Program-made: the position numbers and the translations under genes
Notes under the pieces: generated by a model
The model's database searches: none
Seen by the model: the letters and a program-made list of their open reading frames with translations, nothing else
Told to the model about the DNA's origin: nothing
NCBI GenBank assembly: GCA_009885085.1
Contig: VFLK01000033.1
Coordinates: 7,135-71,134, forward strand
Length of the DNA stretch: 64,000 bases
Origin: Minisyncoccota bacterium
GTDB lineage: Bacteria; Patescibacteriota; Microgenomatia; UBA1400; PJMF01
Reading direction: 5' to 3'
Shown: positions 1 to 64,000 of the stretch, piece by piece
Layout of the letters: every line of letters starts with the position of its first letter
Numbering within the stretch: the first letter of the stretch is position 1

Positions 1-135
1 AAAGATCGCTAAAAAAACGAATAAATATTTTTACGATACCATGTTACAATACTATGACAAACATTATAAAGACGCTTATCCGTCATTTATAAGAACCATT
101 ATTAAATATATTCTTGTCATCAAAAAAGGAGCACT

Positions 136-588
136 ATGAGCCACCAAAACGGATTTGCTGTTCAGCAATTAAGAACTCAAAACTTAGTAAAAGGAGTTGA
201 ATCTCTTTCAGGATTTGTTGCAGCTGTTATTGCAAACATGTTAATTCCTCAATTGTTAATTAAATATGTTTATGACCCAACAACTTTAACTGTAGCTCCT
301 CCAATCTTTGAATTCTTACCATTAGTAACTTACGGATTAGCACTTTTGTATTTCGTATTCGCTATGGTTGGAAATTTTATGAGAGAAAGAAATGCTAGAT
401 CTATGCAAAAAGAGATGTTACTTTCATCATGTTGCACAGATGGATCATGCGCTAATTGTAAAGATGAAGAAATTTCTGAAACAGAATTAAAAGAACTTGA
501 AAAAATTGTTGACAAAGCATTAAAGCCAACAAAAAAAGCTACCAAAAAAGTCGCAGCTAAGAAAAGTCCAGCTAAGAAAACCAAATAA
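136..588 (+). CDS. small hypothetical membrane protein with a Cys-rich motif (CCTDGSCANC) and a lysine-rich histone-H1-like C-terminal tail
   Basis: 150-aa ORF with hydrophobic segments, then C-x-C cluster and KK(A/P)-rich tail; no family recognised. Confidence 0.45.
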   Translation: MSHQNGFAVQQLRTQNLVKGVESLSGFVAAVIANMLIPQLLIKYVYDPTTLTVAPPIFEFLPLVTYGLALLYFVFAMVGNFMRERNARSMQKEMLLSSCCTDGSCANCKDEEISETELKELEKIVDKALKPTKKATKKVAAKKSPAKKTK

Positions 589-616
589 TTTTCTTTTACT
601 ACATAAATAATTTATA

Positions 617-643
617 ATAGACTTGTTGCGAAACAAGTCTATT
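617..643 (+). terminator. perfect 11-bp inverted repeat hairpin (atagacttgtt-gcgaa-aacaagtctat) downstream of the 136..588 ORF
   Basis: stem-loop read directly; lacks a clean U-tract so terminator function is uncertain. Confidence 0.3.
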
Positions 644-822
644 AGGTTCTATGCGAAATAAGCTTTGTAGCAATTTTGACATATATTTGAGTAATTTTGA
701 AGGCACTTGCGTGCGATAGTAGCTTTGTCTACTTGAGTATGCAAGTAACACGCAAAATTGCCAAATAGATGTTAAAATGCTGTGAATGTTATTTCGCAAA
801 GAACCTAAAAATTAAAGGTCAC

Positions 823-1914
823 ATGAAAATTGGAATTGATTGCCGACTGGCCGGTTCAAAGCACGCAGGAATTGGTCGATACACAGAAAGTTTGATTCTT
901 AATTTATTAGATCTTCACTCAAAAAATGAATGGGTTTTATTTTTTTACGATAAAAACCAGGCCAAAGAAGTACTTAAAAATCACATCACTGACAAAAACG
1001 TAAAAATTATTATTGCTCCTGTAAGTCATTATTCTATAAAAGAACAAATCAAACTTCCTAAAATATTTAAATCGGCAAATTTAGACCTGCTTCATGTTCC
1101 TCATTTTAATATTCCAATTTTTTATAAAGGAAAATTAATTGTAACAATTCATGATTTGCTATGGCATGAATATAAAGGTGGAACTGCAACTACTCTAAGC
1201 CCAGTAAAATATTTTTTAAAATATTTTTTCTATAAAGTGATTACAAAAATTGCAGTAAGTAGAGCAATAAAAATAATTGTTCCGGCTCAAACAATTATGA
1301 ATACTGTTGCAAAATTTTATCCCTCAACCTTATCAAAAATTATTGTTATTAAAGAAGGTGGAAAAATTTGGAATAAAAAAATTGCACCTTCAAAAAAACT
1401 TAAAAAAACTCTTCTGTATGTCGGATCCTTATATCCTCATAAAAATATAAAAATAGTGTTGCGATCTTTAATTCATTTACAAGACTATAAATTATTAATT
1501 GTAGGCTCAAGAAATATTTTTAGGGATAAAGTAGAAACATTCATTAAATATGAAAACATTGAAAACAGAGTAACTTTTTTAGGTTTCTTAAATGATGAAA
1601 AACTATCAAAACTTTACACTCAAGTTACGGCTTTAGTTCAACCTTCACTTTCTGAGGGTTTTGGATTAACTGGAGTCGAAGCTATGGCACTTGGAACTCC
1701 AATTCTAGCCTCAAATATTCCAATATTCCAAGAAATATATCAAGATGTAGCCTATTACTTTAGTCCACATTCTGAATCATCTTTTTCAAGTGCTATTCAC
1801 GAACTCGAACGAGATGATAAGCAACGTATTAAAGCTGGAATAAAATTATCAAAAACTTATAGTTGGAAAAAAATGGCCCTAAAAACACTAGAGGTTTATA
1901 GTGACATTGAATAA
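823..1914 (+). CDS. glycosyltransferase family 1 (GT4-type)
   Basis: N-terminus MKIGIDCRLAGSKHAGIGRY and C-terminal EGFGLTGVEAMALGTPILASN are typical of GT4/GT1 retaining glycosyltransferases; start placed at the internal ATG 823 rather than the ORF-track 769. Confidence 0.8.
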   Translation: MKIGIDCRLAGSKHAGIGRYTESLILNLLDLHSKNEWVLFFYDKNQAKEVLKNHITDKNVKIIIAPVSHYSIKEQIKLPKIFKSANLDLLHVPHFNIPIFYKGKLIVTIHDLLWHEYKGGTATTLSPVKYFLKYFFYKVITKIAVSRAIKIIVPAQTIMNTVAKFYPSTLSKIIVIKEGGKIWNKKIAPSKKLKKTLLYVGSLYPHKNIKIVLRSLIHLQDYKLLIVGSRNIFRDKVETFIKYENIENRVTFLGFLNDEKLSKLYTQVTALVQPSLSEGFGLTGVEAMALGTPILASNIPIFQEIYQDVAYYFSPHSESSFSSAIHELERDDKQRIKAGIKLSKTYSWKKMALKTLEVYSDIE

Positions 1915-3127
1915 ATCTATTACACCAAAGATTGCCCTCGTTTACGATAGAGTTAACACTTCTTATGGAGGAGCTGAGCACGTTCTCAAAGCAATTGGAG
2001 AAATTTTCCCAGAGGCTCCGCTTTTCACTTCAGTCCATTCAAAGGAAATCGCCACCTGGGCAAATAAATTCAAAATATACGCAAGCTTTTTGCAAAAAAT
2101 TAAGTTTTTTAGGAAAAGACATCAATTATTAGCATCCTTAATGCCAACGGCATTTGAATCACTGAAACTTGATGATTATGACATTGTCATTTCAATTTCC
2201 AGTGCCGAAGCCAAAGGTGTTTTAACGAAACCCAATCAACTCCATATTTGCTACATGCTCACGCCAACAAGATATATTCATTCTCACAGAAAAAAATATT
2301 TATCATCTAAAAAAATTTTGCGTTGGCCGATAGTAAACCAACTAGCTAACACAATGCTTAATTATTTAAAATGGTGGGACAAGGCAGCAGTTTATAGACC
2401 AGACATGATCATTCCGATTTCAAATTTAATCAAAAATAGAATTAAAGAATTTTATGCAATCGATTCGGAAGCTGTGATTTATCCTCCCGCTAACGTTGCC
2501 CCAAGAAAAGCTACTCTAAAAACCGCCCACCCAAAAAAAATCGATTTTCCTTTCTACCTTAGCATTTCTAGATTGGTTGACTATAAAAGAGTCGATTTAA
2601 GCATTAAACCAGCTCTCAAACTTGATAAAAACTTGGTTGTTGTAGGAACTGGAGTTCAGGAAAATGAGCTAAAAGAGATTGCTCAAAACCAGTGGACTGA
2701 AAAACTAACTGGAGAAACGATTGATGCATTATTAAAAAGAGCAAAAAAACAAAAAACAAAAATTATCTTTACCAAAGATTTGTCTGAATTAGACGTAAAT
2801 TTTCTATTAACAAACTGTAAAGCAGTAATTATGCCGGGAGAAGAGGATTTTGGAATAACTGGACTTGAGGCAAGTATTTTTGGCAAACCTGTGATAGTAT
2901 TTTATATTAGTGGTGTTTCTGAGCTGCTTGAAAATGGGATTGATTCTATTTTTATTAAGGAAGAAACAGAAGCAGAGGTGATAAGAGCAATAAATAAATT
3001 GGAAAGCACAAACTTTAATACTCGTCTCATCTTATCAAAAGCAAAATATCACAGCGTAGAGAAATTTAAGAAACAATTTGAAAAAAAAGTACTTGATAGT
3101 TGGAAACACTTTAATTTAAACAGCTGA
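1901..3127 (+). CDS. glycosyltransferase family 1 (GT4-type), second copy
   Basis: IALVYDRVNTSYGGAEHV N-terminus and EEDFGITGLEASIFGKPVI motif; GTG start overlaps the upstream gene. Confidence 0.7.
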   Translation: MTLNKSITPKIALVYDRVNTSYGGAEHVLKAIGEIFPEAPLFTSVHSKEIATWANKFKIYASFLQKIKFFRKRHQLLASLMPTAFESLKLDDYDIVISISSAEAKGVLTKPNQLHICYMLTPTRYIHSHRKKYLSSKKILRWPIVNQLANTMLNYLKWWDKAAVYRPDMIIPISNLIKNRIKEFYAIDSEAVIYPPANVAPRKATLKTAHPKKIDFPFYLSISRLVDYKRVDLSIKPALKLDKNLVVVGTGVQENELKEIAQNQWTEKLTGETIDALLKRAKKQKTKIIFTKDLSELDVNFLLTNCKAVIMPGEEDFGITGLEASIFGKPVIVFYISGVSELLENGIDSIFIKEETEAEVIRAINKLESTNFNTRLILSKAKYHSVEKFKKQFEKKVLDSWKHFNLNS

Positions 3128-3136
3128 AAGGACCTT

Positions 3137-4240
3137 ATGTCTAACCTAGATCATGTATATGCCGTAATTCTAGCCGGTGGTGGCGGAACAAGACTTTGGC
3201 CAAAATCTAGAATTAATACTCCTAAGCAATTCTTAAAACTGCTTGGAAAAGAAACAATGATTCAGATCACAGCCTCAAGGATCACCAATCTTGTACCTTG
3301 GAAAAGAGTGATTGTTGTTACAAACGAACTCTATAAAGATGAAGTTCGTAAACAACTCCCTCAAGTCCCAAGCGAAAACATCATTTCAGAACCAACCAAA
3401 AGAGACACTGCTTTGGCAATGCTCGTTGGTACACTTTATGCAAAATCTAAAGATCCAGAAGCAGTGATTATTAACTTAGCCTCAGATCATGTTGTGCCCA
3501 ACCATGTTGAATTTACCAGAGTAATGAAGCTGGCAGCAAAAACTGCTCAAGAGAATGACTATTTAGTTACGGTGGGAATCTCTCCAACTAGACCTTCCAC
3601 CGGGTTTGGATACATAAGAACTGGTAATGACTTAGAGAAATTAGATCGAGGTCTTTCTCTATTTAAAGTCGATAGTTTTACCGAAAAACCAAATGAAGCA
3701 ACCGCAAGAGGTTTTATATCTACCGGAAAATACTACTGGAATGCAAATATGTATGTTTGGTCGGCAACAGTTTTGGAAAGAGCTTTTCAAACTCACATGC
3801 ATACTATGTACGAGTTAACCAGTAAACTTTCTAGTTTAAACTCAAAAGATTTTCACGCTTCACTTAAAGCAATTTACGATCAAGCTGAATCAATATCTAT
3901 TGATTACGCAATTTCTGAAAAGGCCACCAACCTTGTATTAATTCCTGGAGATTTTGGCTGGGATGATGTTGGCGACTGGAAAGTTGTCTACGATCTAGAA
4001 AAAAAGGATTCTAAAGGCAATGTTGTAATCGGAGACCATGAGCCAAAGAATGTGATCATGGTAGATTCCAATAACAACTTGATTCATACAAACGGAAGAC
4101 TGATTAGTTTGGTGGGTGTAGAAGACCTGATAATTATTGACACAGAAGAAATTCTGATGATAATGCCTAAATCAAAGAGTCAAGACATTAAAAAAATAGT
4201 TAATAAATTAGAGGAAGAGAAAAAAGAGGAATATTTATAA
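3137..4240 (+). CDS. mannose-1-phosphate guanylyltransferase-like sugar nucleotidyltransferase
   Basis: AVILAGGGGTRLWPKSR...PKQF nucleotidyltransferase signature, ManC/CpsB-like length. Confidence 0.8.
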   Translation: MSNLDHVYAVILAGGGGTRLWPKSRINTPKQFLKLLGKETMIQITASRITNLVPWKRVIVVTNELYKDEVRKQLPQVPSENIISEPTKRDTALAMLVGTLYAKSKDPEAVIINLASDHVVPNHVEFTRVMKLAAKTAQENDYLVTVGISPTRPSTGFGYIRTGNDLEKLDRGLSLFKVDSFTEKPNEATARGFISTGKYYWNANMYVWSATVLERAFQTHMHTMYELTSKLSSLNSKDFHASLKAIYDQAESISIDYAISEKATNLVLIPGDFGWDDVGDWKVVYDLEKKDSKGNVVIGDHEPKNVIMVDSNNNLIHTNGRLISLVGVEDLIIIDTEEILMIMPKSKSQDIKKIVNKLEEEKKEEYL

Positions 4241-4242
4241 TC

Positions 4243-4863
4243 ATGAATTACGCCCAACAAAAAAGAATACTTGATGTAGCGTCAGCCTTAGTTCTTTGCA
4301 TAGTATTTTTACCAATTTGGTTTATTGTTCCTATCATGATTTATCTTGATTCAGGATTGCCAATAATTTTTAAACATAAAAGACTCGGACTTAATGGCAA
4401 AGAGTTTTATCTATATAAATTTAGATCCATGGTTCCAGATGCCGATGACATTCTCCATAAACGTAATAAAAGAATGTTAGCTAGATTTAGAAAAGGAGAC
4501 TGGAAAATTAAAAATGATCCAAGAATTACTAAACTTGGTAAAGCATTAAGGTCATTAACAATTGATGAATTTCCACAAATTTATAACGTACTTAAAGGTG
4601 AGATGAGTATGATTGGACCAAGAGCTTATGTGGAAAAAGAGTTTAATGAGCAAACCAAAAAATACCCAGAAACTAAAAAATATAAGGCTATTATTCTTTC
4701 TGTTAAACCAGGAATTACTGGTCCTTGGCAAACTTCAGGTAGAAATGAAATTCCTTTTAATATTCGTGCAAAAATGGATGCTGACTATGCAAGCAAGAAA
4801 TCAATTCGTCGAGATTTGCTCATAATGTTAAAAACACCCAAGGCAATGATTTCAAAGTGGTAA
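4243..4863 (+). CDS. bacterial sugar transferase (undecaprenyl-phosphate sugar-1-phosphate transferase, WbaP/PglC C-terminal-domain type)
   Basis: single N-terminal TM helix, KFRSM and PQIYNVLKGEMSMIGPRA motifs. Confidence 0.85.
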   Translation: MNYAQQKRILDVASALVLCIVFLPIWFIVPIMIYLDSGLPIIFKHKRLGLNGKEFYLYKFRSMVPDADDILHKRNKRMLARFRKGDWKIKNDPRITKLGKALRSLTIDEFPQIYNVLKGEMSMIGPRAYVEKEFNEQTKKYPETKKYKAIILSVKPGITGPWQTSGRNEIPFNIRAKMDADYASKKSIRRDLLIMLKTPKAMISKW

Positions 4864-4894
4864 TCTATACCAATTTTTTGCTATACTACCAATT

Positions 4895-6922
4895 ATGCTA
4901 AATAAGAATGTTGTTCAAGACACAGCTGAAAATGCATCTAACTCAAAAATAGGGCCTGTTGATGTTGCTAAAAAAGAAACCATAAAAATTGAGGCCAAAG
5001 CGGCCATGAAAAAAACAAGTTTTAAATCGAAAGTTTCTGCATACTTTGCTAATCATCCAAAAATGAAACCAATCTTAATATCAGTCGGAATATTTTTTCT
5101 GCTATTAATTTCTGTCACTTCAGTTCTAGGATTCAAAACTTACAAAACCGTTGTTGAGATTAAAGACAAAGCAAACGTTCTCCAAGTCAAAGCAATGGAA
5201 ACATACGATCTGTTTAAAGCTCAAAATCTCCCAGCAGTTCAAGAAAATCTCAACCAAATTGATAAAGAGCTAGCAGAAACAAAAGATATGTACTCGCAGT
5301 TAGCTTTTTACTCCTACGTGCCTTTTGCTAAAAACTACTACAATGATGGACTTCATGGATTTAATGCCGCTCAATCAGGACTTTCGGCAGGGAAAAAATC
5401 AGTTGAAGCGATTATACCATATGCTGATGTTTTGGGATTTTCAGGTGAAGGAACATTCACAGGTGGCACCACAGAAGACAGATTGAAAGTGATTCTAGAA
5501 ACCTTAGATAAAATTTCTCCAATTCTTGATGACATAGCAAATAACTTAAAAACTGTTGAATCAGAATTAGCATTAATCAATCCTCAAAGATATCCAGAAA
5601 CTCTAAAAGAATTTGAAGTTAGATCAAACATTGTCAAAGCCCAAGAATTAAGTTCAGGAGCTGTTTTGGCACTAACCGAATACAGACCAGTTATTGAAGA
5701 ATTACCAAGCGTAGCTGGAGCAGGGGGCGTAAGAAAAAAATACTTAATATTATTTCAAAATGACAATGAGCTAAGACCAACTGGTGGATTCTTAACTGCC
5801 TATGCTGTGATTAATGTTGAAAATGGAAAAGTCGAGGCAGAATCATCTAACGATATTTATGAACTCGATCAATTGTTTTCCAAAAAAATCCCTATCCCTG
5901 CAGAGCTCGGTAGATATTTAACCACAGAAAAATATTGGCACTTAAGAGATATGAATGTTTCTCCTGATTTAAAATTATCGATGGATGTGTTCTTCGAAAA
6001 TTACTCAACTGTGCCAAATCAAGCAAAGGAAGTAGATGGAATTATTACAATAGATACTCATTTCTTGACCAATCTAATGAAAGTCTTAGGACCAGTTGAA
6101 GTCCCAGGATATGGAACTTTCAGCGCAGAAAATGATCCAAGATGTGACTGTCCTCAGATAATCTACGTTCTTTCCGAAATTATTACCCGTCCAACTCCTT
6201 ATTTAAGAAACGATAGAAAAGGAATACTTGGTCCGCTGATGAGATCATTACTTACCAAAGCTTACACCGCCCCTAAGCAAACATGGCCAGAATTATTTCA
6301 AACAGGTTTTGATAGTATCCAGAACAGACACGCTCAATTTTACTTTATTGACGAAAAAGCTCAAGCTGCCGCTGAACTTGCTAATGTAGCTGGAAGAATG
6401 AATCCTCCAAGTGATGGCTCAGATTTCTTAGCAATCATTAATTCAAATTTGGGTGGTGCAAAATCTAATTTATTTATTGATTATGATGTTGTTCAAACTG
6501 TTTCAGCTCCTGAAAACGGAATGCTAGAAAAAACCGTTGAAATTACTTACAGAAATACTCATAAAGCAGACAACTGCAATCTTGAAGCAGGAAAGTTATG
6601 TTTAAATTCAACTTTGAGAGACTGGACAAGACTTTATGTTCCAGAAGGCTCTGAGTTGCTCACTTCACAAGGTTTCTTGGAAGATGCTAAAACTTACACA
6701 GAAAATGGTTTTACAGTCATCGATGGCTTCTTCACGCTTGAACCAATGGCAACAGCGAAATTGAAGTTTATCTATAAAGTTCCATATGCTGATAATGTAA
6801 ATTATAAAGTCGAAATATGGAAACAAGGCGGAATAGAACAATTTGAAACTCTGATGGATGTTACTGGCGGACAAGAAAAAATTACTGTCCAAAGGGACAC
6901 CACCTACGAGACTTTCTTTTAA
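4895..6922 (+). CDS. large membrane-anchored extracytoplasmic protein of unknown function (possibly DUF4012-like, cell-envelope polysaccharide associated)
   Basis: 675 aa, one TM helix near residues 60-80 and the rest predicted outside; sits in the polysaccharide cluster; family assignment is tentative. Confidence 0.4.
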   Translation: MLNKNVVQDTAENASNSKIGPVDVAKKETIKIEAKAAMKKTSFKSKVSAYFANHPKMKPILISVGIFFLLLISVTSVLGFKTYKTVVEIKDKANVLQVKAMETYDLFKAQNLPAVQENLNQIDKELAETKDMYSQLAFYSYVPFAKNYYNDGLHGFNAAQSGLSAGKKSVEAIIPYADVLGFSGEGTFTGGTTEDRLKVILETLDKISPILDDIANNLKTVESELALINPQRYPETLKEFEVRSNIVKAQELSSGAVLALTEYRPVIEELPSVAGAGGVRKKYLILFQNDNELRPTGGFLTAYAVINVENGKVEAESSNDIYELDQLFSKKIPIPAELGRYLTTEKYWHLRDMNVSPDLKLSMDVFFENYSTVPNQAKEVDGIITIDTHFLTNLMKVLGPVEVPGYGTFSAENDPRCDCPQIIYVLSEIITRPTPYLRNDRKGILGPLMRSLLTKAYTAPKQTWPELFQTGFDSIQNRHAQFYFIDEKAQAAAELANVAGRMNPPSDGSDFLAIINSNLGGAKSNLFIDYDVVQTVSAPENGMLEKTVEITYRNTHKADNCNLEAGKLCLNSTLRDWTRLYVPEGSELLTSQGFLEDAKTYTENGFTVIDGFFTLEPMATAKLKFIYKVPYADNVNYKVEIWKQGGIEQFETLMDVTGGQEKITVQRDTTYETFF

Positions 6923-7023
6923 GATCAACGCTAACTTGAAAATTACAATTCCTGCAGAAACTTAAGATAAAACCTGTTATATATTTAGTTGCAGGCTCGG
7001 TCAAATATTATCGACCTAAAAAT

Positions 7024-7566
7024 ATGAAATCAAACACCTTCTCTACAAAGGGCATTGTTTTAAAAAGAGTCAACGTTGGCGAAACTGACCGAATAATAAA
7101 CTTACTCACTCAAGAATATGGCAAAATGACTTGTGTGGCCAAAGGAGTGAGAAAACTTAAATCAAGTAATCGGGCATACTTGGAACCAGGGAACTTAATT
7201 AAAGCTTTCATGATTCAAACTAAATCGCTTCCATTGTTAACTCAGGCAACACTCATCGATGACTGCTCAAGAATGAAACAAACATTGGGATCTTTTCGAC
7301 AACTATCGCAAATGTTAGAAATATTTGAAAAACTTTTTGTCGAACAAGAACTTGAACCAGAGATATTTGCGAAAGCGCTGGAATTGAGGAAAAAAATATC
7401 TTCTAGCACAGCCTCTGGCTCTTATATAAAAGAAGCATTAACTGAAATAATTACTGGCTTAGGATTTCAAGACCCCAAAGATTCGAAGTATCTGACAATT
7501 ACTGACTATATTTCGGCCCTTTCGGACAGAAAAATGAAGAGCTTTGATTATCTTAATGTTAAATAA
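7024..7566 (+). CDS. recO: short DNA repair protein RecO-like
   Basis: N-terminus GIVLKRVNVGETDRIINLLTQEYGKMTCVAKGVRKLKSS matches the RecO OB-fold N-domain; only 180 aa. Confidence 0.55.
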   Translation: MKSNTFSTKGIVLKRVNVGETDRIINLLTQEYGKMTCVAKGVRKLKSSNRAYLEPGNLIKAFMIQTKSLPLLTQATLIDDCSRMKQTLGSFRQLSQMLEIFEKLFVEQELEPEIFAKALELRKKISSSTASGSYIKEALTEIITGLGFQDPKDSKYLTITDYISALSDRKMKSFDYLNVK

Positions 7567-7639
7567 TTGAATATAAAAACCTGACACAAGGTGAATCGCT
7601 CTAGCGAGAGAAGGTAGCCTGGGCTATAATAACTTTCAT

Positions 7640-9070
7640 ATGCCTGAAGAAAACAATAAATTGAAATCACAACCAACACTTGAAGAAATTGTAAGTCTAT
7701 CTAAAAGACGCGGATTTGTATTCCAAACATCAGCAATTTATGGTGGACTTGCCAATTCATATGACTACGGGCCACTTGGAGTAGAACTTCTTAGAAATAT
7801 TAAAAACGAGTGGTGGCGAGAATTTATCAACAAACGAGCAGACATGGTGGGAATTGATTCCCAAATCTTGCTTCATCCAAAAACTTGGGTTGCTTCGGGA
7901 CATGTAGGTTCCTTTAGTGATCCTTTAGTCGATGATGTAGTTACCAAAAAACGCTACCGAGCCGATCATTTAATTGAAGAATGGGTTGAACGACAACTCA
8001 AAAAAGGGAAAGAGGAATGGAACGGATTTGTTGTTGAAAATTTAAGTCTTGAAGAAATGGCAAAATTTATTAGTGACAATCAAATCTTGAGTCCTGACGG
8101 AAATAAAATTACTGAACCAAAATCTTTCAATCTTCTTTTTGAAACTGAGATTGGCACCATTGCCGGCGAAAAAACAATCATTTATTTGCGTGGAGAAACC
8201 GCCCAAGGAATATTCACAAATTTTAGTCAAGTTTTAGATTCTACTAGAGTTCAACTACCTTTCGGCATTGGTCAGATAGGGAAAAGCTTTAGAAATGAAA
8301 TTACCACCGGGCAATTTATCTTTAGAACGCTCGAGCTTGAGCAAGCAGAAATTGAATACTTTTTTAATCCAAATAATCAAGATTGGCATGAACTCATGGA
8401 AACTTGGAAACAGCAAATGATGAGTTTTGCAGTAAATACACTGGGTATAAAAACTGAGAATTTAAGATGGCGAAGGCATTCAGATAGCGAAAGAAGTTTT
8501 TATAGCAAAGACACCTATGATTTAGATTACAACTTCTCATTTGGTTGGAAAGAACTTTGGGGAGTTGCCTACAGAACTGACTATGATTTGAAACAACACA
8601 TGGAATTTTCAGGTCAATCACTCGAATATAGAGATCCATTCTCTGGCGAAGTTTTTGTACCACACGTTATGGAACCGGCACTCGGTATTGGCAGAGCTCT
8701 CTTGATGGTATTAACCGATGCTTATTACAAGGATGAAGAAAAAAATCGTATAGTTCTAAAACTTAAGCCATCTTTGGCTCCATATAAAGCCGCAATTTTT
8801 CCATTAGTTAAAAATAAACCAGAAATTGTTTCCCAAGCTCAAGAATTATTTAATTTGCTTGGTCAGAAGTTCTCCTGTACTTGGGATGCAAGAGGAAATA
8901 TTGGCAAAAGATACTTAACTCAAGATGAAATTGGTACTCCATTCTGTATCACAGTTGATTATCAAACTTTAGAAGACAAAACAGTGACTATTAGAGATAG
9001 AGATACTACCGAACAGACTAGAATGCCAATTGAGAAACTTGAAAGCTATATTGAATCCATGATAAAGTAA
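7640..9070 (+). CDS. glyQS: glycyl-tRNA synthetase (class II, dimeric GlyQS type)
   Basis: RRGFVFQTSAIYGGLANSYDYGPLGVELLRNIKNEWW N-terminus is diagnostic of GlyRS. Confidence 0.85.
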   Translation: MPEENNKLKSQPTLEEIVSLSKRRGFVFQTSAIYGGLANSYDYGPLGVELLRNIKNEWWREFINKRADMVGIDSQILLHPKTWVASGHVGSFSDPLVDDVVTKKRYRADHLIEEWVERQLKKGKEEWNGFVVENLSLEEMAKFISDNQILSPDGNKITEPKSFNLLFETEIGTIAGEKTIIYLRGETAQGIFTNFSQVLDSTRVQLPFGIGQIGKSFRNEITTGQFIFRTLELEQAEIEYFFNPNNQDWHELMETWKQQMMSFAVNTLGIKTENLRWRRHSDSERSFYSKDTYDLDYNFSFGWKELWGVAYRTDYDLKQHMEFSGQSLEYRDPFSGEVFVPHVMEPALGIGRALLMVLTDAYYKDEEKNRIVLKLKPSLAPYKAAIFPLVKNKPEIVSQAQELFNLLGQKFSCTWDARGNIGKRYLTQDEIGTPFCITVDYQTLEDKTVTIRDRDTTEQTRMPIEKLESYIESMIK

Positions 9071-9076
9071 GGTTCT

Positions 9077-9889
9077 ATGAAAAATCTGAAAATCCCTAAT
9101 AAAAAAGTTCTTACGATTATTGGTGTGATTTTATTAGTTGTTGGCATAGGATTATTTGTTAAATCTCGATCAAAAGACACTGTTGTCGCTGAGGCTCCAA
9201 AGCTTAAAAAGACTAAAATTACCGAACCATTAAATATTATTGACGTCAGCGAAAGACCATATGTTGTAATTTCGCCAAATACAGATGGCAAAAACATTAC
9301 CGTGGCGGTCAACACTATAAAGAAGGATGCGTCAGCAGTTGATTACGAACTTGAATACCAGGCTGGTTCTTTATTGCAGGGTGTTTTTGGTTCAATTGAT
9401 CTAACTAAACTTCCAGCAAGTACAAAACAGCTTTTGGGCAGTTGCAGCGCCGGTGGTGCCTGTACATATCATGAAGATGTAAAGGGCGGTCACTTAACTA
9501 CTAGATTTAACGGCAAAGAAAATTATGCATTAAAATCTGAGTGGAAATATATTGAAAATAAGACAGGTGAAGATTCTCTGAGTTCTACAGATGCTAAATT
9601 TCAAATTAATTCAAAGGAACTCAAAGCTGCAAAACTAGCGGTTGTTTTTAATACTCCTGGATATCCAGAAAAGCTTGATGGAACTATTAATTCCGATCCT
9701 TATTCATTACAAACCATTCCAGTAGTTTCTGGTAAAGCTACTCTAACCATGAGATCCAAAGAAGAAGGCAAGTTGGTAATCTTAGGCTGGAACGGTACCA
9801 AGTGGACAGAGTTTGCCGGCGAAGTTGATGGTAAATCCATTACAGCTGAAGTAGATTTAATGGAACTTTATGTTGTTGTCAGTAAATAA
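9077..9889 (+). CDS. hypothetical membrane-anchored/secreted protein
   Basis: N-terminal TM or signal-anchor (VLTIIGVILLVVGIGLFV); no family recognised. Confidence 0.4.
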   Translation: MKNLKIPNKKVLTIIGVILLVVGIGLFVKSRSKDTVVAEAPKLKKTKITEPLNIIDVSERPYVVISPNTDGKNITVAVNTIKKDASAVDYELEYQAGSLLQGVFGSIDLTKLPASTKQLLGSCSAGGACTYHEDVKGGHLTTRFNGKENYALKSEWKYIENKTGEDSLSSTDAKFQINSKELKAAKLAVVFNTPGYPEKLDGTINSDPYSLQTIPVVSGKATLTMRSKEEGKLVILGWNGTKWTEFAGEVDGKSITAEVDLMELYVVVSK

Positions 9890-9911
9890 ATTGGCGGCAA
9901 CTAAATTTGGA

Positions 9912-10814
9912 TCAGAATTTAAATTCTTCTTTAATAAAATTTCTAAGATCTTCTTTAAGTTCAGACTTGCTGTTGGCGACTACCAAGTTTGCCTTTAACC
10001 AACCCAAAACATTGCCACCATCTAGATAGACTCCAGTTGGCGTATAGATACAAACGTTGTTCTTTTGAGCTAATGTCGTAGCAGAATCGGTAATGTAGTA
10101 TTCTCCACTATTAGCGTTTGGTTTCTGATCAGCAATAATATCAAAAATCTCTGGTGTAAAAATATATTTACTAATGTTAGCTAAATTTGATGGGGCAGTT
10201 CCAGGTTCTGGTTTTTCTACCAAATTATTCAAGTACGTAAATCCATTTTCTTTTTTGACAACTGCAATACCGTACTTATGCAACTCATTCTCAGGCTTTG
10301 CAATGCAGGTAACGAGTCCTTTTGAGTTGGAACTGTTGTATAACTCGATCATTGCCTTAGTTTCATTTTTTCCATCAGCATTAAATATAAAATCATCCCC
10401 CATGTAAACCAAAAAAGATTCTTCGTTCTCCACATGTTTTTTTGCTAGCTCAACAGGAATAGCCGTTCCATATCTGTCTGTTAATTTCTGAGTAATAAAT
10501 CTAAATTGGATTTTTTCACCAAACTCATTTTGACCATGCAAAGACAATTTGTCTTTATATTCCTCATACTTTCCCATTTTAATTAAATGCTCTTTTATTG
10601 ATTGAAATTCAGTGTAATAATTCTCGACCAATCTGCCTTCACTTTCCTTGACGACAAAGATGATTTCCTCGATCCCAGCAGCAATACAATCTTCAACGAT
10701 GTAATCAATAATAGGACGATTTAATATCGGTAACATTTCCTTTTGGATAGTTTTTGTAATTGGCAAGAATCTTGTTCCAAAACCTGCGCAAGTTATAACT
10801 GCTTTTTTTATCAT
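9912..10814 (-). CDS. galU: UTP-glucose-1-phosphate uridylyltransferase
   Basis: KAVITCAGFGTRFLPITKTIQKEMLPI signature. Confidence 0.85.
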   Translation of the reverse strand: MIKKAVITCAGFGTRFLPITKTIQKEMLPILNRPIIDYIVEDCIAAGIEEIIFVVKESEGRLVENYYTEFQSIKEHLIKMGKYEEYKDKLSLHGQNEFGEKIQFRFITQKLTDRYGTAIPVELAKKHVENEESFLVYMGDDFIFNADGKNETKAMIELYNSSNSKGLVTCIAKPENELHKYGIAVVKKENGFTYLNNLVEKPEPGTAPSNLANISKYIFTPEIFDIIADQKPNANSGEYYITDSATTLAQKNNVCIYTPTGVYLDGGNVLGWLKANLVVANSKSELKEDLRNFIKEEFKF

Positions 10815-11082
10815 AATGTGCGTAAGTATACCTCAAGGATAGAACTTTAACCACTAAAAATATACAGAAATTCGCACAATGATCCTACTTGCTGGACATT
10901 AGTAACTGTGATAATTTAATGAAGCTGTGGAATGTAGTGAAAATCTACAACTGTGCCGCAACGGTGTATTTTGATATTTTTCAAAATAAGTCCGATCTTC
11001 AGCAAATATTTTATTGACGAGCATCAAAATTGTGATTATTTATTTAGCCTTTGTACTAATAAAATAAACACCCGAAAAAATG

Positions 11083-11108
11083 CTCCCTTAATTGGGAGTT
11101 TTTATTTT
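11083..11108 (+). terminator. rho-independent terminator-like hairpin ctccc-ttaatt-gggag followed by TTTTTATTTT
   Basis: read directly; sits in the intergenic region with no + strand gene upstream, so it may end a short sRNA or be bidirectional for galU. Confidence 0.4.
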
Positions 11109-11195
11109 CTTCAGTAATCTAGCGGCACAGAATTTCCAGAAGCAAAAGCAATTGAACAGATTGCCTGTAAAAATATATTCTTGGAAAGGAATAGT

Positions 11196-11915
11196 ATGCT
11201 AGAAAAAACTGAATCACTCGATATGTATCACCAGTTTAATGGAGAAAATCCGCTAGGATCTTTCAAAATTGAAGATGTTCTTCAAATAACTGGATTAAAT
11301 ACTTTTCTTGATGAAATGAATGCTTTATTTAAAGAATCAAGTCCTTTTCTCAATCAAGTGTCCCTTTTGTTTACTCACTATAGAAGACAGCTTGCATCCT
11401 TGCGTATTGAGATGCTAAATAATTTAGCCGCAAAACAATTACTTCAAGATTTTGGAGTAGCGGGCATTGGAATAGATGATAAGGGAAATGCTGACTCTCT
11501 GATCACTCAACAAATATTATCAGTCCATGGTAAATTAGTTGTTAATTTAGAAACAACTTCCATAGAACTTCCAAGTTCTGTGGCTAAATTCACCACGTTC
11601 ATTGTCGCTGTTCAAAAAGAAATAATTCGGATTTTAGTAGATTCACAAAAATCTATTTCTGCTGAAATAGAAGCAAAAGAAACTGAAGAAACAAAAGTAG
11701 ATAATCATCTATCTAGTCATACAAATACACACCATCGTTTGGCATCTGAATCGATCCAAGTTTCAAGACAAGCTCAAGAAAAAAGAAAAAAAGCAACACA
11801 TATTGAAAAAGAAAGTGCACACAATCAATTAAAAACTTTATTTTCTTATCTAAAAAACATCTTTAATCCAGTTGCTATGGGAACTCGAGAATTCATGTCA
11901 ATGACTGCGCAATAG
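11196..11915 (+). CDS. hypothetical protein
   Basis: ORF 11181..11915; the second ATG at 11196 has a GGAAAGGA Shine-Dalgarno-like sequence; no family recognised. Confidence 0.45.
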   Translation: MLEKTESLDMYHQFNGENPLGSFKIEDVLQITGLNTFLDEMNALFKESSPFLNQVSLLFTHYRRQLASLRIEMLNNLAAKQLLQDFGVAGIGIDDKGNADSLITQQILSVHGKLVVNLETTSIELPSSVAKFTTFIVAVQKEIIRILVDSQKSISAEIEAKETEETKVDNHLSSHTNTHHRLASESIQVSRQAQEKRKKATHIEKESAHNQLKTLFSYLKNIFNPVAMGTREFMSMTAQ

Positions 11916-11947
11916 AACTTAAGTAAATTATAATACTCTGTTTGTTT

Positions 11948-11977
11948 AAAAAAACTCCCAACTGGGAGTTTTTTTAA
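11948..11977. terminator. bidirectional intrinsic terminator (A-run, ctccca-ac-tgggag, T-run)
   Basis: hairpin flanked by AAAAAAA and TTTTTTT; same gggagttttt core as the 11083 hairpin. Confidence 0.6.
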
Positions 11978-12094
11978 CTTCTATAGGCCTCACTATTTAG
12001 CTTGTTTCGGTTATTCTTAGTCTTTACAACTTACTTGAAGTGTTAGATACTTTCATCCAGATAGTGGGAAAGATTGGTAAATAAGCCTTAGAAT

Positions 12095-12529
12095 ATGTTT
12101 ATAGGAAAATTTTATCACAGTTTAGAGGAGAAAGGCAGAATTTCTTTACCACAGAAATTCAGACGAGAAAGCAACTCCTGGATAGTAACCAGGGGACTAG
12201 ACGGAGGACTCTTTATATTCAAAGAAGAAGACTTCGAAAAAGAAATTGCTAAATTCGAGTCACGCACATTCACAAAGAAAAATAACCGCGACTTTATAAG
12301 ATTGATGACTAATGAAGCACAGGCAATCAAGCCAGACAAAACAGGTCGAGTACAACTGCCCGAGTACTTGATAGAGTTTGCCAAATTAAAAAAATCTATC
12401 GTCGTTGTTGGAAGTCTTTCCCGTCTAGAAGTATGGGATAGGGATCTATACCACAACTACATAGATGGCATCGAAGACAAAACTGAGGAAATTGCCGAGC
12501 AACTAGAAGAAGGAACTACGATGATTTAG
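12095..12529 (+). CDS. mraZ: transcriptional regulator MraZ
   Basis: MFIGKFYHSLEEKGRISLPQKFR N-terminus; first gene of the dcw cluster. Confidence 0.85.
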   Translation: MFIGKFYHSLEEKGRISLPQKFRRESNSWIVTRGLDGGLFIFKEEDFEKEIAKFESRTFTKKNNRDFIRLMTNEAQAIKPDKTGRVQLPEYLIEFAKLKKSIVVVGSLSRLEVWDRDLYHNYIDGIEDKTEEIAEQLEEGTTMI

Positions 12530-12534
12530 TTTTT

Positions 12535-12599
12535 AAATAAATGTCATAAATGCGAACATTCAGGACTTGTTCCTGCGAGAGCATTTAAGATGTTTATTT
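12535..12599 (+). promoter_or_regulatory. long imperfect nested stem-loop between mraZ and rsmH
   Basis: arms aaataaatgtcataaatgc / gcatttaagatgtttattt (17/19) with an inner hairpin cagga-cttgt-tcctg. Confidence 0.3.
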
Positions 12600-12628
12600 A
12601 AAAAAACTAAATCAAAATAAAAGATACT

Positions 12629-13564
12629 ATGACAGAAAACGCACACATCACAGTTTTACTAGAGGAAGCTACAGAAGCCCTTCTCGTTAAAAAAGATCAT
12701 TGGTACATTGACGCAACTTTCGGCAAGGGTGGACACACTCAAAAGATCTTAAATGCAGGTGGAAAAGTCATTGCTTTCGACATGGATAAGGATGCAATCT
12801 CAGCAGGCAATGAATTATTTGCTTCAGCAATAAAACCTGGCAACTTAATCTTAATCAGAGAAAACTTTGCTCAAATTTCACCAGTCATTCAGTCACTAAA
12901 GGAAGATGGACAAATAAACCAAATCGATGGAGTACTATTCGATTTTGGAACAAGTACCGAGCAATTAAAATCTGAAGACCGAGGTTTTAGTTTCGAGGGA
13001 GACGGACCATTAGATATGAGAATGGACGATCGATTAGGTGTCCAAGCCAAAGATTTGCTCGCACTAATTCCAGCTGACCAACTCGAAGAGCTTTTCAGAG
13101 ATTTGGGAGGCGAAACAGATGCAAGAAGAATTGCTAGGACTATCAAAAGCAGTCCAGTTCCGATCACTACAACGAGACAATTAAGCGACCTAATTTTAAA
13201 AATTAGTGGCAAACAAAGAGGAAAACTTCATCCAGCAACAAAAGTTTTCCAAGCACTGCGAATTGCGGTTAATACAGAGCTAGAAAATATAATGATGGGC
13301 TTGCCTCAAGCATTAGAAGTACTAGCTAAAAAAGGCAGAATTGTAACTATAGCTTTTCATGAGGGCGAAGACAGAGAAGTTAAAACTACATTCAAATTAT
13401 GGGAAGAAGAAAATAAGGGTGAAAGTCTTACTAAAAAACCTGTAGTTCCAACTGCAGAAGAAATTAAAAATAATCCTAGATCCAGAAGCGCAAAAATGAG
13501 GATCTTCGAAAAAAATACTTCGGATCAACAAATATTGGACCAACAAACAAATGAAATTGAATAA
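12629..13564 (+). CDS. rsmH: 16S rRNA (cytosine1402-N4)-methyltransferase RsmH (MraW)
   Basis: HITVLLEEA...IDATFGKGGHT signature and position after mraZ. Confidence 0.85.
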   Translation: MTENAHITVLLEEATEALLVKKDHWYIDATFGKGGHTQKILNAGGKVIAFDMDKDAISAGNELFASAIKPGNLILIRENFAQISPVIQSLKEDGQINQIDGVLFDFGTSTEQLKSEDRGFSFEGDGPLDMRMDDRLGVQAKDLLALIPADQLEELFRDLGGETDARRIARTIKSSPVPITTTRQLSDLILKISGKQRGKLHPATKVFQALRIAVNTELENIMMGLPQALEVLAKKGRIVTIAFHEGEDREVKTTFKLWEEENKGESLTKKPVVPTAEEIKNNPRSRSAKMRIFEKNTSDQQILDQQTNEIE

Positions 13565-13838
13565 AACAAAACTCTACTACATAACTTTAATAACTATTCT
13601 TGGAATAAAAGTTGTAATGACTATTTTTGAAGGAGGCCTTTCATCTCACCACGGAGTTAAAATTGCTCAACTTAAACTTCAAAAAAATAATTTAATGCAG
13701 GAACAATTAAAGTTGACAACGAAGTTATCTCAAAAAAATTCTATTTCACATGTAATAAGTGATCAAGATCTTGCTCAATTTCATAGCATTGGTGATACTA
13801 TAATCATCACGACTAATAATGAAGTTGCTTCAAGATAA
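13551..13838 (+). CDS. ftsL: cell division protein FtsL-like (small bitopic coiled-coil protein)
   Basis: 95 aa, N-terminal TM helix, located between rsmH and ftsI. Confidence 0.55.
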   Translation: MKLNKTKLYYITLITILGIKVVMTIFEGGLSSHHGVKIAQLKLQKNNLMQEQLKLTTKLSQKNSISHVISDQDLAQFHSIGDTIIITTNNEVASR

Positions 13839-15608
13839 ATGATTCGAATATCAAAAAATAGATCCGTAAATCCCGAAATTTCAGAAACTAGAGGAAAAGT
13901 AGTTTTGATAATGATATATGTGGGATTTATAGCAATTATTTCCAGACTATTTTTCTGGCAAATTATTAAGAGCGATACGCTTCAACAGGAAGCAGAAGAT
14001 CAATATAGACGCTCCGAAACGCTTACTGGAAACAGAGGCAGTATTTTTACTTCAGAAGGATTTGCGCTGGCCACCAATAGCAGAGTTTATACCTTATTTG
14101 CCCAACCTCACCTAATTGAGGACGATCCAGCAAATATTTCCAAACTTCTTTTACCTTACTTATTAAATGAACTAGATGAATATAAAGATGCCAGTGATAG
14201 CGCATCCAAAGAAGAAATTGCCGATAATTTTGAGTCTCAAATTCAAACTAGACTGGAAAAAAAAGATAGCAAATGGATTAGTTTAAAAGCTAACATTTCC
14301 GAGGATACAAAAAATCAAATAGAAAACCTTAACATCTTTGCCTTAGGTTTTGATCCTCATTTAAAAAGATATTATCCAGAAGCATCCATGGCAGCACATT
14401 TAACTGGCTTTGTAGGAAAAGATGAAAATGGAACTGACATTGGTTACTTTGGAATTGAGGGAGCTCTAGAAAAAGAGTTAAAAGCTAGATCTACTCAGAA
14501 TACAGTGATAACAGATGCGCTCGGTCTGCAATTAAGTGGACATAATTCAATTAATGACAGCCTTATCGATGGGCGTAACGTGACCACGACAATTAGAAGA
14601 GACATGCAATATCTTATTGAAGAAGAAATTGAATCAGCAGTAAAAAAATATGGAGCTAGATCTGGCGAAGTTATAGTTATGGATCCAAAAACTGGAAAAA
14701 TTTTAGGATTAGCAGCATATCCTGATTATTCTCAGGCAGAATTTTATAAAACTGATCCGCAATTTCACAAAAACCCAAGTCTTAGTAATTTATATGAACC
14801 GGGCAGTACATTTAAGGCTGTGACAGTGTCTGCAGGAATAGAAGAAGGTTTAATCACTCCTGACACGATATGCACCAACTGTGATGCGCCTAGAAGGTTC
14901 GGACAGTACACCATTAAAACTTGGAATGATGTCTATAATCCAGAAATTACGATGACAGATGCTCTGGCAAAATCTGATAATATTGCCATGATTTTTGTAG
15001 CCGAGAAATTAGGAATTGATAAATTTAAAGATTATCTTCATAAATTTGGAGTTGGAGAAGAATTGAAAATTGACTTACAAGAAGATAGATCAACACCTTT
15101 CCCAGATCAATGGGGCGATGTTAAACTCGCCACTACTTCATTTGGACAAGGTTTAGTCGTAAATACCATGCAAGTTTTGAGAGTTTTTGCAACTATTGCC
15201 AATGGCGGAGTAATGATGAGACCAACAATTATTGATAACGTAAAAAATCCAACTACGGGTGAAGTTATTGTTAATCAGCCGATCGAAGAGCGAACAGTCA
15301 TCTCGAAAAAAACTGCCGATGCTGTCACCAAAATGTTAATTTCTGCTGCCGAACATGGAGAAGCCCAATGGATTGCTTCCAAGACTTATGTCACTGCCGG
15401 AAAGACTGGAACTTCTCAAGTTGTTACCGAAAATGGCTATGACAATGATAAAACTATCGCTAGCTTCGTAGGATTTACTCCTCCAGAAAATCCAAAATTT
15501 GTTATGATTACAAAGTTAGTGGAACCTACAGTCTCTCCATGGGCCGCAGAAACAGCTGCTCCTCTCTGGTATAAGATTGCAAATAAACTAAACTTACTTT
15601 TAAACTAG
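13839..15608 (+). CDS. ftsI: penicillin-binding protein / peptidoglycan D,D-transpeptidase FtsI
   Basis: STFK, SDN and KTGT motifs present. Confidence 0.85.
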   Translation: MIRISKNRSVNPEISETRGKVVLIMIYVGFIAIISRLFFWQIIKSDTLQQEAEDQYRRSETLTGNRGSIFTSEGFALATNSRVYTLFAQPHLIEDDPANISKLLLPYLLNELDEYKDASDSASKEEIADNFESQIQTRLEKKDSKWISLKANISEDTKNQIENLNIFALGFDPHLKRYYPEASMAAHLTGFVGKDENGTDIGYFGIEGALEKELKARSTQNTVITDALGLQLSGHNSINDSLIDGRNVTTTIRRDMQYLIEEEIESAVKKYGARSGEVIVMDPKTGKILGLAAYPDYSQAEFYKTDPQFHKNPSLSNLYEPGSTFKAVTVSAGIEEGLITPDTICTNCDAPRRFGQYTIKTWNDVYNPEITMTDALAKSDNIAMIFVAEKLGIDKFKDYLHKFGVGEELKIDLQEDRSTPFPDQWGDVKLATTSFGQGLVVNTMQVLRVFATIANGGVMMRPTIIDNVKNPTTGEVIVNQPIEERTVISKKTADAVTKMLISAAEHGEAQWIASKTYVTAGKTGTSQVVTENGYDNDKTIASFVGFTPPENPKFVMITKLVEPTVSPWAAETAAPLWYKIANKLNLLLN

Positions 15609-15628
15609 GTTCTATATATAATAAGACT

Positions 15629-16897
15629 ATGATTAAAAACATTATCTACAAATTAAAAAGACCTTATCATTTTATTAAAACTGGTCTGCTTAATGGATTA
15701 GTTGCAGAAATCAAATATAAATTCCCAGCCAAAAAACTCAAGATTATTACTATCACAGGCACAGATGGAAAAACAACATCCTCAACTCTTTTGTATCATG
15801 TTTTAAAAACAGCAAATAAAAAAGTTGGCTTACTTTCAACAGTGGCAGCCTATATGGGTAAAAAATCAATCGATACCGGCTTTCATGTCACTTCTCCTCA
15901 ACCATCAGATTTACAAAAGTTTATGAGACAAATGGTAGACAAAAACTACGAATATTTAGTACTAGAAGTAACCTCTCATGGTAACTATCAGTTCAGAAAT
16001 TGGGGAATTAAACCTGTGATTTCTGGATTAACTAATATTGCCAACGAACATTTAGATTATCACCTTAATTATGAAGAATATCTAAATGCTAAATCTGGAA
16101 TATTGTCAAAAGCACCAGTAGCCGTTATCAATGCTGACGATCGCTCTTATCCAATTCTGATAAAAAAATTATCAAATACAAATCTAATCACCTATTCCAA
16201 ACAAACTCCACTAGATCCAAAGGTACAGTCAATTATCGAGAAAGTTTTCCCTGAAGATTACAATCAAATGAATGCAAAATTAGTTTATGCACTTGCGAAA
16301 TCTTTAAATGTCAGTGATTCTGATTATATTGCAGGCTTAAAAACTTTTACTGGTGTCCCAGGAAGAATGGAAATTGTCAAAAATACTTCGGTAAATAGCA
16401 CCAGTAAAAATGTCAACATAATTGTCGATTTTGCACACACGCCTCAAGGTCTTCGATCTGTGTTACGAACTATCAAAGAAAAGATCGAAAAAAATGGCTC
16501 AAAAGGAAGATTAATTGCAGTTTTTGGATGTGCCGGTAGAAGAGATAAAGGCAAGCGTCCAGAAATGGGCAAGATTGGTGTCGAAGTTGCAGATCTTTCT
16601 ATTTTTACTGCCGAAGATCCTCGAAACGAAGATATTTGGTCAATTATTAGACAGATGAAAGAGCAACTAACAACGGGGCACAATAAAATAATTTCAATTG
16701 CTGAACGCGGGGAGGCAATCGAGTATGCTCTCACCAAACTAGCAAAACCAGGAGACACTGTTGTGGTGCTTGGAAAAGGGCACGAAGAAAGCATGAATTA
16801 TAACGGAGTAGAATATCCATGGAACGACATAAAGGCTATTGAGCAAATACTAAAAGGCGAACATCCAAGAGTAAGAGGTAATAGTGAAAATGCATAA
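15629..16897 (+). CDS. murE: Mur ligase, most likely UDP-MurNAc-L-Ala-D-Glu:diamino acid ligase MurE (short form)
   Basis: ITITGTDGKTTSS P-loop, DFAHTP motif (MurE-like rather than the MurF DSYNANP) and position after ftsI. Confidence 0.6.
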   Translation: MIKNIIYKLKRPYHFIKTGLLNGLVAEIKYKFPAKKLKIITITGTDGKTTSSTLLYHVLKTANKKVGLLSTVAAYMGKKSIDTGFHVTSPQPSDLQKFMRQMVDKNYEYLVLEVTSHGNYQFRNWGIKPVISGLTNIANEHLDYHLNYEEYLNAKSGILSKAPVAVINADDRSYPILIKKLSNTNLITYSKQTPLDPKVQSIIEKVFPEDYNQMNAKLVYALAKSLNVSDSDYIAGLKTFTGVPGRMEIVKNTSVNSTSKNVNIIVDFAHTPQGLRSVLRTIKEKIEKNGSKGRLIAVFGCAGRRDKGKRPEMGKIGVEVADLSIFTAEDPRNEDIWSIIRQMKEQLTTGHNKIISIAERGEAIEYALTKLAKPGDTVVVLGKGHEESMNYNGVEYPWNDIKAIEQILKGEHPRVRGNSENA

Positions 16898-17870
16898 AGT
16901 TGTTAGCTTAGGAGGTGGAACTGGAACTTTTCCAGTTGTTACTGCGCTAAAAGCTCTTAGAACAGATATTTCTGCCGTCATCTCAGTTTCTGATTCAGGC
17001 GGATCAACCGGAAGAATTAGAGATGAGTTCGGTTTTCAACCAGTTGGTGATTTAAGACAATCATTGGCAGCACTCGCGAATAAAGAACGACAAGAATGGA
17101 TTCAAAAAATTCTGCTTTATAGATTTTCAAAAGGATCTGGTTTAAAAGGTCATAACTTGGGCAACCTAATTTTAACTGCATTACAAGATATGACTGACAA
17201 TACCACTGAATCTCTAGAAATTGCAGAAAAAATATTTCATTTGGATGGTGCAGTAATCCCAGTTACAGCAAGTAATGTTAACCTAAAAATTCACTACGCT
17301 GATGGCACATCTGTTATCGGAGAACACATCTTAGATCATCAAGAAGAAAATCCTAAAAAAATTGAAAAAATAAGTTTAACTCCAGAATGCAAATTAAATC
17401 CACCAGCTCAAAAAGCATACTTAAATGCTGATTTAATAATCATTGGCCCTGGAGATCATTACGCCAGTATACTTTCAACATTAGTTGTTGATGGTACAAA
17501 AAAAGCCTTTAAAGAATCAAAAGCAAAAATAATGTACATCTCCAACTTGATGACAAGAAGAACCCAAACTCATGGAATGACTATTTCGAATCATCTAGAT
17601 CAAATTGAAGATGCAATTGGTAAAAAAGTTGATTTTATTCTAATTAATGATTCAACAATTCCAGAAAAAATTCTTGATATTTATGCCAAAGAAGAAGAAT
17701 TTCCAGTCAAAGATGACCTTAACGGAGATAAAAGAATAATTCGAGCAGAGTTGTTATTAGATAAAATTGTTTTTAAAAATGAAGATGACAACGTTTATAG
17801 ATCATATCTAAGACATGATGCAAAAAAACTTGAGTCAGTCTTGAAAAAAGTATTAAAACAACAAAGTTAA
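16884..17870 (+). CDS. YvcK/CofD-family protein (UPF0052, gluconeogenesis factor-like)
   Basis: VVSLGGGTGTFPVVTAL...VISVSDSGGSTGRIRDEFGFQPVGDLRQSLAAL matches the YvcK/CofD signature. Confidence 0.7.
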   Translation: MKMHKVVSLGGGTGTFPVVTALKALRTDISAVISVSDSGGSTGRIRDEFGFQPVGDLRQSLAALANKERQEWIQKILLYRFSKGSGLKGHNLGNLILTALQDMTDNTTESLEIAEKIFHLDGAVIPVTASNVNLKIHYADGTSVIGEHILDHQEENPKKIEKISLTPECKLNPPAQKAYLNADLIIIGPGDHYASILSTLVVDGTKKAFKESKAKIMYISNLMTRRTQTHGMTISNHLDQIEDAIGKKVDFILINDSTIPEKILDIYAKEEEFPVKDDLNGDKRIIRAELLLDKIVFKNEDDNVYRSYLRHDAKKLESVLKKVLKQQS

Positions 17871-17872
17871 TA

Positions 17873-19294
17873 ATGAAAATTCTTGAATTCAAAAGTTTTT
17901 TTCTTGTAGGAATCAAAGGTGTCGCCATGACGGCTATGGCACAACTCCTCACAGATGCTCAAAAAGAAGTATCTGGAAGTGATGTTGAAGAAGATTTTGT
18001 GACAAAAGATATTCTAAAAAAATTAGACTTAAAAATAATGGTTGGTTTTAATTCTGAAATTCCAGATGATGTTGATTGTGTAATTTATACTGCCGCTCAT
18101 GAAGGAAAATTTAATCCTCAAGTGATCGGTGCTGAAAAAAGAAAAATCAAAACTTACTCCCATGCAGAAGCTCAAGCTGAGTTTTTTAATTTAAAAAAAG
18201 GTATCGCCGTATGTGGCGTAGGTGGTAAATCCACAGTCTCTGCTATGATTAGCTGGATTCTTACAAAATCAGGCGCGGAACCTTCATTTGCAGTTGGAGT
18301 AGGTAATATTCCCGGACTTGATAAAACTGCTCAATGGGATACAGATACAGATATATTTGTAGCAGAAGCTGACGAATACGTGACTGATCCAAGTGCACCT
18401 CAAAGAAATGAAGAAATTACTCCCAGGTTCTCATTTTTAGAACCTTTTATCACAGTATGCACCAACCTAAAATTTGATCATCCAGACGTTTATAAAAATT
18501 TTGAGCATACTAAAGAAGTCTTTTTCAAGTTCTTTAATCAAATTGACAGCAATGGTTTTTTGATTATAAATTACAAAGATCTTGAGCATAAACCAACAAC
18601 TTCGGCAGAAACTACGCTCACATTTGGCGAAAATCCTAAGGCCGATTTCAGTTATAAAGCAGTTGAAAAAAATATTGAGCCTGGAACTAATGTCGGATTA
18701 TTAACATATAAAAATCTTGAATACAAAATTATTTTAAAAGTTCCTGGTTCGTATAATTTAGAAAATGCTGTGGCTGCCATCGCTGCCTGCAGCACAGTAG
18801 ACATACCAATTTTTGAATCTCTAAATGCGTTAGAATCATTTAATTCTACTCAAAGAAGATTTGAATTAATTGGTACCAAAAATGGGGTTACTTATTACGA
18901 TGATTATGCACACCATCCAAATGAAGTCAAATCTGTCATCGAAGCTTTAAATAAATGGTATCCAGACTCTAGAAAAATAGTTGTGTTCCAACCTCACACA
19001 TATTCCAGAACCAAAAATCTTTTGACAGAATTTATAGACTCATTCGAAGTAAGTGACAGTAAAACTGAGATATTATTACTAGATATTTTTTCATCTGCCA
19101 GAGAAAAATATGATTCCACAATTAGCAGTAATGATATTGTAAAGGGTGTTCAATCCAAGTTTAAAAATATCAAAATTTCTAATCTAGAGACGATTCACAA
19201 CCTAAGCGTGTACTTTGAAAATAATTTAAATCCTGGCGATGTTGTGCTAACAATTGGAGCTGGAGACATATATAAGGTGCATATCTTGATATAA
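17873..19294 (+). CDS. murC: UDP-N-acetylmuramate-L-alanine ligase MurC
   Basis: GIKGVAMTAMAQLL...VSGSD N-domain, GVGGKST P-loop, DDYAHHPNEV motif. Confidence 0.75.
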   Translation: MKILEFKSFFLVGIKGVAMTAMAQLLTDAQKEVSGSDVEEDFVTKDILKKLDLKIMVGFNSEIPDDVDCVIYTAAHEGKFNPQVIGAEKRKIKTYSHAEAQAEFFNLKKGIAVCGVGGKSTVSAMISWILTKSGAEPSFAVGVGNIPGLDKTAQWDTDTDIFVAEADEYVTDPSAPQRNEEITPRFSFLEPFITVCTNLKFDHPDVYKNFEHTKEVFFKFFNQIDSNGFLIINYKDLEHKPTTSAETTLTFGENPKADFSYKAVEKNIEPGTNVGLLTYKNLEYKIILKVPGSYNLENAVAAIAACSTVDIPIFESLNALESFNSTQRRFELIGTKNGVTYYDDYAHHPNEVKSVIEALNKWYPDSRKIVVFQPHTYSRTKNLLTEFIDSFEVSDSKTEILLLDIFSSAREKYDSTISSNDIVKGVQSKFKNIKISNLETIHNLSVYFENNLNPGDVVLTIGAGDIYKVHILI

Positions 19295-19301
19295 TTACAT
19301 T

Positions 19302-20417
19302 ATGGATAATTTATATACTAAGCTAAAAGCCGAATTTCCAAATCTAGAATTTAATCAAGAAGTTCTTTTGGCAAATTACACCACTGTAAAAATTGGTGGA
19401 CCAGCCGAAGTATTCTGCGAGACAAAAACGTCCCAAGAATTTGTAAAGTTAGTTGAATTTGCAGTCAAAAATAATATCCCACAGACTGTTCTTGGTTGGG
19501 GAGCAAACACTTTAATTTCCGACGAGGGCATACGAGGACTGGTCATAAAAAACAGCGCCAAAAATATTACTGTTCTTGAAGACGAAATGACACCACCGGC
19601 TGATGAAAAAACTTCCAACGCCGATGATCAAGAGATTGAATCCAGATGGCATTCAAACAAAGACAAAGGCAGCTTTAAATACGAATTTTCCGATCTTGAT
19701 TATGATGAGTCAGAATTTCCTATAGTTTTTGTAGAAATTGATTCGGGAGTTTCACTTCCATTTGCAATAAATTCATTAATAGATCAAGGTATAACAGGCC
19801 TGCAATGGTATTCTAGAATTCCTGCAACTCTTGGTGGCGCCATTTATAATAATGTTCATGGAGGCACTCATTTTATCTCTGAAGTAGTTGAATCAGTGAC
19901 AGTTGTCGACGAAAAAGGCGATCTAAAAGTGATCGGAAAATCGCAACTCAATGCTGGGTATGACGTTTCCAGATTTCACAGCAACAATGAGATTATAATT
20001 TCAATCAAACTCAAGCTTCACCTTGGAGACAAAGAAAAAGCCAAAAATGTCGCTAGAGAATGGGCCACCAGAAAGGCAGTCCAACCACAAAAATCTCTTG
20101 GATGCGTTTTTCAAAATATATCCAATGAACAAAAAGAAGAGCTTAAATTTCCTACAACTAGCGTTGGATACATTGTCGAACATATTTTGAATAAAAAGAA
20201 TTTTCAAGTTGGAGATGCCAAGGTCTCTGACAAGCATGCCGCTTTTATCGAAAATGTAGGTCAAGCAACAGCCAGAGATTATTTAGAAATTATTAAAATA
20301 ATCATTGAAGAAACGAAAAATAAAACAGGTATTACTCTCAAACCTGAAATATTTTTCCTTGGATTTAAAAAGCAAGACTTAGAAGGAATTGTAGATTTAA
20401 GAGGAATTGTAGCTTAA
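19302..20417 (+). CDS. murB: UDP-N-acetylenolpyruvoylglucosamine reductase MurB, with an acidic insertion
   Basis: NYTTVKIGGPAEVF...VLGWGANTLISDEGIRGLVIK FAD-binding N-domain; about 50-aa D/E-rich insert near residues 95-145. Confidence 0.8.
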   Translation: MDNLYTKLKAEFPNLEFNQEVLLANYTTVKIGGPAEVFCETKTSQEFVKLVEFAVKNNIPQTVLGWGANTLISDEGIRGLVIKNSAKNITVLEDEMTPPADEKTSNADDQEIESRWHSNKDKGSFKYEFSDLDYDESEFPIVFVEIDSGVSLPFAINSLIDQGITGLQWYSRIPATLGGAIYNNVHGGTHFISEVVESVTVVDEKGDLKVIGKSQLNAGYDVSRFHSNNEIIISIKLKLHLGDKEKAKNVAREWATRKAVQPQKSLGCVFQNISNEQKEELKFPTTSVGYIVEHILNKKNFQVGDAKVSDKHAAFIENVGQATARDYLEIIKIIIEETKNKTGITLKPEIFFLGFKKQDLEGIVDLRGIVA

Positions 20418-20429
20418 GAAAGATTTGAT

Positions 20430-21746
20430 ATGACTGAATTTCACGTTACTGGAGGAACTCCTCTTCATGGATCAGTTAGAATTGGTGGTGCTAAGAATGC
20501 GTCATATAAATTGATGATAGCTTCTTTGCTCGCCGATACAGAATCAAGATTACTAAATTTCTCAAAAATAAGTGATGTGGAATTGGTTGCAGAAATAATT
20601 TCATATCTAGGAGCAGGTGTAAGTAAGGCAGGAGAAAGAGCAATTTTTATTGATCCAAAAGGTCTAAATTCATTTCAAATAGATAAAAATCATGGTGAGC
20701 AAGGCAGATTCTCAACCATGTTTATTCCAGCACTACTTACAAAATTTGGAGAAGCTAGAGTTCCAGCACCCGGTGGTGACAAAATTGGCGCACGCCCACT
20801 CGATAGACACTTTGAAGGACTTGAGGCTCTTGGCGCAACGGTAACTTTGGAAGATGGAATGTACGTTGCCAAAACTAAAGGCTTGGTCGGCAATACTTAC
20901 AAATTTTCAAAAAATAGCCATACGGGTACCGAAACTTTAATAATGGCAGCGGTCAAGGCAAAAGGAAAAACTATCTTAGAAAACGCTGCTCTAGAACCAG
21001 AGATTGATGACTTGATTTCTTACTTAAATGAAATGGGTGCAAAAGTTACAAGACTACCAAATAGAGTCATCGAAATTGAAGGAGTTGAGAAATTAACTGG
21101 AGCAATCCACAAAATTATCCCCGATAGAAACGAAGCTGTCAGTTATGCTTGCGCTGCGATTGCAACGCAGGGCGATGTCACGATTGAAAATGCTAGACCA
21201 GAACACCTTACAGAATTCTTAAAAAAACTTGACGAAATTGGAGCTGGTTTTGAAGTTGGAAATTATGGAATGAGATTTTATTACAAAGGTCCTCTCAAAG
21301 CCACAAATATTACCACTTCTATCGAGCCTGGCTTTATGACTGATTGGCAACCACTGATGGCAACTGTCCTAACTCAGTGTGAAGGCACAAGTATTCTTCA
21401 TGAAACAATCATGGCAAACAGATTTCAATATGTTGAAGAACTAGCTCAAATGGGGGCAAAAATTGAAAAGTTCAACCCTGAAGTTTCAAATCCAGAAGAA
21501 ACTTATAACTTTGATACTAAAGATGATAAAGAAGAGTACAGGCATGCAATCAAAATTCATGGCAAAACTCCGCTAACTGCTGGAGAATTTGAAGTCAAAG
21601 ACTTAAGACATGGCGCAACTTTAATATTAGCTGCTATGGCTGCAAAAGGAACTACAATTATTAGAAACATTGAACACGTTGATAGAGGATATGAGTCACT
21701 TGACGAAAGATTGAAATCAATGGGTGCAAAGATCGTCAGAAAGTAA
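20430..21746 (+). CDS. murA: UDP-N-acetylglucosamine 1-carboxyvinyltransferase MurA
   Basis: FHVTGGTPLHGSVRIGGAKNASYKLMIASLLA N-terminus. Confidence 0.9.
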   Translation: MTEFHVTGGTPLHGSVRIGGAKNASYKLMIASLLADTESRLLNFSKISDVELVAEIISYLGAGVSKAGERAIFIDPKGLNSFQIDKNHGEQGRFSTMFIPALLTKFGEARVPAPGGDKIGARPLDRHFEGLEALGATVTLEDGMYVAKTKGLVGNTYKFSKNSHTGTETLIMAAVKAKGKTILENAALEPEIDDLISYLNEMGAKVTRLPNRVIEIEGVEKLTGAIHKIIPDRNEAVSYACAAIATQGDVTIENARPEHLTEFLKKLDEIGAGFEVGNYGMRFYYKGPLKATNITTSIEPGFMTDWQPLMATVLTQCEGTSILHETIMANRFQYVEELAQMGAKIEKFNPEVSNPEETYNFDTKDDKEEYRHAIKIHGKTPLTAGEFEVKDLRHGATLILAAMAAKGTTIIRNIEHVDRGYESLDERLKSMGAKIVRK

Positions 21747-21760
21747 TAGAATTAACCAAT

Positions 21761-22804
21761 ATGAATTCCCTTGCACTACTTTTAAGTATTCTTATTCTAT
21801 CTTTTATCGTAACTAGCATTGCAATTATTCCATTCATCAATCTTCTCTACAAAATAAAATTTCAACGCGCTCAACAAGAATCTAGAGACACTTTTGGAGT
21901 GTTAACACCGATATTTAATAAATTCCATAAATCAAAAGCCGGAGTTCCAGTCGGTGGTGGATTACTAGTTATCGCTGTAGTTACTGTTCTATTTATAGTG
22001 TTATTTCCCTTGATTGAATATTCCGGAGTTGATCTCACTAGCAACTACGCAAAAATTCATTCCGAAATAAACATTATTTTCTTTACATTTTTGTCGTTTG
22101 GACTTTTAGGTCTTTATGATGATATTAAGAAGTTCTTCAATTTCAAAATAAAAGGTCTTTTTGGTCTAAGAATGAAACACAAATTTATTTTTGAAATTAT
22201 TCTTTCCTCTGCGGTTGCTGTAATGTTATATTCTCATCTTGGAATCTCCATTCTTCATGTACCATTTATTGGAACCTTTGATTTAGGCATATTTTTTATT
22301 CCTTTCGCAACATTTACAATTGTTTCTTTTGCAAATGCGGTTAACATCTCAGATGGATTAGACGGTTTAGCTGCAGGCTCACTGATGATTTCTTTATTTG
22401 GATTATGGTTTTTATCTTCAGCTATTCTCGACGTGCCAGTATCAATTTTCTTGGCTCTTTTTATTGGCTCACTTATTTCATTTTTATATTTTAACGTTTT
22501 CCCAGCAAGAATTTTTATGGGTGATGTGGGCTCTTTAGCCTTTGGCGCAACTTTAGCAGTAGTTGGATTGCTTTTGGGCAAGGTAATTGCTTTAGTTGTA
22601 ATTAGCTTTATCTTTGTCCTTGAAATTTCAACTTCGCTACTCCAACTTCTCTCAAAAAAGTTTTTAAAGAGAAAGATATTTCCAGCAGCACCAATTCATT
22701 TAAGTTTGCAAAAATTAGGCTGGGAAGAACCAAAAATTGTTCAAAGAGCTTGGTTGTTACAAATAATGCTAACCATATTTGGTGTTTGGCTAGCTGTTCT
22801 CTAA
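21761..22804 (+). CDS. mraY: phospho-N-acetylmuramoyl-pentapeptide transferase MraY
   Basis: NAVNISDGLDGLAAG motif, polytopic membrane protein. Confidence 0.9.
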   Translation: MNSLALLLSILILSFIVTSIAIIPFINLLYKIKFQRAQQESRDTFGVLTPIFNKFHKSKAGVPVGGGLLVIAVVTVLFIVLFPLIEYSGVDLTSNYAKIHSEINIIFFTFLSFGLLGLYDDIKKFFNFKIKGLFGLRMKHKFIFEIILSSAVAVMLYSHLGISILHVPFIGTFDLGIFFIPFATFTIVSFANAVNISDGLDGLAAGSLMISLFGLWFLSSAILDVPVSIFLALFIGSLISFLYFNVFPARIFMGDVGSLAFGATLAVVGLLLGKVIALVVISFIFVLEISTSLLQLLSKKFLKRKIFPAAPIHLSLQKLGWEEPKIVQRAWLLQIMLTIFGVWLAVL

Positions 22805-22806
22805 GC

Positions 22807-22850
22807 CAGGAACTCATGCACGGCAAATCAGGAACTCATGCACAGTAAAT
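22807..22850. repeat. tandem 22-bp duplication (caggaactcatgcacggcaaat / caggaactcatgcacagtaaat) spanning the annotated ftsW start codon
   Basis: two adjacent near-identical 22-mers read directly; only the second copy's ATG (22838) is in frame with ftsW. Confidence 0.8.
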
Positions 22851-23920
22851 TAGAATCTCCGCCCAAAAATTACCTTGTTTTGTTCGTGGTAACCTTAATA
22901 ATGAGCTTGCTTGGCTTATTATTCGTTTTCGAAGCTTCTACAGCTGAGAGCTTTTTACTATTTGGCAACCAATATCATTTTTTAATACAACATGGCATTG
23001 GACTAGTTTTTGGTTTAATTGTACTTGGTATTGCGACCATGATTCCCTCTCAATTTTGGATCAAGAGCTCTTTAATTTGGTATATTTTGGGCCTGAGTTT
23101 ATTACTGCTAGTTTTTGTCCCTGGGTTAGGAATTGAGCTAAACGGGGCAAGGAGATGGATATCAATTGGTAGTGCAAGATTTCAATCGATAGAGTTTTTT
23201 AAATTTGGATTAATTGCCTTTTTTGCAAATTGGCTTAGCAAACATCAAAAATTTCCACCTTTTTTATTTTTGACAGGTTTACCAGCACTACTAGTTATTT
23301 TGCAGCCAGATCTTGGCTCACTTTTACTTCTGTTAGCAATAGCAGGTAGCATGTATTTTGTTGCTGGAGGAGATATAAAAAAGATTTTGGGATTATTATC
23401 AATCGGTATTCCAATACTAATTATGATAATTATTTTTTCTCCATACAGATTGAAACGCCTAACTACATTTATAAATCCAGAATCAGATCCGCTTGGTGCT
23501 AGTTTTCACATTAGGCAAATTACTTTGGCATTGGGTCGAGGTGGCTGGACTGGACAAGGAATTGGCAACTCAAACCAAAAATATTCCTATATTCCAGAAG
23601 CTAGCACCGACTCAATTTTTTCTATAATTGCTGAAGAAATTGGATTTCTAGGATCATTAGCAATTTTTAGTTTGTTTATAATTTACTTTTACAATGCAAA
23701 TAAAATAGTTTCTGACTCGAAAAAAACTAAATCTATTAAATTGCTAGGCTTTGGAATTATAATCTGGATAGGGATACAAGTAATACTTAATTTGAGCGCT
23801 GTTGTAGGATTGGTACCTCTCACTGGAGTACCACTTCCATTTTTCTCATATGGAAGATCAGCTCTAGTAATGTTACTCTTTGCGACAGGTATCTTAATAA
23901 GAATTGGTAAAGAAACGTAA
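22838..23920 (+). CDS. ftsW: SEDS-family peptidoglycan glycosyltransferase FtsW
   Basis: multi-TM, PDLGSLLLLLAIAGSMYFVAGG motif, position between mraY and murG. Confidence 0.8.
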   Translation: MHSKLESPPKNYLVLFVVTLIMSLLGLLFVFEASTAESFLLFGNQYHFLIQHGIGLVFGLIVLGIATMIPSQFWIKSSLIWYILGLSLLLLVFVPGLGIELNGARRWISIGSARFQSIEFFKFGLIAFFANWLSKHQKFPPFLFLTGLPALLVILQPDLGSLLLLLAIAGSMYFVAGGDIKKILGLLSIGIPILIMIIIFSPYRLKRLTTFINPESDPLGASFHIRQITLALGRGGWTGQGIGNSNQKYSYIPEASTDSIFSIIAEEIGFLGSLAIFSLFIIYFYNANKIVSDSKKTKSIKLLGFGIIIWIGIQVILNLSAVVGLVPLTGVPLPFFSYGRSALVMLLFATGILIRIGKET

Positions 23921-23934
23921 ATTAAAGGCATTAA

Positions 23935-25062
23935 ATGAAAATATTAATCACTGGGGGACACCTAACACCAGCACTAGCTTTCATCGATTTTATTAACAAA
24001 AATCATCCAGAAGACAAAATCATTTTTCTTGGCAGGACTCACACACAAAATAAAACTAAGCAAGAATCTAGAGAAAAACAAGAAACTGCAAAAAAAGGTG
24101 TTCTTTTTATTCCATTCAAATCAATTAAACTTTCAAGAAATAACATTTTTGAAAAATTAAAAGTCGCGCCTTTATTAATTGCCTCTACGCTTAGAGCAAT
24201 AGTTATTCTTGGCAAAAATAAACCGAATATATTTGTTTCATTTGGAGGTTATCTGGCAGTTCCGGTTACATTTGCTGCATGGATTATGAGGGTGCCAATA
24301 GTAACTCACGAACAAACAAGAACGGCTGGAATTGCTAATAGATTAATCTCAAAGTTTGCAGATAAAATCGCAGTTTCATATGAAGATACCATTAAATATT
24401 TTCCTGCTAACAGAACATTATTTACTGGAAACTTAATTAGAAAAAATGTACTAAATACAAATAACTCCAGACCAAAATGGATTGAGAAAAAACTAAAAAA
24501 TCCTGTGCTTTATGTAACTGGAGGCAGTCAAGGATCTGAGGTAATTAATCACACTATTTCGCAAATCATAAAAGTATTAACTAGAGACTGGACTGTAATA
24601 CATCAATGTGGAAACTCAACCAAATCAAGAAATTACAAAAAAGAATTAACTCAAGAAAAAGATCACCTTCCGATGAGTAATAGAAATAATTATTATATTA
24701 GAGAATGGCTCAATGAAGAAGAACTTTCATGGATCTATTCAAATACTAAAATCATTGTTTCAAGGGCTGGTGCTAATACCACAGAAGAAATTGCTATAAA
24801 AGGAATTCCATCTGTTTTAATTCCACTACCATTTTCACACAATGATGAACAATTAAAAAATGCTCAAGCACTATCTAACAAAAGCCAAGCGATTTTATTA
24901 GAACAGAAATTTTTAAATCCAAAAACCTTGCTTGAAAGCATAGAACTAATCAATAAATACAGTAAAAAGTTTTCTAGAAATCTGGAAATGGTTTCTAAGT
25001 CACTTAATTCTGAAATCAAATTATATGAGCTGGTAAAAAAGGTTGTTGATAAAAATGCTTAA
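23935..25062 (+). CDS. murG: UDP-GlcNAc:lipid I N-acetylglucosaminyltransferase MurG
   Basis: MKILITGGHLTPALAF N-terminus and YVTGGSQGS motif. Confidence 0.85.
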   Translation: MKILITGGHLTPALAFIDFINKNHPEDKIIFLGRTHTQNKTKQESREKQETAKKGVLFIPFKSIKLSRNNIFEKLKVAPLLIASTLRAIVILGKNKPNIFVSFGGYLAVPVTFAAWIMRVPIVTHEQTRTAGIANRLISKFADKIAVSYEDTIKYFPANRTLFTGNLIRKNVLNTNNSRPKWIEKKLKNPVLYVTGGSQGSEVINHTISQIIKVLTRDWTVIHQCGNSTKSRNYKKELTQEKDHLPMSNRNNYYIREWLNEEELSWIYSNTKIIVSRAGANTTEEIAIKGIPSVLIPLPFSHNDEQLKNAQALSNKSQAILLEQKFLNPKTLLESIELINKYSKKFSRNLEMVSKSLNSEIKLYELVKKVVDKNA

Positions 25063-25726
25063 ATTAAAAAAGATATTTTTTTTAGTTTTTTGGCCAATTA
25101 CGATATTTTTTTTGTTTATATTTGTATTTAAAATTGGTGTGATTAATTGCCAAGTTGCTGAAAATAATTGCAGCCAAGAACTTTATCAAAAACTCGAAGT
25201 CCTAAAAGGGAAATCTTTGTTCTTTGTAAATATTGATGAGGAACTAGCTAACAATGAAATTAGTACCGAAACTATTCTTCTTCAAAATTACCAAAAAACA
25301 TTTCCCGGAACTATATTACTTGAGTTTTCTGAAGAAAAAGTAGCATATCAACTAATTACAGAAGAGAATCAGTTATTTATTAGTGAGTTTGGAAACGTTT
25401 TACCAAGCAATCAAAACGTTAATGGTCTGCCACAAGTGAGTTGGAATTCAACATTAAGCGACGAATCACATTCTAAAATAATAAAAATCTTGGACAGCGT
25501 CAAAGGCACAAATTTTACTATTAATAATATTTCCAGATTAAATAACCAAGAAATTAGAATTGATATTAAAGATAATCCTCAAATAATAATTGATGAAGAC
25601 TCAATAGACTCAAAAGTTGGTATACTAGTTACACTACTAAACTCACGAGAAATAAAAGAATACGAAGAGCCTATTAAAGAGATTGATCTGCGTTTTAATT
25701 TACCAGTACTACGCACAGCTCAATAA
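25043..25726 (+). CDS. ftsQ: cell division protein FtsQ/DivIB-like (bitopic, POTRA-type)
   Basis: N-terminal TM helix then extracytoplasmic domain; position between murG and ftsA. Confidence 0.55.
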   Translation: MLIKMLKLKKIFFLVFWPITIFFLFIFVFKIGVINCQVAENNCSQELYQKLEVLKGKSLFFVNIDEELANNEISTETILLQNYQKTFPGTILLEFSEEKVAYQLITEENQLFISEFGNVLPSNQNVNGLPQVSWNSTLSDESHSKIIKILDSVKGTNFTINNISRLNNQEIRIDIKDNPQIIIDEDSIDSKVGILVTLLNSREIKEYEEPIKEIDLRFNLPVLRTAQ

Positions 25727-25728
25727 AT

Positions 25729-27060
25729 TTGATATTCTATAGAAACTATATGCCACAAAACAGAATTGTTACCGCCATTGATGTTGGAACTGACAAGTGT
25801 GTTAGTCTGATTGCATCAATTGAAGAAGCAACGCAAACACTCAGAGTTATGGGTGTTTCCGCAGTCCCATCAAGAGGAATGAAACGCAGTCAAATAATTG
25901 ATCTAGAAAAAGTGCTCGAAACAATTACTGAAAGCCTTGATGGAGCAGAAAGAATGGCAGGACTTGATGTAAAAAGTGCATATGTTTCAATTTCTGGAAC
26001 TCACATATCATCTCAAAATTCAAAAGGTGTAGTGGCCGTTGCCTCTCCAAATAAAGAAATAATACCTGAGGATGTAGATCGAGTTATTGAAGCTGCAAGA
26101 GCTGTTTCATTGTCGTCTGACAGAGAAATTATTCACGTAATTCCAAAAGATTTTAGAGTTGATTCGCAAACTGGTATTAAAGATCCAATTGGAATGACAG
26201 GCGTCAGGCTTGAATCTGAAGCTCATATCATTACTGGTTTATCAACATCACTTAGAAATATGGAAAAGTGCATTAATGATCTCGGTCTAAACGTTGATGC
26301 ATTTATTTTTTCAGGCCTAGCATCTGCCGATGTAGTCATTTCTGAAACTGAAAAAGAACTTGGAGTGGCAGTCGTAGATATTGGAGCAGGCTCAACTTCA
26401 CTTTGTGTTTATGTTGATGGATCACTAGAATATTCTGCATCTCTTCCCGTTGGAGCAAGACATATTACTCAAGATATTGCTTTGGGTTGTAAAATTAGTC
26501 TAGACACCGCTGAAAAACTTAAAATTGCTCTCTCAAAAGAAGCTTTTAAACCTTTGGCTCCGATCTCAGGTGAATCAAAACAAGATTTTAGTGCAAGAAA
26601 GAAAAAGGCTGATCAACTGAAATTGTCAGATTTTGATAGTACCTCAACAGAAACAGAAACATTGTCAAAAATGGAAGTTGTCGAAAAAATTATGCTTCCA
26701 AGAATGCAAGAGATTTTTTCTCTGATTGGTGATCATCTTAAAAAAGAAAACTTATTCCCACTTATTCCTGCTGGAATAGTAATTACAGGTGGTGGTGCCG
26801 AAACAACAAAGATTGTTGAAGTTGCTAAGCGCGAATTAAATCTTTCTGCCAGAATTGGAAAACCAGTAGAACTCGAAGGCCTGACATCAGATATTAAAAA
26901 ACCTGGATTCGCAACCAGCATCGGACTGCTTCAATATGGCAAGAGAGAAGGTGGCGGCACAGTTGCCAGAAGTTTTAACTTTGGATCAATTTTTAAAGGA
27001 TTTTCTCTAGGTTCATTTACTAAAATGTTCAGTAAACTCTTCAAGTCTTTAATGCCCTAA
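25729..27060 (+). CDS. ftsA: cell division protein FtsA
   Basis: IVTAIDVGTDKCVSLIAS actin-fold N-terminus; alternative start at 25750. Confidence 0.85.
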   Translation: MIFYRNYMPQNRIVTAIDVGTDKCVSLIASIEEATQTLRVMGVSAVPSRGMKRSQIIDLEKVLETITESLDGAERMAGLDVKSAYVSISGTHISSQNSKGVVAVASPNKEIIPEDVDRVIEAARAVSLSSDREIIHVIPKDFRVDSQTGIKDPIGMTGVRLESEAHIITGLSTSLRNMEKCINDLGLNVDAFIFSGLASADVVISETEKELGVAVVDIGAGSTSLCVYVDGSLEYSASLPVGARHITQDIALGCKISLDTAEKLKIALSKEAFKPLAPISGESKQDFSARKKKADQLKLSDFDSTSTETETLSKMEVVEKIMLPRMQEIFSLIGDHLKKENLFPLIPAGIVITGGGAETTKIVEVAKRELNLSARIGKPVELEGLTSDIKKPGFATSIGLLQYGKREGGGTVARSFNFGSIFKGFSLGSFTKMFSKLFKSLMP

Positions 27061-27138
27061 ATTGCACTTGATGTTCGCTTCAACTTAGTGATACACTTTG
27101 TCATTAAGAGTACTAGTCTATACAATCGAGATTATCAT

Positions 27139-28482
27139 ATGGCACTTGTTAAACCCACAAACACAACTTTCGCAAAAATTAAAGTTATCGGTGTCGGTGG
27201 TGGTGGTGGAAATGCTGTTAACTCGATGATCGACTCTGAACAAATACATGGCGTTGAGTTTATTGCAGTTAATACTGATGCTCAGGCACTTCTAACTTCC
27301 AAAGCAGAAACTAAACTACAAATTGGCACAAATTTTACCAAGGGTTTGGGATCTGGAGCAGACCCTGAAGTTGGTAGAACTGCTGCCGAAGAATCATACG
27401 ACAAACTCAAAGATTTGCTTTTCGATACTGACATGGTTTTTATTACCGCTGGCATGGGTGGTGGCACTGGAACTGGTGCTTCATCGATAATCGCTGAGAT
27501 TGCACGTGAAGCCGGTGCATTAACTGTTGCTGTCGTTACAAAACCATTTGCATTTGAAGGTAAAAAAAGAATGGCAACAGCTGAAGAAGGTGTCGCCAGT
27601 CTTAAAGACACCGTCGATACATTGATTATCATTCCCAACCAAAGATTGATGGATGTGGTTGATAAAAAAATGACCTTTCTTGATGCTTTTAGGTTGGCTG
27701 ATAATGTTCTTGGCCAAGGTGTCCAAGGAATTTCCGATCTAATCACAGTTCCAGGACTTATTAATGTAGATTTCGCTGATGTTAAAACCATTATGTCTGA
27801 ATCTGGCTCGGCTTTAATGGGTATTGGAGAAGCTAGTGGAGAAAATAGAGCTGCAACTGCAGCAAGAATGGCAATCGCCTCGCCACTATTGGAAATTTCT
27901 ATAGATGGAGCCAAAGGCATCCTCTACAACATTATTGGTGGACCTGACATGGCCATGAGTGAAGTTTCAGATGCTTCGACAATTATTGCCAACGCTGCAG
28001 ATCCTGAAGCAAATATAATCTTTGGAGCTACGATCGACGAAACGATGGGGACAAAGATCAAAATTAGTGTGATCGCCACCGGGTTTGATAGTGATGATTT
28101 AAAATTACCTTCAAATAGACCTCTATTTGGCGCATATGGCAGAGACTCAAGAAATAGATTTAAACAGGAAGCAGAAGAGAAAAAAGAACCAGCTGCTTTA
28201 AAATATGACAGAACTCCAACCGGATTTACTCAACCTCTTTCGACAGCCCAAATTTCATCAACCAAAAATGATGAAGTTACTGAGCCTTTTGTAAAATCTC
28301 AAGCTTTTGGAGACAGAGTAAACAATAACACTGGCTTTAGAGCAGTCAATCCTTTGATTGAAAAATCTGATGATGACTCTGATACTAAATCAAAACCAGA
28401 AGAAAAAAAGAAGTCTATCTTAAGCGCATTTGAGGATGAGTTCGAAATTCCAGCTTTTTTAAGAAGAAATAAAAAAAGCTAA
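27139..28482 (+). CDS. ftsZ: cell division GTPase FtsZ
   Basis: [15 protein letters not shown] and GGGTGTGA tubulin signature, conserved C-terminal EIPAFLRR peptide; start chosen at the internal ATG (the ORF-track 27088 start is also possible). Confidence 0.9.
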
Positions 28483-28494
28483 TTTTAATCTTTT

Positions 28495-28586
28495 TATGAT
28501 TTGTTGTAACGTTAATTAGTTTCGCTAGATTTAGCGAATAATTGTAAATCAACGCTCCACAAGATTAACTTATACAACAAATCATA
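28495..28586. repeat. 14-bp perfect inverted repeat (tatgatttgttgta ... tacaacaaatcata) with 64-nt spacer containing an inner hairpin, downstream of ftsZ
   Basis: read directly. Confidence 0.6.
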
Positions 28587-28652
28587 AAATTTATTAACTC
28601 TATTTCTCACAAAAAAAATCTGAAATGTTCTATAATAAATAGAATTAGAGTG

Positions 28653-28726
28653 CGGGTATAGTTCATCGGTAGAATGCTAGCTTCCCAAGCTGGATAGAGG
28701 AGTTCGACTCTCCTTACCCGCTCCAA
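28653..28726 (+). tRNA. tRNA-Gly (anticodon CCC), CCA encoded
   Basis: manual cloverleaf: acceptor gcgggta/tacccgc, D-arm gttc/gaat, anticodon stem ctagc/gctgg, loop ttCCCaa, T-arm aggag-ttcgact-ctcct, discriminator t, CCA; TATAAT at about 28632 upstream. Confidence 0.85.
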
Positions 28727-28777
28727 ATGTTCAAAGTTCATAAGAAAATTACTAGGAAATTACATAAAATAACAATT

Positions 28778-29167
28778 ATGTACAAAAAACTATTAAAACT
28801 TGCCGCATGGAAAAAGATACTTATTGCTGTGGTTTTAGGGCTAATTACATTTGTTGGTTGGTTCGTATACGAAATTACTACTGATGAACCACCTAATTTC
28901 TTTCCCTTAAATGATGTCCAAGCAGAGTATAGAGGAAATAATGTTCAATGGAAAGAAGACCACAGTAATTCTAACTTTTTTAGCATAACAATTGGAAAAA
29001 GTAATATTGACCTGGAATCTTATATAGGTAAAAAAGTCAAAAACCTGTTTGAGCACCTAATAATATGGCGACTCCTACAGGCACTGATATGGAAAGATTG
29101 TCATAAAAGACTAGGCCAGTTCTGGCCAATCCAATTTCTCCTGCAACAACCAAACCAAAACAAGTGA
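28778..29167 (+). CDS. small hypothetical membrane-anchored protein immediately 3' of tRNA-Gly
   Basis: ORF 28727..29167 abuts the tRNA; internal ATG 28778 followed by TM helix ILIAVVLGLITFVGWFVY; no family recognised. Confidence 0.35.
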   Translation: MYKKLLKLAAWKKILIAVVLGLITFVGWFVYEITTDEPPNFFPLNDVQAEYRGNNVQWKEDHSNSNFFSITIGKSNIDLESYIGKKVKNLFEHLIIWRLLQALIWKDCHKRLGQFWPIQFLLQQPNQNK

Positions 29168-29317
29168 TCAGAAATATGACCAATTTTATTGTTGGGCTTA
29201 TCATTGTTTCTCTCCCATCTCCCGACCAAGGATCTGAGGTTTCTTGAAGATTAAATCGACTCTTCTACAGAATTTGTAAAATGTCGATTCACTCTCCAAG
29301 ATATTTGCATTATACAT

Positions 29318-29357
29318 CAATGATAAATAGGAAATCGTTATTTATCATTGTTATAAT
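29318..29357 (+). promoter_or_regulatory. perfect 12-bp palindrome (caatgataaata-N8-tatttatcattg) abutting a TATAAT -10 box; candidate operator and promoter of the downstream four-gene operon
   Basis: palindrome 29318..29350 and TATAAT 29352..29357 read directly; about 160-nt leader to the 29518 start. Confidence 0.4.
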
Positions 29358-29517
29358 CAAAAAATGCCAACCTCAATCTAAGTTTTTATCCAACTTCCTC
29401 ACCAATTCCAGCTTTCCAAAATGAGCTGACAAAATATAAAATCTCCAAGGATACTATCCAATATTCACTTTACACATCTTATTTACTTCCAGTCATAAAA
29501 AGTGTAGTTTTAAATAT

Positions 29518-31893
29518 ATGATATTAAATGATGCTAGAAATGTTGACCATCAATGGAATAGAAATTCAACAAAACAAGAAATTCTTGCTTCTGAAAAAGA
29601 TGATGCAGATATTATTGGCAATATATTGGAATTTACAGCAGATACAAAAATATTTTTAGCACACCTACGATATTCAAACGAAGAAGTTCTAAAAAAAATT
29701 GGCATCAAAACAAAAGACCAAATAGATGCTTGGACATCCTTCGTATATTCATCTATAGAATTATTTCACGGCCTAGCTACAAAAGGAAAAGGTGAATGGG
29801 GTATGACTTGGGGTTTAACAGCAAAAGATCCCAAAGATATTGAAAAGCTTCAAAATAAAGTCATAAACAGTATTGTTTATGAAACACTCAGAGATGTACA
29901 GCCTGGAAAAGAAAAACCAGCTATAAAATATGAGTACAAAACTAATAAAGATGGTAGCTTAAAGTCGGTTGAACCACTAGCTGACTCAAGACGTGACCCC
30001 ATTACCTTTCGCGTACTCAGAGGTGGGCCACCCCCACTAGATTTTATAGATATAAACATATCGATGAGTACAATTATTTCCTCAAATGCAAATACTGATA
30101 ACAAAGATATTAATCCGTTGGACATAATTCCCTGGAAAGGAATTATGGATGGCAACGAAAAAATACTTGAAATGCTTAAAACAATAACCGGTATCAAAAT
30201 TGGACCACCAAGATATCTTAAGGACTGGCATGAAGAGCCAGACGACGATGAAAATCATAAAACTGACAGAACAGGAGAATTTTTCAAACCTGATGTTTTG
30301 ATTGGCAAAGGTGATAAAAATTGGCGACTAACAAAATTTGGCAATGACGCAAGAATCATGATGTTGGCTGAGTATGGTGATAAGTTTGGAAGATCTGCTG
30401 CTATTAATGTTTCATTTGCTCAGCATGCCTCTGGAGATGGATTGGAGTTAATGGGCAGCGAATCAGCAAAAAAAGAAGACATGAAATCTGCCTATGACCA
30501 GACTCTTAAAAAACCAGAAATAAGAGAACTTTTAGACGAAAATGGCAAAGCAGAATCAGTCGAGGCACTTGAGTTAATTGGAGAATTTGAACCTCAAGTA
30601 TTGCCTTTCCATACACTCTTGTCTGCTAAATTTGGTCGGTTTGGGTTGGGTGACATGAGACAACAAATTGAGAGAAGAATTGCGGCAACCCAGTTTCAAA
30701 GTAAAGTCATGGCAAAATTTGGAGCAAGAGTTGATGCTATAAGAATACAAGTTGGAATTAAGTTAGACCCTGAGTTGACGGAGGCTTCCAGAAAAACAGT
30801 CAAACAAATCAAGGGAAAAGGTGTTGAAAAAATGAATGGATCTCTTTTAAATGCTATGGCACATCATCTGCATGCGGGCGAATCATGCGGCGTAATGATA
30901 CAACCAATAGAAGGTAGAACAACTCTCGTAACTGTGGGCAATAAGGTTTGGGAAAAATGGGAAAATGTCTGTGATAAATTTTCAAATGATGATCAAATAG
31001 ATAGGTTAAGAGCCTATCCAAGTATGAAAAATGGCATAAAAGTTATTAGGGATAGATTAAAAAACCTTCAATGGCTTCCAGATAGCAACGAACTTGATGA
31101 CTCAGAAACAAGCATGTGGCTAAATGAAAATATTCCAATAATAAAAAATATATTTTCTTTTGACAATGAACTTAGAAATCAGATTGAGCCGATCAGAAAT
31201 TCTGTAACAAACAGTGTAAATGAAATAACTGATGTTGATTCATTTTTAAAGAAAGTAAGAAATAAAAGCGGCGGTGTAGTCACAAATAAAAATGCCGAGT
31301 GGGACCTGAGTAGCATGACAAACAAAATGAACTTAATTATTACAAAAGCAAAAATGAATCCTAATACTCCTTTTTCAAAACTTATAATCCAAATTGATGA
31401 GACATTTAAAAATAGCAGTCAAAATGAATATCAAACAGAAGAATTTAGTAATAAAATTAAATCTCTAAACATCGCTGGAAAATTTTATCCGCTTAGAACT
31501 TTTTCACTAAATGTAAACCATGATCCAACAAGATCAAAAATAAATACAATTTTTCTTGCATGTGACCAACAAAAACTAGATGGTTTTGACTGGATACTTT
31601 CGGACACCGAACACAATGAAGAAGGATTTATCAAATCATTTGAAGCTGAGTTTGAAGACACTGCTAGTAGTATGGGAAACGTAGGTGATTTCTTTATTGA
31701 AGCTGGCAAAGACCCAAACCTAACTGCTCCTGCAATAAGTAGAGATTTGGGATTTCTAGCAGTCGTAGAAGGATGGGCAGTAAATCACACACCTAACACT
31801 GCTGCTGCAGCAAGGTCACAAATTTTTCGATCAGGGTTGCTTGAACCAGCAGACTCTGTTGGAACCGCCGTAGTCTTTCAAACAGCAACCTAA
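29518..31893 (+). CDS. large hypothetical protein (791 aa), first gene of the tRNA-Gly-adjacent operon; no TM, no P-loop, no recognisable domain
   Basis: long uninterrupted ORF; HHLHAGESCG His/Cys cluster; ends at a single TAA that is in frame with the next ORF. Confidence 0.6.
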   Translation: MILNDARNVDHQWNRNSTKQEILASEKDDADIIGNILEFTADTKIFLAHLRYSNEEVLKKIGIKTKDQIDAWTSFVYSSIELFHGLATKGKGEWGMTWGLTAKDPKDIEKLQNKVINSIVYETLRDVQPGKEKPAIKYEYKTNKDGSLKSVEPLADSRRDPITFRVLRGGPPPLDFIDINISMSTIISSNANTDNKDINPLDIIPWKGIMDGNEKILEMLKTITGIKIGPPRYLKDWHEEPDDDENHKTDRTGEFFKPDVLIGKGDKNWRLTKFGNDARIMMLAEYGDKFGRSAAINVSFAQHASGDGLELMGSESAKKEDMKSAYDQTLKKPEIRELLDENGKAESVEALELIGEFEPQVLPFHTLLSAKFGRFGLGDMRQQIERRIAATQFQSKVMAKFGARVDAIRIQVGIKLDPELTEASRKTVKQIKGKGVEKMNGSLLNAMAHHLHAGESCGVMIQPIEGRTTLVTVGNKVWEKWENVCDKFSNDDQIDRLRAYPSMKNGIKVIRDRLKNLQWLPDSNELDDSETSMWLNENIPIIKNIFSFDNELRNQIEPIRNSVTNSVNEITDVDSFLKKVRNKSGGVVTNKNAEWDLSSMTNKMNLIITKAKMNPNTPFSKLIIQIDETFKNSSQNEYQTEEFSNKIKSLNIAGKFYPLRTFSLNVNHDPTRSKINTIFLACDQQKLDGFDWILSDTEHNEEGFIKSFEAEFEDTASSMGNVGDFFIEAGKDPNLTAPAISRDLGFLAVVEGWAVNHTPNTAAAARSQIFRSGLLEPADSVGTAVVFQTAT

Positions 31894-31899
31894 GCTGGA

Positions 31900-32613
31900 G
31901 TGCCAGGACTTGGTGCAATGGGAAACAGCATGGCCATCGCTGACACCAGAGAAACATCTGGACTCAAGGAATCACTTGATCATCCTGCAAAAATGATGGA
32001 TGTATTATTGCCATGGTTGAGAGGAAATGAAAATGTAAAAACTGCTTTTAAAAATTTTCTTGGAGTAAACTTAGACATAGGTAACGAAAAAACAAAAGAA
32101 GAAAAGAATAATCGCAAAAAATTATCACTCTTTCAAAAAATGCTTTCTGAAGATGATTTTGCCTGTTTTAACGACAATAACTCAGAAAAAATTGTTAGAA
32201 GAAATGATTTAAGAATCTGGGGACCAAAAAGAGATGAAGAAAAAAGATTAACAGCTAGTGATTTAAGCGTCAGATATAAACATCATCTAGAGGGAGAACT
32301 TTTATTTGATATGTGGAATCAATTTATAGATGCAGTTGATCAAAATAAAGTAAAAATTGATGATAGAACAAAAGAATCTATCAAAAAATTTAACGGAACG
32401 GGTTTTAAAGAAATGTGGGGAGCAATGATAAAGTTTAGAGCTTTAGACATGCAACATCAAACCGCAAAAGCAAATCTGATCATGAGACTGTGGTTAAATC
32501 CCCATGATCACGATGAGTCTTCGTGGGAAATTTATGTAAGACAATTTAACACTGCAAGAGAATCCTATCGAAACATGGAAAAGGTATTTTCAGTTTTTGG
32601 GAAAGAATACTAA
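31900..32613 (+). CDS. hypothetical protein (237 aa), in the same frame as the upstream ORF and separated from it by one TAA plus two codons; possible C-terminal extension or split gene
   Basis: GTG 31900 (or ATG 31918) start; no convincing spaced SD; frame identity with 29518..31893 computed from coordinates. Confidence 0.5.
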   Translation: MPGLGAMGNSMAIADTRETSGLKESLDHPAKMMDVLLPWLRGNENVKTAFKNFLGVNLDIGNEKTKEEKNNRKKLSLFQKMLSEDDFACFNDNNSEKIVRRNDLRIWGPKRDEEKRLTASDLSVRYKHHLEGELLFDMWNQFIDAVDQNKVKIDDRTKESIKKFNGTGFKEMWGAMIKFRALDMQHQTAKANLIMRLWLNPHDHDESSWEIYVRQFNTARESYRNMEKVFSVFGKEY

Positions 32614-32615
32614 TC

Positions 32616-34739
32616 ATGATTTACGAACCTGATGGCTCATTATCTAACCTAACACTTCCAAGAGATGAAGTGTTAATTGCAATCTATGAAAAACAGAATG
32701 AAGCTTTATTCCTAATTCTTGGAGCTGACAAACCACCAATATTCACTAAAGAATTTGCCGCCAAAGAGTTAGCAATTCAACCACAAGAAACTCCAGGATT
32801 ACTAAAAAGAATTTGGTTTGAAAAGGATGAAAAAAATAAGACGTATAAATTGTGCGGTGTAGGGAAGTGGGGAGGTCAAAATTCAAAACTTGCAGAAATA
32901 TCTATAAATCTTGATATGGAAGAAGCAAATCGACTAATGAGTCTAGCTTCTAATAATAGAATTGAAGAGATAAACTCCTTATCAAATAATTCTGAATTAG
33001 CAAAAACCCCAAAAATTGAAAATTACAGAAAAATGCTAGAAGAAGCTGAAAAAATATTTTTTGCAATGCTAACAGATTATTCTGGAAAAATTGTAGTTGA
33101 TGAAACTGAAAGTGAAAAAAGTAAAAAAAGCTCTGAAGTAAAAAAGGATACGGCGCCTTTAGACACAATTGATGTTCAAATCATGCCAACTGAGAAAACT
33201 GATAAAAAAGATCTACTAAACAAATTAGCTGAAACTATGGAGCTTCGGGTGTTATTTTTAAATAGAAATAACAACGAAATTTCTTACGCTGATATATCCG
33301 AAGTTATAAAATTATTAGTAAATCCAGAAAATGTTGAAAAATATTTTAATAATTTAGGAATTGGCTCAGATGTCATTAGTGAAAAGGAACATTTTGAAAA
33401 TGAACTAAAAAAAATGACGAATGAGTATGCCAGCGGAAAAGTTAAAAACTTGCAAACAATTTTGGAAACAAGAAAACAAAATCAGCTCCAAACAATTTCG
33501 CAGATGATTAATACAATTGTTGAACAAATACCAATGCTTGCTAAAAGTCCAAAAACTTTTGACATTATAAAAAATGCTATGGATCTTGATAATGACTTAG
33601 CCGAGCAACTTGTCAAAGAATATAACGAAACTTCCACAATATCATTTGAAACTGTTTTCGATAATCTCGAAGGTGCAACTGAGTTATTTGAAGCAAAAGT
33701 ATTAGAAATAATTCTAGCAGATTATGAGGATCAAATTAATTCGCTAAAAATTGAATTTAATAAAATAATAGCTTCGCAGACAATCTCAAGGTGTATTGAG
33801 TGGGCCCAACCTCCTTTTTCTACTCCAGTTGATTCAAATATTCAACTCAACGTAGATCCTACTTTATTAGATCAAGCAATTAAATTTTCGTTTAGTCCAG
33901 AAAAGTGGGATATTAATTTAGTTACTTATGCACTAAATAACACTAGACATTCAGATGGCGAAATTGGAAGTAAAATACCAGGCAATAATATTTCAGGACT
34001 ACGAAAAACTAGAGAGAAATTAGATGACTATTTAAAACAGATGGTTGAAAAAAGTAATACGGAAAGTTTTGGTGCTCAATTTAAAGCCTGGATGAAAAAA
34101 TACAGCGATGGAAATATTAACCCAGATTATTACTTATTAAGTTTTACCTCGGTTTTAAAAACACCTTGGAAAAAACTTGAAGAAGAAATCTGGAAAAAAA
34201 CAATGGCCGAGTGGTTAAAATCAAATAAAGAAAAACTAAAAGCCATTGTTACTAACGAACTTAGTAAAAAAGGTGGCGCAATAGATGAAATCAAAAGTCA
34301 TGATAAAGCGATAGCAAAATCAACTGAAATATGGTTTAAATGGCGTCATGAATTGAAAAAAATATTACAAGAAAAATCACTAAATGCTCAAACGGATGTT
34401 GATATTCTAGTTGACTGGTCGCTAAAACAACAATACCCTGACGATAGAATGAAAACAAAAACAAATGAAGTTGCAATTGATTGGGATAAGGACAAAGAAC
34501 TGATAGAAAAACTTAAAGTTGATCATCTAAGAATTTGGAATATAATTTTTCACACCAGAAATATTGCCAAAAGTCTCAACTTAGGTATAGACACAAATGT
34601 TGTTCAATGGCTAAAAAGAATTTCTTTTCAAGCAAAAATGAGCAATCATTATGGATCAGATACTTTTCTCACAAGCGAAGGTGTGGAGTGGAGAGAAAAT
34701 ATTGAGGCCAAAGCCAAAGAAACAACTTCACAAAAATGA
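32616..34739 (+). CDS. large hypothetical protein (707 aa), K/E-rich and probably mostly alpha-helical, no TM or P-loop
   Basis: starts 2 nt after the upstream stop; stop overlaps the next start (ATGA). Confidence 0.6.
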   Translation: MIYEPDGSLSNLTLPRDEVLIAIYEKQNEALFLILGADKPPIFTKEFAAKELAIQPQETPGLLKRIWFEKDEKNKTYKLCGVGKWGGQNSKLAEISINLDMEEANRLMSLASNNRIEEINSLSNNSELAKTPKIENYRKMLEEAEKIFFAMLTDYSGKIVVDETESEKSKKSSEVKKDTAPLDTIDVQIMPTEKTDKKDLLNKLAETMELRVLFLNRNNNEISYADISEVIKLLVNPENVEKYFNNLGIGSDVISEKEHFENELKKMTNEYASGKVKNLQTILETRKQNQLQTISQMINTIVEQIPMLAKSPKTFDIIKNAMDLDNDLAEQLVKEYNETSTISFETVFDNLEGATELFEAKVLEIILADYEDQINSLKIEFNKIIASQTISRCIEWAQPPFSTPVDSNIQLNVDPTLLDQAIKFSFSPEKWDINLVTYALNNTRHSDGEIGSKIPGNNISGLRKTREKLDDYLKQMVEKSNTESFGAQFKAWMKKYSDGNINPDYYLLSFTSVLKTPWKKLEEEIWKKTMAEWLKSNKEKLKAIVTNELSKKGGAIDEIKSHDKAIAKSTEIWFKWRHELKKILQEKSLNAQTDVDILVDWSLKQQYPDDRMKTKTNEVAIDWDKDKELIEKLKVDHLRIWNIIFHTRNIAKSLNLGIDTNVVQWLKRISFQAKMSNHYGSDTFLTSEGVEWRENIEAKAKETTSQK

Positions 34740-37207
34740 TAAGTCGAGAAACAAGCAAACCACAATCCCGCAACGATTTTCTATCGATTCCTGGTCTTGA
34801 TGAAAGAGCACAAGCAACAATTTTTGCCAAAGAAATAGAATTATTGCCTCCAAGAATGCGAAATTATATTGCTATTTTGATGCGAGAAAATAGCAGAGCT
34901 GGCATATTTAAAAAAAGACAATCTGAAGAAAATCTTACAGCACTACTTGAGCCAGCTAGAGAACTGATTAGTTTGTTACATATAACTGAAAATATGCCAG
35001 AGGTTGTGGAAAACCTCCATATCAGGTGGGCAAAAATTATTGAAACTCAACCATATAATGAAAAAACAAGACGAAGAGATATAAGAGAAATATGGTTAGA
35101 TATAATTGAAAAAGGTGTTAAAACCGCGCAAACAACATTTATCTGCAGAGAAATTAGAGACCGAATGATCTCCAGAAGCTATCTCGATAAACCCAGTCAG
35201 GCAATTTCCAAATTTGATACAGAAATACTAAATAAATTAGCTGCCTGGTGCTATGAAGCCCAAGGAGATAAATATAAAGTTGAAAATGGTTACCAGCTAT
35301 TTAAAGAAGATTTGGGAAAAATACTAGAAATTTCACAAGATACTGGCATATCGGCAGAAAATTATTTTAATCACAGAGACAAATCCATAATGCCATGGTT
35401 TTTTATGCTGTTGGTTGGTGATAATTCTGAATTTAGTAAATTCATGTATGAAAAAATAGGCAATAAAGAATCAATGAGACCACACATAAACCTTGGAGTG
35501 ACAGGTATTGATATAGCATTAGGCGAGAATGGACTTGAAGAAAGACCAGACGATCTTTACAAACGTCTTGCTGATCTTTTATATCCTGACGGCTATCCAG
35601 AAGGAATTAAAGGAAAAATTAAAAATTCAGAACAAAGAAGTATTTTTATTGAGAAAGGCAGCGAACTTAAGTGTAAAGTAGCAGACCCAGGTTCAGACTC
35701 ATATGAAAGAGCTTATATCAAAAAGGAAATTGAAATCCTAAAAACTGATTTCCAAGATGATGGCATAGAAATGCACGACAATTTTGGCTATGAAAAACCA
35801 GCTCTTTTTATGTCCTTAGATATTAATTTAATGTCTGATCTCATGGGAATAACTGGTAGCTGGACCAAGTGGCTTGAAGCAATGGCCCATATTAGAGAAC
35901 AAGAAACAACTTGCAACATACCAATTTCTCCAGATGAAGCATTAACTTTGATGAACTGGGATTTAGAGTCTGATTTAAAAAATAAAATCCTCACAAAAGC
36001 AATGCTGATTGCTCATTTCAATAGAGCTGCTGGCTTAGAACAACATCACGGCTATGGAGGAAATAAAAATATTTATAATGATCAATTTTGGGCTAGACTA
36101 GCTTACAATTTATCATTGCCAGAAAATAAAGATGGAGCTCACACTTTGACTCCAGAAATATTAGCTAAAATTTCAGAATCTTCTCAGGACGAAGAAGAAA
36201 TGGCGCAAAAACTTGGATTCTTACTCTCTGGCAGAGTTACTACAATTAATCTCAGTGTGATGGGTGCAAATAGAACTGGAAAAGATGAACAAGCAAGTAC
36301 GATGGAAAGTTCTTCGTATGCAGTCACAGAATCTTGCAGAGCTTATGGCCTTTATGAGCAAGGAAAAGATCCTAAGCCAACAGTTGCTTCTGGACATTCC
36401 ATGGGTGCTCAAATTTTAGAAAGAGCTTTGTTACTTTTGCCTCAAAGTGTAAGAAATTGGGTTGACTTTCTTTCCGTAACTGGAGTCTATACAAGTGAAA
36501 TGAGTGCAATGTCTTTTCTTAAAAAAGGAATGAATAAACTTCACCCATTATTAATTAAACTTGTAACAAATAAGAACATTACTAAACAACAGTTGGGGAA
36601 ATTTATGTCAGGCGCTGGAGAAATCTTACCAATTAAAAAAATAATACTAAAAGGCGCCACCTATTCTCAAGCCAGAACACCAATGGATTTCAAGATTGGA
36701 TTACCAATTGCAGCGGCGCATGAAATAAGTTTGAATTCAGCTCCAGAATATTTATTAGGACAAATGGGAGCAATTGATAACAGCAAAGATAGACATTCAT
36801 TTGATGAACTTGCGTCAACAATATCTACATTTGGTAAAGACATGGTAACAAGAACGGTTGGACGAATTGATTCTGTCCTACATCCTGGAAAATCAATGAG
36901 GGCTCTAAAAAATTCAGACAAAAATATTAGAATAAAAGATTTTGATAAAATGACTATTCCTGAAATGGTTAAGTGGGTAAATGAGACTGAAGTGAATACT
37001 GGTGAACCAATTGAAGTTATCCTGGCTAAAGTTCCACACTACATACAAACGACTGAACTAGGTAGATGGTTGATTAGATTGCAACACATGAAAAAACTAA
37101 AATTACATACTTATGGATATAGAAAAAAAGGTGAAAATTCAGAAGCAACTCAAAATATCAGCAATACAACAAGATCAATTACCGAATTATTTATGGGGAG
37201 AAATTAA
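34736..37207 (+). CDS. large hypothetical protein (823 aa) with a GHSMG (GxSxG nucleophile-elbow-like) motif; candidate serine hydrolase or acyltransferase domain
   Basis: ATGA overlap with the upstream gene; GHSMG encoded at 36392..36406 in frame. Confidence 0.55.
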   Translation: MISRETSKPQSRNDFLSIPGLDERAQATIFAKEIELLPPRMRNYIAILMRENSRAGIFKKRQSEENLTALLEPARELISLLHITENMPEVVENLHIRWAKIIETQPYNEKTRRRDIREIWLDIIEKGVKTAQTTFICREIRDRMISRSYLDKPSQAISKFDTEILNKLAAWCYEAQGDKYKVENGYQLFKEDLGKILEISQDTGISAENYFNHRDKSIMPWFFMLLVGDNSEFSKFMYEKIGNKESMRPHINLGVTGIDIALGENGLEERPDDLYKRLADLLYPDGYPEGIKGKIKNSEQRSIFIEKGSELKCKVADPGSDSYERAYIKKEIEILKTDFQDDGIEMHDNFGYEKPALFMSLDINLMSDLMGITGSWTKWLEAMAHIREQETTCNIPISPDEALTLMNWDLESDLKNKILTKAMLIAHFNRAAGLEQHHGYGGNKNIYNDQFWARLAYNLSLPENKDGAHTLTPEILAKISESSQDEEEMAQKLGFLLSGRVTTINLSVMGANRTGKDEQASTMESSSYAVTESCRAYGLYEQGKDPKPTVASGHSMGAQILERALLLLPQSVRNWVDFLSVTGVYTSEMSAMSFLKKGMNKLHPLLIKLVTNKNITKQQLGKFMSGAGEILPIKKIILKGATYSQARTPMDFKIGLPIAAAHEISLNSAPEYLLGQMGAIDNSKDRHSFDELASTISTFGKDMVTRTVGRIDSVLHPGKSMRALKNSDKNIRIKDFDKMTIPEMVKWVNETEVNTGEPIEVILAKVPHYIQTTELGRWLIRLQHMKKLKLHTYGYRKKGENSEATQNISNTTRSITELFMGRN

Positions 37208-37225
37208 GAGTTAATTATCTATTTG

Positions 37226-37234
37226 TGATATAAT
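37226..37234 (+). promoter_or_regulatory. extended -10 promoter element TGaTATAAT for the ileS leader
   Basis: read directly; TSS would fall near 37241. Confidence 0.4.
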
Positions 37235-37240
37235 ATTCCA

Positions 37241-37575
37241 AAATCCGCTTGAGTTCTGCCACATAATGTGGATATCACAGAACAAGGTGAGGGAAGAACA
37301 TTTTGATGTTTTGTTAATTAGCTCAAAAAAAAGCCTGATAACAAAACAAAAAATAACTAGATCTCTCCGGGTAAGCCCGTAATTGCTGCAAACAAGAGAT
37401 TTGGTTTTTAAATCGCAACTTTTTATGCCCAAAGCATAATAAATTGCATTTCTTCCAAATAAATAGAGGTGGTACCGCCACACTCAACATAAAGTTGAAT
37501 TGAAGGCCCTCTTATAACTAGTTTAAATCGTGCGTCGTGCGTATGAAATGAGCTAGTTATAAGTGGGCTTTTTTG
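37241..37575 (+). ncRNA. T-box riboswitch leader of ileS
   Basis: AUC specifier followed by A at 37274..37277; T-box consensus match AAAUAGAGGUGGUACCGCC at 37461..37479; antiterminator pairing AGAGG/CCUCU and GCC/GGC; 15-bp terminator stem 37507..37521 / 37553..37567 followed by CTTTTTT, overlapping the antiterminator 3' strand. Confidence 0.7.
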
Positions 37576-37597
37576 TAGCAAGAATAACAAAGGAAAC

Positions 37598-40495
37598 ATG
37601 CCTAAACTAAAAGAAATGCCTCTCAGACCAAATTTAGCTGAACTCGAAGAATCAGTTCTTGAATATTGGCAAAAAAATAAATCTTTCGAAAAATCTGTCG
37701 AAATGAGAGATAAAAGTAAGTCCTATGTTTTTTATGATGGACCTCCATTTGCCACTGGTTTGCCACATTATGGTCATCTGCTTGGCAGTACTTCCAAAGA
37801 CGTGGTGCCTAGATACTGGACCATGAAGGGCTATCGAGTTGAGAGAGTCTGGGGCTGGGATTGTCACGGTCTTCCAATCGAGAACATGATAGAGAAACAA
37901 CTGGATATCAAAGGCGGTAAAAAGGGGATTGAAGCTCTTGGAATCGATAAATTTAATCAGGCATGTCATACCGAGGTTTTACGTTTAGATGGTGCATGGA
38001 AAACGATCATCGATCGCCTGGGTCGTTGGGTCGATTTTGAAAATAATTATAAAACCATGGACACAACCTACATGGAATCAGTTTGGTGGGGTTTTAAACA
38101 ATTAGTTGATAAAGATTTAGTTTATCAAGGCAAAAAAATTGTGATGTACTGTCCACGTTGCTCGACACCATTGTCAAACTTCGAGATCGCCATGGACAAC
38201 TCATACGAAGATGTAGAGGATTTTTCAGTCTATATTAAATTTAAAATAGTAGAAAAAGACCTGACTTCAAAAAATAGCAATGAATATCTCATAGCCTGGA
38301 CCACAACACCTTGGACTCTTCCAGGAAATGTCGGTTTAGCAGTCAATTCAAAAGCAGATTATGTTCAGGTTGAATACGTTTCACAGGAAACAAAAGAAAC
38401 CGAACTACTTTGGGTAGCCAAAGATTTAGTTGAAAAAGTTTTTGAAAACAAAGAATACACCGTTCAAAAAACCGTTAAAGGCAGTGAATTAGTAGGCAAA
38501 CACTATCAACCACTTTTTGATTACATAAATTCAGATACAGACGGCGCAAAAAATAAACCAAATGCCTGGTCAGTTTTAGATGCTAATTTTGTCAGTATGG
38601 AAGATGGTACTGGAATCGTTCACACCGCGGCAATTTTTGGAGAAGATGACTATGCTCTGGCTCTCGAAAAAGATTTGCCATTAATTCCAACTCTTAGTGA
38701 TGAAGGAAAATTCTTACCTTTTGTAGAAATAGTTGCTGGTAAATTTTACAAAAGTGCAGAAAAACCAATCAACGCAGATCTAACCAAACGTGGGCTCATG
38801 TTTAAAGAAGGTAAAATTACTCACTCATATCCATTCTGTTATCGTTGCTCAACACCACTTTATTACAATGCAGTTCCAGCCTGGTATATCAATGTTCAAA
38901 AACTAAAAAATGAGTTACTTAAGCAAAATGAAAAAATGAATTGGTACCCTGAGTATCTGAAGGAAGGCCGTTTTGGTAAAGGCCTGGAAACTGCACCGGA
39001 TTGGAATATTTCCAGATCTAGGTATTGGGGTACTCCTATGCCAGTCTGGATTTCTAATGATGAGCTAAAAGGAGAAACCAAAGTCGGTGGCTATAAAAAA
39101 CTTAGAGTTATCGAATCAGTAGCAGAACTAAAAAAATGGGCAGTCGATCCAAAGCAAGTGGAAAATTTAACCGATCTTCATCGAGAATTTTTAGATAATT
39201 TAGAAGTTTGGATTGATGATGACAAAACAATTAAGGGAAGTAGAATACCTGAGGTTTTTGACTGTTGGGTTGAGTCAGGTTCAATGCCGTTTGCTTCAAA
39301 ACATTATCCATTTGAAAATAAAGAAGAGTTTGAAAGTACATATCCCGCTCAATTCGTCAGTGAATATATTGCCCAAACCAGAGCTTGGTTCTATACCATG
39401 CACGTTATCTCAGTTGGAATTTTTGGTAAAAATGCAGTTGAAAATACATTGACGACTGGGACCATTTTGGCAGAAGACGGCAATAAAATGAGTAAGTCAA
39501 AGAAAAACTACCCAGATCCAATGCTACTGATAAATGAGTATGGAGTTGATAGTTTAAGACTTTATCTCATGAGTTCAACTGTGATGAAATCTGAAAACTT
39601 GAATTTTAGCGAACGAGAAGTATCTGATATTCGTAAAAAAGTTTTCTTGATCTGGTGGAATATGTTTGCTTTCTACAAGTTATACGCAAAAAAAGACTCT
39701 AAAGTTTCTTTAACCGAAGTTCCAACCTCTGATGATGTGATGGACAAATGGGTCTTGAGCAGACTCAATACCTTAATTAAAGATGTGACTGAGTATATGG
39801 ATGACTACAATCTCATCAAAGCAAGTCGAGAACTAATGAATTTTGTAGATGAATTGTCTACCTGGTATCTTAGAAGAAGTCGAGATCGCTTGCGTAACTC
39901 TTCAAGCCCATCTTTAACTGTGTTCGGATATGTTTTAGTCAAGCTATCACAATTATTTGCTCCAATAACTCCATTTTTTAGTGAAACTATGTGGCACAAT
40001 TTAGTTGATGACAAAACCAGTGTGCATCATACAGATTGGCCAATTGTTGATGAAAATTTAATTCATAAAACACTTGAAGACAAAATGGATAATGTAAGAA
40101 AAGTAGTTGAAAAAACTCTTTCACTTAGAAGTGAGGCAGGAATCAAGGTTCGTCAACCATTAGCAAAAATTACATGTTTCGTGACCGGAGACTCACCTAA
40201 AGAAAATTTGTTGGAAGTTCTTGCTGACGAAGTTAATGTCAAAAAAGTAGAGTGGAAAAGAACAACTGAAACTTTGCGAGTAATTCTAGATACAGATCTT
40301 ACTGACGAATTAAAATCCGAAGGTGATGCAAGAGAACTGATGAGAAATATTCAAAAATTAAGAAAAAAAGCTGGCCTTCAAGTAAATGACGCTATAACTG
40401 TAGAAGTTCCAGAGTGGCCAAAGAAATGGGAAACTGAAATTGAAAAAAAGACAGGATCCAAACTTGTCAAAGGAAATGAGCTGAAAATAGTTTAG
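37598..40495 (+). CDS. ileS: isoleucyl-tRNA synthetase
   Basis: PPFATGLPHYGHLLG (HIGH) ... WDCHGLPIE and KMSKS (GNKMSKSKKN) motifs, 965 aa. Confidence 0.9.
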   Translation: MPKLKEMPLRPNLAELEESVLEYWQKNKSFEKSVEMRDKSKSYVFYDGPPFATGLPHYGHLLGSTSKDVVPRYWTMKGYRVERVWGWDCHGLPIENMIEKQLDIKGGKKGIEALGIDKFNQACHTEVLRLDGAWKTIIDRLGRWVDFENNYKTMDTTYMESVWWGFKQLVDKDLVYQGKKIVMYCPRCSTPLSNFEIAMDNSYEDVEDFSVYIKFKIVEKDLTSKNSNEYLIAWTTTPWTLPGNVGLAVNSKADYVQVEYVSQETKETELLWVAKDLVEKVFENKEYTVQKTVKGSELVGKHYQPLFDYINSDTDGAKNKPNAWSVLDANFVSMEDGTGIVHTAAIFGEDDYALALEKDLPLIPTLSDEGKFLPFVEIVAGKFYKSAEKPINADLTKRGLMFKEGKITHSYPFCYRCSTPLYYNAVPAWYINVQKLKNELLKQNEKMNWYPEYLKEGRFGKGLETAPDWNISRSRYWGTPMPVWISNDELKGETKVGGYKKLRVIESVAELKKWAVDPKQVENLTDLHREFLDNLEVWIDDDKTIKGSRIPEVFDCWVESGSMPFASKHYPFENKEEFESTYPAQFVSEYIAQTRAWFYTMHVISVGIFGKNAVENTLTTGTILAEDGNKMSKSKKNYPDPMLLINEYGVDSLRLYLMSSTVMKSENLNFSEREVSDIRKKVFLIWWNMFAFYKLYAKKDSKVSLTEVPTSDDVMDKWVLSRLNTLIKDVTEYMDDYNLIKASRELMNFVDELSTWYLRRSRDRLRNSSSPSLTVFGYVLVKLSQLFAPITPFFSETMWHNLVDDKTSVHHTDWPIVDENLIHKTLEDKMDNVRKVVEKTLSLRSEAGIKVRQPLAKITCFVTGDSPKENLLEVLADEVNVKKVEWKRTTETLRVILDTDLTDELKSEGDARELMRNIQKLRKKAGLQVNDAITVEVPEWPKKWETEIEKKTGSKLVKGNELKIV

Positions 40496-40509
40496 TATAT
40501 TATTGGCTT

Positions 40510-41574
40510 ATGAAATACTGGTTGATTCCTTTAGTAATCTTGATTCTCAGTTTGCTCAGCATTCTGACTTTATCTAGTATTGCCCCAGCGCTTGCGCCTA
40601 AGCAATTAATCTTTTTTATGGTCGGGTTTAGCGTATTTTTCTTAATATCAAAAATTCAATTTAGAAGACTCTTAAAGTTAGGACTAATTTTTTACATCAT
40701 TAATATTGGCCTGCTTGTTGCAGTTTTGCTGTTAGCACCGATTACTAGAGGATCGACTCGTTGGATTGATATCGGAGGTCTTTTCACAATCCAACCGTCA
40801 CAACTTGCTATTCTAGCAACCAGTCTGTTTTTGATTAATTTCTTTAAAAAAAGGTCACTGACCAACATTAAAAACTTGTTTCTATTTTTACTTTATACTG
40901 CAATTCCAGGAGTGCTTATTTTGATTGAGCCAGATTTGGGGACTACAATTGTTTACTTAATATCAATTGCAGTCATTATTTTTCTTTCAAGAACAAAATT
41001 TCGTCATATCGCACCATTGATACTTATAGGAATTGCTGGCATTATTTTTTCCTGGTATTTTGTTTTTCAGCCTTATCAAAAATCTAGAGTTACCTCTTTC
41101 ATTTCACCAGCTGAAGATCAAGATGCTAGCTACAATGCTCAACAGTCATTAATTGCCGCTGGATCTGGAAAACTTACCGGAAAAGGCTTAGGACAAGGGA
41201 TTCAATCTCATCTTCGATTTCTTCCAGAAAGACAAACAGATTTTGTATTCGCTTCGTTCGCAGAAGAATTTGGCTTCGTTGGATCAGCTCTACTAATTTC
41301 CTTATATTTTGTCCTCATAACCGCCATGATATCTACCGCTGAAAAATCACATGAAAAGACTGAAAAATATTTTTGTTATGTGGTTGCAATAATGACCACT
41401 TTTCAGATTGGAGTTAACATTGGAATGAATATTGGAATTTTACCAATTACAGGCATAACATTACCATTTATTTCCTATGGTGGGAGCTCAATTCTTTCAC
41501 TTATTGGTATGCTTGGAATTGTCCAATCGATTCGTATTCACCAGAAGCAAAAAGTAAGCCTACATTTGTCTTAG
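40510..41574 (+). CDS. SEDS-family protein (RodA/FtsW paralogue)
   Basis: multi-TM, IEPDLGTTIVYL motif; second SEDS gene in the window, outside the dcw cluster. Confidence 0.75.
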   Translation: MKYWLIPLVILILSLLSILTLSSIAPALAPKQLIFFMVGFSVFFLISKIQFRRLLKLGLIFYIINIGLLVAVLLLAPITRGSTRWIDIGGLFTIQPSQLAILATSLFLINFFKKRSLTNIKNLFLFLLYTAIPGVLILIEPDLGTTIVYLISIAVIIFLSRTKFRHIAPLILIGIAGIIFSWYFVFQPYQKSRVTSFISPAEDQDASYNAQQSLIAAGSGKLTGKGLGQGIQSHLRFLPERQTDFVFASFAEEFGFVGSALLISLYFVLITAMISTAEKSHEKTEKYFCYVVAIMTTFQIGVNIGMNIGILPITGITLPFISYGGSSILSLIGMLGIVQSIRIHQKQKVSLHLS

Positions 41575-41826
41575 TCCTAGATTGTTAATTTATCTTATAA
41601 CTGCAGCCTTTTAATTTGAGTTTAAATTTACATGATTTATCTTGACTTTTACATCTACATGTAGTAAACTATAGGACATATAGTCACGTAATTATTCGTG
41701 GCTATTTGTTGTGCAATTTGTTTCCTAACAAATGCGTTAGAACTAATAAATTCACGACAGCACATTAACAATAAAGGCAAGGATAAATTAATCGGAAGTG
41801 GTTGAAGGTTGTAGATTACGATCTAT

Positions 41827-41876
41827 GTTTCCCTCCCTTCTGGACAGAATAATTTCTGTTTAGTGGAGAGGGAAAC
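41827..41876. repeat. 9-bp inverted repeat hairpin (gtttccctc ... gagggaaac) upstream of the GC-richer lipoprotein gene
   Basis: read directly. Confidence 0.5.
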
Positions 41877-42025
41877 AAATGAAGAAATTCCAAAAAAAAT
41901 AACAAAGAAAAGAGGAAATAAAAAAAATATAACCGTAAGAAGGCTAATGACTTCATGTCTGCCTGGCATATTCAACCTTTCCAGCAACTGCAGAGTTGGT
42001 AAGGACTTCAATAAGGAAAAAGAAA

Positions 42026-42517
42026 ATGAACACAAAGAAACTCTTGTTCTTTTTGGCGCTTTTGGTCATCTTGACCGCATGCGCTCCCGTTATCTCTGCT
42101 GAGCACCAACAGAATCTTCAAGTCTGGGACGGCTATTACGTCTTTGAGTTAGGTGTCGATGCATGCCCAAACACAATGACTATTGCAGTCGGAGATAAAA
42201 AAGTTGATGCTATCCTAATCGCAGGATTTCCAGAAGGATTTGCTGTTAATACGGGGAATGTCAGCTATCGCGTAACAGATGGTGTGCTGACTACTCATGA
42301 TAACGATACCGAAGAAGATTTCCCGCTCGAACAGGGATACGTGATCACCGAGAAAAATACCGGTATCATGAACTGCAACGGAAGCAATGGGGTCTGGCAT
42401 TACGACATTGGTCAACTGAAAGTTGAGATTGTGTTTAATCACAATAAGAATATATATTCTTTATCTCAACCCCTCCCTTTCGCCCCGCTAGTATTTATCG
42501 ATGTATATCGATACTGA
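42026..42517 (+). CDS. putative lipoprotein (signal peptide LLFFLALLVILTAC with lipobox), encoded in a locally GC-richer segment
   Basis: ORF 41996..42517 with internal ATG before a classic lipoprotein signal; noticeably higher G+C than flanks by eye. Confidence 0.55.
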   Translation: MNTKKLLFFLALLVILTACAPVISAEHQQNLQVWDGYYVFELGVDACPNTMTIAVGDKKVDAILIAGFPEGFAVNTGNVSYRVTDGVLTTHDNDTEEDFPLEQGYVITEKNTGIMNCNGSNGVWHYDIGQLKVEIVFNHNKNIYSLSQPLPFAPLVFIDVYRY

Positions 42518-42656
42518 TGAGTCCTAAAGGACGAAATACTAATTTAAATATTTTGTTACTGTGTCTTGAAGGAGTACGGTGCGCACACCTCCTTCGCCAA
42601 ATCTGGTGTTTCGTGATATAATCATTATTCAGTTTATTTAGCAAAATAGGGAAGAT

Positions 42657-42974
42657 ATGTCATACGCAATAATTCAATTAGTCGGCAAACAATTTAGAGT
42701 AGAAGAAGGTAAGACTTTTACTACTGACAGAATTACAGATAAAGAAATTGGAGACTCATTTAAAGTCACCGATGTTCTTTTAGTTGCAGACGAAAAATCA
42801 AGTACAGTTGGTACACCAATCGTTAAAGGAGCTGAAGTAACTCTTAAGCTTATCGAAAACGGTAGAGGTGAGAAATTAAGAGTCGTTAAATACAAATCAA
42901 AGTCTAGATATAGAAAAATAACTGGTCACAAACAACACGAAAGTACACTCGAGGTAGTGAAGATAAAAGCATAA
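42657..42974 (+). CDS. rplU: 50S ribosomal protein L21
   Basis: MSYAIIQLVGKQFRVEEGK N-terminus. Confidence 0.9.
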   Translation: MSYAIIQLVGKQFRVEEGKTFTTDRITDKEIGDSFKVTDVLLVADEKSSTVGTPIVKGAEVTLKLIENGRGEKLRVVKYKSKSRYRKITGHKQHESTLEVVKIKA

Positions 42975-43022
42975 GCTTTCTTTAATTTTGATGTAGTTTT
43001 ACTAGCACCTTTAAAATCATCT

Positions 43023-44186
43023 ATGCAAAAATACTACGTTCAACTCGGCAACACTCCAGAATTATCAATTCAAGAACTCGGCGCAATTTTAGGATCTAAA
43101 AATGTCCTAAGAGTTGCCTCTCATCTTGGTTTTGTAGAACTTAAAGATGACAAAGCTGCAGTCGAATTAATAGATTCTTTGGGTGGATCAGTAAAAATCA
43201 TCAAAGAAATCTCCAAAATTGAAGATCCTTCAGTTGAGAATATCATCGAGATGGTATCCGAGCATTTACTTCAAAAAGAAGATAAAAAAATTCATTTTGG
43301 TTTTTCTGAATATGGTCGCGATCATTTACCAAAAATTGATTATTTTCAAATTAAATCTAAACTTGAAAGAAGCGGCAAATCCGCAAGATTTGTTGAGGGC
43401 TCTAGATTAGGATTATCCGCTGCACTCTTAATTCATAAAAAAAGAATCGTTGAAATTTACATTGTCCAAACTGCTGATGGCGTATTTATGGGCGAAACAT
43501 TAGCTACCCAAAATATTGATCTCTGGACACTTAAAGATAGAAGCAAGCCATACTTTGACAAGAAAAAAGGTATGTTGCCACCAAAAGTTGCTAAGATGAT
43601 GCTAAATCTTGCCTTGGGTGATAATCCACCAGTTGCAGGTAGAAAAAATGTTCTCTTAGATCCATTTGTTGGAACCGGTACTGTTTTAATCGAGGCATTA
43701 CTAGAAAAGAAGGTTGACGTTATTGGCTCTGATATTGATCCTCTTTCTGTTCAGGGTACAAAGCAGAATATTGAATGGCTTAAAACTGAGTTCAAAATTA
43801 CTAACGATTGTAAAGTCATGATGTTTGATGCTACAAGAATTCCAATCCAAAATAGCGAAATTCAATACATTGTTACCGAACCTTTTTTGGGAAAACCAAG
43901 ACCTAATCCAAGTAAATTGCCTTTAATCTTCAAAGGATTACTAAAAATGTATTTAGGTGCTTTTAAACACTGGACTACTTTCTTAGCAGACGGAGCATCC
44001 GTTGTAATTGTATTCCCATTAGTAAGTTTTAAAACTAAAAATGATAAATTGATCGAGTATAATCTAGATAAGTTGATTGACAAATTAACTTCCCTCGGGT
44101 ACACTACTTTATCTAAACCCGTTTTATATCATCGCCCAAACGCAGTGGTTCAAAGACAGATTTATAGATTTAGGTTCAATAAATAA
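43023..44186 (+). CDS. putative SAM-dependent RNA methyltransferase (THUMP/Trm11-RlmL-like, N2-guanine or N6-adenine class)
   Basis: LLDPFVGTGTVLIEA motif I and VTEPFLG (D/N-P-P-Y/F-like) motif IV; inserted between rplU and rpmA. Confidence 0.5.
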   Translation: MQKYYVQLGNTPELSIQELGAILGSKNVLRVASHLGFVELKDDKAAVELIDSLGGSVKIIKEISKIEDPSVENIIEMVSEHLLQKEDKKIHFGFSEYGRDHLPKIDYFQIKSKLERSGKSARFVEGSRLGLSAALLIHKKRIVEIYIVQTADGVFMGETLATQNIDLWTLKDRSKPYFDKKKGMLPPKVAKMMLNLALGDNPPVAGRKNVLLDPFVGTGTVLIEALLEKKVDVIGSDIDPLSVQGTKQNIEWLKTEFKITNDCKVMMFDATRIPIQNSEIQYIVTEPFLGKPRPNPSKLPLIFKGLLKMYLGAFKHWTTFLADGASVVIVFPLVSFKTKNDKLIEYNLDKLIDKLTSLGYTTLSKPVLYHRPNAVVQRQIYRFRFNK

Positions 44187-44198
44187 GGAAAATAAACA

Positions 44199-44456
44199 AT
44201 GTCACACGTCAAAGCAGGTGGTAAAGTCGCACAACAAGCACAAGGCAAACGCCACGGTAAAAGACTCGGTCTTAAGAAATTTGGTGGCGAAAAAGTTATC
44301 GTCGGAAATATCATTTTAAGACAAAGAGGTGCAAAATATAAACCTGGAAAAGGTGTTGGTATGGGCAAAGACCACACAATTTTCGCTATGATTGACGGCG
44401 CAGTTAAATTTTCCAAAAAGTTTGGTCGCACAGTCGCCAACGTGATAAATTCTTAA
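44199..44456 (+). CDS. rpmA: 50S ribosomal protein L27
   Basis: [44 protein letters not shown] conserved core. Confidence 0.9.
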
Positions 44457-44514
44457 TATATACATCTAGAATTTACACTCTCATGTTTCACGCAATTTCT
44501 GGTATACTTTCAGT

Positions 44515-45378
44515 ATGAAAGCTCAAGAAGTTAAGTTAATCCAGACTGAAGTTCTCCAAACCAATCCTTTTCAACCTAGGGATAAAATTCATAAAGAAGA
44601 TCTTGAAGATCTAGTTAAATCAATAAAAATTCATGGAATCATCGAGCCATTAGTAGTTGCTCACACGCCCGCTGGTTACCAAATAATTGCTGGTGAACGA
44701 CGTTGGAGAGCCGCTCAAATAGCTGGACTCAAAGAAGTTCCAGTTCTTATCAAAGAAACCACACCAAAAGGCATGCTTGAAATGGCCATAGTCGAAAATC
44801 TACAACGCGTTAACTTGACCGCCATCGAAAGAGCCCAATCTTTCCAAAGACTTAACCAAAATTTCAATCTAAATGTTGGAGAAATAGCCGAGAGATTAGG
44901 CAAATCTTCATCTTATGTCAGCAACTCGCTAAAATTGTTAGATCTCCCAGACGCTATCAAGGATGGAATGCTTGGTAAACAGATCTCTGAAGGCCACGCA
45001 CGCGCTATTTCAGGTATTCAAGATGTGAATACTATGTTGCAAGTTTACAAACAAGTTCTCAAGGAAAACGCATCAGTCAGAAGGGCAGAAGAGCTGGCAA
45101 GATTAGCCAAAAGTAAAACAGGTCAAACTAGAGTTTTCAAACCACATACTGTGGTTTATCAAATTGACGACAAAGAAATTGAAGTATTCGAAAATAAAAT
45201 TAAGAGATATCTAGGCGCCAAAGCAAAACTCAAACTTCACAGAACTGCAAAACAGACCAAAGTCAGCTTTATCATTAAAGGTGACGTTGAAGATACACAA
45301 AAAGGTTTAGAAAAAATTATTGATATGCTTGACAGAGCTATTAAAGATAAAAAATTAGAAAAAGAAGTTAATAGTTAA
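44515..45378 (+). CDS. parB: ParB/Spo0J-family DNA-binding protein (no adjacent parA)
   Basis: GIIEPLVVAHTPAGYQIIAGERRWRAAQIAGLKEVPV ParB box. Confidence 0.8.
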   Translation: MKAQEVKLIQTEVLQTNPFQPRDKIHKEDLEDLVKSIKIHGIIEPLVVAHTPAGYQIIAGERRWRAAQIAGLKEVPVLIKETTPKGMLEMAIVENLQRVNLTAIERAQSFQRLNQNFNLNVGEIAERLGKSSSYVSNSLKLLDLPDAIKDGMLGKQISEGHARAISGIQDVNTMLQVYKQVLKENASVRRAEELARLAKSKTGQTRVFKPHTVVYQIDDKEIEVFENKIKRYLGAKAKLKLHRTAKQTKVSFIIKGDVEDTQKGLEKIIDMLDRAIKDKKLEKEVNS

Positions 45379-45943
45379 CTCTATCAATCTTTCCAATTTG
45401 GTTCATTGGCCAATATCTAAAAAATGCCTTGCCTACGATTTCTGATTTATCTACTGGACCCCAAACTCTAGAATCACTTGAATGAGAACGATTGTCCCCC
45501 AAAGCGAAATATTCATTTGGACCGATCGTCACAGTTCTTCCGCTAATAAATTTTCCTTCAATAGTTTCATAATCACTTGGAAGATAGGGCTCATTTAGCT
45601 TAGTTCCATTTACATATACATTTTTATCATGAACTGCAACAGTTTCGCCTGGAACGGCAATAATGCGCTTAATAAAATCGCAACCCGTTCCTGTTGGACA
45701 ACCAGCTTCTGGAGGAGCATGAAAGACAATTACATCGCCTCTTTTTGGTTCCCCAGTACGATAACTAATTTTATCTGTAAGTACGTAATCACCAGACTTA
45801 AATGTAGGCACCATTGAAGATCCATTGACCTGATGAGGTTGCATAAAAAATAAGTAAATTATCAAGAAAAAAGATAGTCCGATGACTGCAGTCTCAATCA
45901 GATCCAAAAAAAAGCCACTAACAGATTTCACGATACTATTCAT
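45368..45943 (-). CDS. lepB: signal peptidase I
   Basis: GSSMVPT catalytic Ser box, GDNRSHSSDSRVWGPV box. Confidence 0.85.
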   Translation of the reverse strand: MNSIVKSVSGFFLDLIETAVIGLSFFLIIYLFFMQPHQVNGSSMVPTFKSGDYVLTDKISYRTGEPKRGDVIVFHAPPEAGCPTGTGCDFIKRIIAVPGETVAVHDKNVYVNGTKLNEPYLPSDYETIEGKFISGRTVTIGPNEYFALGDNRSHSSDSRVWGPVDKSEIVGKAFFRYWPMNQIGKIDRVNY

Positions 45944-46017
45944 ATGGTTGGATTATGAGGACTAAAGGCCTTAGTTTCAAGGACTAAAGTCTGACTTATT
46001 TATAGTAGAATAAATGT

Positions 46018-47238
46018 ATGGGATATACAAAAAATACTGTATCTGGATTTAGTTGGCAAACCATTCTAAAAGCTCTTACCGCTGTAATTACACTTGCTAA
46101 AATCATGGTGATTGCCAGAATTTTAAGTCCACAAGACTTTGGACTCTTTTCTTTGATCGCTATCGCCCTAGGACTTGCTGAATCAACGACACAAACAGGC
46201 GTCAATATTACTATTTTACAATCAAAAAGATCAATTGGATATTTTATTGATACCGCCTGGGTAATTGCAATTACAAGAGGTCTAATTATCGGAATCATCA
46301 TGGTATTAATGGGTTTTGGAATGAGTAATTACTATGATGAACCGAGACTTAGAATTCTTATTTCAATAGCAGCATTGATTCCAATTGTAAAAGGCTTTAT
46401 TAACCCTAGCATTATTTCCTTACATAAAAATTTAGAGTTTTTAAAAGATAGCGCCTACAAATTATCCTTATTAGCAGTGGAAGCAGTATTTGCTGTCATC
46501 TTTGCCGTAATCTTCAAAGATGTAATCGCATTAATATTTTCCATGCTGGCAGCAGGAATATTTGAAGTACTAATATCATTCTTGCTCTTCAAAGAAAAAC
46601 CAAGATTTGAGTTCATTCCCAGCAGAGCCAAAGTAATCTTTTCGAATACCAAAGGCCTAAGTATCTCGGCAGCGCTTTCATATTTGAATGAAAATATAGA
46701 TGACTTTCTATTAGGAAAAATTGTTGGTACTCATGATCTTGGACTGTATCATAATGCCTATAGTTTGGGTCACAAAGCTAATTATGAGTTTGCAAAATCA
46801 ATTAATCACAGCACTCTACCAATTTTTTCCAAAATTGCAGACGATAAAGAAAGGTTAAAAAGAGCCTTTTTCAGATCTATGGCAGTCACAATTATAATTG
46901 TGACTGGAATATCTCTTCCACTTTTCATTGCTCCAGAATTCATAGTTAATTTAATCTTGGGAGAAAAATGGCTTCAGATAGTTCCAAATTTATATCTTTT
47001 TGTCATTGCTGGAATTCTTCAAAGTATCTCAATAATTTTTTACACAGTTTTTTATGCAAAAAAGAGATATACAGCATTAAATATCCACCTTGCTTTTACG
47101 TTATTAATTCTAGTAGCAATGATACAAATTCTAAGCAAACATAGCGGTATTATGGGAGCTGGACAAGCTCTAGTAATAAGTAGAGCAGTAACCTTGCCTT
47201 TACTTATCTACGAAACTATAAAAATATTTAGAAAATAA
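46018..47238 (+). CDS. polysaccharide biosynthesis protein / oligosaccharide flippase (Wzx-like, MOP superfamily)
   Basis: 406 aa, about 12 hydrophobic segments, typical flippase architecture. Confidence 0.55.
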   Translation: MGYTKNTVSGFSWQTILKALTAVITLAKIMVIARILSPQDFGLFSLIAIALGLAESTTQTGVNITILQSKRSIGYFIDTAWVIAITRGLIIGIIMVLMGFGMSNYYDEPRLRILISIAALIPIVKGFINPSIISLHKNLEFLKDSAYKLSLLAVEAVFAVIFAVIFKDVIALIFSMLAAGIFEVLISFLLFKEKPRFEFIPSRAKVIFSNTKGLSISAALSYLNENIDDFLLGKIVGTHDLGLYHNAYSLGHKANYEFAKSINHSTLPIFSKIADDKERLKRAFFRSMAVTIIIVTGISLPLFIAPEFIVNLILGEKWLQIVPNLYLFVIAGILQSISIIFYTVFYAKKRYTALNIHLAFTLLILVAMIQILSKHSGIMGAGQALVISRAVTLPLLIYETIKIFRK

Positions 47239-47241
47239 CAA

Positions 47242-48057
47242 ATGGATAAAATAATTTCACTCACAATTGTAATTATTACCCACAGAAATGACGCTAGATT
47301 TATTTCTACTTTAAAATCTGCACAAATTGCTCAAAATATAATAGTCGTGGACAACAAGAGTAATAATGATTGGGAAAAATTAAAAAGAGATTTTAATTTT
47401 GAATTAATTTCACGTGAAAAAGAGATTTCAAATTTTGCAAAAGCTAGGAATGAAGTCTTAAAAGTTGTTCAAACAGAGTGGGTATTTTTTCTTGATAGCG
47501 ATGAAACTCTGGGCGCCTCAACTGCGATCATTCAATCCAATCATGACAAAATTTCAAACATTATCAACCAAAACTTATTTGATGGTGTATCTATTATAAG
47601 AAGAGATATTTTTCTGGGCAAAGAGCTTATGTTTGGTGAAGCTGGAAATACGATCATTATAAGAATGTTTAAAGTAAAAAATGGTAAGTTCAAAAGAAAT
47701 GTTCATGAAATTGCTCAAATAAATGGAAGGTTAGGAGGATCAGAAATAATTGTTTCACACTTTTCACACACTGATATATCTGAATTCATGAGTTCTATTG
47801 CCACATATTCTCAAATGGCTTCTCTAAATGAACTAGTCAGCAAAGAAAATAATAAAGAAGGCAAGGTAGTCAACATACTAAAAATGATCTTTTTTCCACC
47901 GCTCAAATTTCTTCAAAATTATTTTTTAAAACTTGGATTTCTAGACGGATACAGAGGTCTAGTTTATGCAACTATAATGAGTTTACATTCATTATTTGTA
48001 AGAGTTTTTTATTTTGAAAACAATAATGTGGAAATTAATAATGAACCCAAGGCTTAG
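47242..48057 (+). CDS. glycosyltransferase family 2
   Basis: ISLTIVIITHRND...VVDNKSNND and D-x-D-like FLDSDE motif. Confidence 0.6.
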   Translation: MDKIISLTIVIITHRNDARFISTLKSAQIAQNIIVVDNKSNNDWEKLKRDFNFELISREKEISNFAKARNEVLKVVQTEWVFFLDSDETLGASTAIIQSNHDKISNIINQNLFDGVSIIRRDIFLGKELMFGEAGNTIIIRMFKVKNGKFKRNVHEIAQINGRLGGSEIIVSHFSHTDISEFMSSIATYSQMASLNELVSKENNKEGKVVNILKMIFFPPLKFLQNYFLKLGFLDGYRGLVYATIMSLHSLFVRVFYFENNNVEINNEPKA

Positions 48058-49270
48058 AAAAATTCTACTATGGACTTTTGTTGGACTACTAGCTCTGGGC
48101 CAGTTTCAAAGAATTGAGCTGGGAGGAAGTTTCACGGGAATCAACGTGTATTTTCACGATATTTTCATTTTTATCTGGCTGGTTGGTTTCGTATTAACAG
48201 AAAAAATTAATTTAAAATTTAGTAAAACTTCCTTAAAGAAAATTGTGTCTAGTTTTAAAATTGAATCAATTTTTATAGGAATTAGTATTACTGGAATTGC
48301 TCTTAATGTTCTAATCAATAATGATTGGGTTTCTCTATTGTATGTGCTTAGATTTGGCTCCTACATTTTGTTTTTTCTTTCATTAAGATATCTGGTAACA
48401 AAAAAACAGATAAGAGCATCAGACATTAGATTTAAGTTTTTTGGAGCTGGAGCCATTATTCTATTCCTGGGATTTTTGCAACTCATACTGATCAAAGACA
48501 CAAGATTTCTAGCAATACTCGGATGGGATGACCATTTCAATAGATTGATTAGCACCATTTTTGATCCTGGATTTACGGGACTTATTTTTGTAATTACTCT
48601 TATGTTTTTTTACTCACTTTCCAAAATCGATCATAACTTCAAAATTTTTGAAGGCAAACTTATCAATTCAATTATAAGTTTATGGTTTTTAGTAGGAATT
48701 GCATTAACATTTTCGAGAGCCTCATATCTGGCATTATTCGTTGCGTTATTATCACTGGGAGTTTTAAATAGGAAGGTAATTGCTACTTCAATTTTCAAAA
48801 TAGTATTTTTTGTGTTTATTATTTTATTGATACCCAAGCCCGGTGGTGAAGGCGTAGACTTATCTAGAACCTCAACAATTACCGCTAGAAGATCTGCTAT
48901 TGCGTATCAACTAGACTCTGTAACACCAAAAACTTTGCTTATTGGGAATGGCTTATTTTCAAAACAAAATAGATTGGCACAAAATGGACTGGCGCAAAAT
49001 AGATTAGAAACAAATGAGTTTATCCCAAGCCACTCCAGAATGCCTGACAATTTCTTAGTTAATCTTTTACTTTCCACAGGTCAAATTGGCACGGCCATAG
49101 CAATTTTTATTATATTTAAATGGGTAATTAAAATCTCTAAACAAGATCCTGAGCTCGGTTCAGCGATAATTGCTACATTAGTTCACGCGCAATTCAGTAA
49201 TTCAATATTTCAACCGTTTATATTGCTAATGTTATTAGGTGGAATTGCTAGTTTAAAATCTAAAGCTTAA
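48014..49270 (+). CDS. O-antigen ligase/polymerase-like polytopic membrane protein
   Basis: 418 aa, many TM helices with a large loop near the C-terminus, downstream of flippase and GT2. Confidence 0.5.
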   Translation: MKTIMWKLIMNPRLRKILLWTFVGLLALGQFQRIELGGSFTGINVYFHDIFIFIWLVGFVLTEKINLKFSKTSLKKIVSSFKIESIFIGISITGIALNVLINNDWVSLLYVLRFGSYILFFLSLRYLVTKKQIRASDIRFKFFGAGAIILFLGFLQLILIKDTRFLAILGWDDHFNRLISTIFDPGFTGLIFVITLMFFYSLSKIDHNFKIFEGKLINSIISLWFLVGIALTFSRASYLALFVALLSLGVLNRKVIATSIFKIVFFVFIILLIPKPGGEGVDLSRTSTITARRSAIAYQLDSVTPKTLLIGNGLFSKQNRLAQNGLAQNRLETNEFIPSHSRMPDNFLVNLLLSTGQIGTAIAIFIIFKWVIKISKQDPELGSAIIATLVHAQFSNSIFQPFILLMLLGGIASLKSKA

Positions 49271-49297
49271 AGTTATAAACTAGATCAATTTTTGTTG
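49228..49297. repeat. 70-bp direct repeat, copy 1 (3' end of the ligase-like gene plus downstream)
   Basis: about 64/70 identical to 49630..49699. Confidence 0.8.
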
Positions 49298-49361
49298 ACA
49301 AAGGTAATGATAACAGTGTATATTCAAGTCTTATTAAAATTATTTATTTAAGGAACTTAAT

Positions 49362-49631
49362 ATGCAAAAGGAAGTGGAAGAAGAAGACTATGAAACAAAA
49401 AGCGATAATGAAAAAAGAAAAGAAGAAAAAAAGAGCGATTTTTTTATTAAATTTGATGAACGGAATCCTAAAGAAAAACAAAGGGTTTCACAGCAAATAG
49501 GGTTTAAATTTAGTGGAAAAGAAAAAAGAAGAAAAGGGATAAGGTTAGATCAGAATATAGAAACACAGCAACTGAATGACGATGGCGACTCAATAGTTCA
49601 TGAAACCGATGATCATGATATCAGTTATTAA
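49362..49631 (+). CDS. small highly charged (K/E/D-rich) hypothetical protein lying between the 70-bp direct repeats
   Basis: 89-aa ORF; stop codon abuts repeat copy 2. Confidence 0.35.
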   Translation: MQKEVEEEDYETKSDNEKRKEEKKSDFFIKFDERNPKEKQRVSQQIGFKFSGKEKRRKGIRLDQNIETQQLNDDGDSIVHETDDHDISY

Positions 49632-49699
49632 TGTTATCAGGTGAAATTGCTAGCTAAAAATCTAAAGCTTAAAGCTATAAACTAGATCAATTTTTGTAG
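49630..49699. repeat. 70-bp direct repeat, copy 2 (supplies the last about 12 codons of the minus-strand gene 49662..50456)
   Basis: aligned by eye with copy 1. Confidence 0.8.
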
Positions 49700-50456
49700 A
49701 GTTTTTAGCTTTGTCCTCAGCATGCACTTCAATTTTATTTTCCCCCTCAACTAGAAGAATGCTGTGCTCAAATAGACCCTCGTCATTTGGAAATACAACT
49801 CGATTATTTATATAAATTTTAGCACCGACATCTGTTTTTCCCTTGAGATTTATTGATTGTTTTGCCCTGGACTCAAATGACGTGCCGTCAGCAGGTTCTA
49901 AGATTTCTAAACTTGGTGCTTGAGTGTCCAATAAAGTATTGTAATCTCTAGTTGCGGCCGACTCATTTTCAGCCTTATCAACGCTGTACGCTGCAATTAT
50001 ATTTTCACCTTCATCTAAAATTATTCCAATTTCGAATGATCCATCTTCATTGATTTTTATCGAGTCATCTTTTCTTCCATTGAGAACCAAAATTAAATCG
50101 CTTTCTGGTTCTCCAAAACCTGTAACCTTTATATTGGCGCTACTTGTTGCAGCGGGTGGAGCTGAAAGAATTGGAACCTGAGGAGCTATCATATCTGCTT
50201 GTTGAAAAGGAGTAGAGGAATCAAAAAAATCTCCCGTCAATTTAAAAAAACCTGGAATAATAATAAAAACAAAGGCAAGTAACACCACGATTGCAATGAC
50301 AACTATCGTAATGGTTTGATGTACCACCTTCTTTTTTTCACTATTCATCCTACGAGAATAAACTCCAGATGGAGTATTCTTATAGCTTGAGGTATTTAAA
50401 ATTCTTGATATAGGGTTAATTCTGCGTCTGATTTTTGACATGCCTAAAGTATACAT
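49662..50456 (-). CDS. hypothetical membrane-anchored protein with two repeated beta-rich (Ig-like) segments
   Basis: N-terminal TM helix (ITIVVIAIVVLLAFVFIIIPGFF), internal repeat (...GENIIAAYSVDKAENES / ...GENKIEVHAEDKAKNST). Confidence 0.45.
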   Translation of the reverse strand: MYTLGMSKIRRRINPISRILNTSSYKNTPSGVYSRRMNSEKKKVVHQTITIVVIAIVVLLAFVFIIIPGFFKLTGDFFDSSTPFQQADMIAPQVPILSAPPAATSSANIKVTGFGEPESDLILVLNGRKDDSIKINEDGSFEIGIILDEGENIIAAYSVDKAENESAATRDYNTLLDTQAPSLEILEPADGTSFESRAKQSINLKGKTDVGAKIYINNRVVFPNDEGLFEHSILLVEGENKIEVHAEDKAKNSTKIDLVYSFKL

Positions 50457-50578
50457 CTATTGTTTGGAGTAAGGCAACTTGTGCTCTAAGATAGCTTCTT
50501 CAACTTGTACCCCCAGGCACCTTCTCTTGCTTTGAAATGGCCAAGGCCTGATGCTCTTGCTTTACAACTCGCCATGTT

Positions 50579-50654
50579 TGGAGCCGAAGGTGGGAGTCGA
50601 ACCCACGACCTATGGTTTACGATACCAGTGCTCTACCAACTGAGCTACTTCGGC
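50579..50654 (-). tRNA. tRNA-Thr (anticodon CGT), CCA encoded
   Basis: manual cloverleaf on the reverse complement: acceptor gccgaag/cttcggc, D-arm gctc/gagc, anticodon loop atCGTaa, T-arm gtggg-ttcgact-cccac, discriminator t, CCA. Confidence 0.85.
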
Positions 50655-50668
50655 GAATATAATCCGCA

Positions 50669-51394
50669 CTATAGCCTAGATTTTATCACTGGAAGCTTGA
50701 GTTCTGTTAACGGAAATATTAAATTTGGATCAGTTCCAATTACTTGTTTATTAAGCTCATATATTTCTGACCAGATCATAGGATCTGAATAATTTTCAAA
50801 AGCTATTTTCCAAACAGAATCTCCTGGCTTAACAATATAAGATTCTGTATCTGCCCAATCACGATCGTCGCTCTTGATTCCGTCAGAATTCAAAATCTTT
50901 TTGTTTATAATATTTAAATTGGCATTTATTAAAATTACTTGTCCAATTTGAAGATATTGACCATGCTTAAAATTATTTAGTTTTTCTATTTCAAGATATC
51001 TACTTCCACTTCCAAAAAATTTTTCTGCAATCTTCCAAGAAGAGTCGCCTAGCTGAGCTACATAACTTGAAGCATCCTCAGTTTGCATTTCATCGACTTT
51101 TTCAGCGACCTTATCATAAACTTTATCTTCCTGAATCGTGTTTGCTTTATTAATTTTTTCGATTGATGATTCAAAAGAATCAAAACCTACTTGAGTGCTG
51201 GCAGCTTCGTTTGTAATTTTTCCTTGTGATCTTTGCTTTATTAAAGAATTTAAAAGCAAATTAAACGCAATCATAATCACAATTAGAAAACCAAGTAAAA
51301 ATATTATTAGGGTAGATTTATCCTTAATAAATTTGATAAGATTTTTGAGGTTCAATTCTGTCATATTAATGCAAATATAACAGAGTAAGTACAA
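50669..51394 (-). CDS. LysM-domain membrane protein (two LysM-like repeats)
   Basis: GDSVWKIA...YELN and GDSSWKIA...LEIEKLN LysM-like segments; likely true start at 51364 (MTELN...) before a TM helix. Confidence 0.55.
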   Translation of the reverse strand: MYLLCYICINMTELNLKNLIKFIKDKSTLIIFLLGFLIVIMIAFNLLLNSLIKQRSQGKITNEAASTQVGFDSFESSIEKINKANTIQEDKVYDKVAEKVDEMQTEDASSYVAQLGDSSWKIAEKFFGSGSRYLEIEKLNNFKHGQYLQIGQVILINANLNIINKKILNSDGIKSDDRDWADTESYIVKPGDSVWKIAFENYSDPMIWSEIYELNKQVIGTDPNLIFPLTELKLPVIKSRL

Positions 51395-51450
51395 CTACCA
51401 CAAGGTGTATTTTTCTAGTACAATCGCATTCAGTCTTTGAAAGGGCACAA

Positions 51451-52359
51451 ATGAAAAAAAAGCTAAGCATCTACTCACTTTACATTGTTATAGCGGCAAT
51501 TCTTTGGGGAGTTGATGGAATATTAAGACGTAATCTTTTTATTTTACCTCCAATTATTATTGTTTTTTATGAACATTTAATTGGTTTACTAATTATCACA
51601 CCTTTAATTCCTTCACTTTTAAAAAAAGAAAAATTAACAAGAAACGAATGGCTTTCAATTATTTTAGTAAGTCTACTCAGTGGTTTACTTGGAACTTTGT
51701 GGTTCACAACAGCACTGGCAAAAACTAACTTTATTTCTTTTTCAGTAGTGTTTTTGCTCCAAAAATTGCAACCAATTTTTACAATCACCACGGCTAGTAT
51801 TTTTCTAAAAGAAAAAGTCAACAAAAAATATATTTCCTGGGCATTACTAGCATTTATAAGTGCATATTTTGTGACATTTAAAAATGGCATTATTAATTTT
51901 CAAACTGGCGAAGGCACAATTACGGCAGCGTTATTTGCGCTTGCAGCTGCCTTTGCATGGGGAAGTTCAACAACATTTTCTAGATATACCTTAGTCAATC
52001 ATTCTAATACTTTAATTACTGGCCTAAGATTTTTCTTTACAACCCTGTTTGCATTAGTTGCAGTATTTCTACTAAAACTTGATTCTCAATTAATGGTGAT
52101 TAATTTTCAACAGCTTTCACAACTAACAACTATTGCTCTCTCAACTGGACTAGTTGCTCTTTGGATATATTACAAAGGCTTGAAGCACACCCAAGCAAAA
52201 ATTTCGACAATACTTGAGCTGGCTTTTCCTATGACCGCTGTTTTTATAGACGTGGTAATTTATAAAAATATTCTTTCGATTAGCCAATATTTGGCAGCTG
52301 GAGTTTTGATTTTTGCAATTTATAAAATTTCCAACTTGAATAAAGAAATTTCTAAATAG
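51451..52359 (+). CDS. DMT/EamA-like polytopic transporter
   Basis: 302 aa, about 10 TM helices in two halves. Confidence 0.45.
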   Translation: MKKKLSIYSLYIVIAAILWGVDGILRRNLFILPPIIIVFYEHLIGLLIITPLIPSLLKKEKLTRNEWLSIILVSLLSGLLGTLWFTTALAKTNFISFSVVFLLQKLQPIFTITTASIFLKEKVNKKYISWALLAFISAYFVTFKNGIINFQTGEGTITAALFALAAAFAWGSSTTFSRYTLVNHSNTLITGLRFFFTTLFALVAVFLLKLDSQLMVINFQQLSQLTTIALSTGLVALWIYYKGLKHTQAKISTILELAFPMTAVFIDVVIYKNILSISQYLAAGVLIFAIYKISNLNKEISK

Positions 52360-52729
52360 AATTGTTTGCAATTTCAATGTCTTTTTTGATTTGAAAAACT
52401 AAAGAATTTACATCTGTAAAAATCATTGCCCCACGGATAAATTTTAATATAGAAACCGTTATTTCTTTGCCATAAATATCTGCATGAAAATCTAGAATAT
52501 GTAGTTCCAAAGAATTTTTAGTTTCATTGGCGATTGTTTTTGGACCATAAAAAAGCACGGCCAAATATTTTTTTTCAGGAGCATCCTCAATAGTTACCTC
52601 AGCAGAGTAGACACCTGTGTCCCATTCGGAATTAAATAGATTTTGATCAAGATTGGCGGTAGGAATCCCAATTTTTCTGCCTAACTTAAGTCCCTCAATA
52701 ACTTTACCTTTAAAAATTTGATTTTTCAT
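52352..52729 (-). CDS. monofunctional riboflavin kinase domain protein
   Basis: GKVIEGLKLGRKIGIPTANL matches the riboflavin kinase (RibF C-domain) signature. Confidence 0.6.
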   Translation of the reverse strand: MKNQIFKGKVIEGLKLGRKIGIPTANLDQNLFNSEWDTGVYSAEVTIEDAPEKKYLAVLFYGPKTIANETKNSLELHILDFHADIYGKEITVSILKFIRGAMIFTDVNSLVFQIKKDIEIANNSI

Positions 52730-52761
52730 ATAATATTTTAGTTGTTCTATAATACATTATT

Positions 52762-53079
52762 ATGTCATCAAAATTTGCTGAAAAAATATATGCTCAGCTT
52801 CGAAAAGTTCCCAAAGGGAAAGTTACTACCTACAAAGAGTTAGCAAAAAGTATTGGGTCTAATGTATATCGAGCTGTGGGTAGTGCGCTTCGTGATAATC
52901 CATATGCTCCTCAAGTTCCTTGCCATAGAGTTGTTAGCTCAAATGGGAAGATTGGTGGTTTTAAAGGTTTCAAGACTGGCAAAACAATTGATGATAAAAT
53001 AAAAATGCTTAATGATGAGGGAGTGGAAATCAAATCAGGTAAATTAATAAATTTTGATAAGAAAATATTTAGGTTTTAA
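52762..53079 (+). CDS. methylated-DNA-protein-cysteine methyltransferase (MGMT/Ogt) C-terminal domain only
   Basis: VPCHRVVSSNGKIGGF active-site PCHR motif; 105 aa. Confidence 0.75.
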   Translation: MSSKFAEKIYAQLRKVPKGKVTTYKELAKSIGSNVYRAVGSALRDNPYAPQVPCHRVVSSNGKIGGFKGFKTGKTIDDKIKMLNDEGVEIKSGKLINFDKKIFRF

Positions 53080-53082
53080 ATT

Positions 53083-53505
53083 ATGCATTCATCAGAAACA
53101 AAAATCACACAACCCATTACGTTTGAGGATCAAAAAAAGTTATTTGAAAAAACAGATCCAAAAGATGATCTACAAAAATTTGTAGCTTATGATGCGACGT
53201 ACCACGAAGAAATGATTCACAGTATCCACAAAGATAGTGAACTATTATGGGTAAGAACAGCCCAATTTCTTAAGCTTGCTTTTATACTTGATAGCTATAT
53301 AGATGAGTATGCAGCTGAAATTTCTAAAGAACAGCAAGGATCAATAGAAAGATTTCTAAAATTCGTTGTGAATCCAACCTTTGTTCAAAGAATTAGAACT
53401 GAAAAATCAGATATTGAAGAGGCATTACTAGTTTTAGAAGCACTGGGCATAGATGTTAGCATACAAAGAAAACAACTTGAAGAAACTTGGCCAAAAATAA
53501 TTTAA
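53083..53505 (+). CDS. hypothetical protein
   Basis: 140-aa ORF, no family recognised. Confidence 0.35.
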   Translation: MHSSETKITQPITFEDQKKLFEKTDPKDDLQKFVAYDATYHEEMIHSIHKDSELLWVRTAQFLKLAFILDSYIDEYAAEISKEQQGSIERFLKFVVNPTFVQRIRTEKSDIEEALLVLEALGIDVSIQRKQLEETWPKII

Positions 53506-53647
53506 TTATTAAATAATTAACTGGAAACAAAAACATGCTAGAAATTTACACTAATGATATAGGTCATGAGTTAGAACTTCAAGCTTTAATGAAAACAGCG
53601 CAACTAGAAAAACTTATTATTAAATGGATTATTGATAAAAGGTAAGC

Positions 53648-54079
53648 ATGCGCAAGGGCATCGATTATATAGGCAACACTACTGTTTATTTTTGTCATGA
53701 TGGTAAAGGTAATTTTTTATTAAGTAAACGCAGTGAGAAAGCTAGAGATGAACAAGGCACCTGGGATCCAGGTGGTGGCGCAATTGAATTTGGAGATAGT
53801 GTTATTGAAACTCTTTACCGTGAAATTAAGGAAGAGTATTTTGCGGATGTGTTAGAGCAGGAATTTCTTGGATATATGGATGTGCATCGAGAATCAAAAG
53901 GTAAAAAAACTCATTGGATCGCACTGGTTTTTAAAGTATTGGTTAATAGAGAACAGGTGAAAAATGGTGAACCAAATAAATTTGATGAAATCGGTTGGTT
54001 TAAGTTAGATAACTTACCTAGCCCACTTCACTCTCAATTTCCTTATGCGTTGAAGGAATTTGCTCACAAACTAAAATAA
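53648..54079 (+). CDS. NUDIX hydrolase
   Basis: Nudix box GGGAIEFGDSVIETLYREIKEEY. Confidence 0.75.
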   Translation: MRKGIDYIGNTTVYFCHDGKGNFLLSKRSEKARDEQGTWDPGGGAIEFGDSVIETLYREIKEEYFADVLEQEFLGYMDVHRESKGKKTHWIALVFKVLVNREQVKNGEPNKFDEIGWFKLDNLPSPLHSQFPYALKEFAHKLK

Positions 54080-54140
54080 TATATTTGCATGCTATTCACT
54101 TATAAAAATATAGTGATTAGAAGATGAAAACAAACCTATT

Positions 54141-54395
54141 TTGGTTTATAATATAGGAATGAAATATCCCATACCAAAGACTTTATATAAATACTTTTGG
54201 GGCGACAATTTAGATGAACTTTGCTGGCAAGACCATCAAAAATACATTACTCAGACACTGTTAGAAAAAGGAGATAGAGAAGCAACTAGTTGGCTTTTGA
54301 GCATGTCTGATAAATCCCAATTATTAAAGCAACTTCCAGAATTAAAGCTAAGTATTAAATCAAAAAACTTCTGGCAGATATATTTATCAGCATGA
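54141..54395 (+). CDS. small hypothetical protein, 4-nt overlap with the downstream nucleotidyltransferase (candidate antitoxin partner)
   Basis: 84-aa ORF; operon arrangement only. Confidence 0.3.
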   Translation: MVYNIGMKYPIPKTLYKYFWGDNLDELCWQDHQKYITQTLLEKGDREATSWLLSMSDKSQLLKQLPELKLSIKSKNFWQIYLSA

Positions 54396-55021
54396 AAATA
54401 TACGCCCAAACTTTACCCATTAGAACCAAATGCATAGTTGAAATTTTTCAGAAAGAAAAACCCGATTTTTTAAATGACTTTTATTTGTCTGGCGGAACAG
54501 CATTAGCTTTACAACTAGGTCACAGAGAATCAGAAGATTTAGATTTTTTTAGTAAAGATTTCTTTAATCCTAGTAGATTACAACTTAAGCTTGAAAAATA
54601 TGGAAAACTAAATGACTTGGAGTTATCAGAAGGGACTTTAAATACTTATTTAAACGGAGCAAAACTTCAATTTTTAGAATATCCCTATGCATTGGTTAAA
54701 AATCATTTTGATTGGCAAGGAATAAAACTAAGCTCAATAGAAGATATTGCCTGTACCAAACTGCATACTATCAGCATGAGAGGAAGTAAAAAAGATTTTG
54801 TTGACTTGTTCTTTATTTTACAAAGTTTTTCATTAGATGATCTTTTTAAAATGTTGAAAAGAAAATATGTAATCTCTGATTTTAGTCAAACTCATATTTT
54901 GAAATCACTAGTTTACTTTGAAGACGCAAATTCTCAACCAATGCCTAGAATGCACAAACTAGTAAGTTGGGATGAAATTAAAGAGACAATCATCAAAAAA
55001 GTTAAAGACTTGGTGCTTTAG
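54392..55021 (+). CDS. AbiEii-like nucleotidyltransferase (type IV TA toxin family)
   Basis: LSGGTALALQLGHRESEDLDFF resembles the GGTAL...R.SEDLDF N-terminal motif of AbiEii/DUF1814 proteins. Confidence 0.5.
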   Translation: MKIYAQTLPIRTKCIVEIFQKEKPDFLNDFYLSGGTALALQLGHRESEDLDFFSKDFFNPSRLQLKLEKYGKLNDLELSEGTLNTYLNGAKLQFLEYPYALVKNHFDWQGIKLSSIEDIACTKLHTISMRGSKKDFVDLFFILQSFSLDDLFKMLKRKYVISDFSQTHILKSLVYFEDANSQPMPRMHKLVSWDEIKETIIKKVKDLVL

Positions 55022-55030
55022 CAAAAAAAA

Positions 55031-55056
55031 GAACCCCTGAGGGTTCCTTTTTTATA
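55031..55056 (+). terminator. intrinsic terminator gaaccc-ctga-gggttc followed by TTTTTTAT
   Basis: read directly downstream of 54392..55021. Confidence 0.6.
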
Positions 55057-55060
55057 TTTT

Positions 55061-55078
55061 GCGAGCTCGATCGGACTC
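55061..55078. repeat. 18-nt exact direct copy of the 3' end (acceptor and T-arm) of tRNA-Asp; att-like
   Basis: gcgagctcgatcggactc identical to 55274..55291. Confidence 0.75.
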
Positions 55079-55094
55079 ACGATTCGCTACTATT

Positions 55095-55272
55095 TTTATC
55101 TACTGAAGGAAGCTCACAAGGTGAATTGCGAAGCAAGAGAAGGTGCCCTGGGGTACATGCACTAGGGTGACTCGCGCAGTGCGCTCGTGCGCCCGTCGCG
55201 AACAAGGCCACGACCACAATGTGAACTCAATATAAATAAAATAAACGCCTATCAGGCGTTTATTTTATTTAT
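55095..55272 (+). ncRNA. candidate small structured RNA or element remnant: GC-rich 190-bp segment between the tRNA-Asp partial copy and tRNA-Asp, ending in a bidirectional terminator
   Basis: G+C much higher than genome by eye; 5' part shares a roughly 45-nt motif with 7577..7621; terminator aaacgcct-atc-aggcgttt flanked by A and T runs at 55245..55272. Confidence 0.3.
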
Positions 55273-55274
55273 AG

Positions 55275-55347
55275 CGAGCTCGATCGGACTCGAACCGACG
55301 ATCTTCTCCGTGACAGGGAGACATGTTAACCACTACACCACGAGCCC
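55275..55347 (-). tRNA. tRNA-Asp (anticodon GTC), no encoded CCA
   Basis: manual cloverleaf on the reverse complement: acceptor gggctcg/cgagctc (one G-U), anticodon stem tctcc/ggaga, loop ctGTCac, T-arm gtcgg-ttcgagt-ccgat. Confidence 0.8.
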
Positions 55348-55454
55348 ATTTTCTTAAATTTTACTTTTGTCGAAACTCAATTATACTTCAAACTACTTAC
55401 TTTACCAAGACTTAACTCTATAGTAAGATACAACTGTACAAAAAAGGAGAAAAT

Positions 55455-56042
55455 ATGTCACTTATACCAGCACTATTAATCGCAGGGGTAGTAATCGCAG
55501 CTTATGTAATCTCGATATACAACTCTCTACAAATTCTAAAAACTCAAATTGTAGCCAGTATTCAAGAAATCGGTAACCAGCTTAAACGTCAAGCATCTTT
55601 AATTCCAAACCTTCAAGCCTCTGTTAAAGGCTTGATGAAACAAGAAAAAACTATTTTCAAAATGCTTACTGATGCTAGAAAAAACATCGAAACAGCTCAA
55701 GAATCTGGAAAAGTTGCTGATATCGAAAAAGCAATTCAAAGTGTTCAATCTTTGGTTCCACAAATTTCAATTGCCATCGAAGATAATCCAGAATTAAAAA
55801 GCAATGAAGCTGTTTCAAAACTTATGAATGAACTAACAGACACTGCTGATAAACTAATGTACTCAAGAAGATCAGTTATTGATCTTTCACAGGCATATAA
55901 TCAAAAATTAGTTGTCTTCCCATCTTCATTAGTTGCTAATATCTTTGGCTTCAAGGAAGAAAAAGGCCTCGCAACTGCTATGACAGGAAGTCATATCGAA
56001 GTCAGTGCCGCCGAAATGGAAGACGTAAAAGTTGACCTATAA
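55455..56042 (+). CDS. lemA: LemA-family protein
   Basis: N-terminal TM helix and SIYNSLQ...LKRQASLIPNL LemA signature; upstream of htpX as commonly seen. Confidence 0.65.
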   Translation: MSLIPALLIAGVVIAAYVISIYNSLQILKTQIVASIQEIGNQLKRQASLIPNLQASVKGLMKQEKTIFKMLTDARKNIETAQESGKVADIEKAIQSVQSLVPQISIAIEDNPELKSNEAVSKLMNELTDTADKLMYSRRSVIDLSQAYNQKLVVFPSSLVANIFGFKEEKGLATAMTGSHIEVSAAEMEDVKVDL

Positions 56043-56066
56043 ACCAGCGTTTTAGAAAATACTCAA

Positions 56067-56975
56067 ATGACACACTATCAATTGATAGAAAGTAACAAGA
56101 GAAAATCAATCTTTGTTATCTTCTTCTTCATCGTCTTTATACTTTCAGCGGCCTATCTTATGGCCTATGGTCTAGGATATAGCATGGATATCGTTGGAAT
56201 AGCTCTCATTTTCTCGGGAGTGATGTCATTTACTTCATATTGGTATTCCGACAAAATAATCTTAGGAATTTCTGGAGCTCATGAGGCAAGTAGAGAAAAG
56301 TATTTTGACTTTTATACTGTTGCCGAAAACTTAGCTGCCTCCAAGCAAATGCCCAAACCTAAACTTTATGTCATGGAAGACACCGCAATGAATGCTTTCG
56401 CCACCGGTAGAGATCCGGAGCATGCAGTTATTTGTGCCACCACCGGGCTCCTCGCACAGCTAAACAGATCGGAACTAGAAGGTGTGATTGGTCACGAACT
56501 TTCTCATATCAGCAACTACGACATTAGACTAATGTCGATCGTGACAATTTTAGTTGGTTTTATTGCCTTACTTTCAGATTGGATGCTGAGAATGACTTTC
56601 TGGGGTAAAAAAAGAAGCAGTGATAGAGAAGGTGGCCAACTCCAAATTATTATTTTTGCAATTGGTTTAATTTTAGCAATTCTGTCTCCTTTAATTGCCA
56701 AACTCATTCAGTTAGCAATTTCCAGAAAAAGAGAGTTTTTAGCCGATTCATCCTCTGTCGGTTTTACAAAAAATCCTCAGGGTTTGATTAACGCTCTTCA
56801 AAAAATTTCACAAGACAAAGAGCCTCTGGAAGCAGCAAATAAGGCAACCGCTCATCTTTATATTAGTAATCCATTAAAAAATCTGCCAAAAGGTTTATTC
56901 ACTAATATGTTTGCCACACATCCACCAATTGAGGAAAGATTGATCGCACTAAGAGCAGTGGTCGGATCTAAATAA
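56067..56975 (+). CDS. htpX: zinc metalloprotease HtpX (M48)
   Basis: HEXXH as GHELSHI, polytopic N-terminus. Confidence 0.8.
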   Translation: MTHYQLIESNKRKSIFVIFFFIVFILSAAYLMAYGLGYSMDIVGIALIFSGVMSFTSYWYSDKIILGISGAHEASREKYFDFYTVAENLAASKQMPKPKLYVMEDTAMNAFATGRDPEHAVICATTGLLAQLNRSELEGVIGHELSHISNYDIRLMSIVTILVGFIALLSDWMLRMTFWGKKRSSDREGGQLQIIIFAIGLILAILSPLIAKLIQLAISRKREFLADSSSVGFTKNPQGLINALQKISQDKEPLEAANKATAHLYISNPLKNLPKGLFTNMFATHPPIEERLIALRAVVGSK

Positions 56976-56995
56976 TCAGGTACAATAAGAAAGTC

Positions 56996-57301
56996 ATGTC
57001 AAATAAGATTACAACAGCTCAGATCAAGCATATTGCAGATCTAGCTTCTATTCCCATTTCTGAAAAAGAAGAAAACAGCCTCAGAGACGCCTTTGAGGAA
57101 ACACTTGACGTTATCTCAGAACTTCAATCGGTAGATGTAACTGGAGTTGAACCAACTCACCAAGTCACTGGATTTGAAAATGTTTTACGTGAAGATATTG
57201 TCAACGAAGAAAATATGTTTTCACAGGCCGATGCATTGAAAAATTCCAAACATACATATGATGGTTATTTTGTTGTACCGCGGATTATAGATGAAAAATA
57301 A
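56996..57301 (+). CDS. gatC: Asp/Glu-tRNA amidotransferase subunit C
   Basis: about 100 aa, precedes gatA; KHIADLASIPISEKE start. Confidence 0.7.
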   Translation: MSNKITTAQIKHIADLASIPISEKEENSLRDAFEETLDVISELQSVDVTGVEPTHQVTGFENVLREDIVNEENMFSQADALKNSKHTYDGYFVVPRIIDEK

Positions 57302-58679
57302 AATGAACCATAAACTAACTCTCAAACAAACCCTTGATAAATTAAAAGGCAACGAACTAACTCTTGATGAGCTTTATTCAGACATTAACCAGAGCATCAG
57401 CGAGCAAAATAAAGAGTTAAATGTCTATCTAACTCTAGACGAAAAATCACTAGAAAAAGCAAAAGCGGCAGCAACCTCACCTTTGATGGGAGTTCCAATT
57501 GCCGTTAAAGATAACTACTGCACAAAAGATCTAAGAACCACAGCCTCATCTCTAGTGCTTGAGGATTTTATCCCAACTTACGAATCAACAGTTAGCAAAA
57601 AATTAAAAAAGGCCGGTGGTGTCGTAATTGGCAAAACCAACATGGACGCTTGGGCTCATGGCTCATCAACAGAAACCTCACAATATGGTCGTACACTTAA
57701 TCCTAGAAACACAGATTACTTGCCCGGTGGTTCTTCCGGTGGTAGCGCCGCAGCCGTTGCTGCAAATATGTGCATTGCTGCTTTAGGAACTGAAACTGCA
57801 GGATCTATCAGACAACCAGCCGCTTGGTGCGGAGTAGTAGGTTTAAAACCAACTTATGGTCGTTGTAGTAGATATGGAATCGTTGCAATGTGTTCATCCA
57901 CTGACTCACCAGGTCCAATTACAAAAACGGTAGAAGACTCTGCGATTCTATTAAATTATATTGCTGGACACGATCCACTAGAAGGCACTACAGCTACTCT
58001 TGAAGTCCCAGATTTTACAAAATCCCTTGATAAGGGTGTGGAAGGTATGAAAATTGGCTATCTTTATAAAGATTTAAAAGGCTTAGAAGAAATTAGATCA
58101 ATCTTTTCTGAGCAAATGGAAGTCTTCAAAAAACTTGGTGCAACCGTAGACGTCGTTGATGCTATGGATCCAAAACATGGAGTGAGTATTTATACTATCG
58201 TTCAGCGAGGTGAAGTTAGTAGTAATTTAGGAAGATATGACGGCATTAGATATGGGAACGACAGATCATTTTTTGGTGATGAAGCCAAAAGAAGAGTCAT
58301 GTTAGGCACTTATACCTTGTCCAAAGGATATGCTGATCAATACTACAATACTGCTCAAAAAGTCAGAACTTTGTATATTAAGGATTATGAACGTCTATTC
58401 AAAGAATATGATGTTTTAGTTGCTCCAACTTCTCCTTGGTACGCCAAAAAAATTGGCGCAACTGAGGGTGCTGCTATGTTTGGAGAGCTTGAGGATTTGT
58501 TAATCGAAGCTAGTTCGCTCAGCGGTTTGCCGGGTATTTCAATTCCTTGTTACAAAGATGAAAAAACAAATTTATATTTGGGTATGAATATCATTGCCCC
58601 TATGTATCGCGAAGATTTAGTCATACAGGTAGCTGACGCATACGAAAAAGCTACCAAATGGAACTCTTGGAGAAAATAA
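57291..58679 (+). CDS. gatA: Asp/Glu-tRNA amidotransferase subunit A (amidase)
   Basis: GVPIAVKDNYCTKD amidase signature, GGSSGGSAAAVA. Confidence 0.9.
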   Translation: MKNKMNHKLTLKQTLDKLKGNELTLDELYSDINQSISEQNKELNVYLTLDEKSLEKAKAAATSPLMGVPIAVKDNYCTKDLRTTASSLVLEDFIPTYESTVSKKLKKAGGVVIGKTNMDAWAHGSSTETSQYGRTLNPRNTDYLPGGSSGGSAAAVAANMCIAALGTETAGSIRQPAAWCGVVGLKPTYGRCSRYGIVAMCSSTDSPGPITKTVEDSAILLNYIAGHDPLEGTTATLEVPDFTKSLDKGVEGMKIGYLYKDLKGLEEIRSIFSEQMEVFKKLGATVDVVDAMDPKHGVSIYTIVQRGEVSSNLGRYDGIRYGNDRSFFGDEAKRRVMLGTYTLSKGYADQYYNTAQKVRTLYIKDYERLFKEYDVLVAPTSPWYAKKIGATEGAAMFGELEDLLIEASSLSGLPGISIPCYKDEKTNLYLGMNIIAPMYREDLVIQVADAYEKATKWNSWRK

Positions 58680-58680
58680 T

Positions 58681-60090
58681 ATGAAAACCGATAACACAAA
58701 TAAAAATAAATATTCTTTGGTTTGTGGTCTAGAAATTCACGCCGAGCTTAAGACGAACTCTAAGTTGTTTTGTGGCTGTAAAAATGACCCATTTGGAGCT
58801 GAGAAACCAAATATCTACACTTGTCCAACTTGTTTAGGTATGCCCGGAGGTTCGCCAGTAGCTAACAAAAAAGCCATTGAGTGGACAATTAAAGTTGGTT
58901 TGGCACTTGGCTGTAAAATCAATTTATTCTCTAAATTTGATCGAAAGAATTATTTTTACCCAGATCTGCCAAAATCTTACCAAATTAGCCAATATGATCT
59001 GCCTTTTTGTTATGATGGTGTTTTAGAAACCTCTTTTGGTCCAGTGGGAATTACCAGAATTCATCTAGAAGAAGATACTGGGAAGCTATTACACAAAACT
59101 ATAGAGAAGGTGAATTCCGCAGGAAGAGAAGCTGGCCTGGGCCATGGAAAACAAGTAAGTCTAATAGATTTCAATAGAAGTAGCGTTCCTTTGATGGAAA
59201 TAGTGACTGAGCCAGATATACATAGCGCTGAACAGGCCAAAGAATACGCCAAAGAAATTCGAAAAATTCTTAAATATTTAGACGTCGCTGACTGCGACAT
59301 GGATCAAGGTGGTATGAGACTTGAGGCCAACATTTCTTTGGCTCCAATCGATAAAAATAATCCAAGTTCAAAACTTAGCAAACTCCCAAATTATAAAGTT
59401 GAAGTGAAAAACATCAACTCTTTTAGATTTATGGAACAAGCTATTGATTTTGAAATGGGCAGACAGGCTGAGATTCTTAATGATGGTAAAGTTCCTACTC
59501 AGGAAACTAGAGGTTGGAACTCTGTGAAATCCATTACTTTTTCGCAGCGTACTAAAGAAGATTCTGAAGACTACAGATACTTCCCAGATCCAGATCTACC
59601 ACCAATTAGATATTCACGTGAAAATATAGAGGCTATGAGAGCTGAGTTACCTGAGCTTCCAGCTCAGAAATCGAAGCGTTGGGCAACAGAATACGGTGTA
59701 GAAGAAAGATATTCCAAACAACTGATTTCACATGAAATATTTGCTAATTGGCTTGAAGAATCGTTCAAAATTTGTGTAAAAGAAAAAATTGAGCCAAATA
59801 AATTTGCTGGAGCATTAATCAATAAGAATATTAGAGTTTCACATGTAATGTCGTCAATTATCGCTGTTGAAGAATTCAAAAAATTGTCTCAAACTGATGA
59901 AGTAGCTGACGATGAAATTATCTCAGTTATCACAGATGTTATATCTCAAAATAATGATGCTGTTATTAAATTCAAATCAGGAGACACTAAAGTAATTGGA
60001 TTTTTCATTGGTCAAACTATGAGAAAACTTGGTAAGAAAGTTGATAACAAAAAACTTGGAGAGCTGCTACTAAATGAACTTAAAAAATAA
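58681..60090 (+). CDS. gatB: Asp/Glu-tRNA amidotransferase subunit B
   Basis: YSLVCGLEIHAELKTNSKLFCGC N-terminus. Confidence 0.9.
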   Translation: MKTDNTNKNKYSLVCGLEIHAELKTNSKLFCGCKNDPFGAEKPNIYTCPTCLGMPGGSPVANKKAIEWTIKVGLALGCKINLFSKFDRKNYFYPDLPKSYQISQYDLPFCYDGVLETSFGPVGITRIHLEEDTGKLLHKTIEKVNSAGREAGLGHGKQVSLIDFNRSSVPLMEIVTEPDIHSAEQAKEYAKEIRKILKYLDVADCDMDQGGMRLEANISLAPIDKNNPSSKLSKLPNYKVEVKNINSFRFMEQAIDFEMGRQAEILNDGKVPTQETRGWNSVKSITFSQRTKEDSEDYRYFPDPDLPPIRYSRENIEAMRAELPELPAQKSKRWATEYGVEERYSKQLISHEIFANWLEESFKICVKEKIEPNKFAGALINKNIRVSHVMSSIIAVEEFKKLSQTDEVADDEIISVITDVISQNNDAVIKFKSGDTKVIGFFIGQTMRKLGKKVDNKKLGELLLNELKK

Positions 60091-63000
60091 ATTTGTCCAT
60101 CTACATGTTCACACAGAATATTCTTTGTTAGATGGTTTATGCAAGTTACCTGACCTCATTAATCAAGTTCAAGAAAATGGTCAACATGCTATAGCTGTTA
60201 CTGATCATGGTGCGATGTATGGTGCTTTGCATTTTTATAACGCTTGTAGAAAAGCTGAAATTAAACCAATTGTTGGTGTCGAAATCTATCTAGCCAAGAA
60301 CTCAATGAAGGACAAGCAGTCTAAAATGGGCTCAGATCAATTTCATTTGACTCTTTTGGCCAAAAGTTTTAAAGGCTACCAGAACATTAATAGATTGGTA
60401 ACGATCGCCAACTTTGAAGGTTTCTCATATAAGCCACGTATCGACGAAGAAACTCTTTTTAAATATTCTGAAGATATTATTTGTTTGAGTGGCTGTATGA
60501 GTAGTATGTTTAACAGACTGCTTCGTGACGGTAAACTTGAAGAAGCTGAAGCAAAATTCAAACTCTATAAGGAAAAGTTTCCAGGCAGATTCTATGTCGA
60601 AATTCAAAAACATCCTCAAATCCATGAGCTCGACAGTCTAACAAAATTGCAAGTAGAAATGGCTCGAAAACTAGATTTGCCATTAGTGGCTACCAACGAT
60701 GTTCACTATGTGCGCCAAGAAGATTCGATTGCTCAAGACGCGCTACTTTGCGTTCAAACGAGAAAACTAATCGACGATACCAAACGCATGACCATGATGG
60801 ATTCACCGGACTTCTATTTAAGATCTACCGAAGAAATGATTGAACTATTCAAAGATTATCCTGACGCAATTGAGAATACTGTAAAAATTGCTGATGAGTG
60901 CAACTTAGAAATTCCAACAGGTCAATTAATTTTTCCTGAATATCCGATTCCAAAAGGAGAAACTTTGGCTTCGGTCCTCAAAGATATGGCTTATAAAGGG
61001 GCAAAGAAAAAGTTTGGCAAAGTCACTCCCGAAATTGAAAAAAGACTTGATTACGAATTAAAAATTATTAATGACAAAGGCTATGCCGCTTATTTTTTGA
61101 TTACCCAAGATTTTGTTAACTGGTCAAAAGAAAATGGCATCACTGTAGGTCCAGGAAGAGGTTCTGCCGCTGGCTCTCTTGTTTCATATTGTATTGGAAT
61201 TACGACTATTGATCCTCTGTTTCACGGTCTAGCATTTGAGCGTTTTCTAAATCCTCAACGTCCAACTCCTCCTGATATTGATCTAGATTTTGCTGACACT
61301 AAACGCGATCAAGTTATTAAATATGTTTCTGATAAATATGGTAACGACCACGTGGCTCACGTGATTACTTTTGGAAAAATGGAAGCTAGAGTTTCTATCA
61401 GAGATATTGGCAGAGTTCTTGGTATGCCATATGAAGATCCTGATAAAATTGCTAAATTAATTCCCAACGATCCTGGCAAAAAAACCTCATTAAAAAAGGC
61501 GATCGAAACTGTTCCTGAACTAGCTGAATACTACAAACAACCTAAGTTCAAAAAATTGATTGATTTAGCTATGAAAGTTGAAGGCTCAATTCGTCATTCA
61601 TCCGTTCATGCAGCCGCAATTATCATTACTGATAAACCACTGCCGGATTATGTTGCGATCCAAAAAGATTCAAAGTCAGGAAAAACGATCACCCAATACG
61701 ATATGTATGCTCTTGACTGTAATATTGATGATGATGCAATTGGCTTACTTAAATTTGACTTTTTGGGACTAAGAAACTTGAGTATTATTAATAGCGCGCT
61801 TCAATTGATTGAAGCAAATAAAAAGATAAAACTAGACATCGATAAATTACCTTTGGACGATAAAAAAACTTACAAACTTTTATCATCTGGCGACACATTT
61901 GGAGTCTTTCAACTTGAATCTGCCGGCATGAGACGTGTAGCTAGAACTTTGAAACCAAATAAATTTTCTGATATTACAGCTATGGTGGCTTTGTATCGTC
62001 CTGGTCCAATGGATCTTATTCCAACTTTTATTGAAGGCAAACACAATCCTAAATCCATTAAATATCCTGATGAATCTTTGAAACCAATACTTGAAGAAAC
62101 ATATGGAGTCATGGTTTACCAAGAGCAGATTTTATTAATGGCAAATTTAATGGCAGGCTATACCTTAGGTGAAGCTGACATTTTACGTCGTGCTATCGGT
62201 AAAAAAAAGAAAAAACTCCTAGACGAAAATAAACGAAGATTTATCGACCAATCTGTTGTCAAAGGTTATAAAATTGAAGTTGCAGAAAAAGTCTGGGGCT
62301 TTATTGAAGCTTTTGCTAACTACGGTTTTAACAAAGCTCATGCGGCAAGTTACGCCATGATTGCTTATCAAACTGCATATCTTAAAGCAAACTATCCAGT
62401 TGAGTACATGACTGCATTAATGAGTGTTGAATCTGCTTCTCATTCGATTAATCGTGATATTAAAATTTCAGTTGGAGTTGAATCACTCAAGAAAATGGGC
62501 ATCAACATTTATCCTCCAGAAATCAATAAATCTACAGATGACTTCATAATTGAAAAAGACAAAAAATCATTAGAGGGTTTGGCTATTAGATTCGGCTTAA
62601 ACGCCATTAAACATGTTGGTTCCAAAGCAATTGAAAACATCATGGAAATTAAAAAAGCAGCTGGAGAATTCACTTCGTTAACTCAATTTATAAATAAATC
62701 AGATAGTAGAAAAGTCAATAAAACCACATTAGAGGTGCTGATTAAAGCAGGTGTGATGGATAGGTTTGGCAACCGAGCTAGCATGCTTGAAGGATTAGAA
62801 AAAATTCGTGCCACCGCTTCTCAATTGCAATCAGATGTTGATGGCCAAGACTCACTATTTGGCGATGTCTCTTCTGCCGATGAAACACTTGAGGACACTT
62901 TTCCAGAACTTCCAGAATATCCTCAGCAAGAACTACTTTCATTTGAAAAAGAACTCTTAGGACTATACCTAACAGACCATCCATTGGCCCATCAACTCAA

Positions 63001-63538
63001 GGCAGTTTCCAAAGATGCCACGAAAAAAATTGAAGATCTTGACGCCACTATTCATAATGAGAAAGTATTCTTATTTGGCGGAATCCTAACCAATGTCAGA
63101 AATATTTCTACTAAAAAATCAGGCAAACCTATGGCTTTTGCAAAACTTGAAGATGAAACTGGATCTATTGATGTTGTAATTTTCCCTAAAACATTTGAAC
63201 AGTACTCAAATGTCATTCATGACGATGCAGTGCTCTTGGTGAAAGCAAAAGTTGATGAAAGAGACGGCGAACTCCAGCTTTTGGTAGAAAAAATAAGCGT
63301 TCCTTCAGAAGAGGACATGTTCCATGAGGGCTCATCACTTCACAAAGAAATTTTTGTACCTAGAAAAACTTCCAAAGAAACCTTACAAAAACTTGGCGAA
63401 CTTTTAAAAGCTCATAAAGGTTCTCAAACTGTAATTGTGTTAATTCCTAATGGTGCTAAACCTCAAAAAATGTTGCTTCCATATGGCGTTGCGTGGGATG
63501 AGGAACTTGAAAAAAAGATCGCAGCTTTACTAAATTAG
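60074..63538 (+). CDS. dnaE: DNA polymerase III alpha subunit
   Basis: PHP domain FVHLHVHTEYSLLDG, 1154 aa. Confidence 0.9.
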   Translation: MNLKNKFVHLHVHTEYSLLDGLCKLPDLINQVQENGQHAIAVTDHGAMYGALHFYNACRKAEIKPIVGVEIYLAKNSMKDKQSKMGSDQFHLTLLAKSFKGYQNINRLVTIANFEGFSYKPRIDEETLFKYSEDIICLSGCMSSMFNRLLRDGKLEEAEAKFKLYKEKFPGRFYVEIQKHPQIHELDSLTKLQVEMARKLDLPLVATNDVHYVRQEDSIAQDALLCVQTRKLIDDTKRMTMMDSPDFYLRSTEEMIELFKDYPDAIENTVKIADECNLEIPTGQLIFPEYPIPKGETLASVLKDMAYKGAKKKFGKVTPEIEKRLDYELKIINDKGYAAYFLITQDFVNWSKENGITVGPGRGSAAGSLVSYCIGITTIDPLFHGLAFERFLNPQRPTPPDIDLDFADTKRDQVIKYVSDKYGNDHVAHVITFGKMEARVSIRDIGRVLGMPYEDPDKIAKLIPNDPGKKTSLKKAIETVPELAEYYKQPKFKKLIDLAMKVEGSIRHSSVHAAAIIITDKPLPDYVAIQKDSKSGKTITQYDMYALDCNIDDDAIGLLKFDFLGLRNLSIINSALQLIEANKKIKLDIDKLPLDDKKTYKLLSSGDTFGVFQLESAGMRRVARTLKPNKFSDITAMVALYRPGPMDLIPTFIEGKHNPKSIKYPDESLKPILEETYGVMVYQEQILLMANLMAGYTLGEADILRRAIGKKKKKLLDENKRRFIDQSVVKGYKIEVAEKVWGFIEAFANYGFNKAHAASYAMIAYQTAYLKANYPVEYMTALMSVESASHSINRDIKISVGVESLKKMGINIYPPEINKSTDDFIIEKDKKSLEGLAIRFGLNAIKHVGSKAIENIMEIKKAAGEFTSLTQFINKSDSRKVNKTTLEVLIKAGVMDRFGNRASMLEGLEKIRATASQLQSDVDGQDSLFGDVSSADETLEDTFPELPEYPQQELLSFEKELLGLYLTDHPLAHQLKAVSKDATKKIEDLDATIHNEKVFLFGGILTNVRNISTKKSGKPMAFAKLEDETGSIDVVIFPKTFEQYSNVIHDDAVLLVKAKVDERDGELQLLVEKISVPSEEDMFHEGSSLHKEIFVPRKTSKETLQKLGELLKAHKGSQTVIVLIPNGAKPQKMLLPYGVAWDEELEKKIAALLN

Positions 63539-63577
63539 AGATTACATTTACTCAAAATAACGCTATAATACTCTTCC

Positions 63578-64000
63578 ATGAGCATCCATGGAAAAATTAC
63601 CCCAAATAAAAATACTAAGTTTGTCTTCGTTTCTGGCGGAGTCCTTTCAGGTCTTGGAAAAGGCATCACTGCCGCTTCCTTAGGACTCTTACTTAAAAAC
63701 CGTGGTTATAGCATAACAAACATTAAATGCGAAAACTATTTAAACATTGATTCTGGCAATATTAACCCAATAGAACATGGAGACGTATTTCTTTGTGAAG
63801 ATGGCCTCGAGGCAGACCTTGATTTAGGCTCATACGAGCGTTTCTTGGGCGAAGAAGTTGGTCATAAAAACTTTGTGACTTTGGGACAAATCTATTCAAC
63901 TGTAATTGAAAAAACTAAAAATCTGGCCTACAACGGCGCAACTGTTGATGCATGGCTCTACATTCCTCAGGAAGCTATAAAACGCATCAGAGAAGCAGGA
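63578..64000 (+). CDS. pyrG: CTP synthase, 5' portion (runs off the window)
   Basis: translated by hand: MSIHGKITPNKNTKFVFVSGGVLSGLGKGITAASLG...DLDLGSYERFLG matches the PyrG N-terminal synthetase domain; absent from the ORF track because no stop falls inside the window. Confidence 0.8.
   Translation, partial: MSIHGKITPNKNTKFVFVSGGVLSGLGKGITAASLGLLLKNRGYSITNIKCENYLNIDSGNINPIEHGDVFLCEDGLEADLDLGSYERFLGEEVGHKNFVTLGQIYSTVIEKTKNLAYNGATVDAWLYIPQEAIKRIREAG

What the first reader, a model, noticed from the sequence alone, without database searches (positions are those of the whole stretch)
7577..7621. About 45-nt structured motif shared between the glyQS leader and the tRNA-Asp-adjacent segment
cacaaggtgaa-[tcgc-tcta-gcga]-gagaaggtagcctgggcta (7577..7621) aligns with cacaaggtgaa-[ttgc-gaa-gcaa]-gagaaggtgccctggggta (55107..55150). 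The flanks are about 85% identical, but the central hairpin has different sequence with base-pairing preserved. Covariation of this kind is the usual signature of a functional RNA structure or protein-binding hairpin rather than chance. One copy sits 20 nt upstream of the glyQS start. The other lies inside the GC-rich att-associated segment.
Basis: seen in the sequence. Interest (0 to 1): 0.5.

Follow-up and report, generated by a model that had tools for sequence, protein, structure and literature searches.

The report
39-base two-hairpin mobile repeat element
The shared motif is not a glyQS regulator: it is one copy of a 39-base, two-hairpin repeat that has inserted itself between genes and, in frame, inside essential genes, in bacteria from several phyla; no description of it was found.

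Summary
The two sequences exist and match far beyond chance, but the coordinates are 8 nt too low. True positions are 7588-7627 and 55118-55156. The window holds two more copies. One lies in frame inside gatB (59107-59145). A decayed one lies 3' of tRNA-Thr (50504-50538, minus strand).

The unit is AAGGTGAAT-[hairpin, GNA loop]-AGAGRGG-[hairpin, CTGG loop]. A pattern scan of one genome per species gave at least 119 loci against about 3 expected by chance. They come from Patescibacteria, Campylobacterota, Zeta-, Gamma- and Betaproteobacteria, Nitrospirae and a Clostridiaceae isolate. In 100 distinct copies 98% of stem cells pair, with 124 compensatory changes against 25 in shuffles.

Filled and empty alleles in gatB and htpG show exact 39-nt insertions, with no target duplication and no terminal inverted repeats, usually 3' of GAC. 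About a quarter of copies sit in long ORFs, mostly in one frame (KVNxExRExxLGx), in DnaE, GyrA, HtpG, GatB and others. Head-to-tail arrays and decaying copies occur.

None of 80 related glyQS loci has it, so the leader idea fails.

Best model: a non-autonomous mobile element that behaves like a minimal IS200/IS605-type single-strand DNA transposon. The mobilising enzyme was not found.

The parts
7588..7627 (+). Copy 1, a 40-nt variant. It lies in the 73-nt spacer between the recO stop (7566) and the glyQS ATG (7640). Hairpin 1 is 7596-7599/7604-7607 (TCGC/GCGA) with loop TCTA. The linker is 7608-7614. Hairpin 2 is 7615-7618/7623-7626 (TAGC/GCTA) with loop CTGG. The 5' flank is CAC (7585-7587).
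   Evidence: Sequence. Covariance model R1 scores 51.9 bits, E = 3e-15. All three forward frames contain a stop, so this copy is non-coding (read from the sequence). Absent upstream of glyQS in 80 relatives.
55118..55156 (+). Copy 2, the canonical 39 nt. It lies in the G+C-rich segment between tRNA-Asp and an 18-nt repeat of the tRNA's 3' end. Hairpin 1 is 55126-55129/55133-55136 (TTGC/GCAA) with loop GAA. Hairpin 2 is 55144-55147/55152-55155 (TGCC/GGTA) with loop CTGG.
   Evidence: Sequence. R1 scores 67.6 bits, E = 2.5e-20.
59107..59145 (+). Copy 3, 39 nt, in frame inside gatB (ORF 58681-60090). It encodes residues 143-155, KVNSAGREAGLGH. Hairpin 1 is 59115-59118/59122-59125 (TTCC/GGAA) with loop GCA. 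Hairpin 2 is 59133-59136/59141-59144 (TGGC/GCCA) with loop CTGG.
   Evidence: R1 scores 58.8 bits. The 13 residues are absent from all 27 aligned GatB relatives, including those 86-88% identical in that alignment. The empty allele L004 reads ATTGAT|GGAAAG, against ATAGAG[39 nt]GGAAAA here. In the AlphaFold model the insert falls in a low-confidence loop between two strands.
50504..50538 (-). Copy 4, truncated and decayed. It lacks the 5' AAGGTGAA, and one hairpin 1 pair is broken. It lies about 40 nt 3' of tRNA-Thr (50579-50654, minus strand). A still more degenerate half-unit may precede it at about 50540-50575.
   Evidence: R1 scores 25.2 bits, E = 1.5e-6, matching model positions 11-45.
55061..55078 (.). 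18-nt direct repeat of the tRNA-Asp 3' end (GCGAGCTCGATCGGACTC, repeated at 55275-55292). It bounds the small cassette that holds copy 2. This is context, not part of the 39-nt element.
   Evidence: Repeat family D14.

Best explanation
The motif is a member of a widespread family of very small, non-autonomous mobile repeats that I could not find described.

Anatomy. The canonical unit is 39 nt: AAGGTGAAT, then hairpin 1 (4 bp, T-N-N-C / G-N'-N'-A, with a G-N-A triloop), then AGAGRGG, then hairpin 2 (4 bp, T-N-N-C / G-N'-N'-A, with a CTGG loop), then one variable base. The unpaired segments are nearly invariant. The two middle pairs of each stem vary freely but stay complementary.

Shown:
- Copies are dispersed, about 1 per 18 kb in this window.
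- Insertions are precise 39-nt additions, with no target-site duplication and no terminal inverted repeats.
- Insertions occur preferentially just 3' of GAC-like triplets and before A-rich sequence.
- Copies form exact head-to-tail arrays.
- When inside genes they are almost always in the sense orientation and in the one frame that reads KVNxExRExxLGx.
- They decay after insertion.

Inferred:
- The gatB copy is translated as a 13-residue surface loop.
- The copy before glyQS is an insertion in the recO-glyQS spacer with no demonstrated regulatory role.
- Mechanism (about 35-40% of my belief): the element moves as single-stranded DNA in the manner of IS200/IS605 'peel-and-paste' elements. Hairpin 1 would serve as the left-end hairpin and hairpin 2 as the right-end hairpin. 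GAC would be the transposon-adjacent motif, and the element's own 3' xAy the transposon-encoded motif. A transposase supplied in trans would act on them. The similarity between the element's 3' end and the target motif would explain the tandem arrays.

The enzyme was not identified.
For: Family and chance. One of them (L085) looks like a chance hit.

Structure. In 100 distinct copies 98.0% of stem cells pair, against 79.6% in shuffles. There are 124 cells changed on both sides against 25.3, with 0 of 500 shuffles reaching that value. Slid-partner controls pair at 37-56%. The varying positions were not constrained by the search pattern. Pair 10-18 is TA 54, GC 39, CG 10. Pair 28-37 is GC 35, GU 34, AU 21, CG 15.

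Insertion events.
- gatB in the window against the empty allele L004 gives exactly 39 nt.
- There are independent gatB insertions in L001 (a few codons downstream in the same loop) and L003 (N-terminus), so 3 of 120 GatB homologs carry the element.
- In Sulfurimonas htpG, 106 of 120 homologs have the unextended length of 630 aa, and inserts occur at two sites 9 nt apart.

Target. In the 5' flank, position -2 is A in 80% and position -1 is C in 68% of copies, with GAC the commonest triplet. There is no duplication at the junctions.

Arrays. Exact 39-nt head-to-tail units occur in L123, L091, L075 and L022.

Coding copies. 45 copies lie in long ORFs. 35 are sense and 10 antisense (p = 2e-4). Frame 0 holds 29 against 6 in frame 2 (p = 1e-4). 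Hosts include DnaE, HypF, HtpG, a class I aminoacyl-tRNA synthetase, GyrA, HsdR and HrpB. The 40-41-nt variants are never in ORFs (0 of 9 against 45 of 123, p = 0.02).

Decay. L208 has lost 9 nt and gained 5 substitutions, while its host protein is 95% identical to that of L014.

Single-strand DNA hint. The hairpin 1 loop is G (84%)-N-A (96%), closed by C-G. This is the 'mini-hairpin DNA' motif GCGNAGC reviewed in PMC13037366.

Fit to the IS200/IS605 scheme. The features are no target duplication, insertion downstream of a short adjacent motif, stem-loops at both ends, and gene-less minimal derivatives (PATEs), as described in PMC10055086. GC skew oriented to the element's top strand is positive in 67 of 106 loci (p = 0.008).
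Against: - No cognate transposase was found. No gene family is shared by more than 10 of 119 flanking regions.
- No copy was seen with the two hairpins separated by a gene.
- The three Y1/RAYT-like genes that lie near copies have their own, different GTAG-type REPs or ends.
- None of the 46 of 60 window ORFs screened is a transposase, integrase or reverse transcriptase.
- The right-end geometry differs from IS608. Here the inferred 3' cleavage point lies within a base of the hairpin foot rather than about 10 nt beyond it (from my knowledge of IS608).
- Near-identical unpaired segments across phyla are unusual for selfish repeats and could mean a host-level function.
- The hairpins are not more stable than shuffled sequence (z about 0, for both RNA and DNA parameters), so the case for structure rests on covariation alone.
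- The orientation and GC-skew biases are confounded with gene orientation.
- Translation of the intragenic copies is inferred, not shown.
Confidence: 0.8

Rival explanations
1. One reading: a cis-regulatory RNA leader of glyQS (a riboswitch-like or protein-binding 5' UTR hairpin), or an independent small RNA shared with the tRNA-Asp locus.
For: Copy 1 lies 12 nt upstream of the glyQS start codon. Both hairpins covary. Both unpaired segments resemble Shine-Dalgarno sequences (AAGGUGA, GAGGGUG), which is read directly from the sequence.
Against: None of 80 related glyQS loci has the element. Several have a T-box-like leader instead. Rfam gives no hit even at E up to 10. The same unit lies inside coding sequences of unrelated genes and in tandem arrays. 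The purine-rich tract is 25 nt or more from the ATG, too far to act as a ribosome-binding site.
Confidence: 0.03
2. A host-beneficial structured module. In this view the copies are kept because the folded transcript or DNA does something useful, as proposed for REP sequences: protecting the mRNA 3' end, pausing or terminating transcription, or serving as a binding site for a conserved cellular protein. Mobility would only be the means of dispersal.
For: The unpaired segments are nearly invariant across phyla, and the stems are kept by compensatory change. Non-coding copies lie preferentially downstream of a co-oriented gene (45 to 19, p = 0.002). They are rare between divergent genes (5 cases, against 17 between convergent genes).
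Against: Copies are absent at orthologous sites in close relatives. Copies decay quickly in place. A quarter of them lie inside ORFs, including essential genes. The hairpins are only 4 bp and are not unusually stable. The location bias is also what purifying selection on a selfish insert would produce.
Confidence: 0.15
3. RNA-mediated spread. The 39-nt unit would be transcribed, reverse-transcribed by a reverse transcriptase acting in trans, and integrated, which would explain the bias towards the sense orientation in transcribed regions.
For: Sense orientation dominates in ORFs (35 to 10) and relative to upstream genes (45 to 19). Covarying hairpins with conserved single-stranded parts are typical of RNAs recognised by proteins.
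Against: There is no reverse transcriptase in the window or enriched in the flanks. There is no A-tail and no target duplication. The G-N-A triloop closed by C-G is characteristically stabilising in DNA rather than RNA (PMC13037366). Patescibacteria genomes are poor in retroelements (my own knowledge).
Confidence: 0.1
4. The intragenic copies are removed from the mRNA (a mini-intron) or bypassed by the ribosome, so the host proteins are unchanged.
For: The copies sit in essential genes such as gatB, dnaE, gyrA and htpG.
Against: All intragenic copies are 39 nt, free of stop codons, and overwhelmingly in one frame. The 40-41-nt variants are never in ORFs. That pattern is expected only if the insert is translated. 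An in-frame decayed copy of 30 nt persists in htpG. 39 nt is too small for any known self-splicing fold (my own knowledge).
Confidence: 0.03
5. A conserved peptide module: selection acts on the 13-residue sequence and the DNA similarity is secondary. Alternatively, an assembly or adapter artefact.
For: The peptide consensus KVNxExRExxLGx recurs in many proteins.
Against: About two thirds of copies are non-coding. Copy 1 has stops in all forward frames. The stem covariation changes the encoded residues (C, G, A, S, R, D and others) while preserving base pairing. Copies occur in cultured isolates and in complete genomes (Sulfurimonas sp. CS5, Methylovorus mays, Zhongshania marina, Mariprofundus sp. 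EBB-1) and differ from one another in sequence.
Confidence: 0.01

Closest known systems
IS200/IS605-family transposons and their gene-less derivatives (PATEs, palindrome-associated transposable elements)
   Same: No terminal inverted repeats and no target-site duplication. Insertion is orientation-specific and lies immediately 3' of a short conserved flanking motif (here GAC-like). A stem-loop lies near each end. The element's 3' end resembles the target motif. Protein-less minimal forms exist (features as described in PMC10055086; tested).
   Different: At 39-41 nt this unit is much smaller than described PATEs. No cognate TnpA and no full-length parent were found. The 3' cleavage point would lie within a base of the hairpin foot. 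The sequence family is shared across several phyla rather than being specific to one insertion sequence.
Rickettsia palindromic elements (RPEs)
   Same: Short palindromic repeats found both between genes and in frame inside protein-coding genes, including essential ones. They are translated as extra peptide segments tolerated in surface regions (my own knowledge of Ogata et al. 2000; RPEs also surfaced in the literature search).
   Different: RPEs are about 100-150 bp, confined to Rickettsia, and unrelated in sequence. This element is 39 nt, forms head-to-tail arrays, has a defined target motif, and occurs in at least five phyla.
REP / REPIN elements mobilised by RAYT (TnpA-REP)
   Same: Hairpin repeats of 20-40 nt, with compensatory variation, mostly in 3' and convergent intergenic regions. 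They are thought to be acted on as single-stranded DNA by an HUH Y1 enzyme (PMC2817692, PMC8266576, PMC3116915). In Zhongshania marina the 39-mer is nested inside a REP array next to a RAYT gene.
   Different: There is no GTAG or CGTC tag. The unit has two different hairpins rather than one. It is not extragenic, since about a quarter of copies are in ORFs. Arrays are direct rather than inverted pairs. It is not species-specific. The nearby RAYT genes have their own, distinct REPs.
[quoted passage not shown]
   Same: Small, non-autonomous, dispersed elements that occasionally lie in frame inside genes (reviewed in PMC10969869).
   Different: MITEs are defined by terminal inverted repeats and target-site duplications. 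Neither is present here.

Membership tests
IS200/IS605-derived non-autonomous element (PATE) | No terminal inverted repeats | tested here: met
   The 5' end AAGGTGAAT and the 3' end GGGNNAN are not complementary in 109 unique copies.
IS200/IS605-derived non-autonomous element (PATE) | Insertion without target-site duplication, with a scarless empty site | tested here: met
   gatB: ATTGAT|GGAAAG against ATAGAG[39]GGAAAA. htpG: GAC GAG|AAA AAA against GAA GAC[39]AAA AAA, plus a second site. Junction comparison shows no duplicated block.
IS200/IS605-derived non-autonomous element (PATE) | Insertion immediately 3' of a short conserved transposon-adjacent motif | tested here: met
   In 111 single copies, flank position -3 is G in 51%, -2 is A in 80% and -1 is C in 68%. 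GAC is the commonest triplet. Exceptions exist, for example CTC at htpG site b.
IS200/IS605-derived non-autonomous element (PATE) | Stem-loops near both ends, recognised as folded single strands | tested here: met
   Two hairpins with 98% pairing and strong covariation. Hairpin 1 carries the DNA mini-hairpin C-GNA-G loop. That they fold as DNA rather than RNA is inferred.
IS200/IS605-derived non-autonomous element (PATE) | A cognate Y1 HUH transposase (TnpA) whose own element carries the same ends | tested here: not met
   No family is shared among the flanks. No split left-end/right-end copy was found. The Y1 genes in L019, L072 and L088 have different ends. Only 8-kb flanks could be examined, so whole genomes remain untested.
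IS200/IS605-derived non-autonomous element (PATE) | Top strand preferentially on the lagging-strand template | tested here: inconclusive
   GC skew oriented to the top strand is positive in 67 of 106 loci, but this is confounded with gene orientation (35 to 10 and 45 to 19).
REP / REPIN (RAYT-associated) | Conserved GTAG (or CGTC) tetranucleotide at one end of a single palindrome | tested here: not met
   Neither strand begins or ends with GTAG or CGTC. The bottom strand most often starts with a GTAC- or GTGC-like tetranucleotide that is itself largely part of stem 2. Definition from PMC3733652 and PMC2817692.
REP / REPIN (RAYT-associated) | Extragenic location | tested here: not met
   45 of about 130 copies lie inside long ORFs.
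MITE | Terminal inverted repeats and target-site duplication | tested here: not met
Rickettsia palindromic element (RPE) | Sequence family of 100-150 bp restricted to Rickettsia | tested here: not met
   The unit is 39 nt and the hosts are Patescibacteria, Campylobacterota, Proteobacteria and others. It resembles RPEs in behaviour only.
Known structured RNA families (Rfam 15), including T-box and riboswitches | A match to a curated covariance model | tested here: not met
   There is no hit over either copy at the gathering threshold or at E up to 10.
Type III toxin-antitoxin RNA repeats (ToxI-like) | A tandem array of about 36-nt units directly upstream of a ToxN/AbiQ-type toxin gene | not tested
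   Arrays exist (L091, L123, L075), but the neighbouring ORFs were not scanned for ToxN. The dispersed single and intragenic copies do not fit this family.

The most novel reading that the evidence does not exclude
This is an undescribed class of ultra-small (39-nt) mobile element. It would spread horizontally across bacterial phyla as a single-stranded DNA mini-circle or hairpin pair. It would be mobilised in trans by an enzyme not yet linked to it, whether an HUH transposase clade or a replication or priming enzyme that reads GNA mini-hairpins. It would be tolerated because it is stop-free and translated as a 13-residue loop, even in essential proteins. If so, it would be among the smallest sequence-defined transposable units known and a natural in-frame insertion tag.
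Probability: 0.4. Interest if true: 0.8.

Novelty: new variant of a known kind. Interest (0 to 1): 0.65.

Why it matters
If the reading is right, a 39-nt sequence is moving within and between genomes of very different bacteria. These include the reduced genomes of Patescibacteria, which carry few mobile elements. It has repeatedly added 13 residues to core proteins such as GatB, DnaE, GyrA and HtpG.

- It defines a minimal substrate for a transposition machinery that is still to be identified.
- It offers a marker of recent horizontal exchange among co-occurring vent, sediment and groundwater bacteria.
- It explains a class of lineage-specific insertions in protein alignments, and the spurious small 'hypothetical proteins' called over arrays.
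- It warns annotators that this covarying motif is not a riboswitch or leader.

Practically, its precise, scarless, motif-directed in-frame insertion could inspire small insertion tags.

Tried and rejected
- Rfam, at the gathering threshold on the whole window and at E up to 10 on both loci: nothing over the motif.
- Thermodynamic stability with RNA and DNA parameters: not different from shuffles. The energy argument was therefore dropped in favour of covariation.
- Exact look-up of the window's GlyRS in public assemblies: not on record.
- Linked-gene search by all-against-all BLAST of 1,969 ORFs from the flanks: the best family is present in only 10 of 119 loci and was not characterised.
- Search for an autonomous parent, with the two hairpin halves separated by a gene: only divergent full copies and half-unit duplications were found.
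- RAYT/Y1 transposase link: three nearby genes (L019, L072, L088), each with its own different REPs or ends. Judged coincidental or due to repeat-rich regions.
- Phage or plasmid carriage: 2 hits in 2.9 million viral contigs, and no BLAST hit in PLSDB plasmids or INPHARED phages.
- Literature: searches by sequence strings, peptide strings and keywords found no description. PARCEL repeats (PMC2996958) have 25-residue units and are unrelated.
- Protein word search with a translated array: it returned only 12 small 'hypothetical proteins' called over arrays, so it was not a usable census.
- An archaeal host: the 'Woesearchaeota' contig L036 has almost no long ORFs under code 11 and is probably a misbinned code-25 bacterium, so no claim across domains is made.
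- A thematic link to tRNA metabolism (glyQS, gatB, tRNA-Asp, tRNA-Thr): rejected, because hosts elsewhere are functionally unrelated.
Full report
OBSERVATION

Both quoted sequences are in the window, but 8 nt downstream of the stated coordinates. CACAAGGTGAA...GGGCTA is at 7585-7626 and CACAAGGTGAA...GGGGTA is at 55115-55155. The pattern CACAAGGTGAA-N8-16-GAGAAGGT matches exactly twice, against none in 100 dinucleotide-preserving shuffles.

The central hairpin differs by one compensated pair (TCGC/GCGA versus TTGC/GCAA).

Allowing mismatches revealed a third copy at 59104-59148. A regex and a covariance model revealed a truncated fourth copy at 50504-50538 on the minus strand, just 3' of tRNA-Thr. 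With all filters off, model R1 finds only these four in the 64 kb. Their scores are 67.6, 58.8, 51.9 and 25.2 bits, and the next hit scores 9 bits.

SURROUNDINGS IN THE WINDOW

The window is from a Patescibacteria (CPR) genome with 35% G+C. The best GatB relatives are labelled Patescibacteria or Pacebacteria.

Copy 1 (7588-7627, a 40-nt variant) lies in the 73-nt spacer between the recO stop (7566) and the ATG of monomeric-type GlyRS (7640). It has a stop in each forward frame.

Copy 2 (55118-55156) lies in a G+C-rich segment of about 196 bp. The segment is bounded by tRNA-Asp (55274-55347, minus strand) and an 18-nt repeat of that tRNA's 3' end (55061-55078).

Copy 3 (59107-59145) is in frame inside gatB, within the gatCAB operon, and encodes residues 143-155, KVNSAGREAGLGH.

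Rfam has nothing over any copy.

THE gatB COPY IS A RECENT, EXACT 39-nt INSERTION

An alignment of 28 GatB proteins shows the 13 residues only in the window's protein. They are absent from relatives that are 86-88% identical in that alignment. At the DNA level, the empty allele L004 reads ...ATT GAT|GGA AAG..., and the window reads ...ATA GAG[39 nt]GGA AAA....

Two other GatB genes carry independent insertions of the same element. L001 (KVNGEAREGALGY) has it a few codons downstream in the same loop. L003 (KVNAEGRESTRGY) has it at the N-terminus. Their stems differ (TGGC/GCCA and TGCC/GGCA). In all, 3 of 120 GatB homologs carry it.

In an AlphaFold2 model (mean pLDDT 75), the insert lies in a low-confidence coil between strands 135-141 and 157-163. 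This is consistent with a tolerated surface loop.

A LARGE, CROSS-PHYLUM FAMILY

I scanned one genome for each of 185,579 species with AAGGTGAATNNCN{3,5}GNNAGAGANNNTNNCNNNGG. This pattern has 20 specified bases, and about 3.3 hits are expected by chance.

Hosts:
- many Patescibacteria classes (Saccharibacteria, Peribacteria, Parcubacteria, Gracilibacteria, Paceibacterota and others);
- Campylobacterota (Sulfurimonas, Sulfuricurvum, Sulfurovum);
- Zetaproteobacteria (Mariprofundus, Ghiorsea);
- Gammaproteobacteria (Cycloclasticus, Thiogranum, Zhongshania, Methylomarinum and others);
- Betaproteobacteria (Methylovorus mays, Gallionellaceae);
- a Nitrospirae MAG;
- a cultured Clostridiaceae isolate.

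Several hosts are cultured isolates or complete genomes, so this is not an assembly artefact.

One locus (L085) looks like the expected chance hit. The single 'archaeal' contig (L036) has almost no long ORFs under code 11 and is probably a misbinned code-25 bacterium. I therefore claim no archaeal host.

The element is almost absent from viral contigs (2 of 2.9 million). It is absent from PLSDB plasmids and GenBank phages.

ANATOMY AND COVARIATION

The canonical unit is 39 nt: AAGGTGAAT, hairpin 1 (positions 9-12 with 16-19), AGAGRGG, hairpin 2 (positions 27-30 with 35-38), and one variable base. The hairpin 1 loop is G (84%)-N-A (96%). The hairpin 2 loop is C-T-G-G.

At positions the search pattern left free (109 unique copies):
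- pair 10-18 is TA 54, GC 39, CG 10 (106 of 109 paired);
- pair 11-17 is GC 77, CG 19, AT 5, TA 2;
- pair 28-37 is GC 35, GT 34, AT 21, CG 15;
- pair 29-36 is CG 86, GC 17.

On 100 distinct copies the named structure gives 98.0% paired cells, against 79.6% in shuffles. There are 124 double-sided changes against 25.3, and no shuffle out of 500 reaches that value. Sliding the partners gives 37-56% pairing.

Neither RNA nor DNA folding energies exceed those of shuffled sequence. The evidence for structure is therefore evolutionary, not thermodynamic.

A G-N-A triloop closed by C-G is the 'mini-hairpin DNA' motif, GCGNAGC. It is unusually stable in DNA and is used by proteins that read single-stranded DNA, such as primases and N4 vRNAP (PMC13037366). 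This is a hint, not proof, that the relevant form is single-stranded DNA.

BEHAVIOUR AS A MOBILE ELEMENT

(i) Precise insertion. In htpG of Sulfurimonas, 106 of 120 homologs have the unextended length of 630 aa. The 13-residue insert occurs at two sites 9 nt apart. The empty allele reads GAT GAC GAG|AAA AAA. The filled allele reads GAT GAA GAC|[39]|AAA AAA. The second site reads AAT CTC|[39]|GAT GAA. No target duplication and no terminal inverted repeats are seen.

(ii) Target preference. In 111 single copies the 5' flank is G (51%), A (80%), C (68%). The 3' flank starts with A (51%). The element's own 3' end (xAy) resembles the target.

(iii) Arrays. Exact head-to-tail 39-nt arrays occur in L123, L091, L075 and L022. 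Duplications of either half also occur. Arrays are expected if a new copy can insert after the target-like 3' end of an existing copy.

(iv) Decay. L208 has lost 9 nt and gained 5 substitutions, although its HtpG is 95% identical to that of L014, which carries an intact copy. P0124 has a substitution in the conserved AAT.

(v) No positional conservation. None of 80 related glyQS loci (318 kb) has the element. Loci with the same recO-glyQS arrangement (L127, L154) simply have a shorter spacer. Others have a T-box-like leader.

COPIES INSIDE GENES

About 45 of 130 copies lie in long ORFs. 35 are sense and 10 antisense (p = 2e-4). Of the sense copies, 29 are in the frame reading KVNxExRExxLGx, against 6 in the other open frame (p = 1e-4). 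The third frame has a TGA.

Hosts include DnaE, HypF, HtpG (twice), a class I aminoacyl-tRNA synthetase, a multicopper oxidase, HsdR, GyrA, a restriction-modification methylase and HrpB.

Variants of 40-41 nt are never in ORFs (0 of 9 against 45 of 123, p = 0.02). An in-frame decayed remnant persists in htpG. These facts argue that the inserts are translated, not removed from the mRNA.

Stem covariation changes the encoded residues. Selection is therefore on the nucleic acid, not on the peptide.

Non-coding copies lie preferentially downstream of a co-oriented gene (45 to 19). They show no bias relative to the downstream gene (37 to 37). GC skew oriented to the top strand is positive in 67 of 106 loci. 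These biases fit insertion specific to one replication strand or selection linked to transcription. I could not separate the two.

MECHANISM (INFERRED)

Five features match IS200/IS605 'peel-and-paste' transposition and its gene-less PATE derivatives, as described in PMC10055086:
- no terminal inverted repeats;
- no target duplication;
- orientation-specific insertion 3' of a short motif;
- a stem-loop near each end;
- an element 3' end that mimics the target.

I therefore propose the following. Hairpin 1 and hairpin 2 are the left and right recognition hairpins. GAC is the transposon-adjacent motif. A Y1 HUH-type enzyme acts in trans on single-stranded DNA.

The weak point is that no such enzyme was linked to the element:
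- flanking genes share no family in more than 10 of 119 loci;
- no copy has its halves separated by a gene;
- the Y1/RAYT genes near copies in L019, L072 and L088 have their own GTAG-type REPs or different ends;
- none of the 46 of 60 window ORFs screened is a transposase, integrase or reverse transcriptase.

In Zhongshania marina the 39-mer is nested inside REP units of a BIME array beside a RAYT gene and has been co-amplified with them. This shows co-residence, not cognate mobilisation.

I give about 0.8 to 'dispersed, non-autonomous mobile repeat family'. Within that, I give about 0.35-0.4 to the single-strand DNA, IS200/IS605-like mechanism.

COMPARISON WITH KNOWN KINDS

The element works like a PATE and behaves in genes like a Rickettsia palindromic element.

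It fails the defining tests for three families:
- REP/REPIN: no GTAG or CGTC tag, not extragenic, and direct rather than inverted arrays;
- MITEs: no terminal inverted repeats and no target duplication;
- any Rfam family: no match.

For PATE membership, four defining features are met, one (a cognate TnpA) is not met in the sequence available, and one (strand bias) is inconclusive.

Literature searches by sequence, by peptide and by keyword found no description. The searchable library is incomplete, so prior description cannot be excluded.

VERDICT

The 'glyQS leader or small RNA' reading is wrong.

The motif is a copy of a 39-nt two-hairpin mobile repeat that also sits in frame in gatB in this window. 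The family is spread across at least five bacterial phyla, often inside essential genes.

I rate it a new variant of a known kind (small non-autonomous hairpin transposable elements), with interest 0.65. The cross-phylum conservation, the extreme smallness and the unidentified mobilising enzyme are the parts worth pursuing.

Noticed in passing
window 55022-55347; L063 1930-2377: Downstream of tRNA-Asp (minus strand) lie a hairpin, a G+C-rich segment of about 160 nt, an 18-nt repeat of the tRNA's 3' end and a terminator. A related Patescibacteria genome (L063) has two such mini-cassettes stacked after tRNA-Glu, each ending in a 17-nt repeat of that tRNA's 3' end. They look like att-flanked remnants or tiny integrative cassettes. 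No integrase is nearby.
   Followed up: partly
L124, L126, L130, L138, L155 (about 130 nt upstream of glyQS): Relatives' glyQS genes are preceded by a T-box-like leader (AGGGTGGAACCACC... plus a terminator). The window's glyQS has none and follows recO directly.
   Followed up: no
window 10911-11009 (+): AdoCbl-II (cobalamin) riboswitch hit above the Rfam gathering score (41.7 bits against a threshold of 36.5), upstream of ORF 11181-11915, which has no Pfam match.
   Followed up: no
window 49227-49298 and 49629-49700: A 72-nt direct repeat (92% identical) brackets the small ORF 49362-49631 (89 aa, no Pfam hit). This could be a duplication or the footprint of an insertion.
   Followed up: no
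window 29518-37207: Four consecutive ORFs, three of them large (791, 237, 707 and 823 aa), have no Pfam match at E up to 1e-6.
   Followed up: no
window 54141-55021: A DUF6922 / AbiEii nucleotidyltransferase pair (a type IV toxin-antitoxin-like system) lies immediately upstream of copy 2. In L091 a small two-gene cassette, which I did not annotate, sits between two arrays of the element.
   Followed up: no
L019 2800-5000 (Zhongshania marina): Five copies of the 39-mer within 2 kb, each nested inside a GTAG-type REP unit of a BIME array that flanks a RAYT gene (3812-4261). The 39-mer appears to have been co-amplified with the REP.
   Followed up: partly
L011, L012, L035, L036, L051, L107, L115: In several phyla the 39-mer sits inside a larger conserved context, CCCCTC..GGGAC[39-mer]..GGGGTGAGGG. 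This may be a longer composite hairpin element.
   Followed up: no
L097, L118, L123 (3' of the copies): Patescibacteria copies and arrays are followed by a conserved TACTCTTGTGGTGC. In L123 a terminator-like hairpin follows that. Some arrays may be transcribed as a discrete small RNA.
   Followed up: no
L036 (labelled Woesearchaeota MAG): The contig has only two ORFs of 120 aa or more in 8 kb under code 11, with apparent in-frame TGA codons. It is probably a misbinned code-25 bacterium (Gracilibacteria or Absconditabacteria).
   Followed up: partly
P0241-P0252: Tandem arrays of the element are annotated in public data as small 'hypothetical proteins' of 45-86 aa with no Pfam domain, for example Mariprofundus Q9M17_09810.
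   Followed up: no

What the first reader, a model, noticed from the sequence alone, without database searches (positions are those of the whole stretch)
29318..29357. Perfect 12-bp palindrome overlapping the -10 box of the island operon promoter
caatgataaata-ggaaatcg-tatttatcattg (12+8+12) ends 2 nt before a TATAAT hexamer, about 160 nt upstream of the first island gene. Its geometry is typical of a dimeric repressor operator occluding the promoter. This would make the operon tightly regulated, as is common for toxic, defence or mobile-element genes, and no regulator gene is evident inside the block. A second 7-bp inverted repeat (aatcgac...gtcgatt) lies about 60 nt upstream.
Basis: seen in the sequence. 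Interest (0 to 1): 0.5.

Follow-up and report, generated by a model that had tools for sequence, protein, structure and literature searches.

The report
Palindrome between two back-to-back promoters
A real, non-random 12-bp perfect palindrome sits between two outward-facing promoter boxes in a Woesebacteria-like (CPR) genome and may be a repressor binding site, but it is absent from the only related genome, has no second copy and has no known regulator, so it stays an ordinary, unproven operator candidate.

Summary
The palindrome exists and is not chance, but its geometry needs correcting. The arms are CAATGATAAATA (29318-29329) and TATTTATCATTG (29339-29350). The spacer is 9 nt, not 8, and the palindrome ends 1 nt, not 2, before TATAAT (29352-29357). 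Its last two bases are the TG of an extended -10, TGTTATAAT.

This -10 is conserved in the one related genome (Ca. Woesebacteria, L001). There it lies 6 nt before the ATG of a DUF1801 gene, a leaderless layout common in this window.

The palindrome is the core of a ~65-bp mirror-symmetric unit. A second TATAAT on the minus strand points at a 25-bp hairpin, a Shine-Dalgarno site and a 55-aa hydrophobic ORF with gene-like codon usage.

L001 lacks the palindrome: everything between tRNA-Gly and CATTG is missing there. No second copy turned up in the window or in the public collections, and no regulator gene was found.

Best reading, at about 0.4: a symmetric protein-binding site shared by two divergent promoters. 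Rivals are a neutral inverted duplication, an RNA hairpin, and a recombination scar. The four-ORF block is not recognisably defence or mobile; its last gene has an alpha/beta-hydrolase fold.

The parts
28652..28725 (+). tRNA-Gly(CCC), the conserved left landmark of the locus
   Evidence: ARAGORN and Rfam. The same tRNA is present in L001.
28778..29047 (+). Decayed copy of a 152-aa membrane-anchored Cys-containing protein family. It has a 27-aa in-frame deletion and has lost its C-terminal 35 aa. The open frame runs on by chance to 29167.
   Evidence: Homologues P0004-P0011 and tblastn. DNA homology to L006 stops near 29043. In L004 the intact gene also follows a tRNA-Gly.
29037..29204 (-). ORF55, a putative small hydrophobic protein: MISPTIKLVIFLITCFGLVVAGEIGLARTGLVFYDNLSISVPVGVAILLGAQTGF
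   Evidence: Translation. Its codon-usage score of 0.252 per codon falls within real genes (0.326 +/- 0.114) and is reached by only 0.5% of wrong-frame windows. The annotated + frame over the same DNA scores -0.377. No homologue was found.
29210..29223 (-). Shine-Dalgarno-like GGGAGATGGGAGAG. The GGAG core lies 7 nt before the ORF55 ATG.
   Evidence: Read from the sequence. Other SD-led genes in the window use GGAG.
29242..29301 (-). It would sit at the 5' end of a minus-strand transcript.
   Evidence: Minus strand -28.2 kcal/mol, z = -8.0. Plus strand -16.5 kcal/mol, z = -2.7. It has 22 Watson-Crick pairs plus 3 G-U pairs that become A-C on the plus strand.
29309..29314 (-). Mirror-image TATAAT on the minus strand, 3 nt from the left arm. 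Candidate -10 box for ORF55.
   Evidence: Sequence; inverted repeats I4 and I13.
29318..29350 (.). The palindrome: two perfect 12-bp arms and a 9-nt spacer, with half-site centres 21 bp apart
29349..29357 (+). Extended -10 promoter TGTTATAAT, conserved in L001 as TGATATAAT
29364..29470 (+). DUF1801 pseudogene remnant. The ATG lies 6 nt after the -10 box and a stop follows after 5 codons. An out-of-frame fragment matches aa 62-93 of the L001 protein.
   Evidence: blastn block alignment. tblastn: 65.6% identity, E = 2.8e-10.
29198..29208 (+). Third copy of the arm sequence (TTATCATTGTT, identical to 29342-29352), overlapping the ORF55 start codon
   Evidence: (D4, I20).
29505..29510 (+). TAGTTT, 7 nt before the gene 1 ATG. 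An alternative leaderless-type -10 box for the block.
   Evidence: The surrounding 50 nt are conserved with L001.
29518..37207 (+). Downstream block of 791 + 237 aa (one 1031-aa gene in L001, split here by an in-frame TAA at 31891), then 707 and 823 aa

Best explanation
The palindrome is the symmetric core of a back-to-back, divergent promoter region.

On the plus strand its right arm runs into the extended -10 TGTTATAAT. This is the ancestral leaderless promoter of a DUF1801 gene. Here it heads a DUF1801 pseudogene and can read on into the 4-ORF block.

On the minus strand a mirror TATAAT lies 3 nt from the left arm. It points at a 25-bp 5' hairpin, a Shine-Dalgarno site and the 55-aa hydrophobic ORF55.

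The palindrome covers about -46 to -14 of the plus promoter and about -48 to -16 of the minus promoter. Its half-site centres are 21 bp apart, two helical turns.

The most likely role is a binding site for a symmetric (dimeric or tetrameric) DNA-binding protein. Such a protein would cover the TG/-35 zone of both promoters and repress both together.

Shown: the symmetry and its non-randomness, the conserved extended -10, the pseudogene nature of the 'leader', and the gene-like character of ORF55.

Inferred: both transcription starts, protein binding, and the direction of regulation.

The site is lineage-specific. It is not needed for the promoter to exist, because L001 keeps the promoter without it.
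For: - The arms are a perfect 12/12 match in DNA that is otherwise decaying. The flanking symmetry is only about 70% with an indel, so the core is better kept than its flanks.
- Non-randomness: p about 0.001 for this intergenic region; 5 observed against 0.27 expected in the window.
- The right arm contains the TG of an extended -10 that is conserved in L001. TGnTATAAT sites in the window sit upstream of genes, and a -10 box 6-9 nt before the ATG is the common gene-start layout here.
- A mirror TATAAT lies 3 nt from the left arm.
- ORF55 has gene-like codon usage and an SD at the right spacing, and its stop falls within about 10 nt of the point where homology to the neighbouring pseudogene ends.
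- The stem is A/T-rich (2 G-C pairs, -11.6 kcal/mol) and has no U-tract on either strand. That argues against a terminator and leaves a DNA-level role.
Against: - The palindrome is not conserved. L001/L002, the only relatives with this locus, go from tRNA-Gly through 18 nt straight to CATTG-TATAAT.
- There is no second copy: none within one mismatch in non-coding DNA of the window, none in genome contigs or viral contigs, and one unrelated hit in metagenome contigs.
- No HTH or other regulator gene lies nearby. The only DNA-binding protein recognised among the ORFs scanned is MraZ, 17 kb away.
- Perfect 12-bp arms are longer than a typical half-site and are equally typical of young inverted duplications.
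- The third copy of the arm extends into the non-palindromic TT (TTATCATTGTT). That looks more like a duplication junction than a third operator.
- No transcription start has been mapped.
Confidence: 0.4

Rival explanations
1. It is a neutral by-product. A local inverted duplication, for example by template switching, copied the promoter-proximal DNA (TATTTATCATTG-T-TATAAT-CAAAAAAT) in a locus that was being rearranged. The perfect arms reflect youth or hairpin-templated repair, not selection. At most the event created a second, outward-facing -10 box.
For: - The symmetry extends beyond the arms and includes a mirrored TATAAT plus A/T-rich flanks, as expected if a promoter segment was copied in inverse.
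- The surrounding DNA is visibly in flux: a decayed 152-aa gene, a decayed DUF1801 gene, an in-frame stop in gene 1, and a 300-bp segment with no homologue.
- An 11-bp direct repeat (TTATCATTGTT) lies 144 bp away.
- There is no conservation, no regulon and no regulator.
Against: The inner 12 bp are perfect while the outer roughly 15 bp have about 4 substitutions and a 2-nt indel. If all were one duplication decaying neutrally at about 30%, 12/12 identity has a probability near 0.014 (own calculation). ORF55 needs a promoter somewhere in 29205-29365, and the mirror TATAAT is the best candidate, so the structure is probably used.
Confidence: 0.25
2. It acts as an RNA hairpin: a terminator, 3'-end stabiliser or insulator for read-through transcripts from tRNA-Gly and the decayed 152-aa gene, placed just before the next promoter.
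For: - It folds with z = -4.5 (-11.6 kcal/mol).
- It lies downstream of a plus-strand unit and next to a second hairpin.
- Three of the other four long perfect inverted repeats in the window sit at gene or tRNA 3' ends, and the one at 615-644 also lacks a U-tract.
Against: - The stem has only 2 G-C pairs, the loop is 9 nt, and no U-tract follows on either strand. The terminator scan does not call it.
- It lies 150 nt beyond the stop of the upstream open frame and about 300 nt beyond the end of real homology.
- L001 has no hairpin between the tRNA and the same promoter.
- The adjacent hairpin folds far better on the minus strand, so it is not a plus-strand terminator partner.
Confidence: 0.12
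3. It is a recombination site or the end of a small mobile or integrated element that brought the orphan roughly 300-bp segment (29046-29345) to the tRNA-Gly locus.
For: - The segment has no homologue in relatives, and its right edge falls inside the right arm: homology with L001 resumes at CATTG, 29346.
- The locus lies next to a tRNA gene.
- 11-bp direct repeats at 29198 and 29342 could be a target duplication.
- The block genes have lower dS against L001 (0.49-0.70) than the flanking core genes (1.5-1.7), suggesting exchange at this locus.
Against: - There is no integrase or transposase. The tRNA 3' end is not repeated.
- No terminal inverted repeats bound the segment.
- No other copy exists in the window, phages, plasmids or viral contigs.
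- ORF55 has native codon usage.
- The first bases after the tRNA in L001 resemble the leader of the 152-aa gene. The difference is therefore better explained by a deletion in L001 than by an insertion here.
Confidence: 0.08
4. It is a chance palindrome in A/T-rich intergenic DNA.
For: Expected 0.27 per 64 kb, so a 1-Mb genome would hold a few by chance. One unrelated exact match exists in a JGI metagenome contig.
Against: Within this intergenic region p is about 0.001. The mirrored TATAAT and the third 11-mer copy add to the improbability.
Confidence: 0.03

Closest known systems
Shared palindromic operators of divergent promoter pairs, for example E. coli bioO bound by BirA between bioA and bioBFCD, or tetO between tetR and tetA (own knowledge, not tested here)
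   Same: A long dyad-symmetric site lies between two outward-facing -10 boxes, so one bound protein could shut both promoters.
   Different: There is no sequence resemblance, no cognate regulator gene and no conservation in the relative. One of the two 'genes' is a pseudogene and the other is an orphan 55-aa ORF.
CIRCE/HrcA operator (TTAGCACTC-N9-GAGTGCTAA; own knowledge)
   Same: An inverted repeat with a 9-bp spacer placed at a sigma-70-type promoter.
   Different: The arm sequence is unrelated and the arms are 12 rather than 9 bp. The genes are not chaperone genes. No other copy was found.
Fur-family boxes (7-1-7, TGATAAT-n-ATTATCA; own knowledge)
   Same: Each arm contains TGATAAA / TTTATCA, a 6/7 match to the Fur half-site.
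   Different: The 7-mers are 13 bp apart instead of 1, which does not fit a Fur dimer. No metal-related genes are involved.
Intrinsic (Rho-independent) terminators
   Same: A stable hairpin in intergenic DNA downstream of a plus-strand unit.
   Different: There are only 2 G-C pairs, a 9-nt loop and no U-tract. The scan does not call it. Real terminator-like hairpins in the same window (11946, 55231) have G/C-rich tops and U-runs.
Type I toxin-antitoxin loci (small hydrophobic peptide, structured 5' UTR, antisense transcription; own knowledge)
   Same: ORF55 is 55 aa and hydrophobic. It is preceded by a long 5' hairpin and a small stem pairing CCUC with the SD region. It is overlapped by plus-strand read-through from the tRNA unit.
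   Different: It has no homologue. No antitoxin RNA is defined, toxicity is untested, and it has two hydrophobic stretches rather than the usual one.

Membership tests
Transcription-factor operator | Dyad symmetry that overlaps core promoter elements | tested here: met
   12-9-12 perfect dyad. The right arm contains the TG of TGTTATAAT, and the left arm lies 3 nt from a minus-strand TATAAT.
Transcription-factor operator | Conservation at the orthologous promoter in related genomes | tested here: not met
   L001/L002 keep the extended -10 but have lost everything upstream of CATTG. Only one related lineage was available.
Transcription-factor operator | Further copies of the motif (a regulon) or a cognate regulator gene nearby | tested here: not met
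   The window holds no other non-coding copy. Exact-pattern scans gave 0 hits in genome contigs, 0 in viral contigs and 1 unrelated hit in metagenome contigs. No HTH protein lies near the locus. The rest of the source genome could not be searched.
Transcription-factor operator | Protein binding and an effect on transcription | not testable with these tools
   This needs EMSA or footprinting and mapping of transcription starts.
Intrinsic terminator | G+C-rich stem followed by a U-tract | tested here: not met
   2 G-C pairs of 12 and no T-run on either strand. The terminator scan does not list it.
CIRCE / HrcA | TTAGCACTC-N9-GAGTGCTAA consensus | tested here: not met
   Only the N9 spacing is shared. 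The arms are unrelated (the consensus is from own knowledge).
Fur box | 7-1-7 spacing of TGATAAT half-sites | tested here: not met
   The half-site-like 7-mers are 13 bp apart.
tRNA-targeted integrative island | Integrase gene and a direct repeat of the tRNA 3' end at the far border | tested here: not met
   The four block proteins and both flanking genes on each side have no integrase domain, and the 23-nt tRNA 3' end occurs only once within 3 mismatches. The same block lies at the same place in L001.
Anti-phage defence system | Match to known defence protein models | tested here: not met
   PADLOC gave 0 hits for all four proteins. The only hint is a sub-threshold BrxC/D match (E = 0.0022, 17 bits against a cut-off of 22).
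Type I toxin-antitoxin | Small hydrophobic toxin ORF with a structured 5' UTR and an antisense RNA | tested here: inconclusive
   The ORF, the SD and the hairpin are present, and codon usage is gene-like. No homologue was found, no antisense RNA gene is defined, and toxicity is untested.

The most novel reading that the evidence does not exclude
The orphan roughly 300-bp segment (29046-29350) is a self-contained small-gene cassette in a CPR bacterium. It would consist of a palindromic operator, a -10 box, a 25-bp 5' hairpin, a partly sequestered SD and a 55-aa membrane peptide. It would work like a type I toxin-antitoxin or membrane-peptide switch: opposed by antisense read-through from tRNA-Gly, and co-regulated through the shared palindrome with a rare block of giant proteins that includes an alpha/beta-hydrolase and appears to have been exchanged between Woesebacteria lineages.
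Probability: 0.1. Interest if true: 0.55.

Novelty: new member of a known kind. Interest (0 to 1): 0.3.

Why it matters
If the site is a true operator, it would be one of very few regulatory sites proposed for an uncultivated CPR (Woesebacteria-like) bacterium. These organisms encode few regulators, and their promoter architecture is known almost only from sequence. Here that architecture is an extended -10 with no -35 and mostly leaderless starts. A true operator would also tie a small membrane peptide to a block of very rare giant proteins.

As it stands, the value of the finding is mainly corrective:
- The 'operon leader' is a dead DUF1801 gene.
- The promoter is older than the palindrome's surroundings.
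- The palindrome is lineage-specific.

Tried and rejected
- **Relatives of gene 1.** The genome-contig scan found none. The 5.8-billion-protein search found only the source protein and one Woesebacteria protein.
- **Exact-protein look-ups.** Gene 1, FtsZ, P0001, P0003 and ORF55 are not on record, so the source contig cannot be retrieved.
- **Exact palindrome scan with spacers of 7-11 nt.** Genome contigs gave 0 and viral contigs gave 0. Metagenome contigs gave 1 hit, on an unrelated 1-kb A/T-rich contig (L005), judged coincidental.
- **Rfam on 28400-29700 at E up to 10.** Apart from tRNA-Gly(CCC), only noise.
- **Global MAFFT alignment of the locus.** It misplaced the indel and was replaced by blastn block alignment.
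- **The 300-bp segment against other DNA.** No match to L001-L004, L006, the rest of the window, phages or plasmids.
- **ORF55 homologues.** None by word index, Pfam-free libraries or viral contigs.
- **Paralogy among block genes.** None.
- **A distant gene 4 relative (L007).** It lies in a different context and says nothing about the palindrome.
- **Profile of gene 4 against PDB sequences.** Nothing significant. The fold search was needed.
- **Alignment A3 for a viral scan.** Too divergent to use.
- **Literature search for CPR promoter or leaderless data.** Nothing useful.
- **Resemblances considered and rejected.** dif/Xer sites, DnaA boxes, integron attC sites and IS200/IS605 ends were considered from memory and rejected on sequence and spacing.

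Full report
**1. The observation**

The sequence shows CAATGATAAATA at 29318-29329 and its exact reverse complement TATTTATCATTG at 29339-29350. The spacer between them is GGAAATCGT, which is 9 nt. One base (T, 29351) separates the palindrome from TATAAT at 29352-29357, not two. The last two bases of the right arm are TG, so the promoter element reads TGTTATAAT, an extended -10.

The palindrome is unlikely to be chance.
- Perfect inverted repeats with arms of at least 12 bp and loops up to 20 nt occur 5 times in the window, against 0.27 expected from dinucleotide shuffles.
- In intergenic DNA alone there are 4, against 0.013 expected.
- For this intergenic region alone, 0.1% of shuffles give one.

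The symmetry continues imperfectly over 29301-29365 (I4: 17 nt at 88%; I13: 14 nt at 79%). The reverse-complement self-match has E = 5.6e-5.

**2. Where we are**

The window is low-GC (about 35%). It carries a cell-division gene cluster ending in ftsA and ftsZ (27088-28482). After that come:
- tRNA-Gly(CCC) at 28652-28725;
- about 790 bp of poorly coding DNA;
- four ORFs of 791, 237, 707 and 823 aa with no Pfam, PADLOC, PHROGs or NCBIfam family;
- ileS and ftsW/rodA.

Gene 1 has only two relatives among 5.8 billion proteins. One is the source protein. The other is an 84%-identical 1031-aa protein annotated 'Candidatus Woesebacteria bacterium'. Its contig (L001, GCA_018000035.1, plus a Logan copy L002) has the same gene order: ftsA, ftsZ, tRNA-Gly, a 118-aa DUF1801 gene, the 1031/716/832-aa genes, ileS, ftsW and L21. 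The organism is therefore a CPR (Woesebacteria-like) bacterium, and the 'island' is present at the same place in its one known relative.

**3.

Block alignment of the window against L001 (after a global alignment failed) gives these correspondences:

| Feature | L001 | Window |
|---|---|---|
| After the tRNA | 18 nt | about 620 nt |
| Promoter element | CATTGATATAAT | CATTGTTATAAT |
| Spacer to ATG | 6 nt | 6 nt |
| What follows the ATG | intact DUF1801 gene | ATG CCA ACC TCA ATC TAA |

Further on, the window holds an out-of-frame fragment matching residues 62-93 of the L001 DUF1801 protein (29375-29470; 65.6% identity; E = 2.8e-10).

The layout '-10 box, 6-9 nt, ATG' recurs at many genes in the window, at 4895, 7640, 15629, 19302, 40510, 44515, 46018 and 52762. 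Four of the five TGnTATAAT sites lie on the plus strand just upstream of genes, including the ileS leader. The organism evidently uses extended -10 promoters without a -35 and often makes leaderless mRNAs. By its own standards TGTTATAAT at 29349 is a good promoter.

Whether this promoter drives the block is not shown. Gene 1 has its own TAGTTT box 7 nt before its ATG, inside a 50-nt stretch conserved with L001.

**4. What lies to the left**

The open frame 28727-29167 (annotated in the source as a 129-aa protein, P0003) belongs to a family of 152-aa membrane-anchored proteins with four conserved cysteines. In one relative (L004) the intact gene also sits directly after a tRNA-Gly gene.

The window copy has lost 27 internal residues and the last 35 residues. 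Homology ends at about 29045. The first bases after the tRNA in L001 resemble the leader of this gene. L001 has therefore most likely deleted the gene and everything up to CATTG, rather than the window having gained an insertion.

The next 300 bp (29046-29345) match nothing in L001-L004, L006, the rest of the window, phages, plasmids or viral contigs.

This orphan segment holds a coherent minus-strand unit:
- a TATAAT at 29314-29309, 3 nt from the left arm;
- a 25-bp hairpin starting about 8 nt downstream of it, with -28.2 kcal/mol and z = -8.0 on the minus strand against -16.5 and z = -2.7 on the plus strand. It has three G-U pairs that are A-C on the plus strand, which is only weak evidence (p = 1/8);
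- GGGAGATGGGAGAG, with GGAG 7 nt before an ATG;
- a 55-codon hydrophobic ORF (29204-29037).

The ORF's stop falls within about 10 nt of the homology breakpoint. Its codon usage scores 0.252 per codon. Real 55-codon windows of this genome score 0.326 +/- 0.114, and only 0.5% of wrong-frame windows reach 0.252. The annotated plus frame over the same DNA scores -0.377. ORF55 is therefore probably a real small gene, and the tail of the annotated plus-strand ORF probably is not. ORF55 has no detectable homologue.

**5. What the palindrome most likely does**

The palindrome sits between two outward-facing -10 boxes. If the plus-strand start is the A of the ATG at 29364 and the minus-strand start is near 29302, it spans about -46 to -14 and about -48 to -16 respectively. 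Both starts are inferred. The half-site centres are 21 bp apart, two helical turns. The right arm includes the TG that an extended -10 promoter depends on.

A symmetric protein bound here would block RNA polymerase at both promoters, so the operator reading is geometrically sound. It is helped by the contrast between the perfect core and the roughly 70%-identical flanks. If the whole mirror unit were one neutrally decaying duplication, 12/12 identity would have a probability near 0.014 (own arithmetic).

The hairpin is a poor terminator. It has 2 G-C pairs, a 9-nt loop and no U-tract, and the scan does not call it. The terminator-like hairpins at 11946 and 55231 have G/C-rich tops followed by U-runs.

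**6. What speaks against it**

- The one relative with this locus lacks the palindrome yet keeps the promoter.
- No second copy exists in non-coding DNA of the window. There is none in 185,579 species genomes or in IMG/VR, and the single JGI metagenome match lies on an unrelated A/T-rich contig.
- No regulator gene is near. The only DNA-binding protein recognised among the ORFs scanned is MraZ, at 12095.
- A third copy of the arm at 29198-29208 matches the right arm together with the two non-palindromic bases that follow it (TTATCATTGTT). That looks more like a duplication junction than a third operator.
- The locus is visibly degenerating: two pseudogene remnants and an in-frame TAA in gene 1, where L001 has TCT.

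I put the operator or shared-control-site reading at about 0.4. A neutral inverted duplication gets 0.25, an RNA hairpin 0.12, a recombination or mobile-element scar 0.08, and pure chance 0.03.

**7. The downstream block**

It is not recognisably toxic, defence or mobile. There are no PADLOC hits, no integrase and no repeat of the tRNA 3' end.

It is under purifying selection (dN/dS 0.10-0.22 against L001). This holds downstream of the in-frame stop as well. Its synonymous divergence (dS 0.49-0.70) is far lower than that of the flanking ftsZ and ileS (1.5-1.7), while ftsW is saturated. The block therefore seems to have been shared between the two lineages more recently than the core genes.

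Gene 4 belongs to a family with only 8 cluster representatives among 1.84 billion. Their alignment has an invariant H-S-M (H554, S555, M556) within a GHSMGG-like consensus, plus invariant Asp712 and His768. A model with pLDDT 75 and pTM 0.79 matches alpha/beta-hydrolase esterases and lipases over its C-terminal half.

**8. Comparison with known systems**

The closest functional analogues are shared palindromic operators of divergent promoters, such as bioO/BirA and tetO/TetR (own knowledge). CIRCE shares only the N9 spacing. The arms contain a Fur-like 7-mer, but at the wrong spacing (13 bp instead of 1). The site fails the tests for an intrinsic terminator. The ORF55 unit resembles a type I toxin locus in form only. 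None of these memberships is established.

**9. Verdict**

This is a real and statistically unusual palindrome in a plausible regulatory position. It is lineage-specific, single-copy and without a partner protein. It is a new, unproven member of a well-known kind of element. Interest is about 0.3.

Noticed in passing
window 31891-31893: An in-frame TAA (TCT, Ser, in L001) splits what is a single 1031-aa gene in the relative into 791 + 237 aa. The part after the stop still shows dN/dS of 0.10, so the stop is recent, tolerated or an assembly or population variant.
   Followed up: partly
window 29518-37207 compared with 27088-28482 and 37598-41574: Against L001, the block genes have dS of 0.49-0.70. 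The flanking ftsZ and ileS have 1.5-1.7, and ftsW is saturated. The block seems to have been exchanged between lineages more recently than the core genome diverged, although it sits at the same locus in both.
   Followed up: partly
window 34736-37207: Gene 4 (823 aa) belongs to a very rare family, with 8 cluster representatives in 1.84 billion proteins. The family has invariant H554-S555-M556 (a GHSMGG-like consensus), Asp712 and His768. The predicted C-terminal half has an alpha/beta-hydrolase (esterase/lipase) fold, and Pfam does not detect it.
   Followed up: yes
window 28778-29047; L003, L004, L006: A family of 152-aa membrane-anchored proteins with four conserved cysteines has a decayed copy in the window directly after tRNA-Gly(CCC). 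In L004 the intact gene directly follows a tRNA-Gly(TCC) gene. In L006 it follows a tRNA-like 3' end.
   Followed up: partly
window-wide, for example 4895, 7640, 15629, 19302, 40510, 44515, 46018, 52762: Many genes have a TATAAT or TATACT box ending 6-9 nt before the ATG and have no Shine-Dalgarno site. This suggests widespread leaderless mRNAs and -35-less extended -10 promoters in this CPR genome.
   Followed up: partly
window 46883-46906: A perfect 12+0+12 palindrome, CAGTCACAATTA|TAATTGTGACTG, lies inside the coding sequence of a polysaccharide-biosynthesis (Polysacc_synt_3) membrane protein.
   Followed up: no
window 54141-55347: A DUF6922 + AbiEii (type IV toxin-antitoxin-like) gene pair is followed by a 20-bp perfect hairpin (55231-55273) that abuts tRNA-Asp on the opposite strand. 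The hairpin is probably a bidirectional terminator.
   Followed up: no
window 37207-37598: The ileS leader is T-box-like, with AGAGGTGGTACCGCCAC and a terminator/antiterminator that is conserved in L001. It scores only 24 bits against Rfam T-box (gathering score 93). It has its own TGATATAAT promoter.
   Followed up: partly
window 10911-11009: An AdoCbl-II (cobalamin) riboswitch aptamer scores above the Rfam gathering score, upstream of an ORF of unknown family (11181-11915).
   Followed up: no
window 615-644: A 13-bp perfect hairpin with a GCGA loop lies 27 nt after the ORF that ends at 588. It has no U-tract. Its role, as a terminator or an RNA stabiliser, is unknown.
   Followed up: no
L004 1280-1320; L006 about 1250-1290; L003 2770-2815: A conserved tRNA-like 3' end (…GGTTCGAACTGAGTACTGTCCCCAGCTCCA) lies near the 152-aa gene in related contigs. 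ARAGORN, run on L003 and L004, does not call it as a tRNA.
   Followed up: no

What the first reader, a model, noticed from the sequence alone, without database searches (positions are those of the whole stretch)
31885..31920. Genes 1 and 2 of the operon share a reading frame and are separated by a single TAA
29518..31893 and 31900..32613 are in the same frame (31900-29518 = 2382 = 3x794). The TAA at 31891..31893 is followed by GCT GGA and then GTG. The only SD-like GGAG (31897..31900) overlaps the GTG, and the next ATG (31918) is 17 nt beyond it, so independent initiation of gene 2 is poorly supported. Options are: (a) a recent nonsense mutation splitting one roughly 1030-aa protein (incipient pseudogene); (b) programmed stop-codon readthrough giving long and short isoforms; (c) a sequencing or assembly error.
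Basis: seen in the sequence. Interest (0 to 1): 0.6.

Follow-up and report, generated by a model that had tools for sequence, protein, structure and literature searches.

The report
One conserved gene cut by TAA
The two adjacent in-frame ORFs are the two halves of one ~1031-residue gene of unknown function, intact in every relative found and interrupted here by a single stop codon; this is an ordinary young gene split, or a sequence error, and not a special decoding mechanism.

Summary
ORF 29518..31893 ends at TAA 31891..31893, and the same frame continues (GCT GGA GTG...) to 32613.

The geometry alone is not unusual: four other neighbouring pairs in the window, murB/murA among them, are in frame with gaps of 3-12 nt.

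What makes this a true split is homology. The syntenic orthologue in a Candidatus Woesebacteria MAG is 84% identical at the protein level. It is one ungapped 1031-codon ORF with TCT (Ser) where the window has TAA. Nine distant homologues (845-1109 aa) also run through the junction.

The stop lies in a lineage-specific loop that the model predicts with low confidence.

The 3' half shows no decay: dN/dS is 0.10 against 0.13 for the 5' half, with no further stops or indels. So the stop is young, an artefact, or the 3' half is still made.

Restart is plausible. GTG lies 6 nt after the stop, and AGGA lies 9 nt before the conserved ATG 31918. Most genes in the window lack an SD motif anyway.

Programmed readthrough has no support. 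TAA is the main genuine stop here, the stop is not conserved, and no RNA structure follows it.

Reads are needed to separate mutation from error. Interest is low.

The parts
29518..31893 (+). 5' fragment of the split gene (791 codons plus the premature TAA). It corresponds to residues 1-791 of the 1031-aa orthologue P0001.
   Evidence: 84% protein identity and an ungapped alignment to L001 5470-8565. dN/dS is 0.133.
30424..30441 (+). Codons 303-308, H-A-S-G-D-G. This is an HxxxDG-like motif. H303 and G308 are nearly invariant in the family. It is a lead for a CAT-like acyltransferase active site.
31891..31893 (+). In-frame TAA that interrupts the gene. It aligns with TCT (Ser792) in the orthologue.
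   Evidence: The position falls in a 7-8-residue insertion specific to this clade, adjoining a low-confidence loop of the model (residues 793-800, pLDDT<50).
31894..32613 (+). 3' fragment: 239 sense codons plus the natural TAA. It is homologous to residues 793-1031 of the orthologue and to the C-terminal domain of all distant homologues.
   Evidence: tblastn of this part alone hits the 3' ends of the single genes in L003, L006/L007 and L004/L005 (E 9e-24, 1e-18, 1.5e-12). dN/dS is 0.101 with no extra stops or indels.
31900..31902 (+). GTG, the candidate restart codon 6 nt after the stop. The orthologue has GTA (not a start codon) at this position.
   Evidence: GTG makes up only 12% of Val codons in the window.
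31905..31908 (+). AGGA, an SD-like tetramer 9 nt upstream of ATG 31918. The orthologue has CCT GGT here where the window has CCA GGA (synonymous differences).
   Evidence: Only 1.3% of random internal codon positions in the window's genes have a start codon within 10 codons that is preceded by such a motif.
31918..31920 (+). ATG, the start of the publicly recorded 231-aa gene call for the 3' fragment. It encodes a Met that is conserved in the orthologue (Met801).
   Evidence: P0015 is in the collection, on the same 80,635-nt contig as P0002..
32616..34739 (+). Next gene of the operon (707 aa, no known family). Its start lies 2 nt after the stop of the 3' fragment. It is conserved and syntenic in the relative.
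   Evidence: 77% identity to L001 8568-10718.
34736..37207 (+). Last gene of the operon (823 aa, no known family). It has an ATGA overlap with the preceding gene. It is conserved and syntenic in the relative.
   Evidence: 84% identity to L001 10715-13213.

Best explanation
A single ancestral gene of about 1031 codons has been interrupted by a nonsense substitution. The gene belongs to a CPR (Woesebacteria-type) family of unknown function and is first in a conserved three-gene operon downstream of ftsZ. A Ser codon (TCT in the relative, probably via TCA) has become TAA.

Shown:
- The fused state is ancestral.
- The stop sits in a lineage-specific loop between two conserved blocks.
- The 3' half has not decayed.

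Inferred:
- Ribosomes terminate at the TAA and release a 791-aa N-terminal product that keeps the conserved HxxxDG-like motif.
- The 3' half, if made at all, is made as a separate polypeptide of 231-237 aa. This would happen by termination-reinitiation at GTG 31900 (6 nt after the stop), or by initiation at ATG 31918 (AGGA 9 nt upstream). The piece would then have to re-associate with the N-terminal product.
- The event is evolutionarily young. If the 3' half were dead, the stop must have arisen within roughly the last fifth of this lineage's divergence from its nearest known relative.

Whether the split is tolerated (a functional fission) or the first step of gene loss is not decided by the data.
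For: - Closest relative: P0001 is 1031 aa, 84% identical, with 100% coverage of the conceptually fused query.
- Synteny: the same ftsA-ftsZ-...-gene-716aa-832aa-aaRS-rodA order appears in L001, and independently in a Logan assembly, L002.
- The two loci are collinear at about 80% nt identity, and the gene aligns ungapped, 3096 nt against 3096 nt.
- The junction codon is TCT in both L001 and L002, against TAA in the window.
- An exhaustive HMMER search gave 13 hits. The eight other full-length hits assigned to the family are 946-1109 aa. They and the N-terminally shorter P0007 (845 aa) all align across the junction, with conserved blocks on both sides: F787 and A790, then P823.
- Contigs for four of these distant homologues each show one gene.
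- Gene 2 alone matches their 3' ends.
- dN/dS is 0.133 for the 5' part and 0.101 for the 3' part.
- Under neutrality over the whole branch, about 13-16 extra stops would be expected in the 3' part; none is seen. This bounds any neutral period to about 20% of the branch or less.
- The stop codon adjoins a low-confidence loop of the model (residues 793-800, pLDDT<50), between strands 783-788 and 805-809. A well-predicted helical bundle (823-1028) follows.
- Restart signals are present, and the public gene call starts at ATG 31918.
- SD-less initiation is normal in this genome.
- Termination-reinitiation works at very short distances and falls off by about 20-40 nt (PMC10666635).
Against: - No reads or second assembly of this organism were available. 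The 791-aa product is on record from one contig only. No further close relative exists in the collections searched.
- A consensus error or a minority allele would look identical, and would also explain the absence of decay.
- The restart-signal argument is post hoc. It rests on two or three synonymous differences in a genome where CCA and GGA are in any case the preferred codons.
- The stop separates strands of what the model shows as one small sheet, so the two pieces may not be able to function apart.
Confidence: 0.6

Rival explanations
1. Artefact or non-representative allele. The organism's real gene is intact. The TAA would come from a base-calling, polishing or consensus error in the metagenome-assembled contig, or from a minority nonsense allele that the assembler happened to pick.
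For: - Perfect colinearity and identical length with the intact orthologue.
- No relaxation of constraint downstream.
- A single base change from TCA, GAA, CAA, AAA, TAT/TAC or TTA would suffice.
- The product is known from one contig only, with no independent assembly.
- No other gene in the roughly 18 kb shared with L001 is disrupted. So it is an isolated event, not part of a general decay.
Against: - Substitution errors that survive into a consensus are rare compared with indel errors.
- The neighbouring synonymous differences that create GTG and AGGA would be coincidence, at the order of a 1% chance (post hoc).
- There is no direct evidence of error.
Confidence: 0.3
2. Programmed stop-codon readthrough, or suppression of the TAA, giving a 791-aa short form and a 1031-aa long form.
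For: Only the in-frame geometry and the intact downstream frame.
Against: - The stop is absent from the only close relative and from all distant homologues. It is therefore not a conserved decoding feature.
- TAA is the principal genuine terminator in the window: 32 of 46 long ORFs, and TAAG ends 7 of them, including gene 4 of this operon.
- From established knowledge, both RF1 and RF2 read UAA, and it is the least leaky stop in bacteria.
- There is no stable or unusual RNA structure around or after the stop (z = -0.46).
- The only tRNAs in the window are Gly-CCC, Thr-CGT and Asp-GTC; none is a suppressor.
Confidence: 0.03
3. A genuine, long-standing two-gene arrangement, either ancestral or an old established fission, with the relative's single gene being a secondary fusion.
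For: - The short in-frame gap resembles other true gene pairs in the window, such as murB/murA.
- A start codon lies 6 nt after the stop.
Against: - All ten other homologues that span the junction are single ORFs. They come from independent NCBI, ENA and Logan assemblies, and most share only 20-30% identity with this gene.
- In the closest relative the restart codon is GTA, which is not a start codon.
- The segment between the stop and ATG 31918 (AGVPGLGA) is identical at the protein level between the two lineages while five of its eight codons differ synonymously. It has therefore been evolving as coding sequence.
Confidence: 0.03

Closest known systems
Genes interrupted by an internal stop (nonsense-split genes or young pseudogenes, as flagged 'internal stop' by annotation pipelines)
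   Same: Two collinear ORFs share one frame and together cover one full-length homologue residue for residue. A single sense-to-stop difference separates them from the orthologue.
   Different: No secondary decay is seen: dN/dS is 0.10 and there are no further stops or indels. Plausible restart signals sit directly after the stop. So loss of function is not shown, and the public record calls both pieces as ordinary genes.
Natural gene fissions expressed by translational coupling (termination-reinitiation at very short stop-start distances; Huber et al. 2023, PMC10666635)
   Same: The stop-to-GTG distance is 6 nt. The downstream genes of the same operon are also tightly packed (2-nt gap, ATGA overlap). 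The break is in a loop between conserved blocks.
   Different: No relative conserves the two-cistron state. The distance is not the typical -4/-1 overlap. Expression and assembly of the two pieces are untested.
Programmed stop-codon readthrough (for example phage Q-beta A1 protein at UGA; recalled from general knowledge)
   Same: An in-frame stop is followed by an open, conserved coding frame.
   Different: The codon here is TAA, not a leaky UGA or UAG. It is not conserved in relatives and has no stimulatory structure. TAA is used as the normal terminator throughout the window.
CAT-like CoA-dependent acyltransferase fold (carnitine/choline acyltransferases, 2-oxoacid dehydrogenase E2 cores, NRPS condensation domains, PapA5, WS/DGAT). 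This concerns the protein family, not the split.
   Different: There is no sequence-profile match to any Pfam, NCBIfam or PDB family. All Foldseek E-values are above 0.001. The motif's Asp is not conserved. The protein is twice the size, with a long helical insertion and a C-terminal helical bundle.

Membership tests
Nonsense-split gene (one gene cut by an internal stop) | Both ORFs are collinear, in one frame, and together cover a single full-length orthologue. | tested here: met
   Ungapped 1031-codon correspondence to P0001/L001 at 84% identity.
Nonsense-split gene (one gene cut by an internal stop) | The uninterrupted state is ancestral. | tested here: met
   Nine distant homologues of 845-1109 aa span the junction. 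Single genes are seen on independent contigs.
Nonsense-split gene (one gene cut by an internal stop) | The stop is real in the organism (read support). | not testable with these tools
   No reads are available. There is only one contig on record, and no conspecific sequence in the collections.
Pseudogene (loss of function) | Relaxed constraint or further lesions downstream of the stop. | tested here: not met
   dN/dS of the 3' part is 0.101 against 0.133 for the 5' part. There are no extra stops, where about 13-16 would be expected under whole-branch neutrality, and no indels. This is compatible only with a very young lesion.
Programmed stop-codon readthrough | The stop codon is conserved at the same position in relatives. 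| tested here: not met
   TCT (Ser) in L001 and L002; sense residues or a gap in all distant homologues.
Programmed stop-codon readthrough | A leaky stop or context, or a stimulatory downstream RNA structure. | tested here: not met
   TAA-G is used as a normal terminator 7 times in the window. The fold z-score is -0.46.
Programmed stop-codon readthrough | A read-through protein product is detected. | not testable with these tools
   This needs proteomics, ribosome profiling or a reporter assay.
Translationally coupled cistron pair (termination-reinitiation) | A start codon overlapping the upstream stop or within a few nt of it. | tested here: met
   GTG 31900 lies 6 nt after TAA 31893. The distance dependence comes from PMC10666635.
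Translationally coupled cistron pair (termination-reinitiation) | The two-cistron arrangement is conserved in related genomes. | tested here: not met
   The relative has a single ORF, with GTA at the would-be start.
CAT-like CoA-dependent acyltransferase superfamily (protein family of the split gene) | Significant match to a sequence profile of the superfamily. | tested here: not met
   No Pfam, NCBIfam or PDB-sequence hit.
CAT-like CoA-dependent acyltransferase superfamily (protein family of the split gene) | CAT-type fold. | tested here: inconclusive
   [not shown]
CAT-like CoA-dependent acyltransferase superfamily (protein family of the split gene) | Catalytic HxxxD(G) motif. | tested here: inconclusive
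   H303 and G308 are nearly invariant. The D position varies (D/V/N/I) among homologues.

The most novel reading that the evidence does not exclude
The most novel reading not strictly excluded is that the TAA is decoded at some frequency, by near-cognate readthrough or by a suppressor tRNA encoded elsewhere in this CPR genome. One locus would then yield both a 791-aa and a 1031-aa isoform.

A milder and likelier novel reading has a probability of about 0.3. It is a functional gene fission caught shortly after it happened, with synonymous changes (GTA to GTG; CCT GGT to CCA GGA) recruited as restart signals.
Probability: 0.03. Interest if true: 0.65.

Novelty: already known. Interest (0 to 1): 0.2.

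Why it matters
In practice this is an annotation issue. The 791-aa and 231-aa 'hypothetical proteins' of this record should be treated as two pieces of one gene, and the stop should be checked against reads.

Biologically it is at most a small example of how a gene can be cut in a surface loop and possibly remain expressed through restart.

The more interesting by-product is the gene family itself. It is a CPR-restricted protein of about 1000 aa with no sequence-family assignment. It always heads a tightly packed operon, and its predicted fold and HxxxDG-like motif point to a CAT-type acyltransferase or condensation enzyme.

Tried and rejected
- Pfam, NCBIfam, PADLOC and PDB-sequence searches of all operon proteins gave nothing above threshold. 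The BrxC/BrxD hit of gene 2 (E 0.002, 17 bits against a cut-off of 22) was dismissed as chance.
- The search for homologous proteins with the family alignment and with gene 2 alone returned only already known sequences. One search did not even return P0001, so these negatives say nothing.
- The search for related loci with the two-sequence alignment found no relatives in genome contigs or metagenome contigs.
- A degenerate DNA pattern spanning the junction found nothing in either collection. No conspecific or congeneric sequence is therefore available to date or verify the stop.
- The look-up of encoding contigs could not find the window's own contig.
- The two short family hits are uninformative. 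P0010 (362 aa) ends at a TGA on a 1.4x-coverage 1.4-kb contig. P0013 (418 aa) ends at a TAA 11 nt before the end of a 1.65-kb contig.
- Frameshifting and hopping were considered and rejected, because the conserved protein sequence is in frame 0 on both sides of the stop.
- Reassignment of TAA was rejected, because TAA ends most conserved genes in the window.
- The afdb50 fold library was unavailable.
Full report
**1. Observation**

The sequence is as described. ORF 29518..31893 (ATG, 791 aa) ends at TAA 31891..31893. It is followed by GCT GGA GTG (GTG at 31900), and the same frame stays open to 32613. GGAG (31897..31900) overlaps the GTG, and the next ATG is at 31918.

Two points need correcting:
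- An AGGA at 31905..31908 lies 9 nt before ATG 31918, and the public gene call for the second ORF starts at that ATG (231 aa, P0015).
- In-frame neighbours with tiny gaps are common in this compact window: 1901-3127/3137, 7640-9070/9077, murB/murA at 19302-20417/20430, and 46018-47238/47242.

So the geometry by itself is not beyond chance.

**2. Context**

The window carries a complete division and cell-wall cluster: mraZ, rsmH..., murB, murA, mraY, ftsW, murG, ftsQ, ftsA, ftsZ. Then come tRNA-Gly and a small ORF. Next is a tightly packed set of large ORFs without any family assignment (791, 237, 707 and 823 aa, with gaps of 6, 2 and -4 nt). These are followed by a class-I aminoacyl-tRNA synthetase and rodA.

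G+C is 35%. TAA ends 32 of 46 long ORFs. About two thirds of genes, including genes 1, 3 and 4 of this set, lack any SD-like tetramer upstream.

**3. Orthologues**

A search with the conceptually fused 1031-aa sequence found P0001. This is a 1031-aa hypothetical protein of a Candidatus Woesebacteria MAG, 84% identical over 100% of the query. The search also found the window's own 791-aa product.

P0001's locus (L001, GCA_018000035.1) and an independent Logan assembly (L002) have the same gene order. They carry one gene where the window has two.

The loci are collinear at about 80% nt identity. The gene aligns without a single gap, 3096 nt against 3096 nt.

At the stop position both relatives have TCT (Ser). 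At the window's GTG they have GTA. At the window's CCA GGA they have CCT GGT.

An exhaustive HMMER search of 1.8 billion representatives found only 13 family members. Eight further full-length members are 946-1109 aa. These eight and the N-terminally shorter P0007 (845 aa), aligned, all run through the junction. Conserved blocks lie on both sides: F-x-T-A before it, K-E-S-x-D-x-P...L-P-x-L-R after it.

Contigs retrieved for four of them, from ENA and Logan, each show a single gene followed by an overlapping downstream gene. The window's second ORF alone matches the 3' ends of those single genes (E 9e-24 to 1.5e-12).

The fused state is therefore ancestral, and the window's state is derived.

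**4. Anatomy of the break**

The stop codon falls on the first residue of a 7-8-residue insertion (SAGVPGLG) that only the window and P0001 clade possess.

An AlphaFold model of P0001 has mean pLDDT 71 and pTM 0.73. In it, residues 793-800 form a low-confidence loop between strands 783-788 and 805-809. A confidently predicted helical bundle (823-1028) follows.

The cut is thus in a loop, but it separates strands that the model places in one small sheet.

**5. Has the 3' half decayed?**

It has not. By the Nei-Gojobori method:

| Part | dN/dS | dS |
|---|---|---|
| 5' part | 0.133 | 0.67 |
| 3' part | 0.101 | 0.80 |

If the 3' part had been neutral for the whole branch, about 13-16 new in-frame stops would be expected; none is seen. 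Together with the dN bound, this limits any neutral period to roughly the last 20% of the branch or less.

The eight codons between the stop and ATG 31918 encode the same residues in both lineages, although five of them differ synonymously.

So one of three things holds: the stop is very young, it is not real, or the 3' half is still translated and selected.

**6. Can the 3' half be made?**

GTG 31900 is 6 nt from the stop. Experiments in E. coli and Haloferax show that termination-reinitiation works at overlaps or very short distances and is nearly lost by about 20-40 nt (PMC10666635).

ATG 31918 has AGGA at a workable spacing.

At random internal positions of this window's genes:
- An in-frame start codon within three codons occurs 12% of the time.
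- A start within ten codons preceded by an SD-like tetramer occurs 1.3% of the time.

GTG makes up only 12% of Val codons. This hints at tolerated or selected restart. However, the argument is post hoc, and CCA and GGA are the preferred codons anyway.

**7. Readthrough**

Nothing supports it:
- The stop is not conserved.
- TAA, including TAAG, is the standard terminator here.
- There is no unusual RNA structure (z = -0.46).
- There is no suppressor tRNA in the window.

Frameshifting is irrelevant, because the conserved sequence is in frame 0 on both sides.

**8. Real or artefact?**

This cannot be decided here. The 791-aa and 231-aa products are on record from one 80.6-kb contig only. The contig itself could not be retrieved. 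No conspecific or further congeneric sequence exists in the genome or metagenome collections.

No other gene in the roughly 18 kb shared with L001 is disrupted.

My probabilities:

| Reading | Probability |
|---|---|
| Real nonsense substitution (about evenly divided between 'both halves still expressed' and 'first step of loss') | ~0.6 |
| Error or minority allele | ~0.3 |
| Readthrough | ~0.03 |
| Old genuine two-gene arrangement | ~0.03 |

**9. What the gene may be (side result)**

The family has no Pfam, NCBIfam, PADLOC or PDB-sequence match.

The alignment has a nearly invariant His and Gly in an HxxxDG-like motif: window codons 303-308, at 30424..30441.

This is a lead, not a family assignment. 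The motif lies in the 5' fragment.

**10. Verdict**

This is an ordinary phenomenon, one gene cut by one stop codon. It has low novelty, and the practical consequence is to check the reads and to annotate the two ORFs as parts of one gene.

Noticed in passing
[not shown]
   Followed up: partly
L004 1591-7279; L006 621-6503; L008 658-8304: In distant relatives the family gene is a single ORF preceded by a Peptidase_M16 gene. It is followed by an overlapping 445-665-aa gene of unknown function. In the window and in L001 it instead sits between ftsZ and an aminoacyl-tRNA synthetase and heads a 3-gene set.
   Followed up: partly
window 34736..37207: The last gene of the operon (823 aa, no family hit) contains 'SGHSMGAQ'. 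This is a GxSxG nucleophile-elbow-like motif typical of alpha/beta hydrolases. There is no Pfam or PDB-sequence support.
   Followed up: no
window 10911..11009: An AdoCbl-II (cobalamin) riboswitch aptamer (41.7 bits, above the gathering score) lies upstream of a 244-aa TTG-start ORF (11181..11915) that has no Pfam family, just before mraZ and rsmH.
   Followed up: partly
window 28727..29167 vs L001 5045..5401: The slot between ftsZ/tRNA-Gly and the operon holds a 146-aa ORF with no family in the window, but a 118-aa DUF1801 gene in the relative. Nucleotide similarity is lost here apart from an 89-nt stretch (window 29382..29470).
   Followed up: no
window 1901..3137, 7640..9077, 19302..20430, 46018..47242: Four other neighbouring gene pairs are in the same frame and separated by only 3-12 nt, including murB/murA. 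The 'single stop between in-frame ORFs' pattern is therefore common in this genome and is not a signal on its own.
   Followed up: yes
window-wide (46 long ORFs): Only about a third of genes have an SD-like tetramer within 25 nt of the start. Stop usage is TAA 32, TAG 10, TGA 4. The listed first-start ORFs for ftsZ (GTG 27088) and ftsA (TTG 25729) are 15 and 7 residues longer than the relative's gene calls, so their true starts are probably further downstream.
   Followed up: partly
L009 1379..1381; L010 1638..1640: Two short family fragments (362 and 418 aa) end at stop codons a few nt before the ends of very small, low-coverage contigs. They could be errors, other splits, or, for the TGA, an alternative genetic code.
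   Followed up: partly
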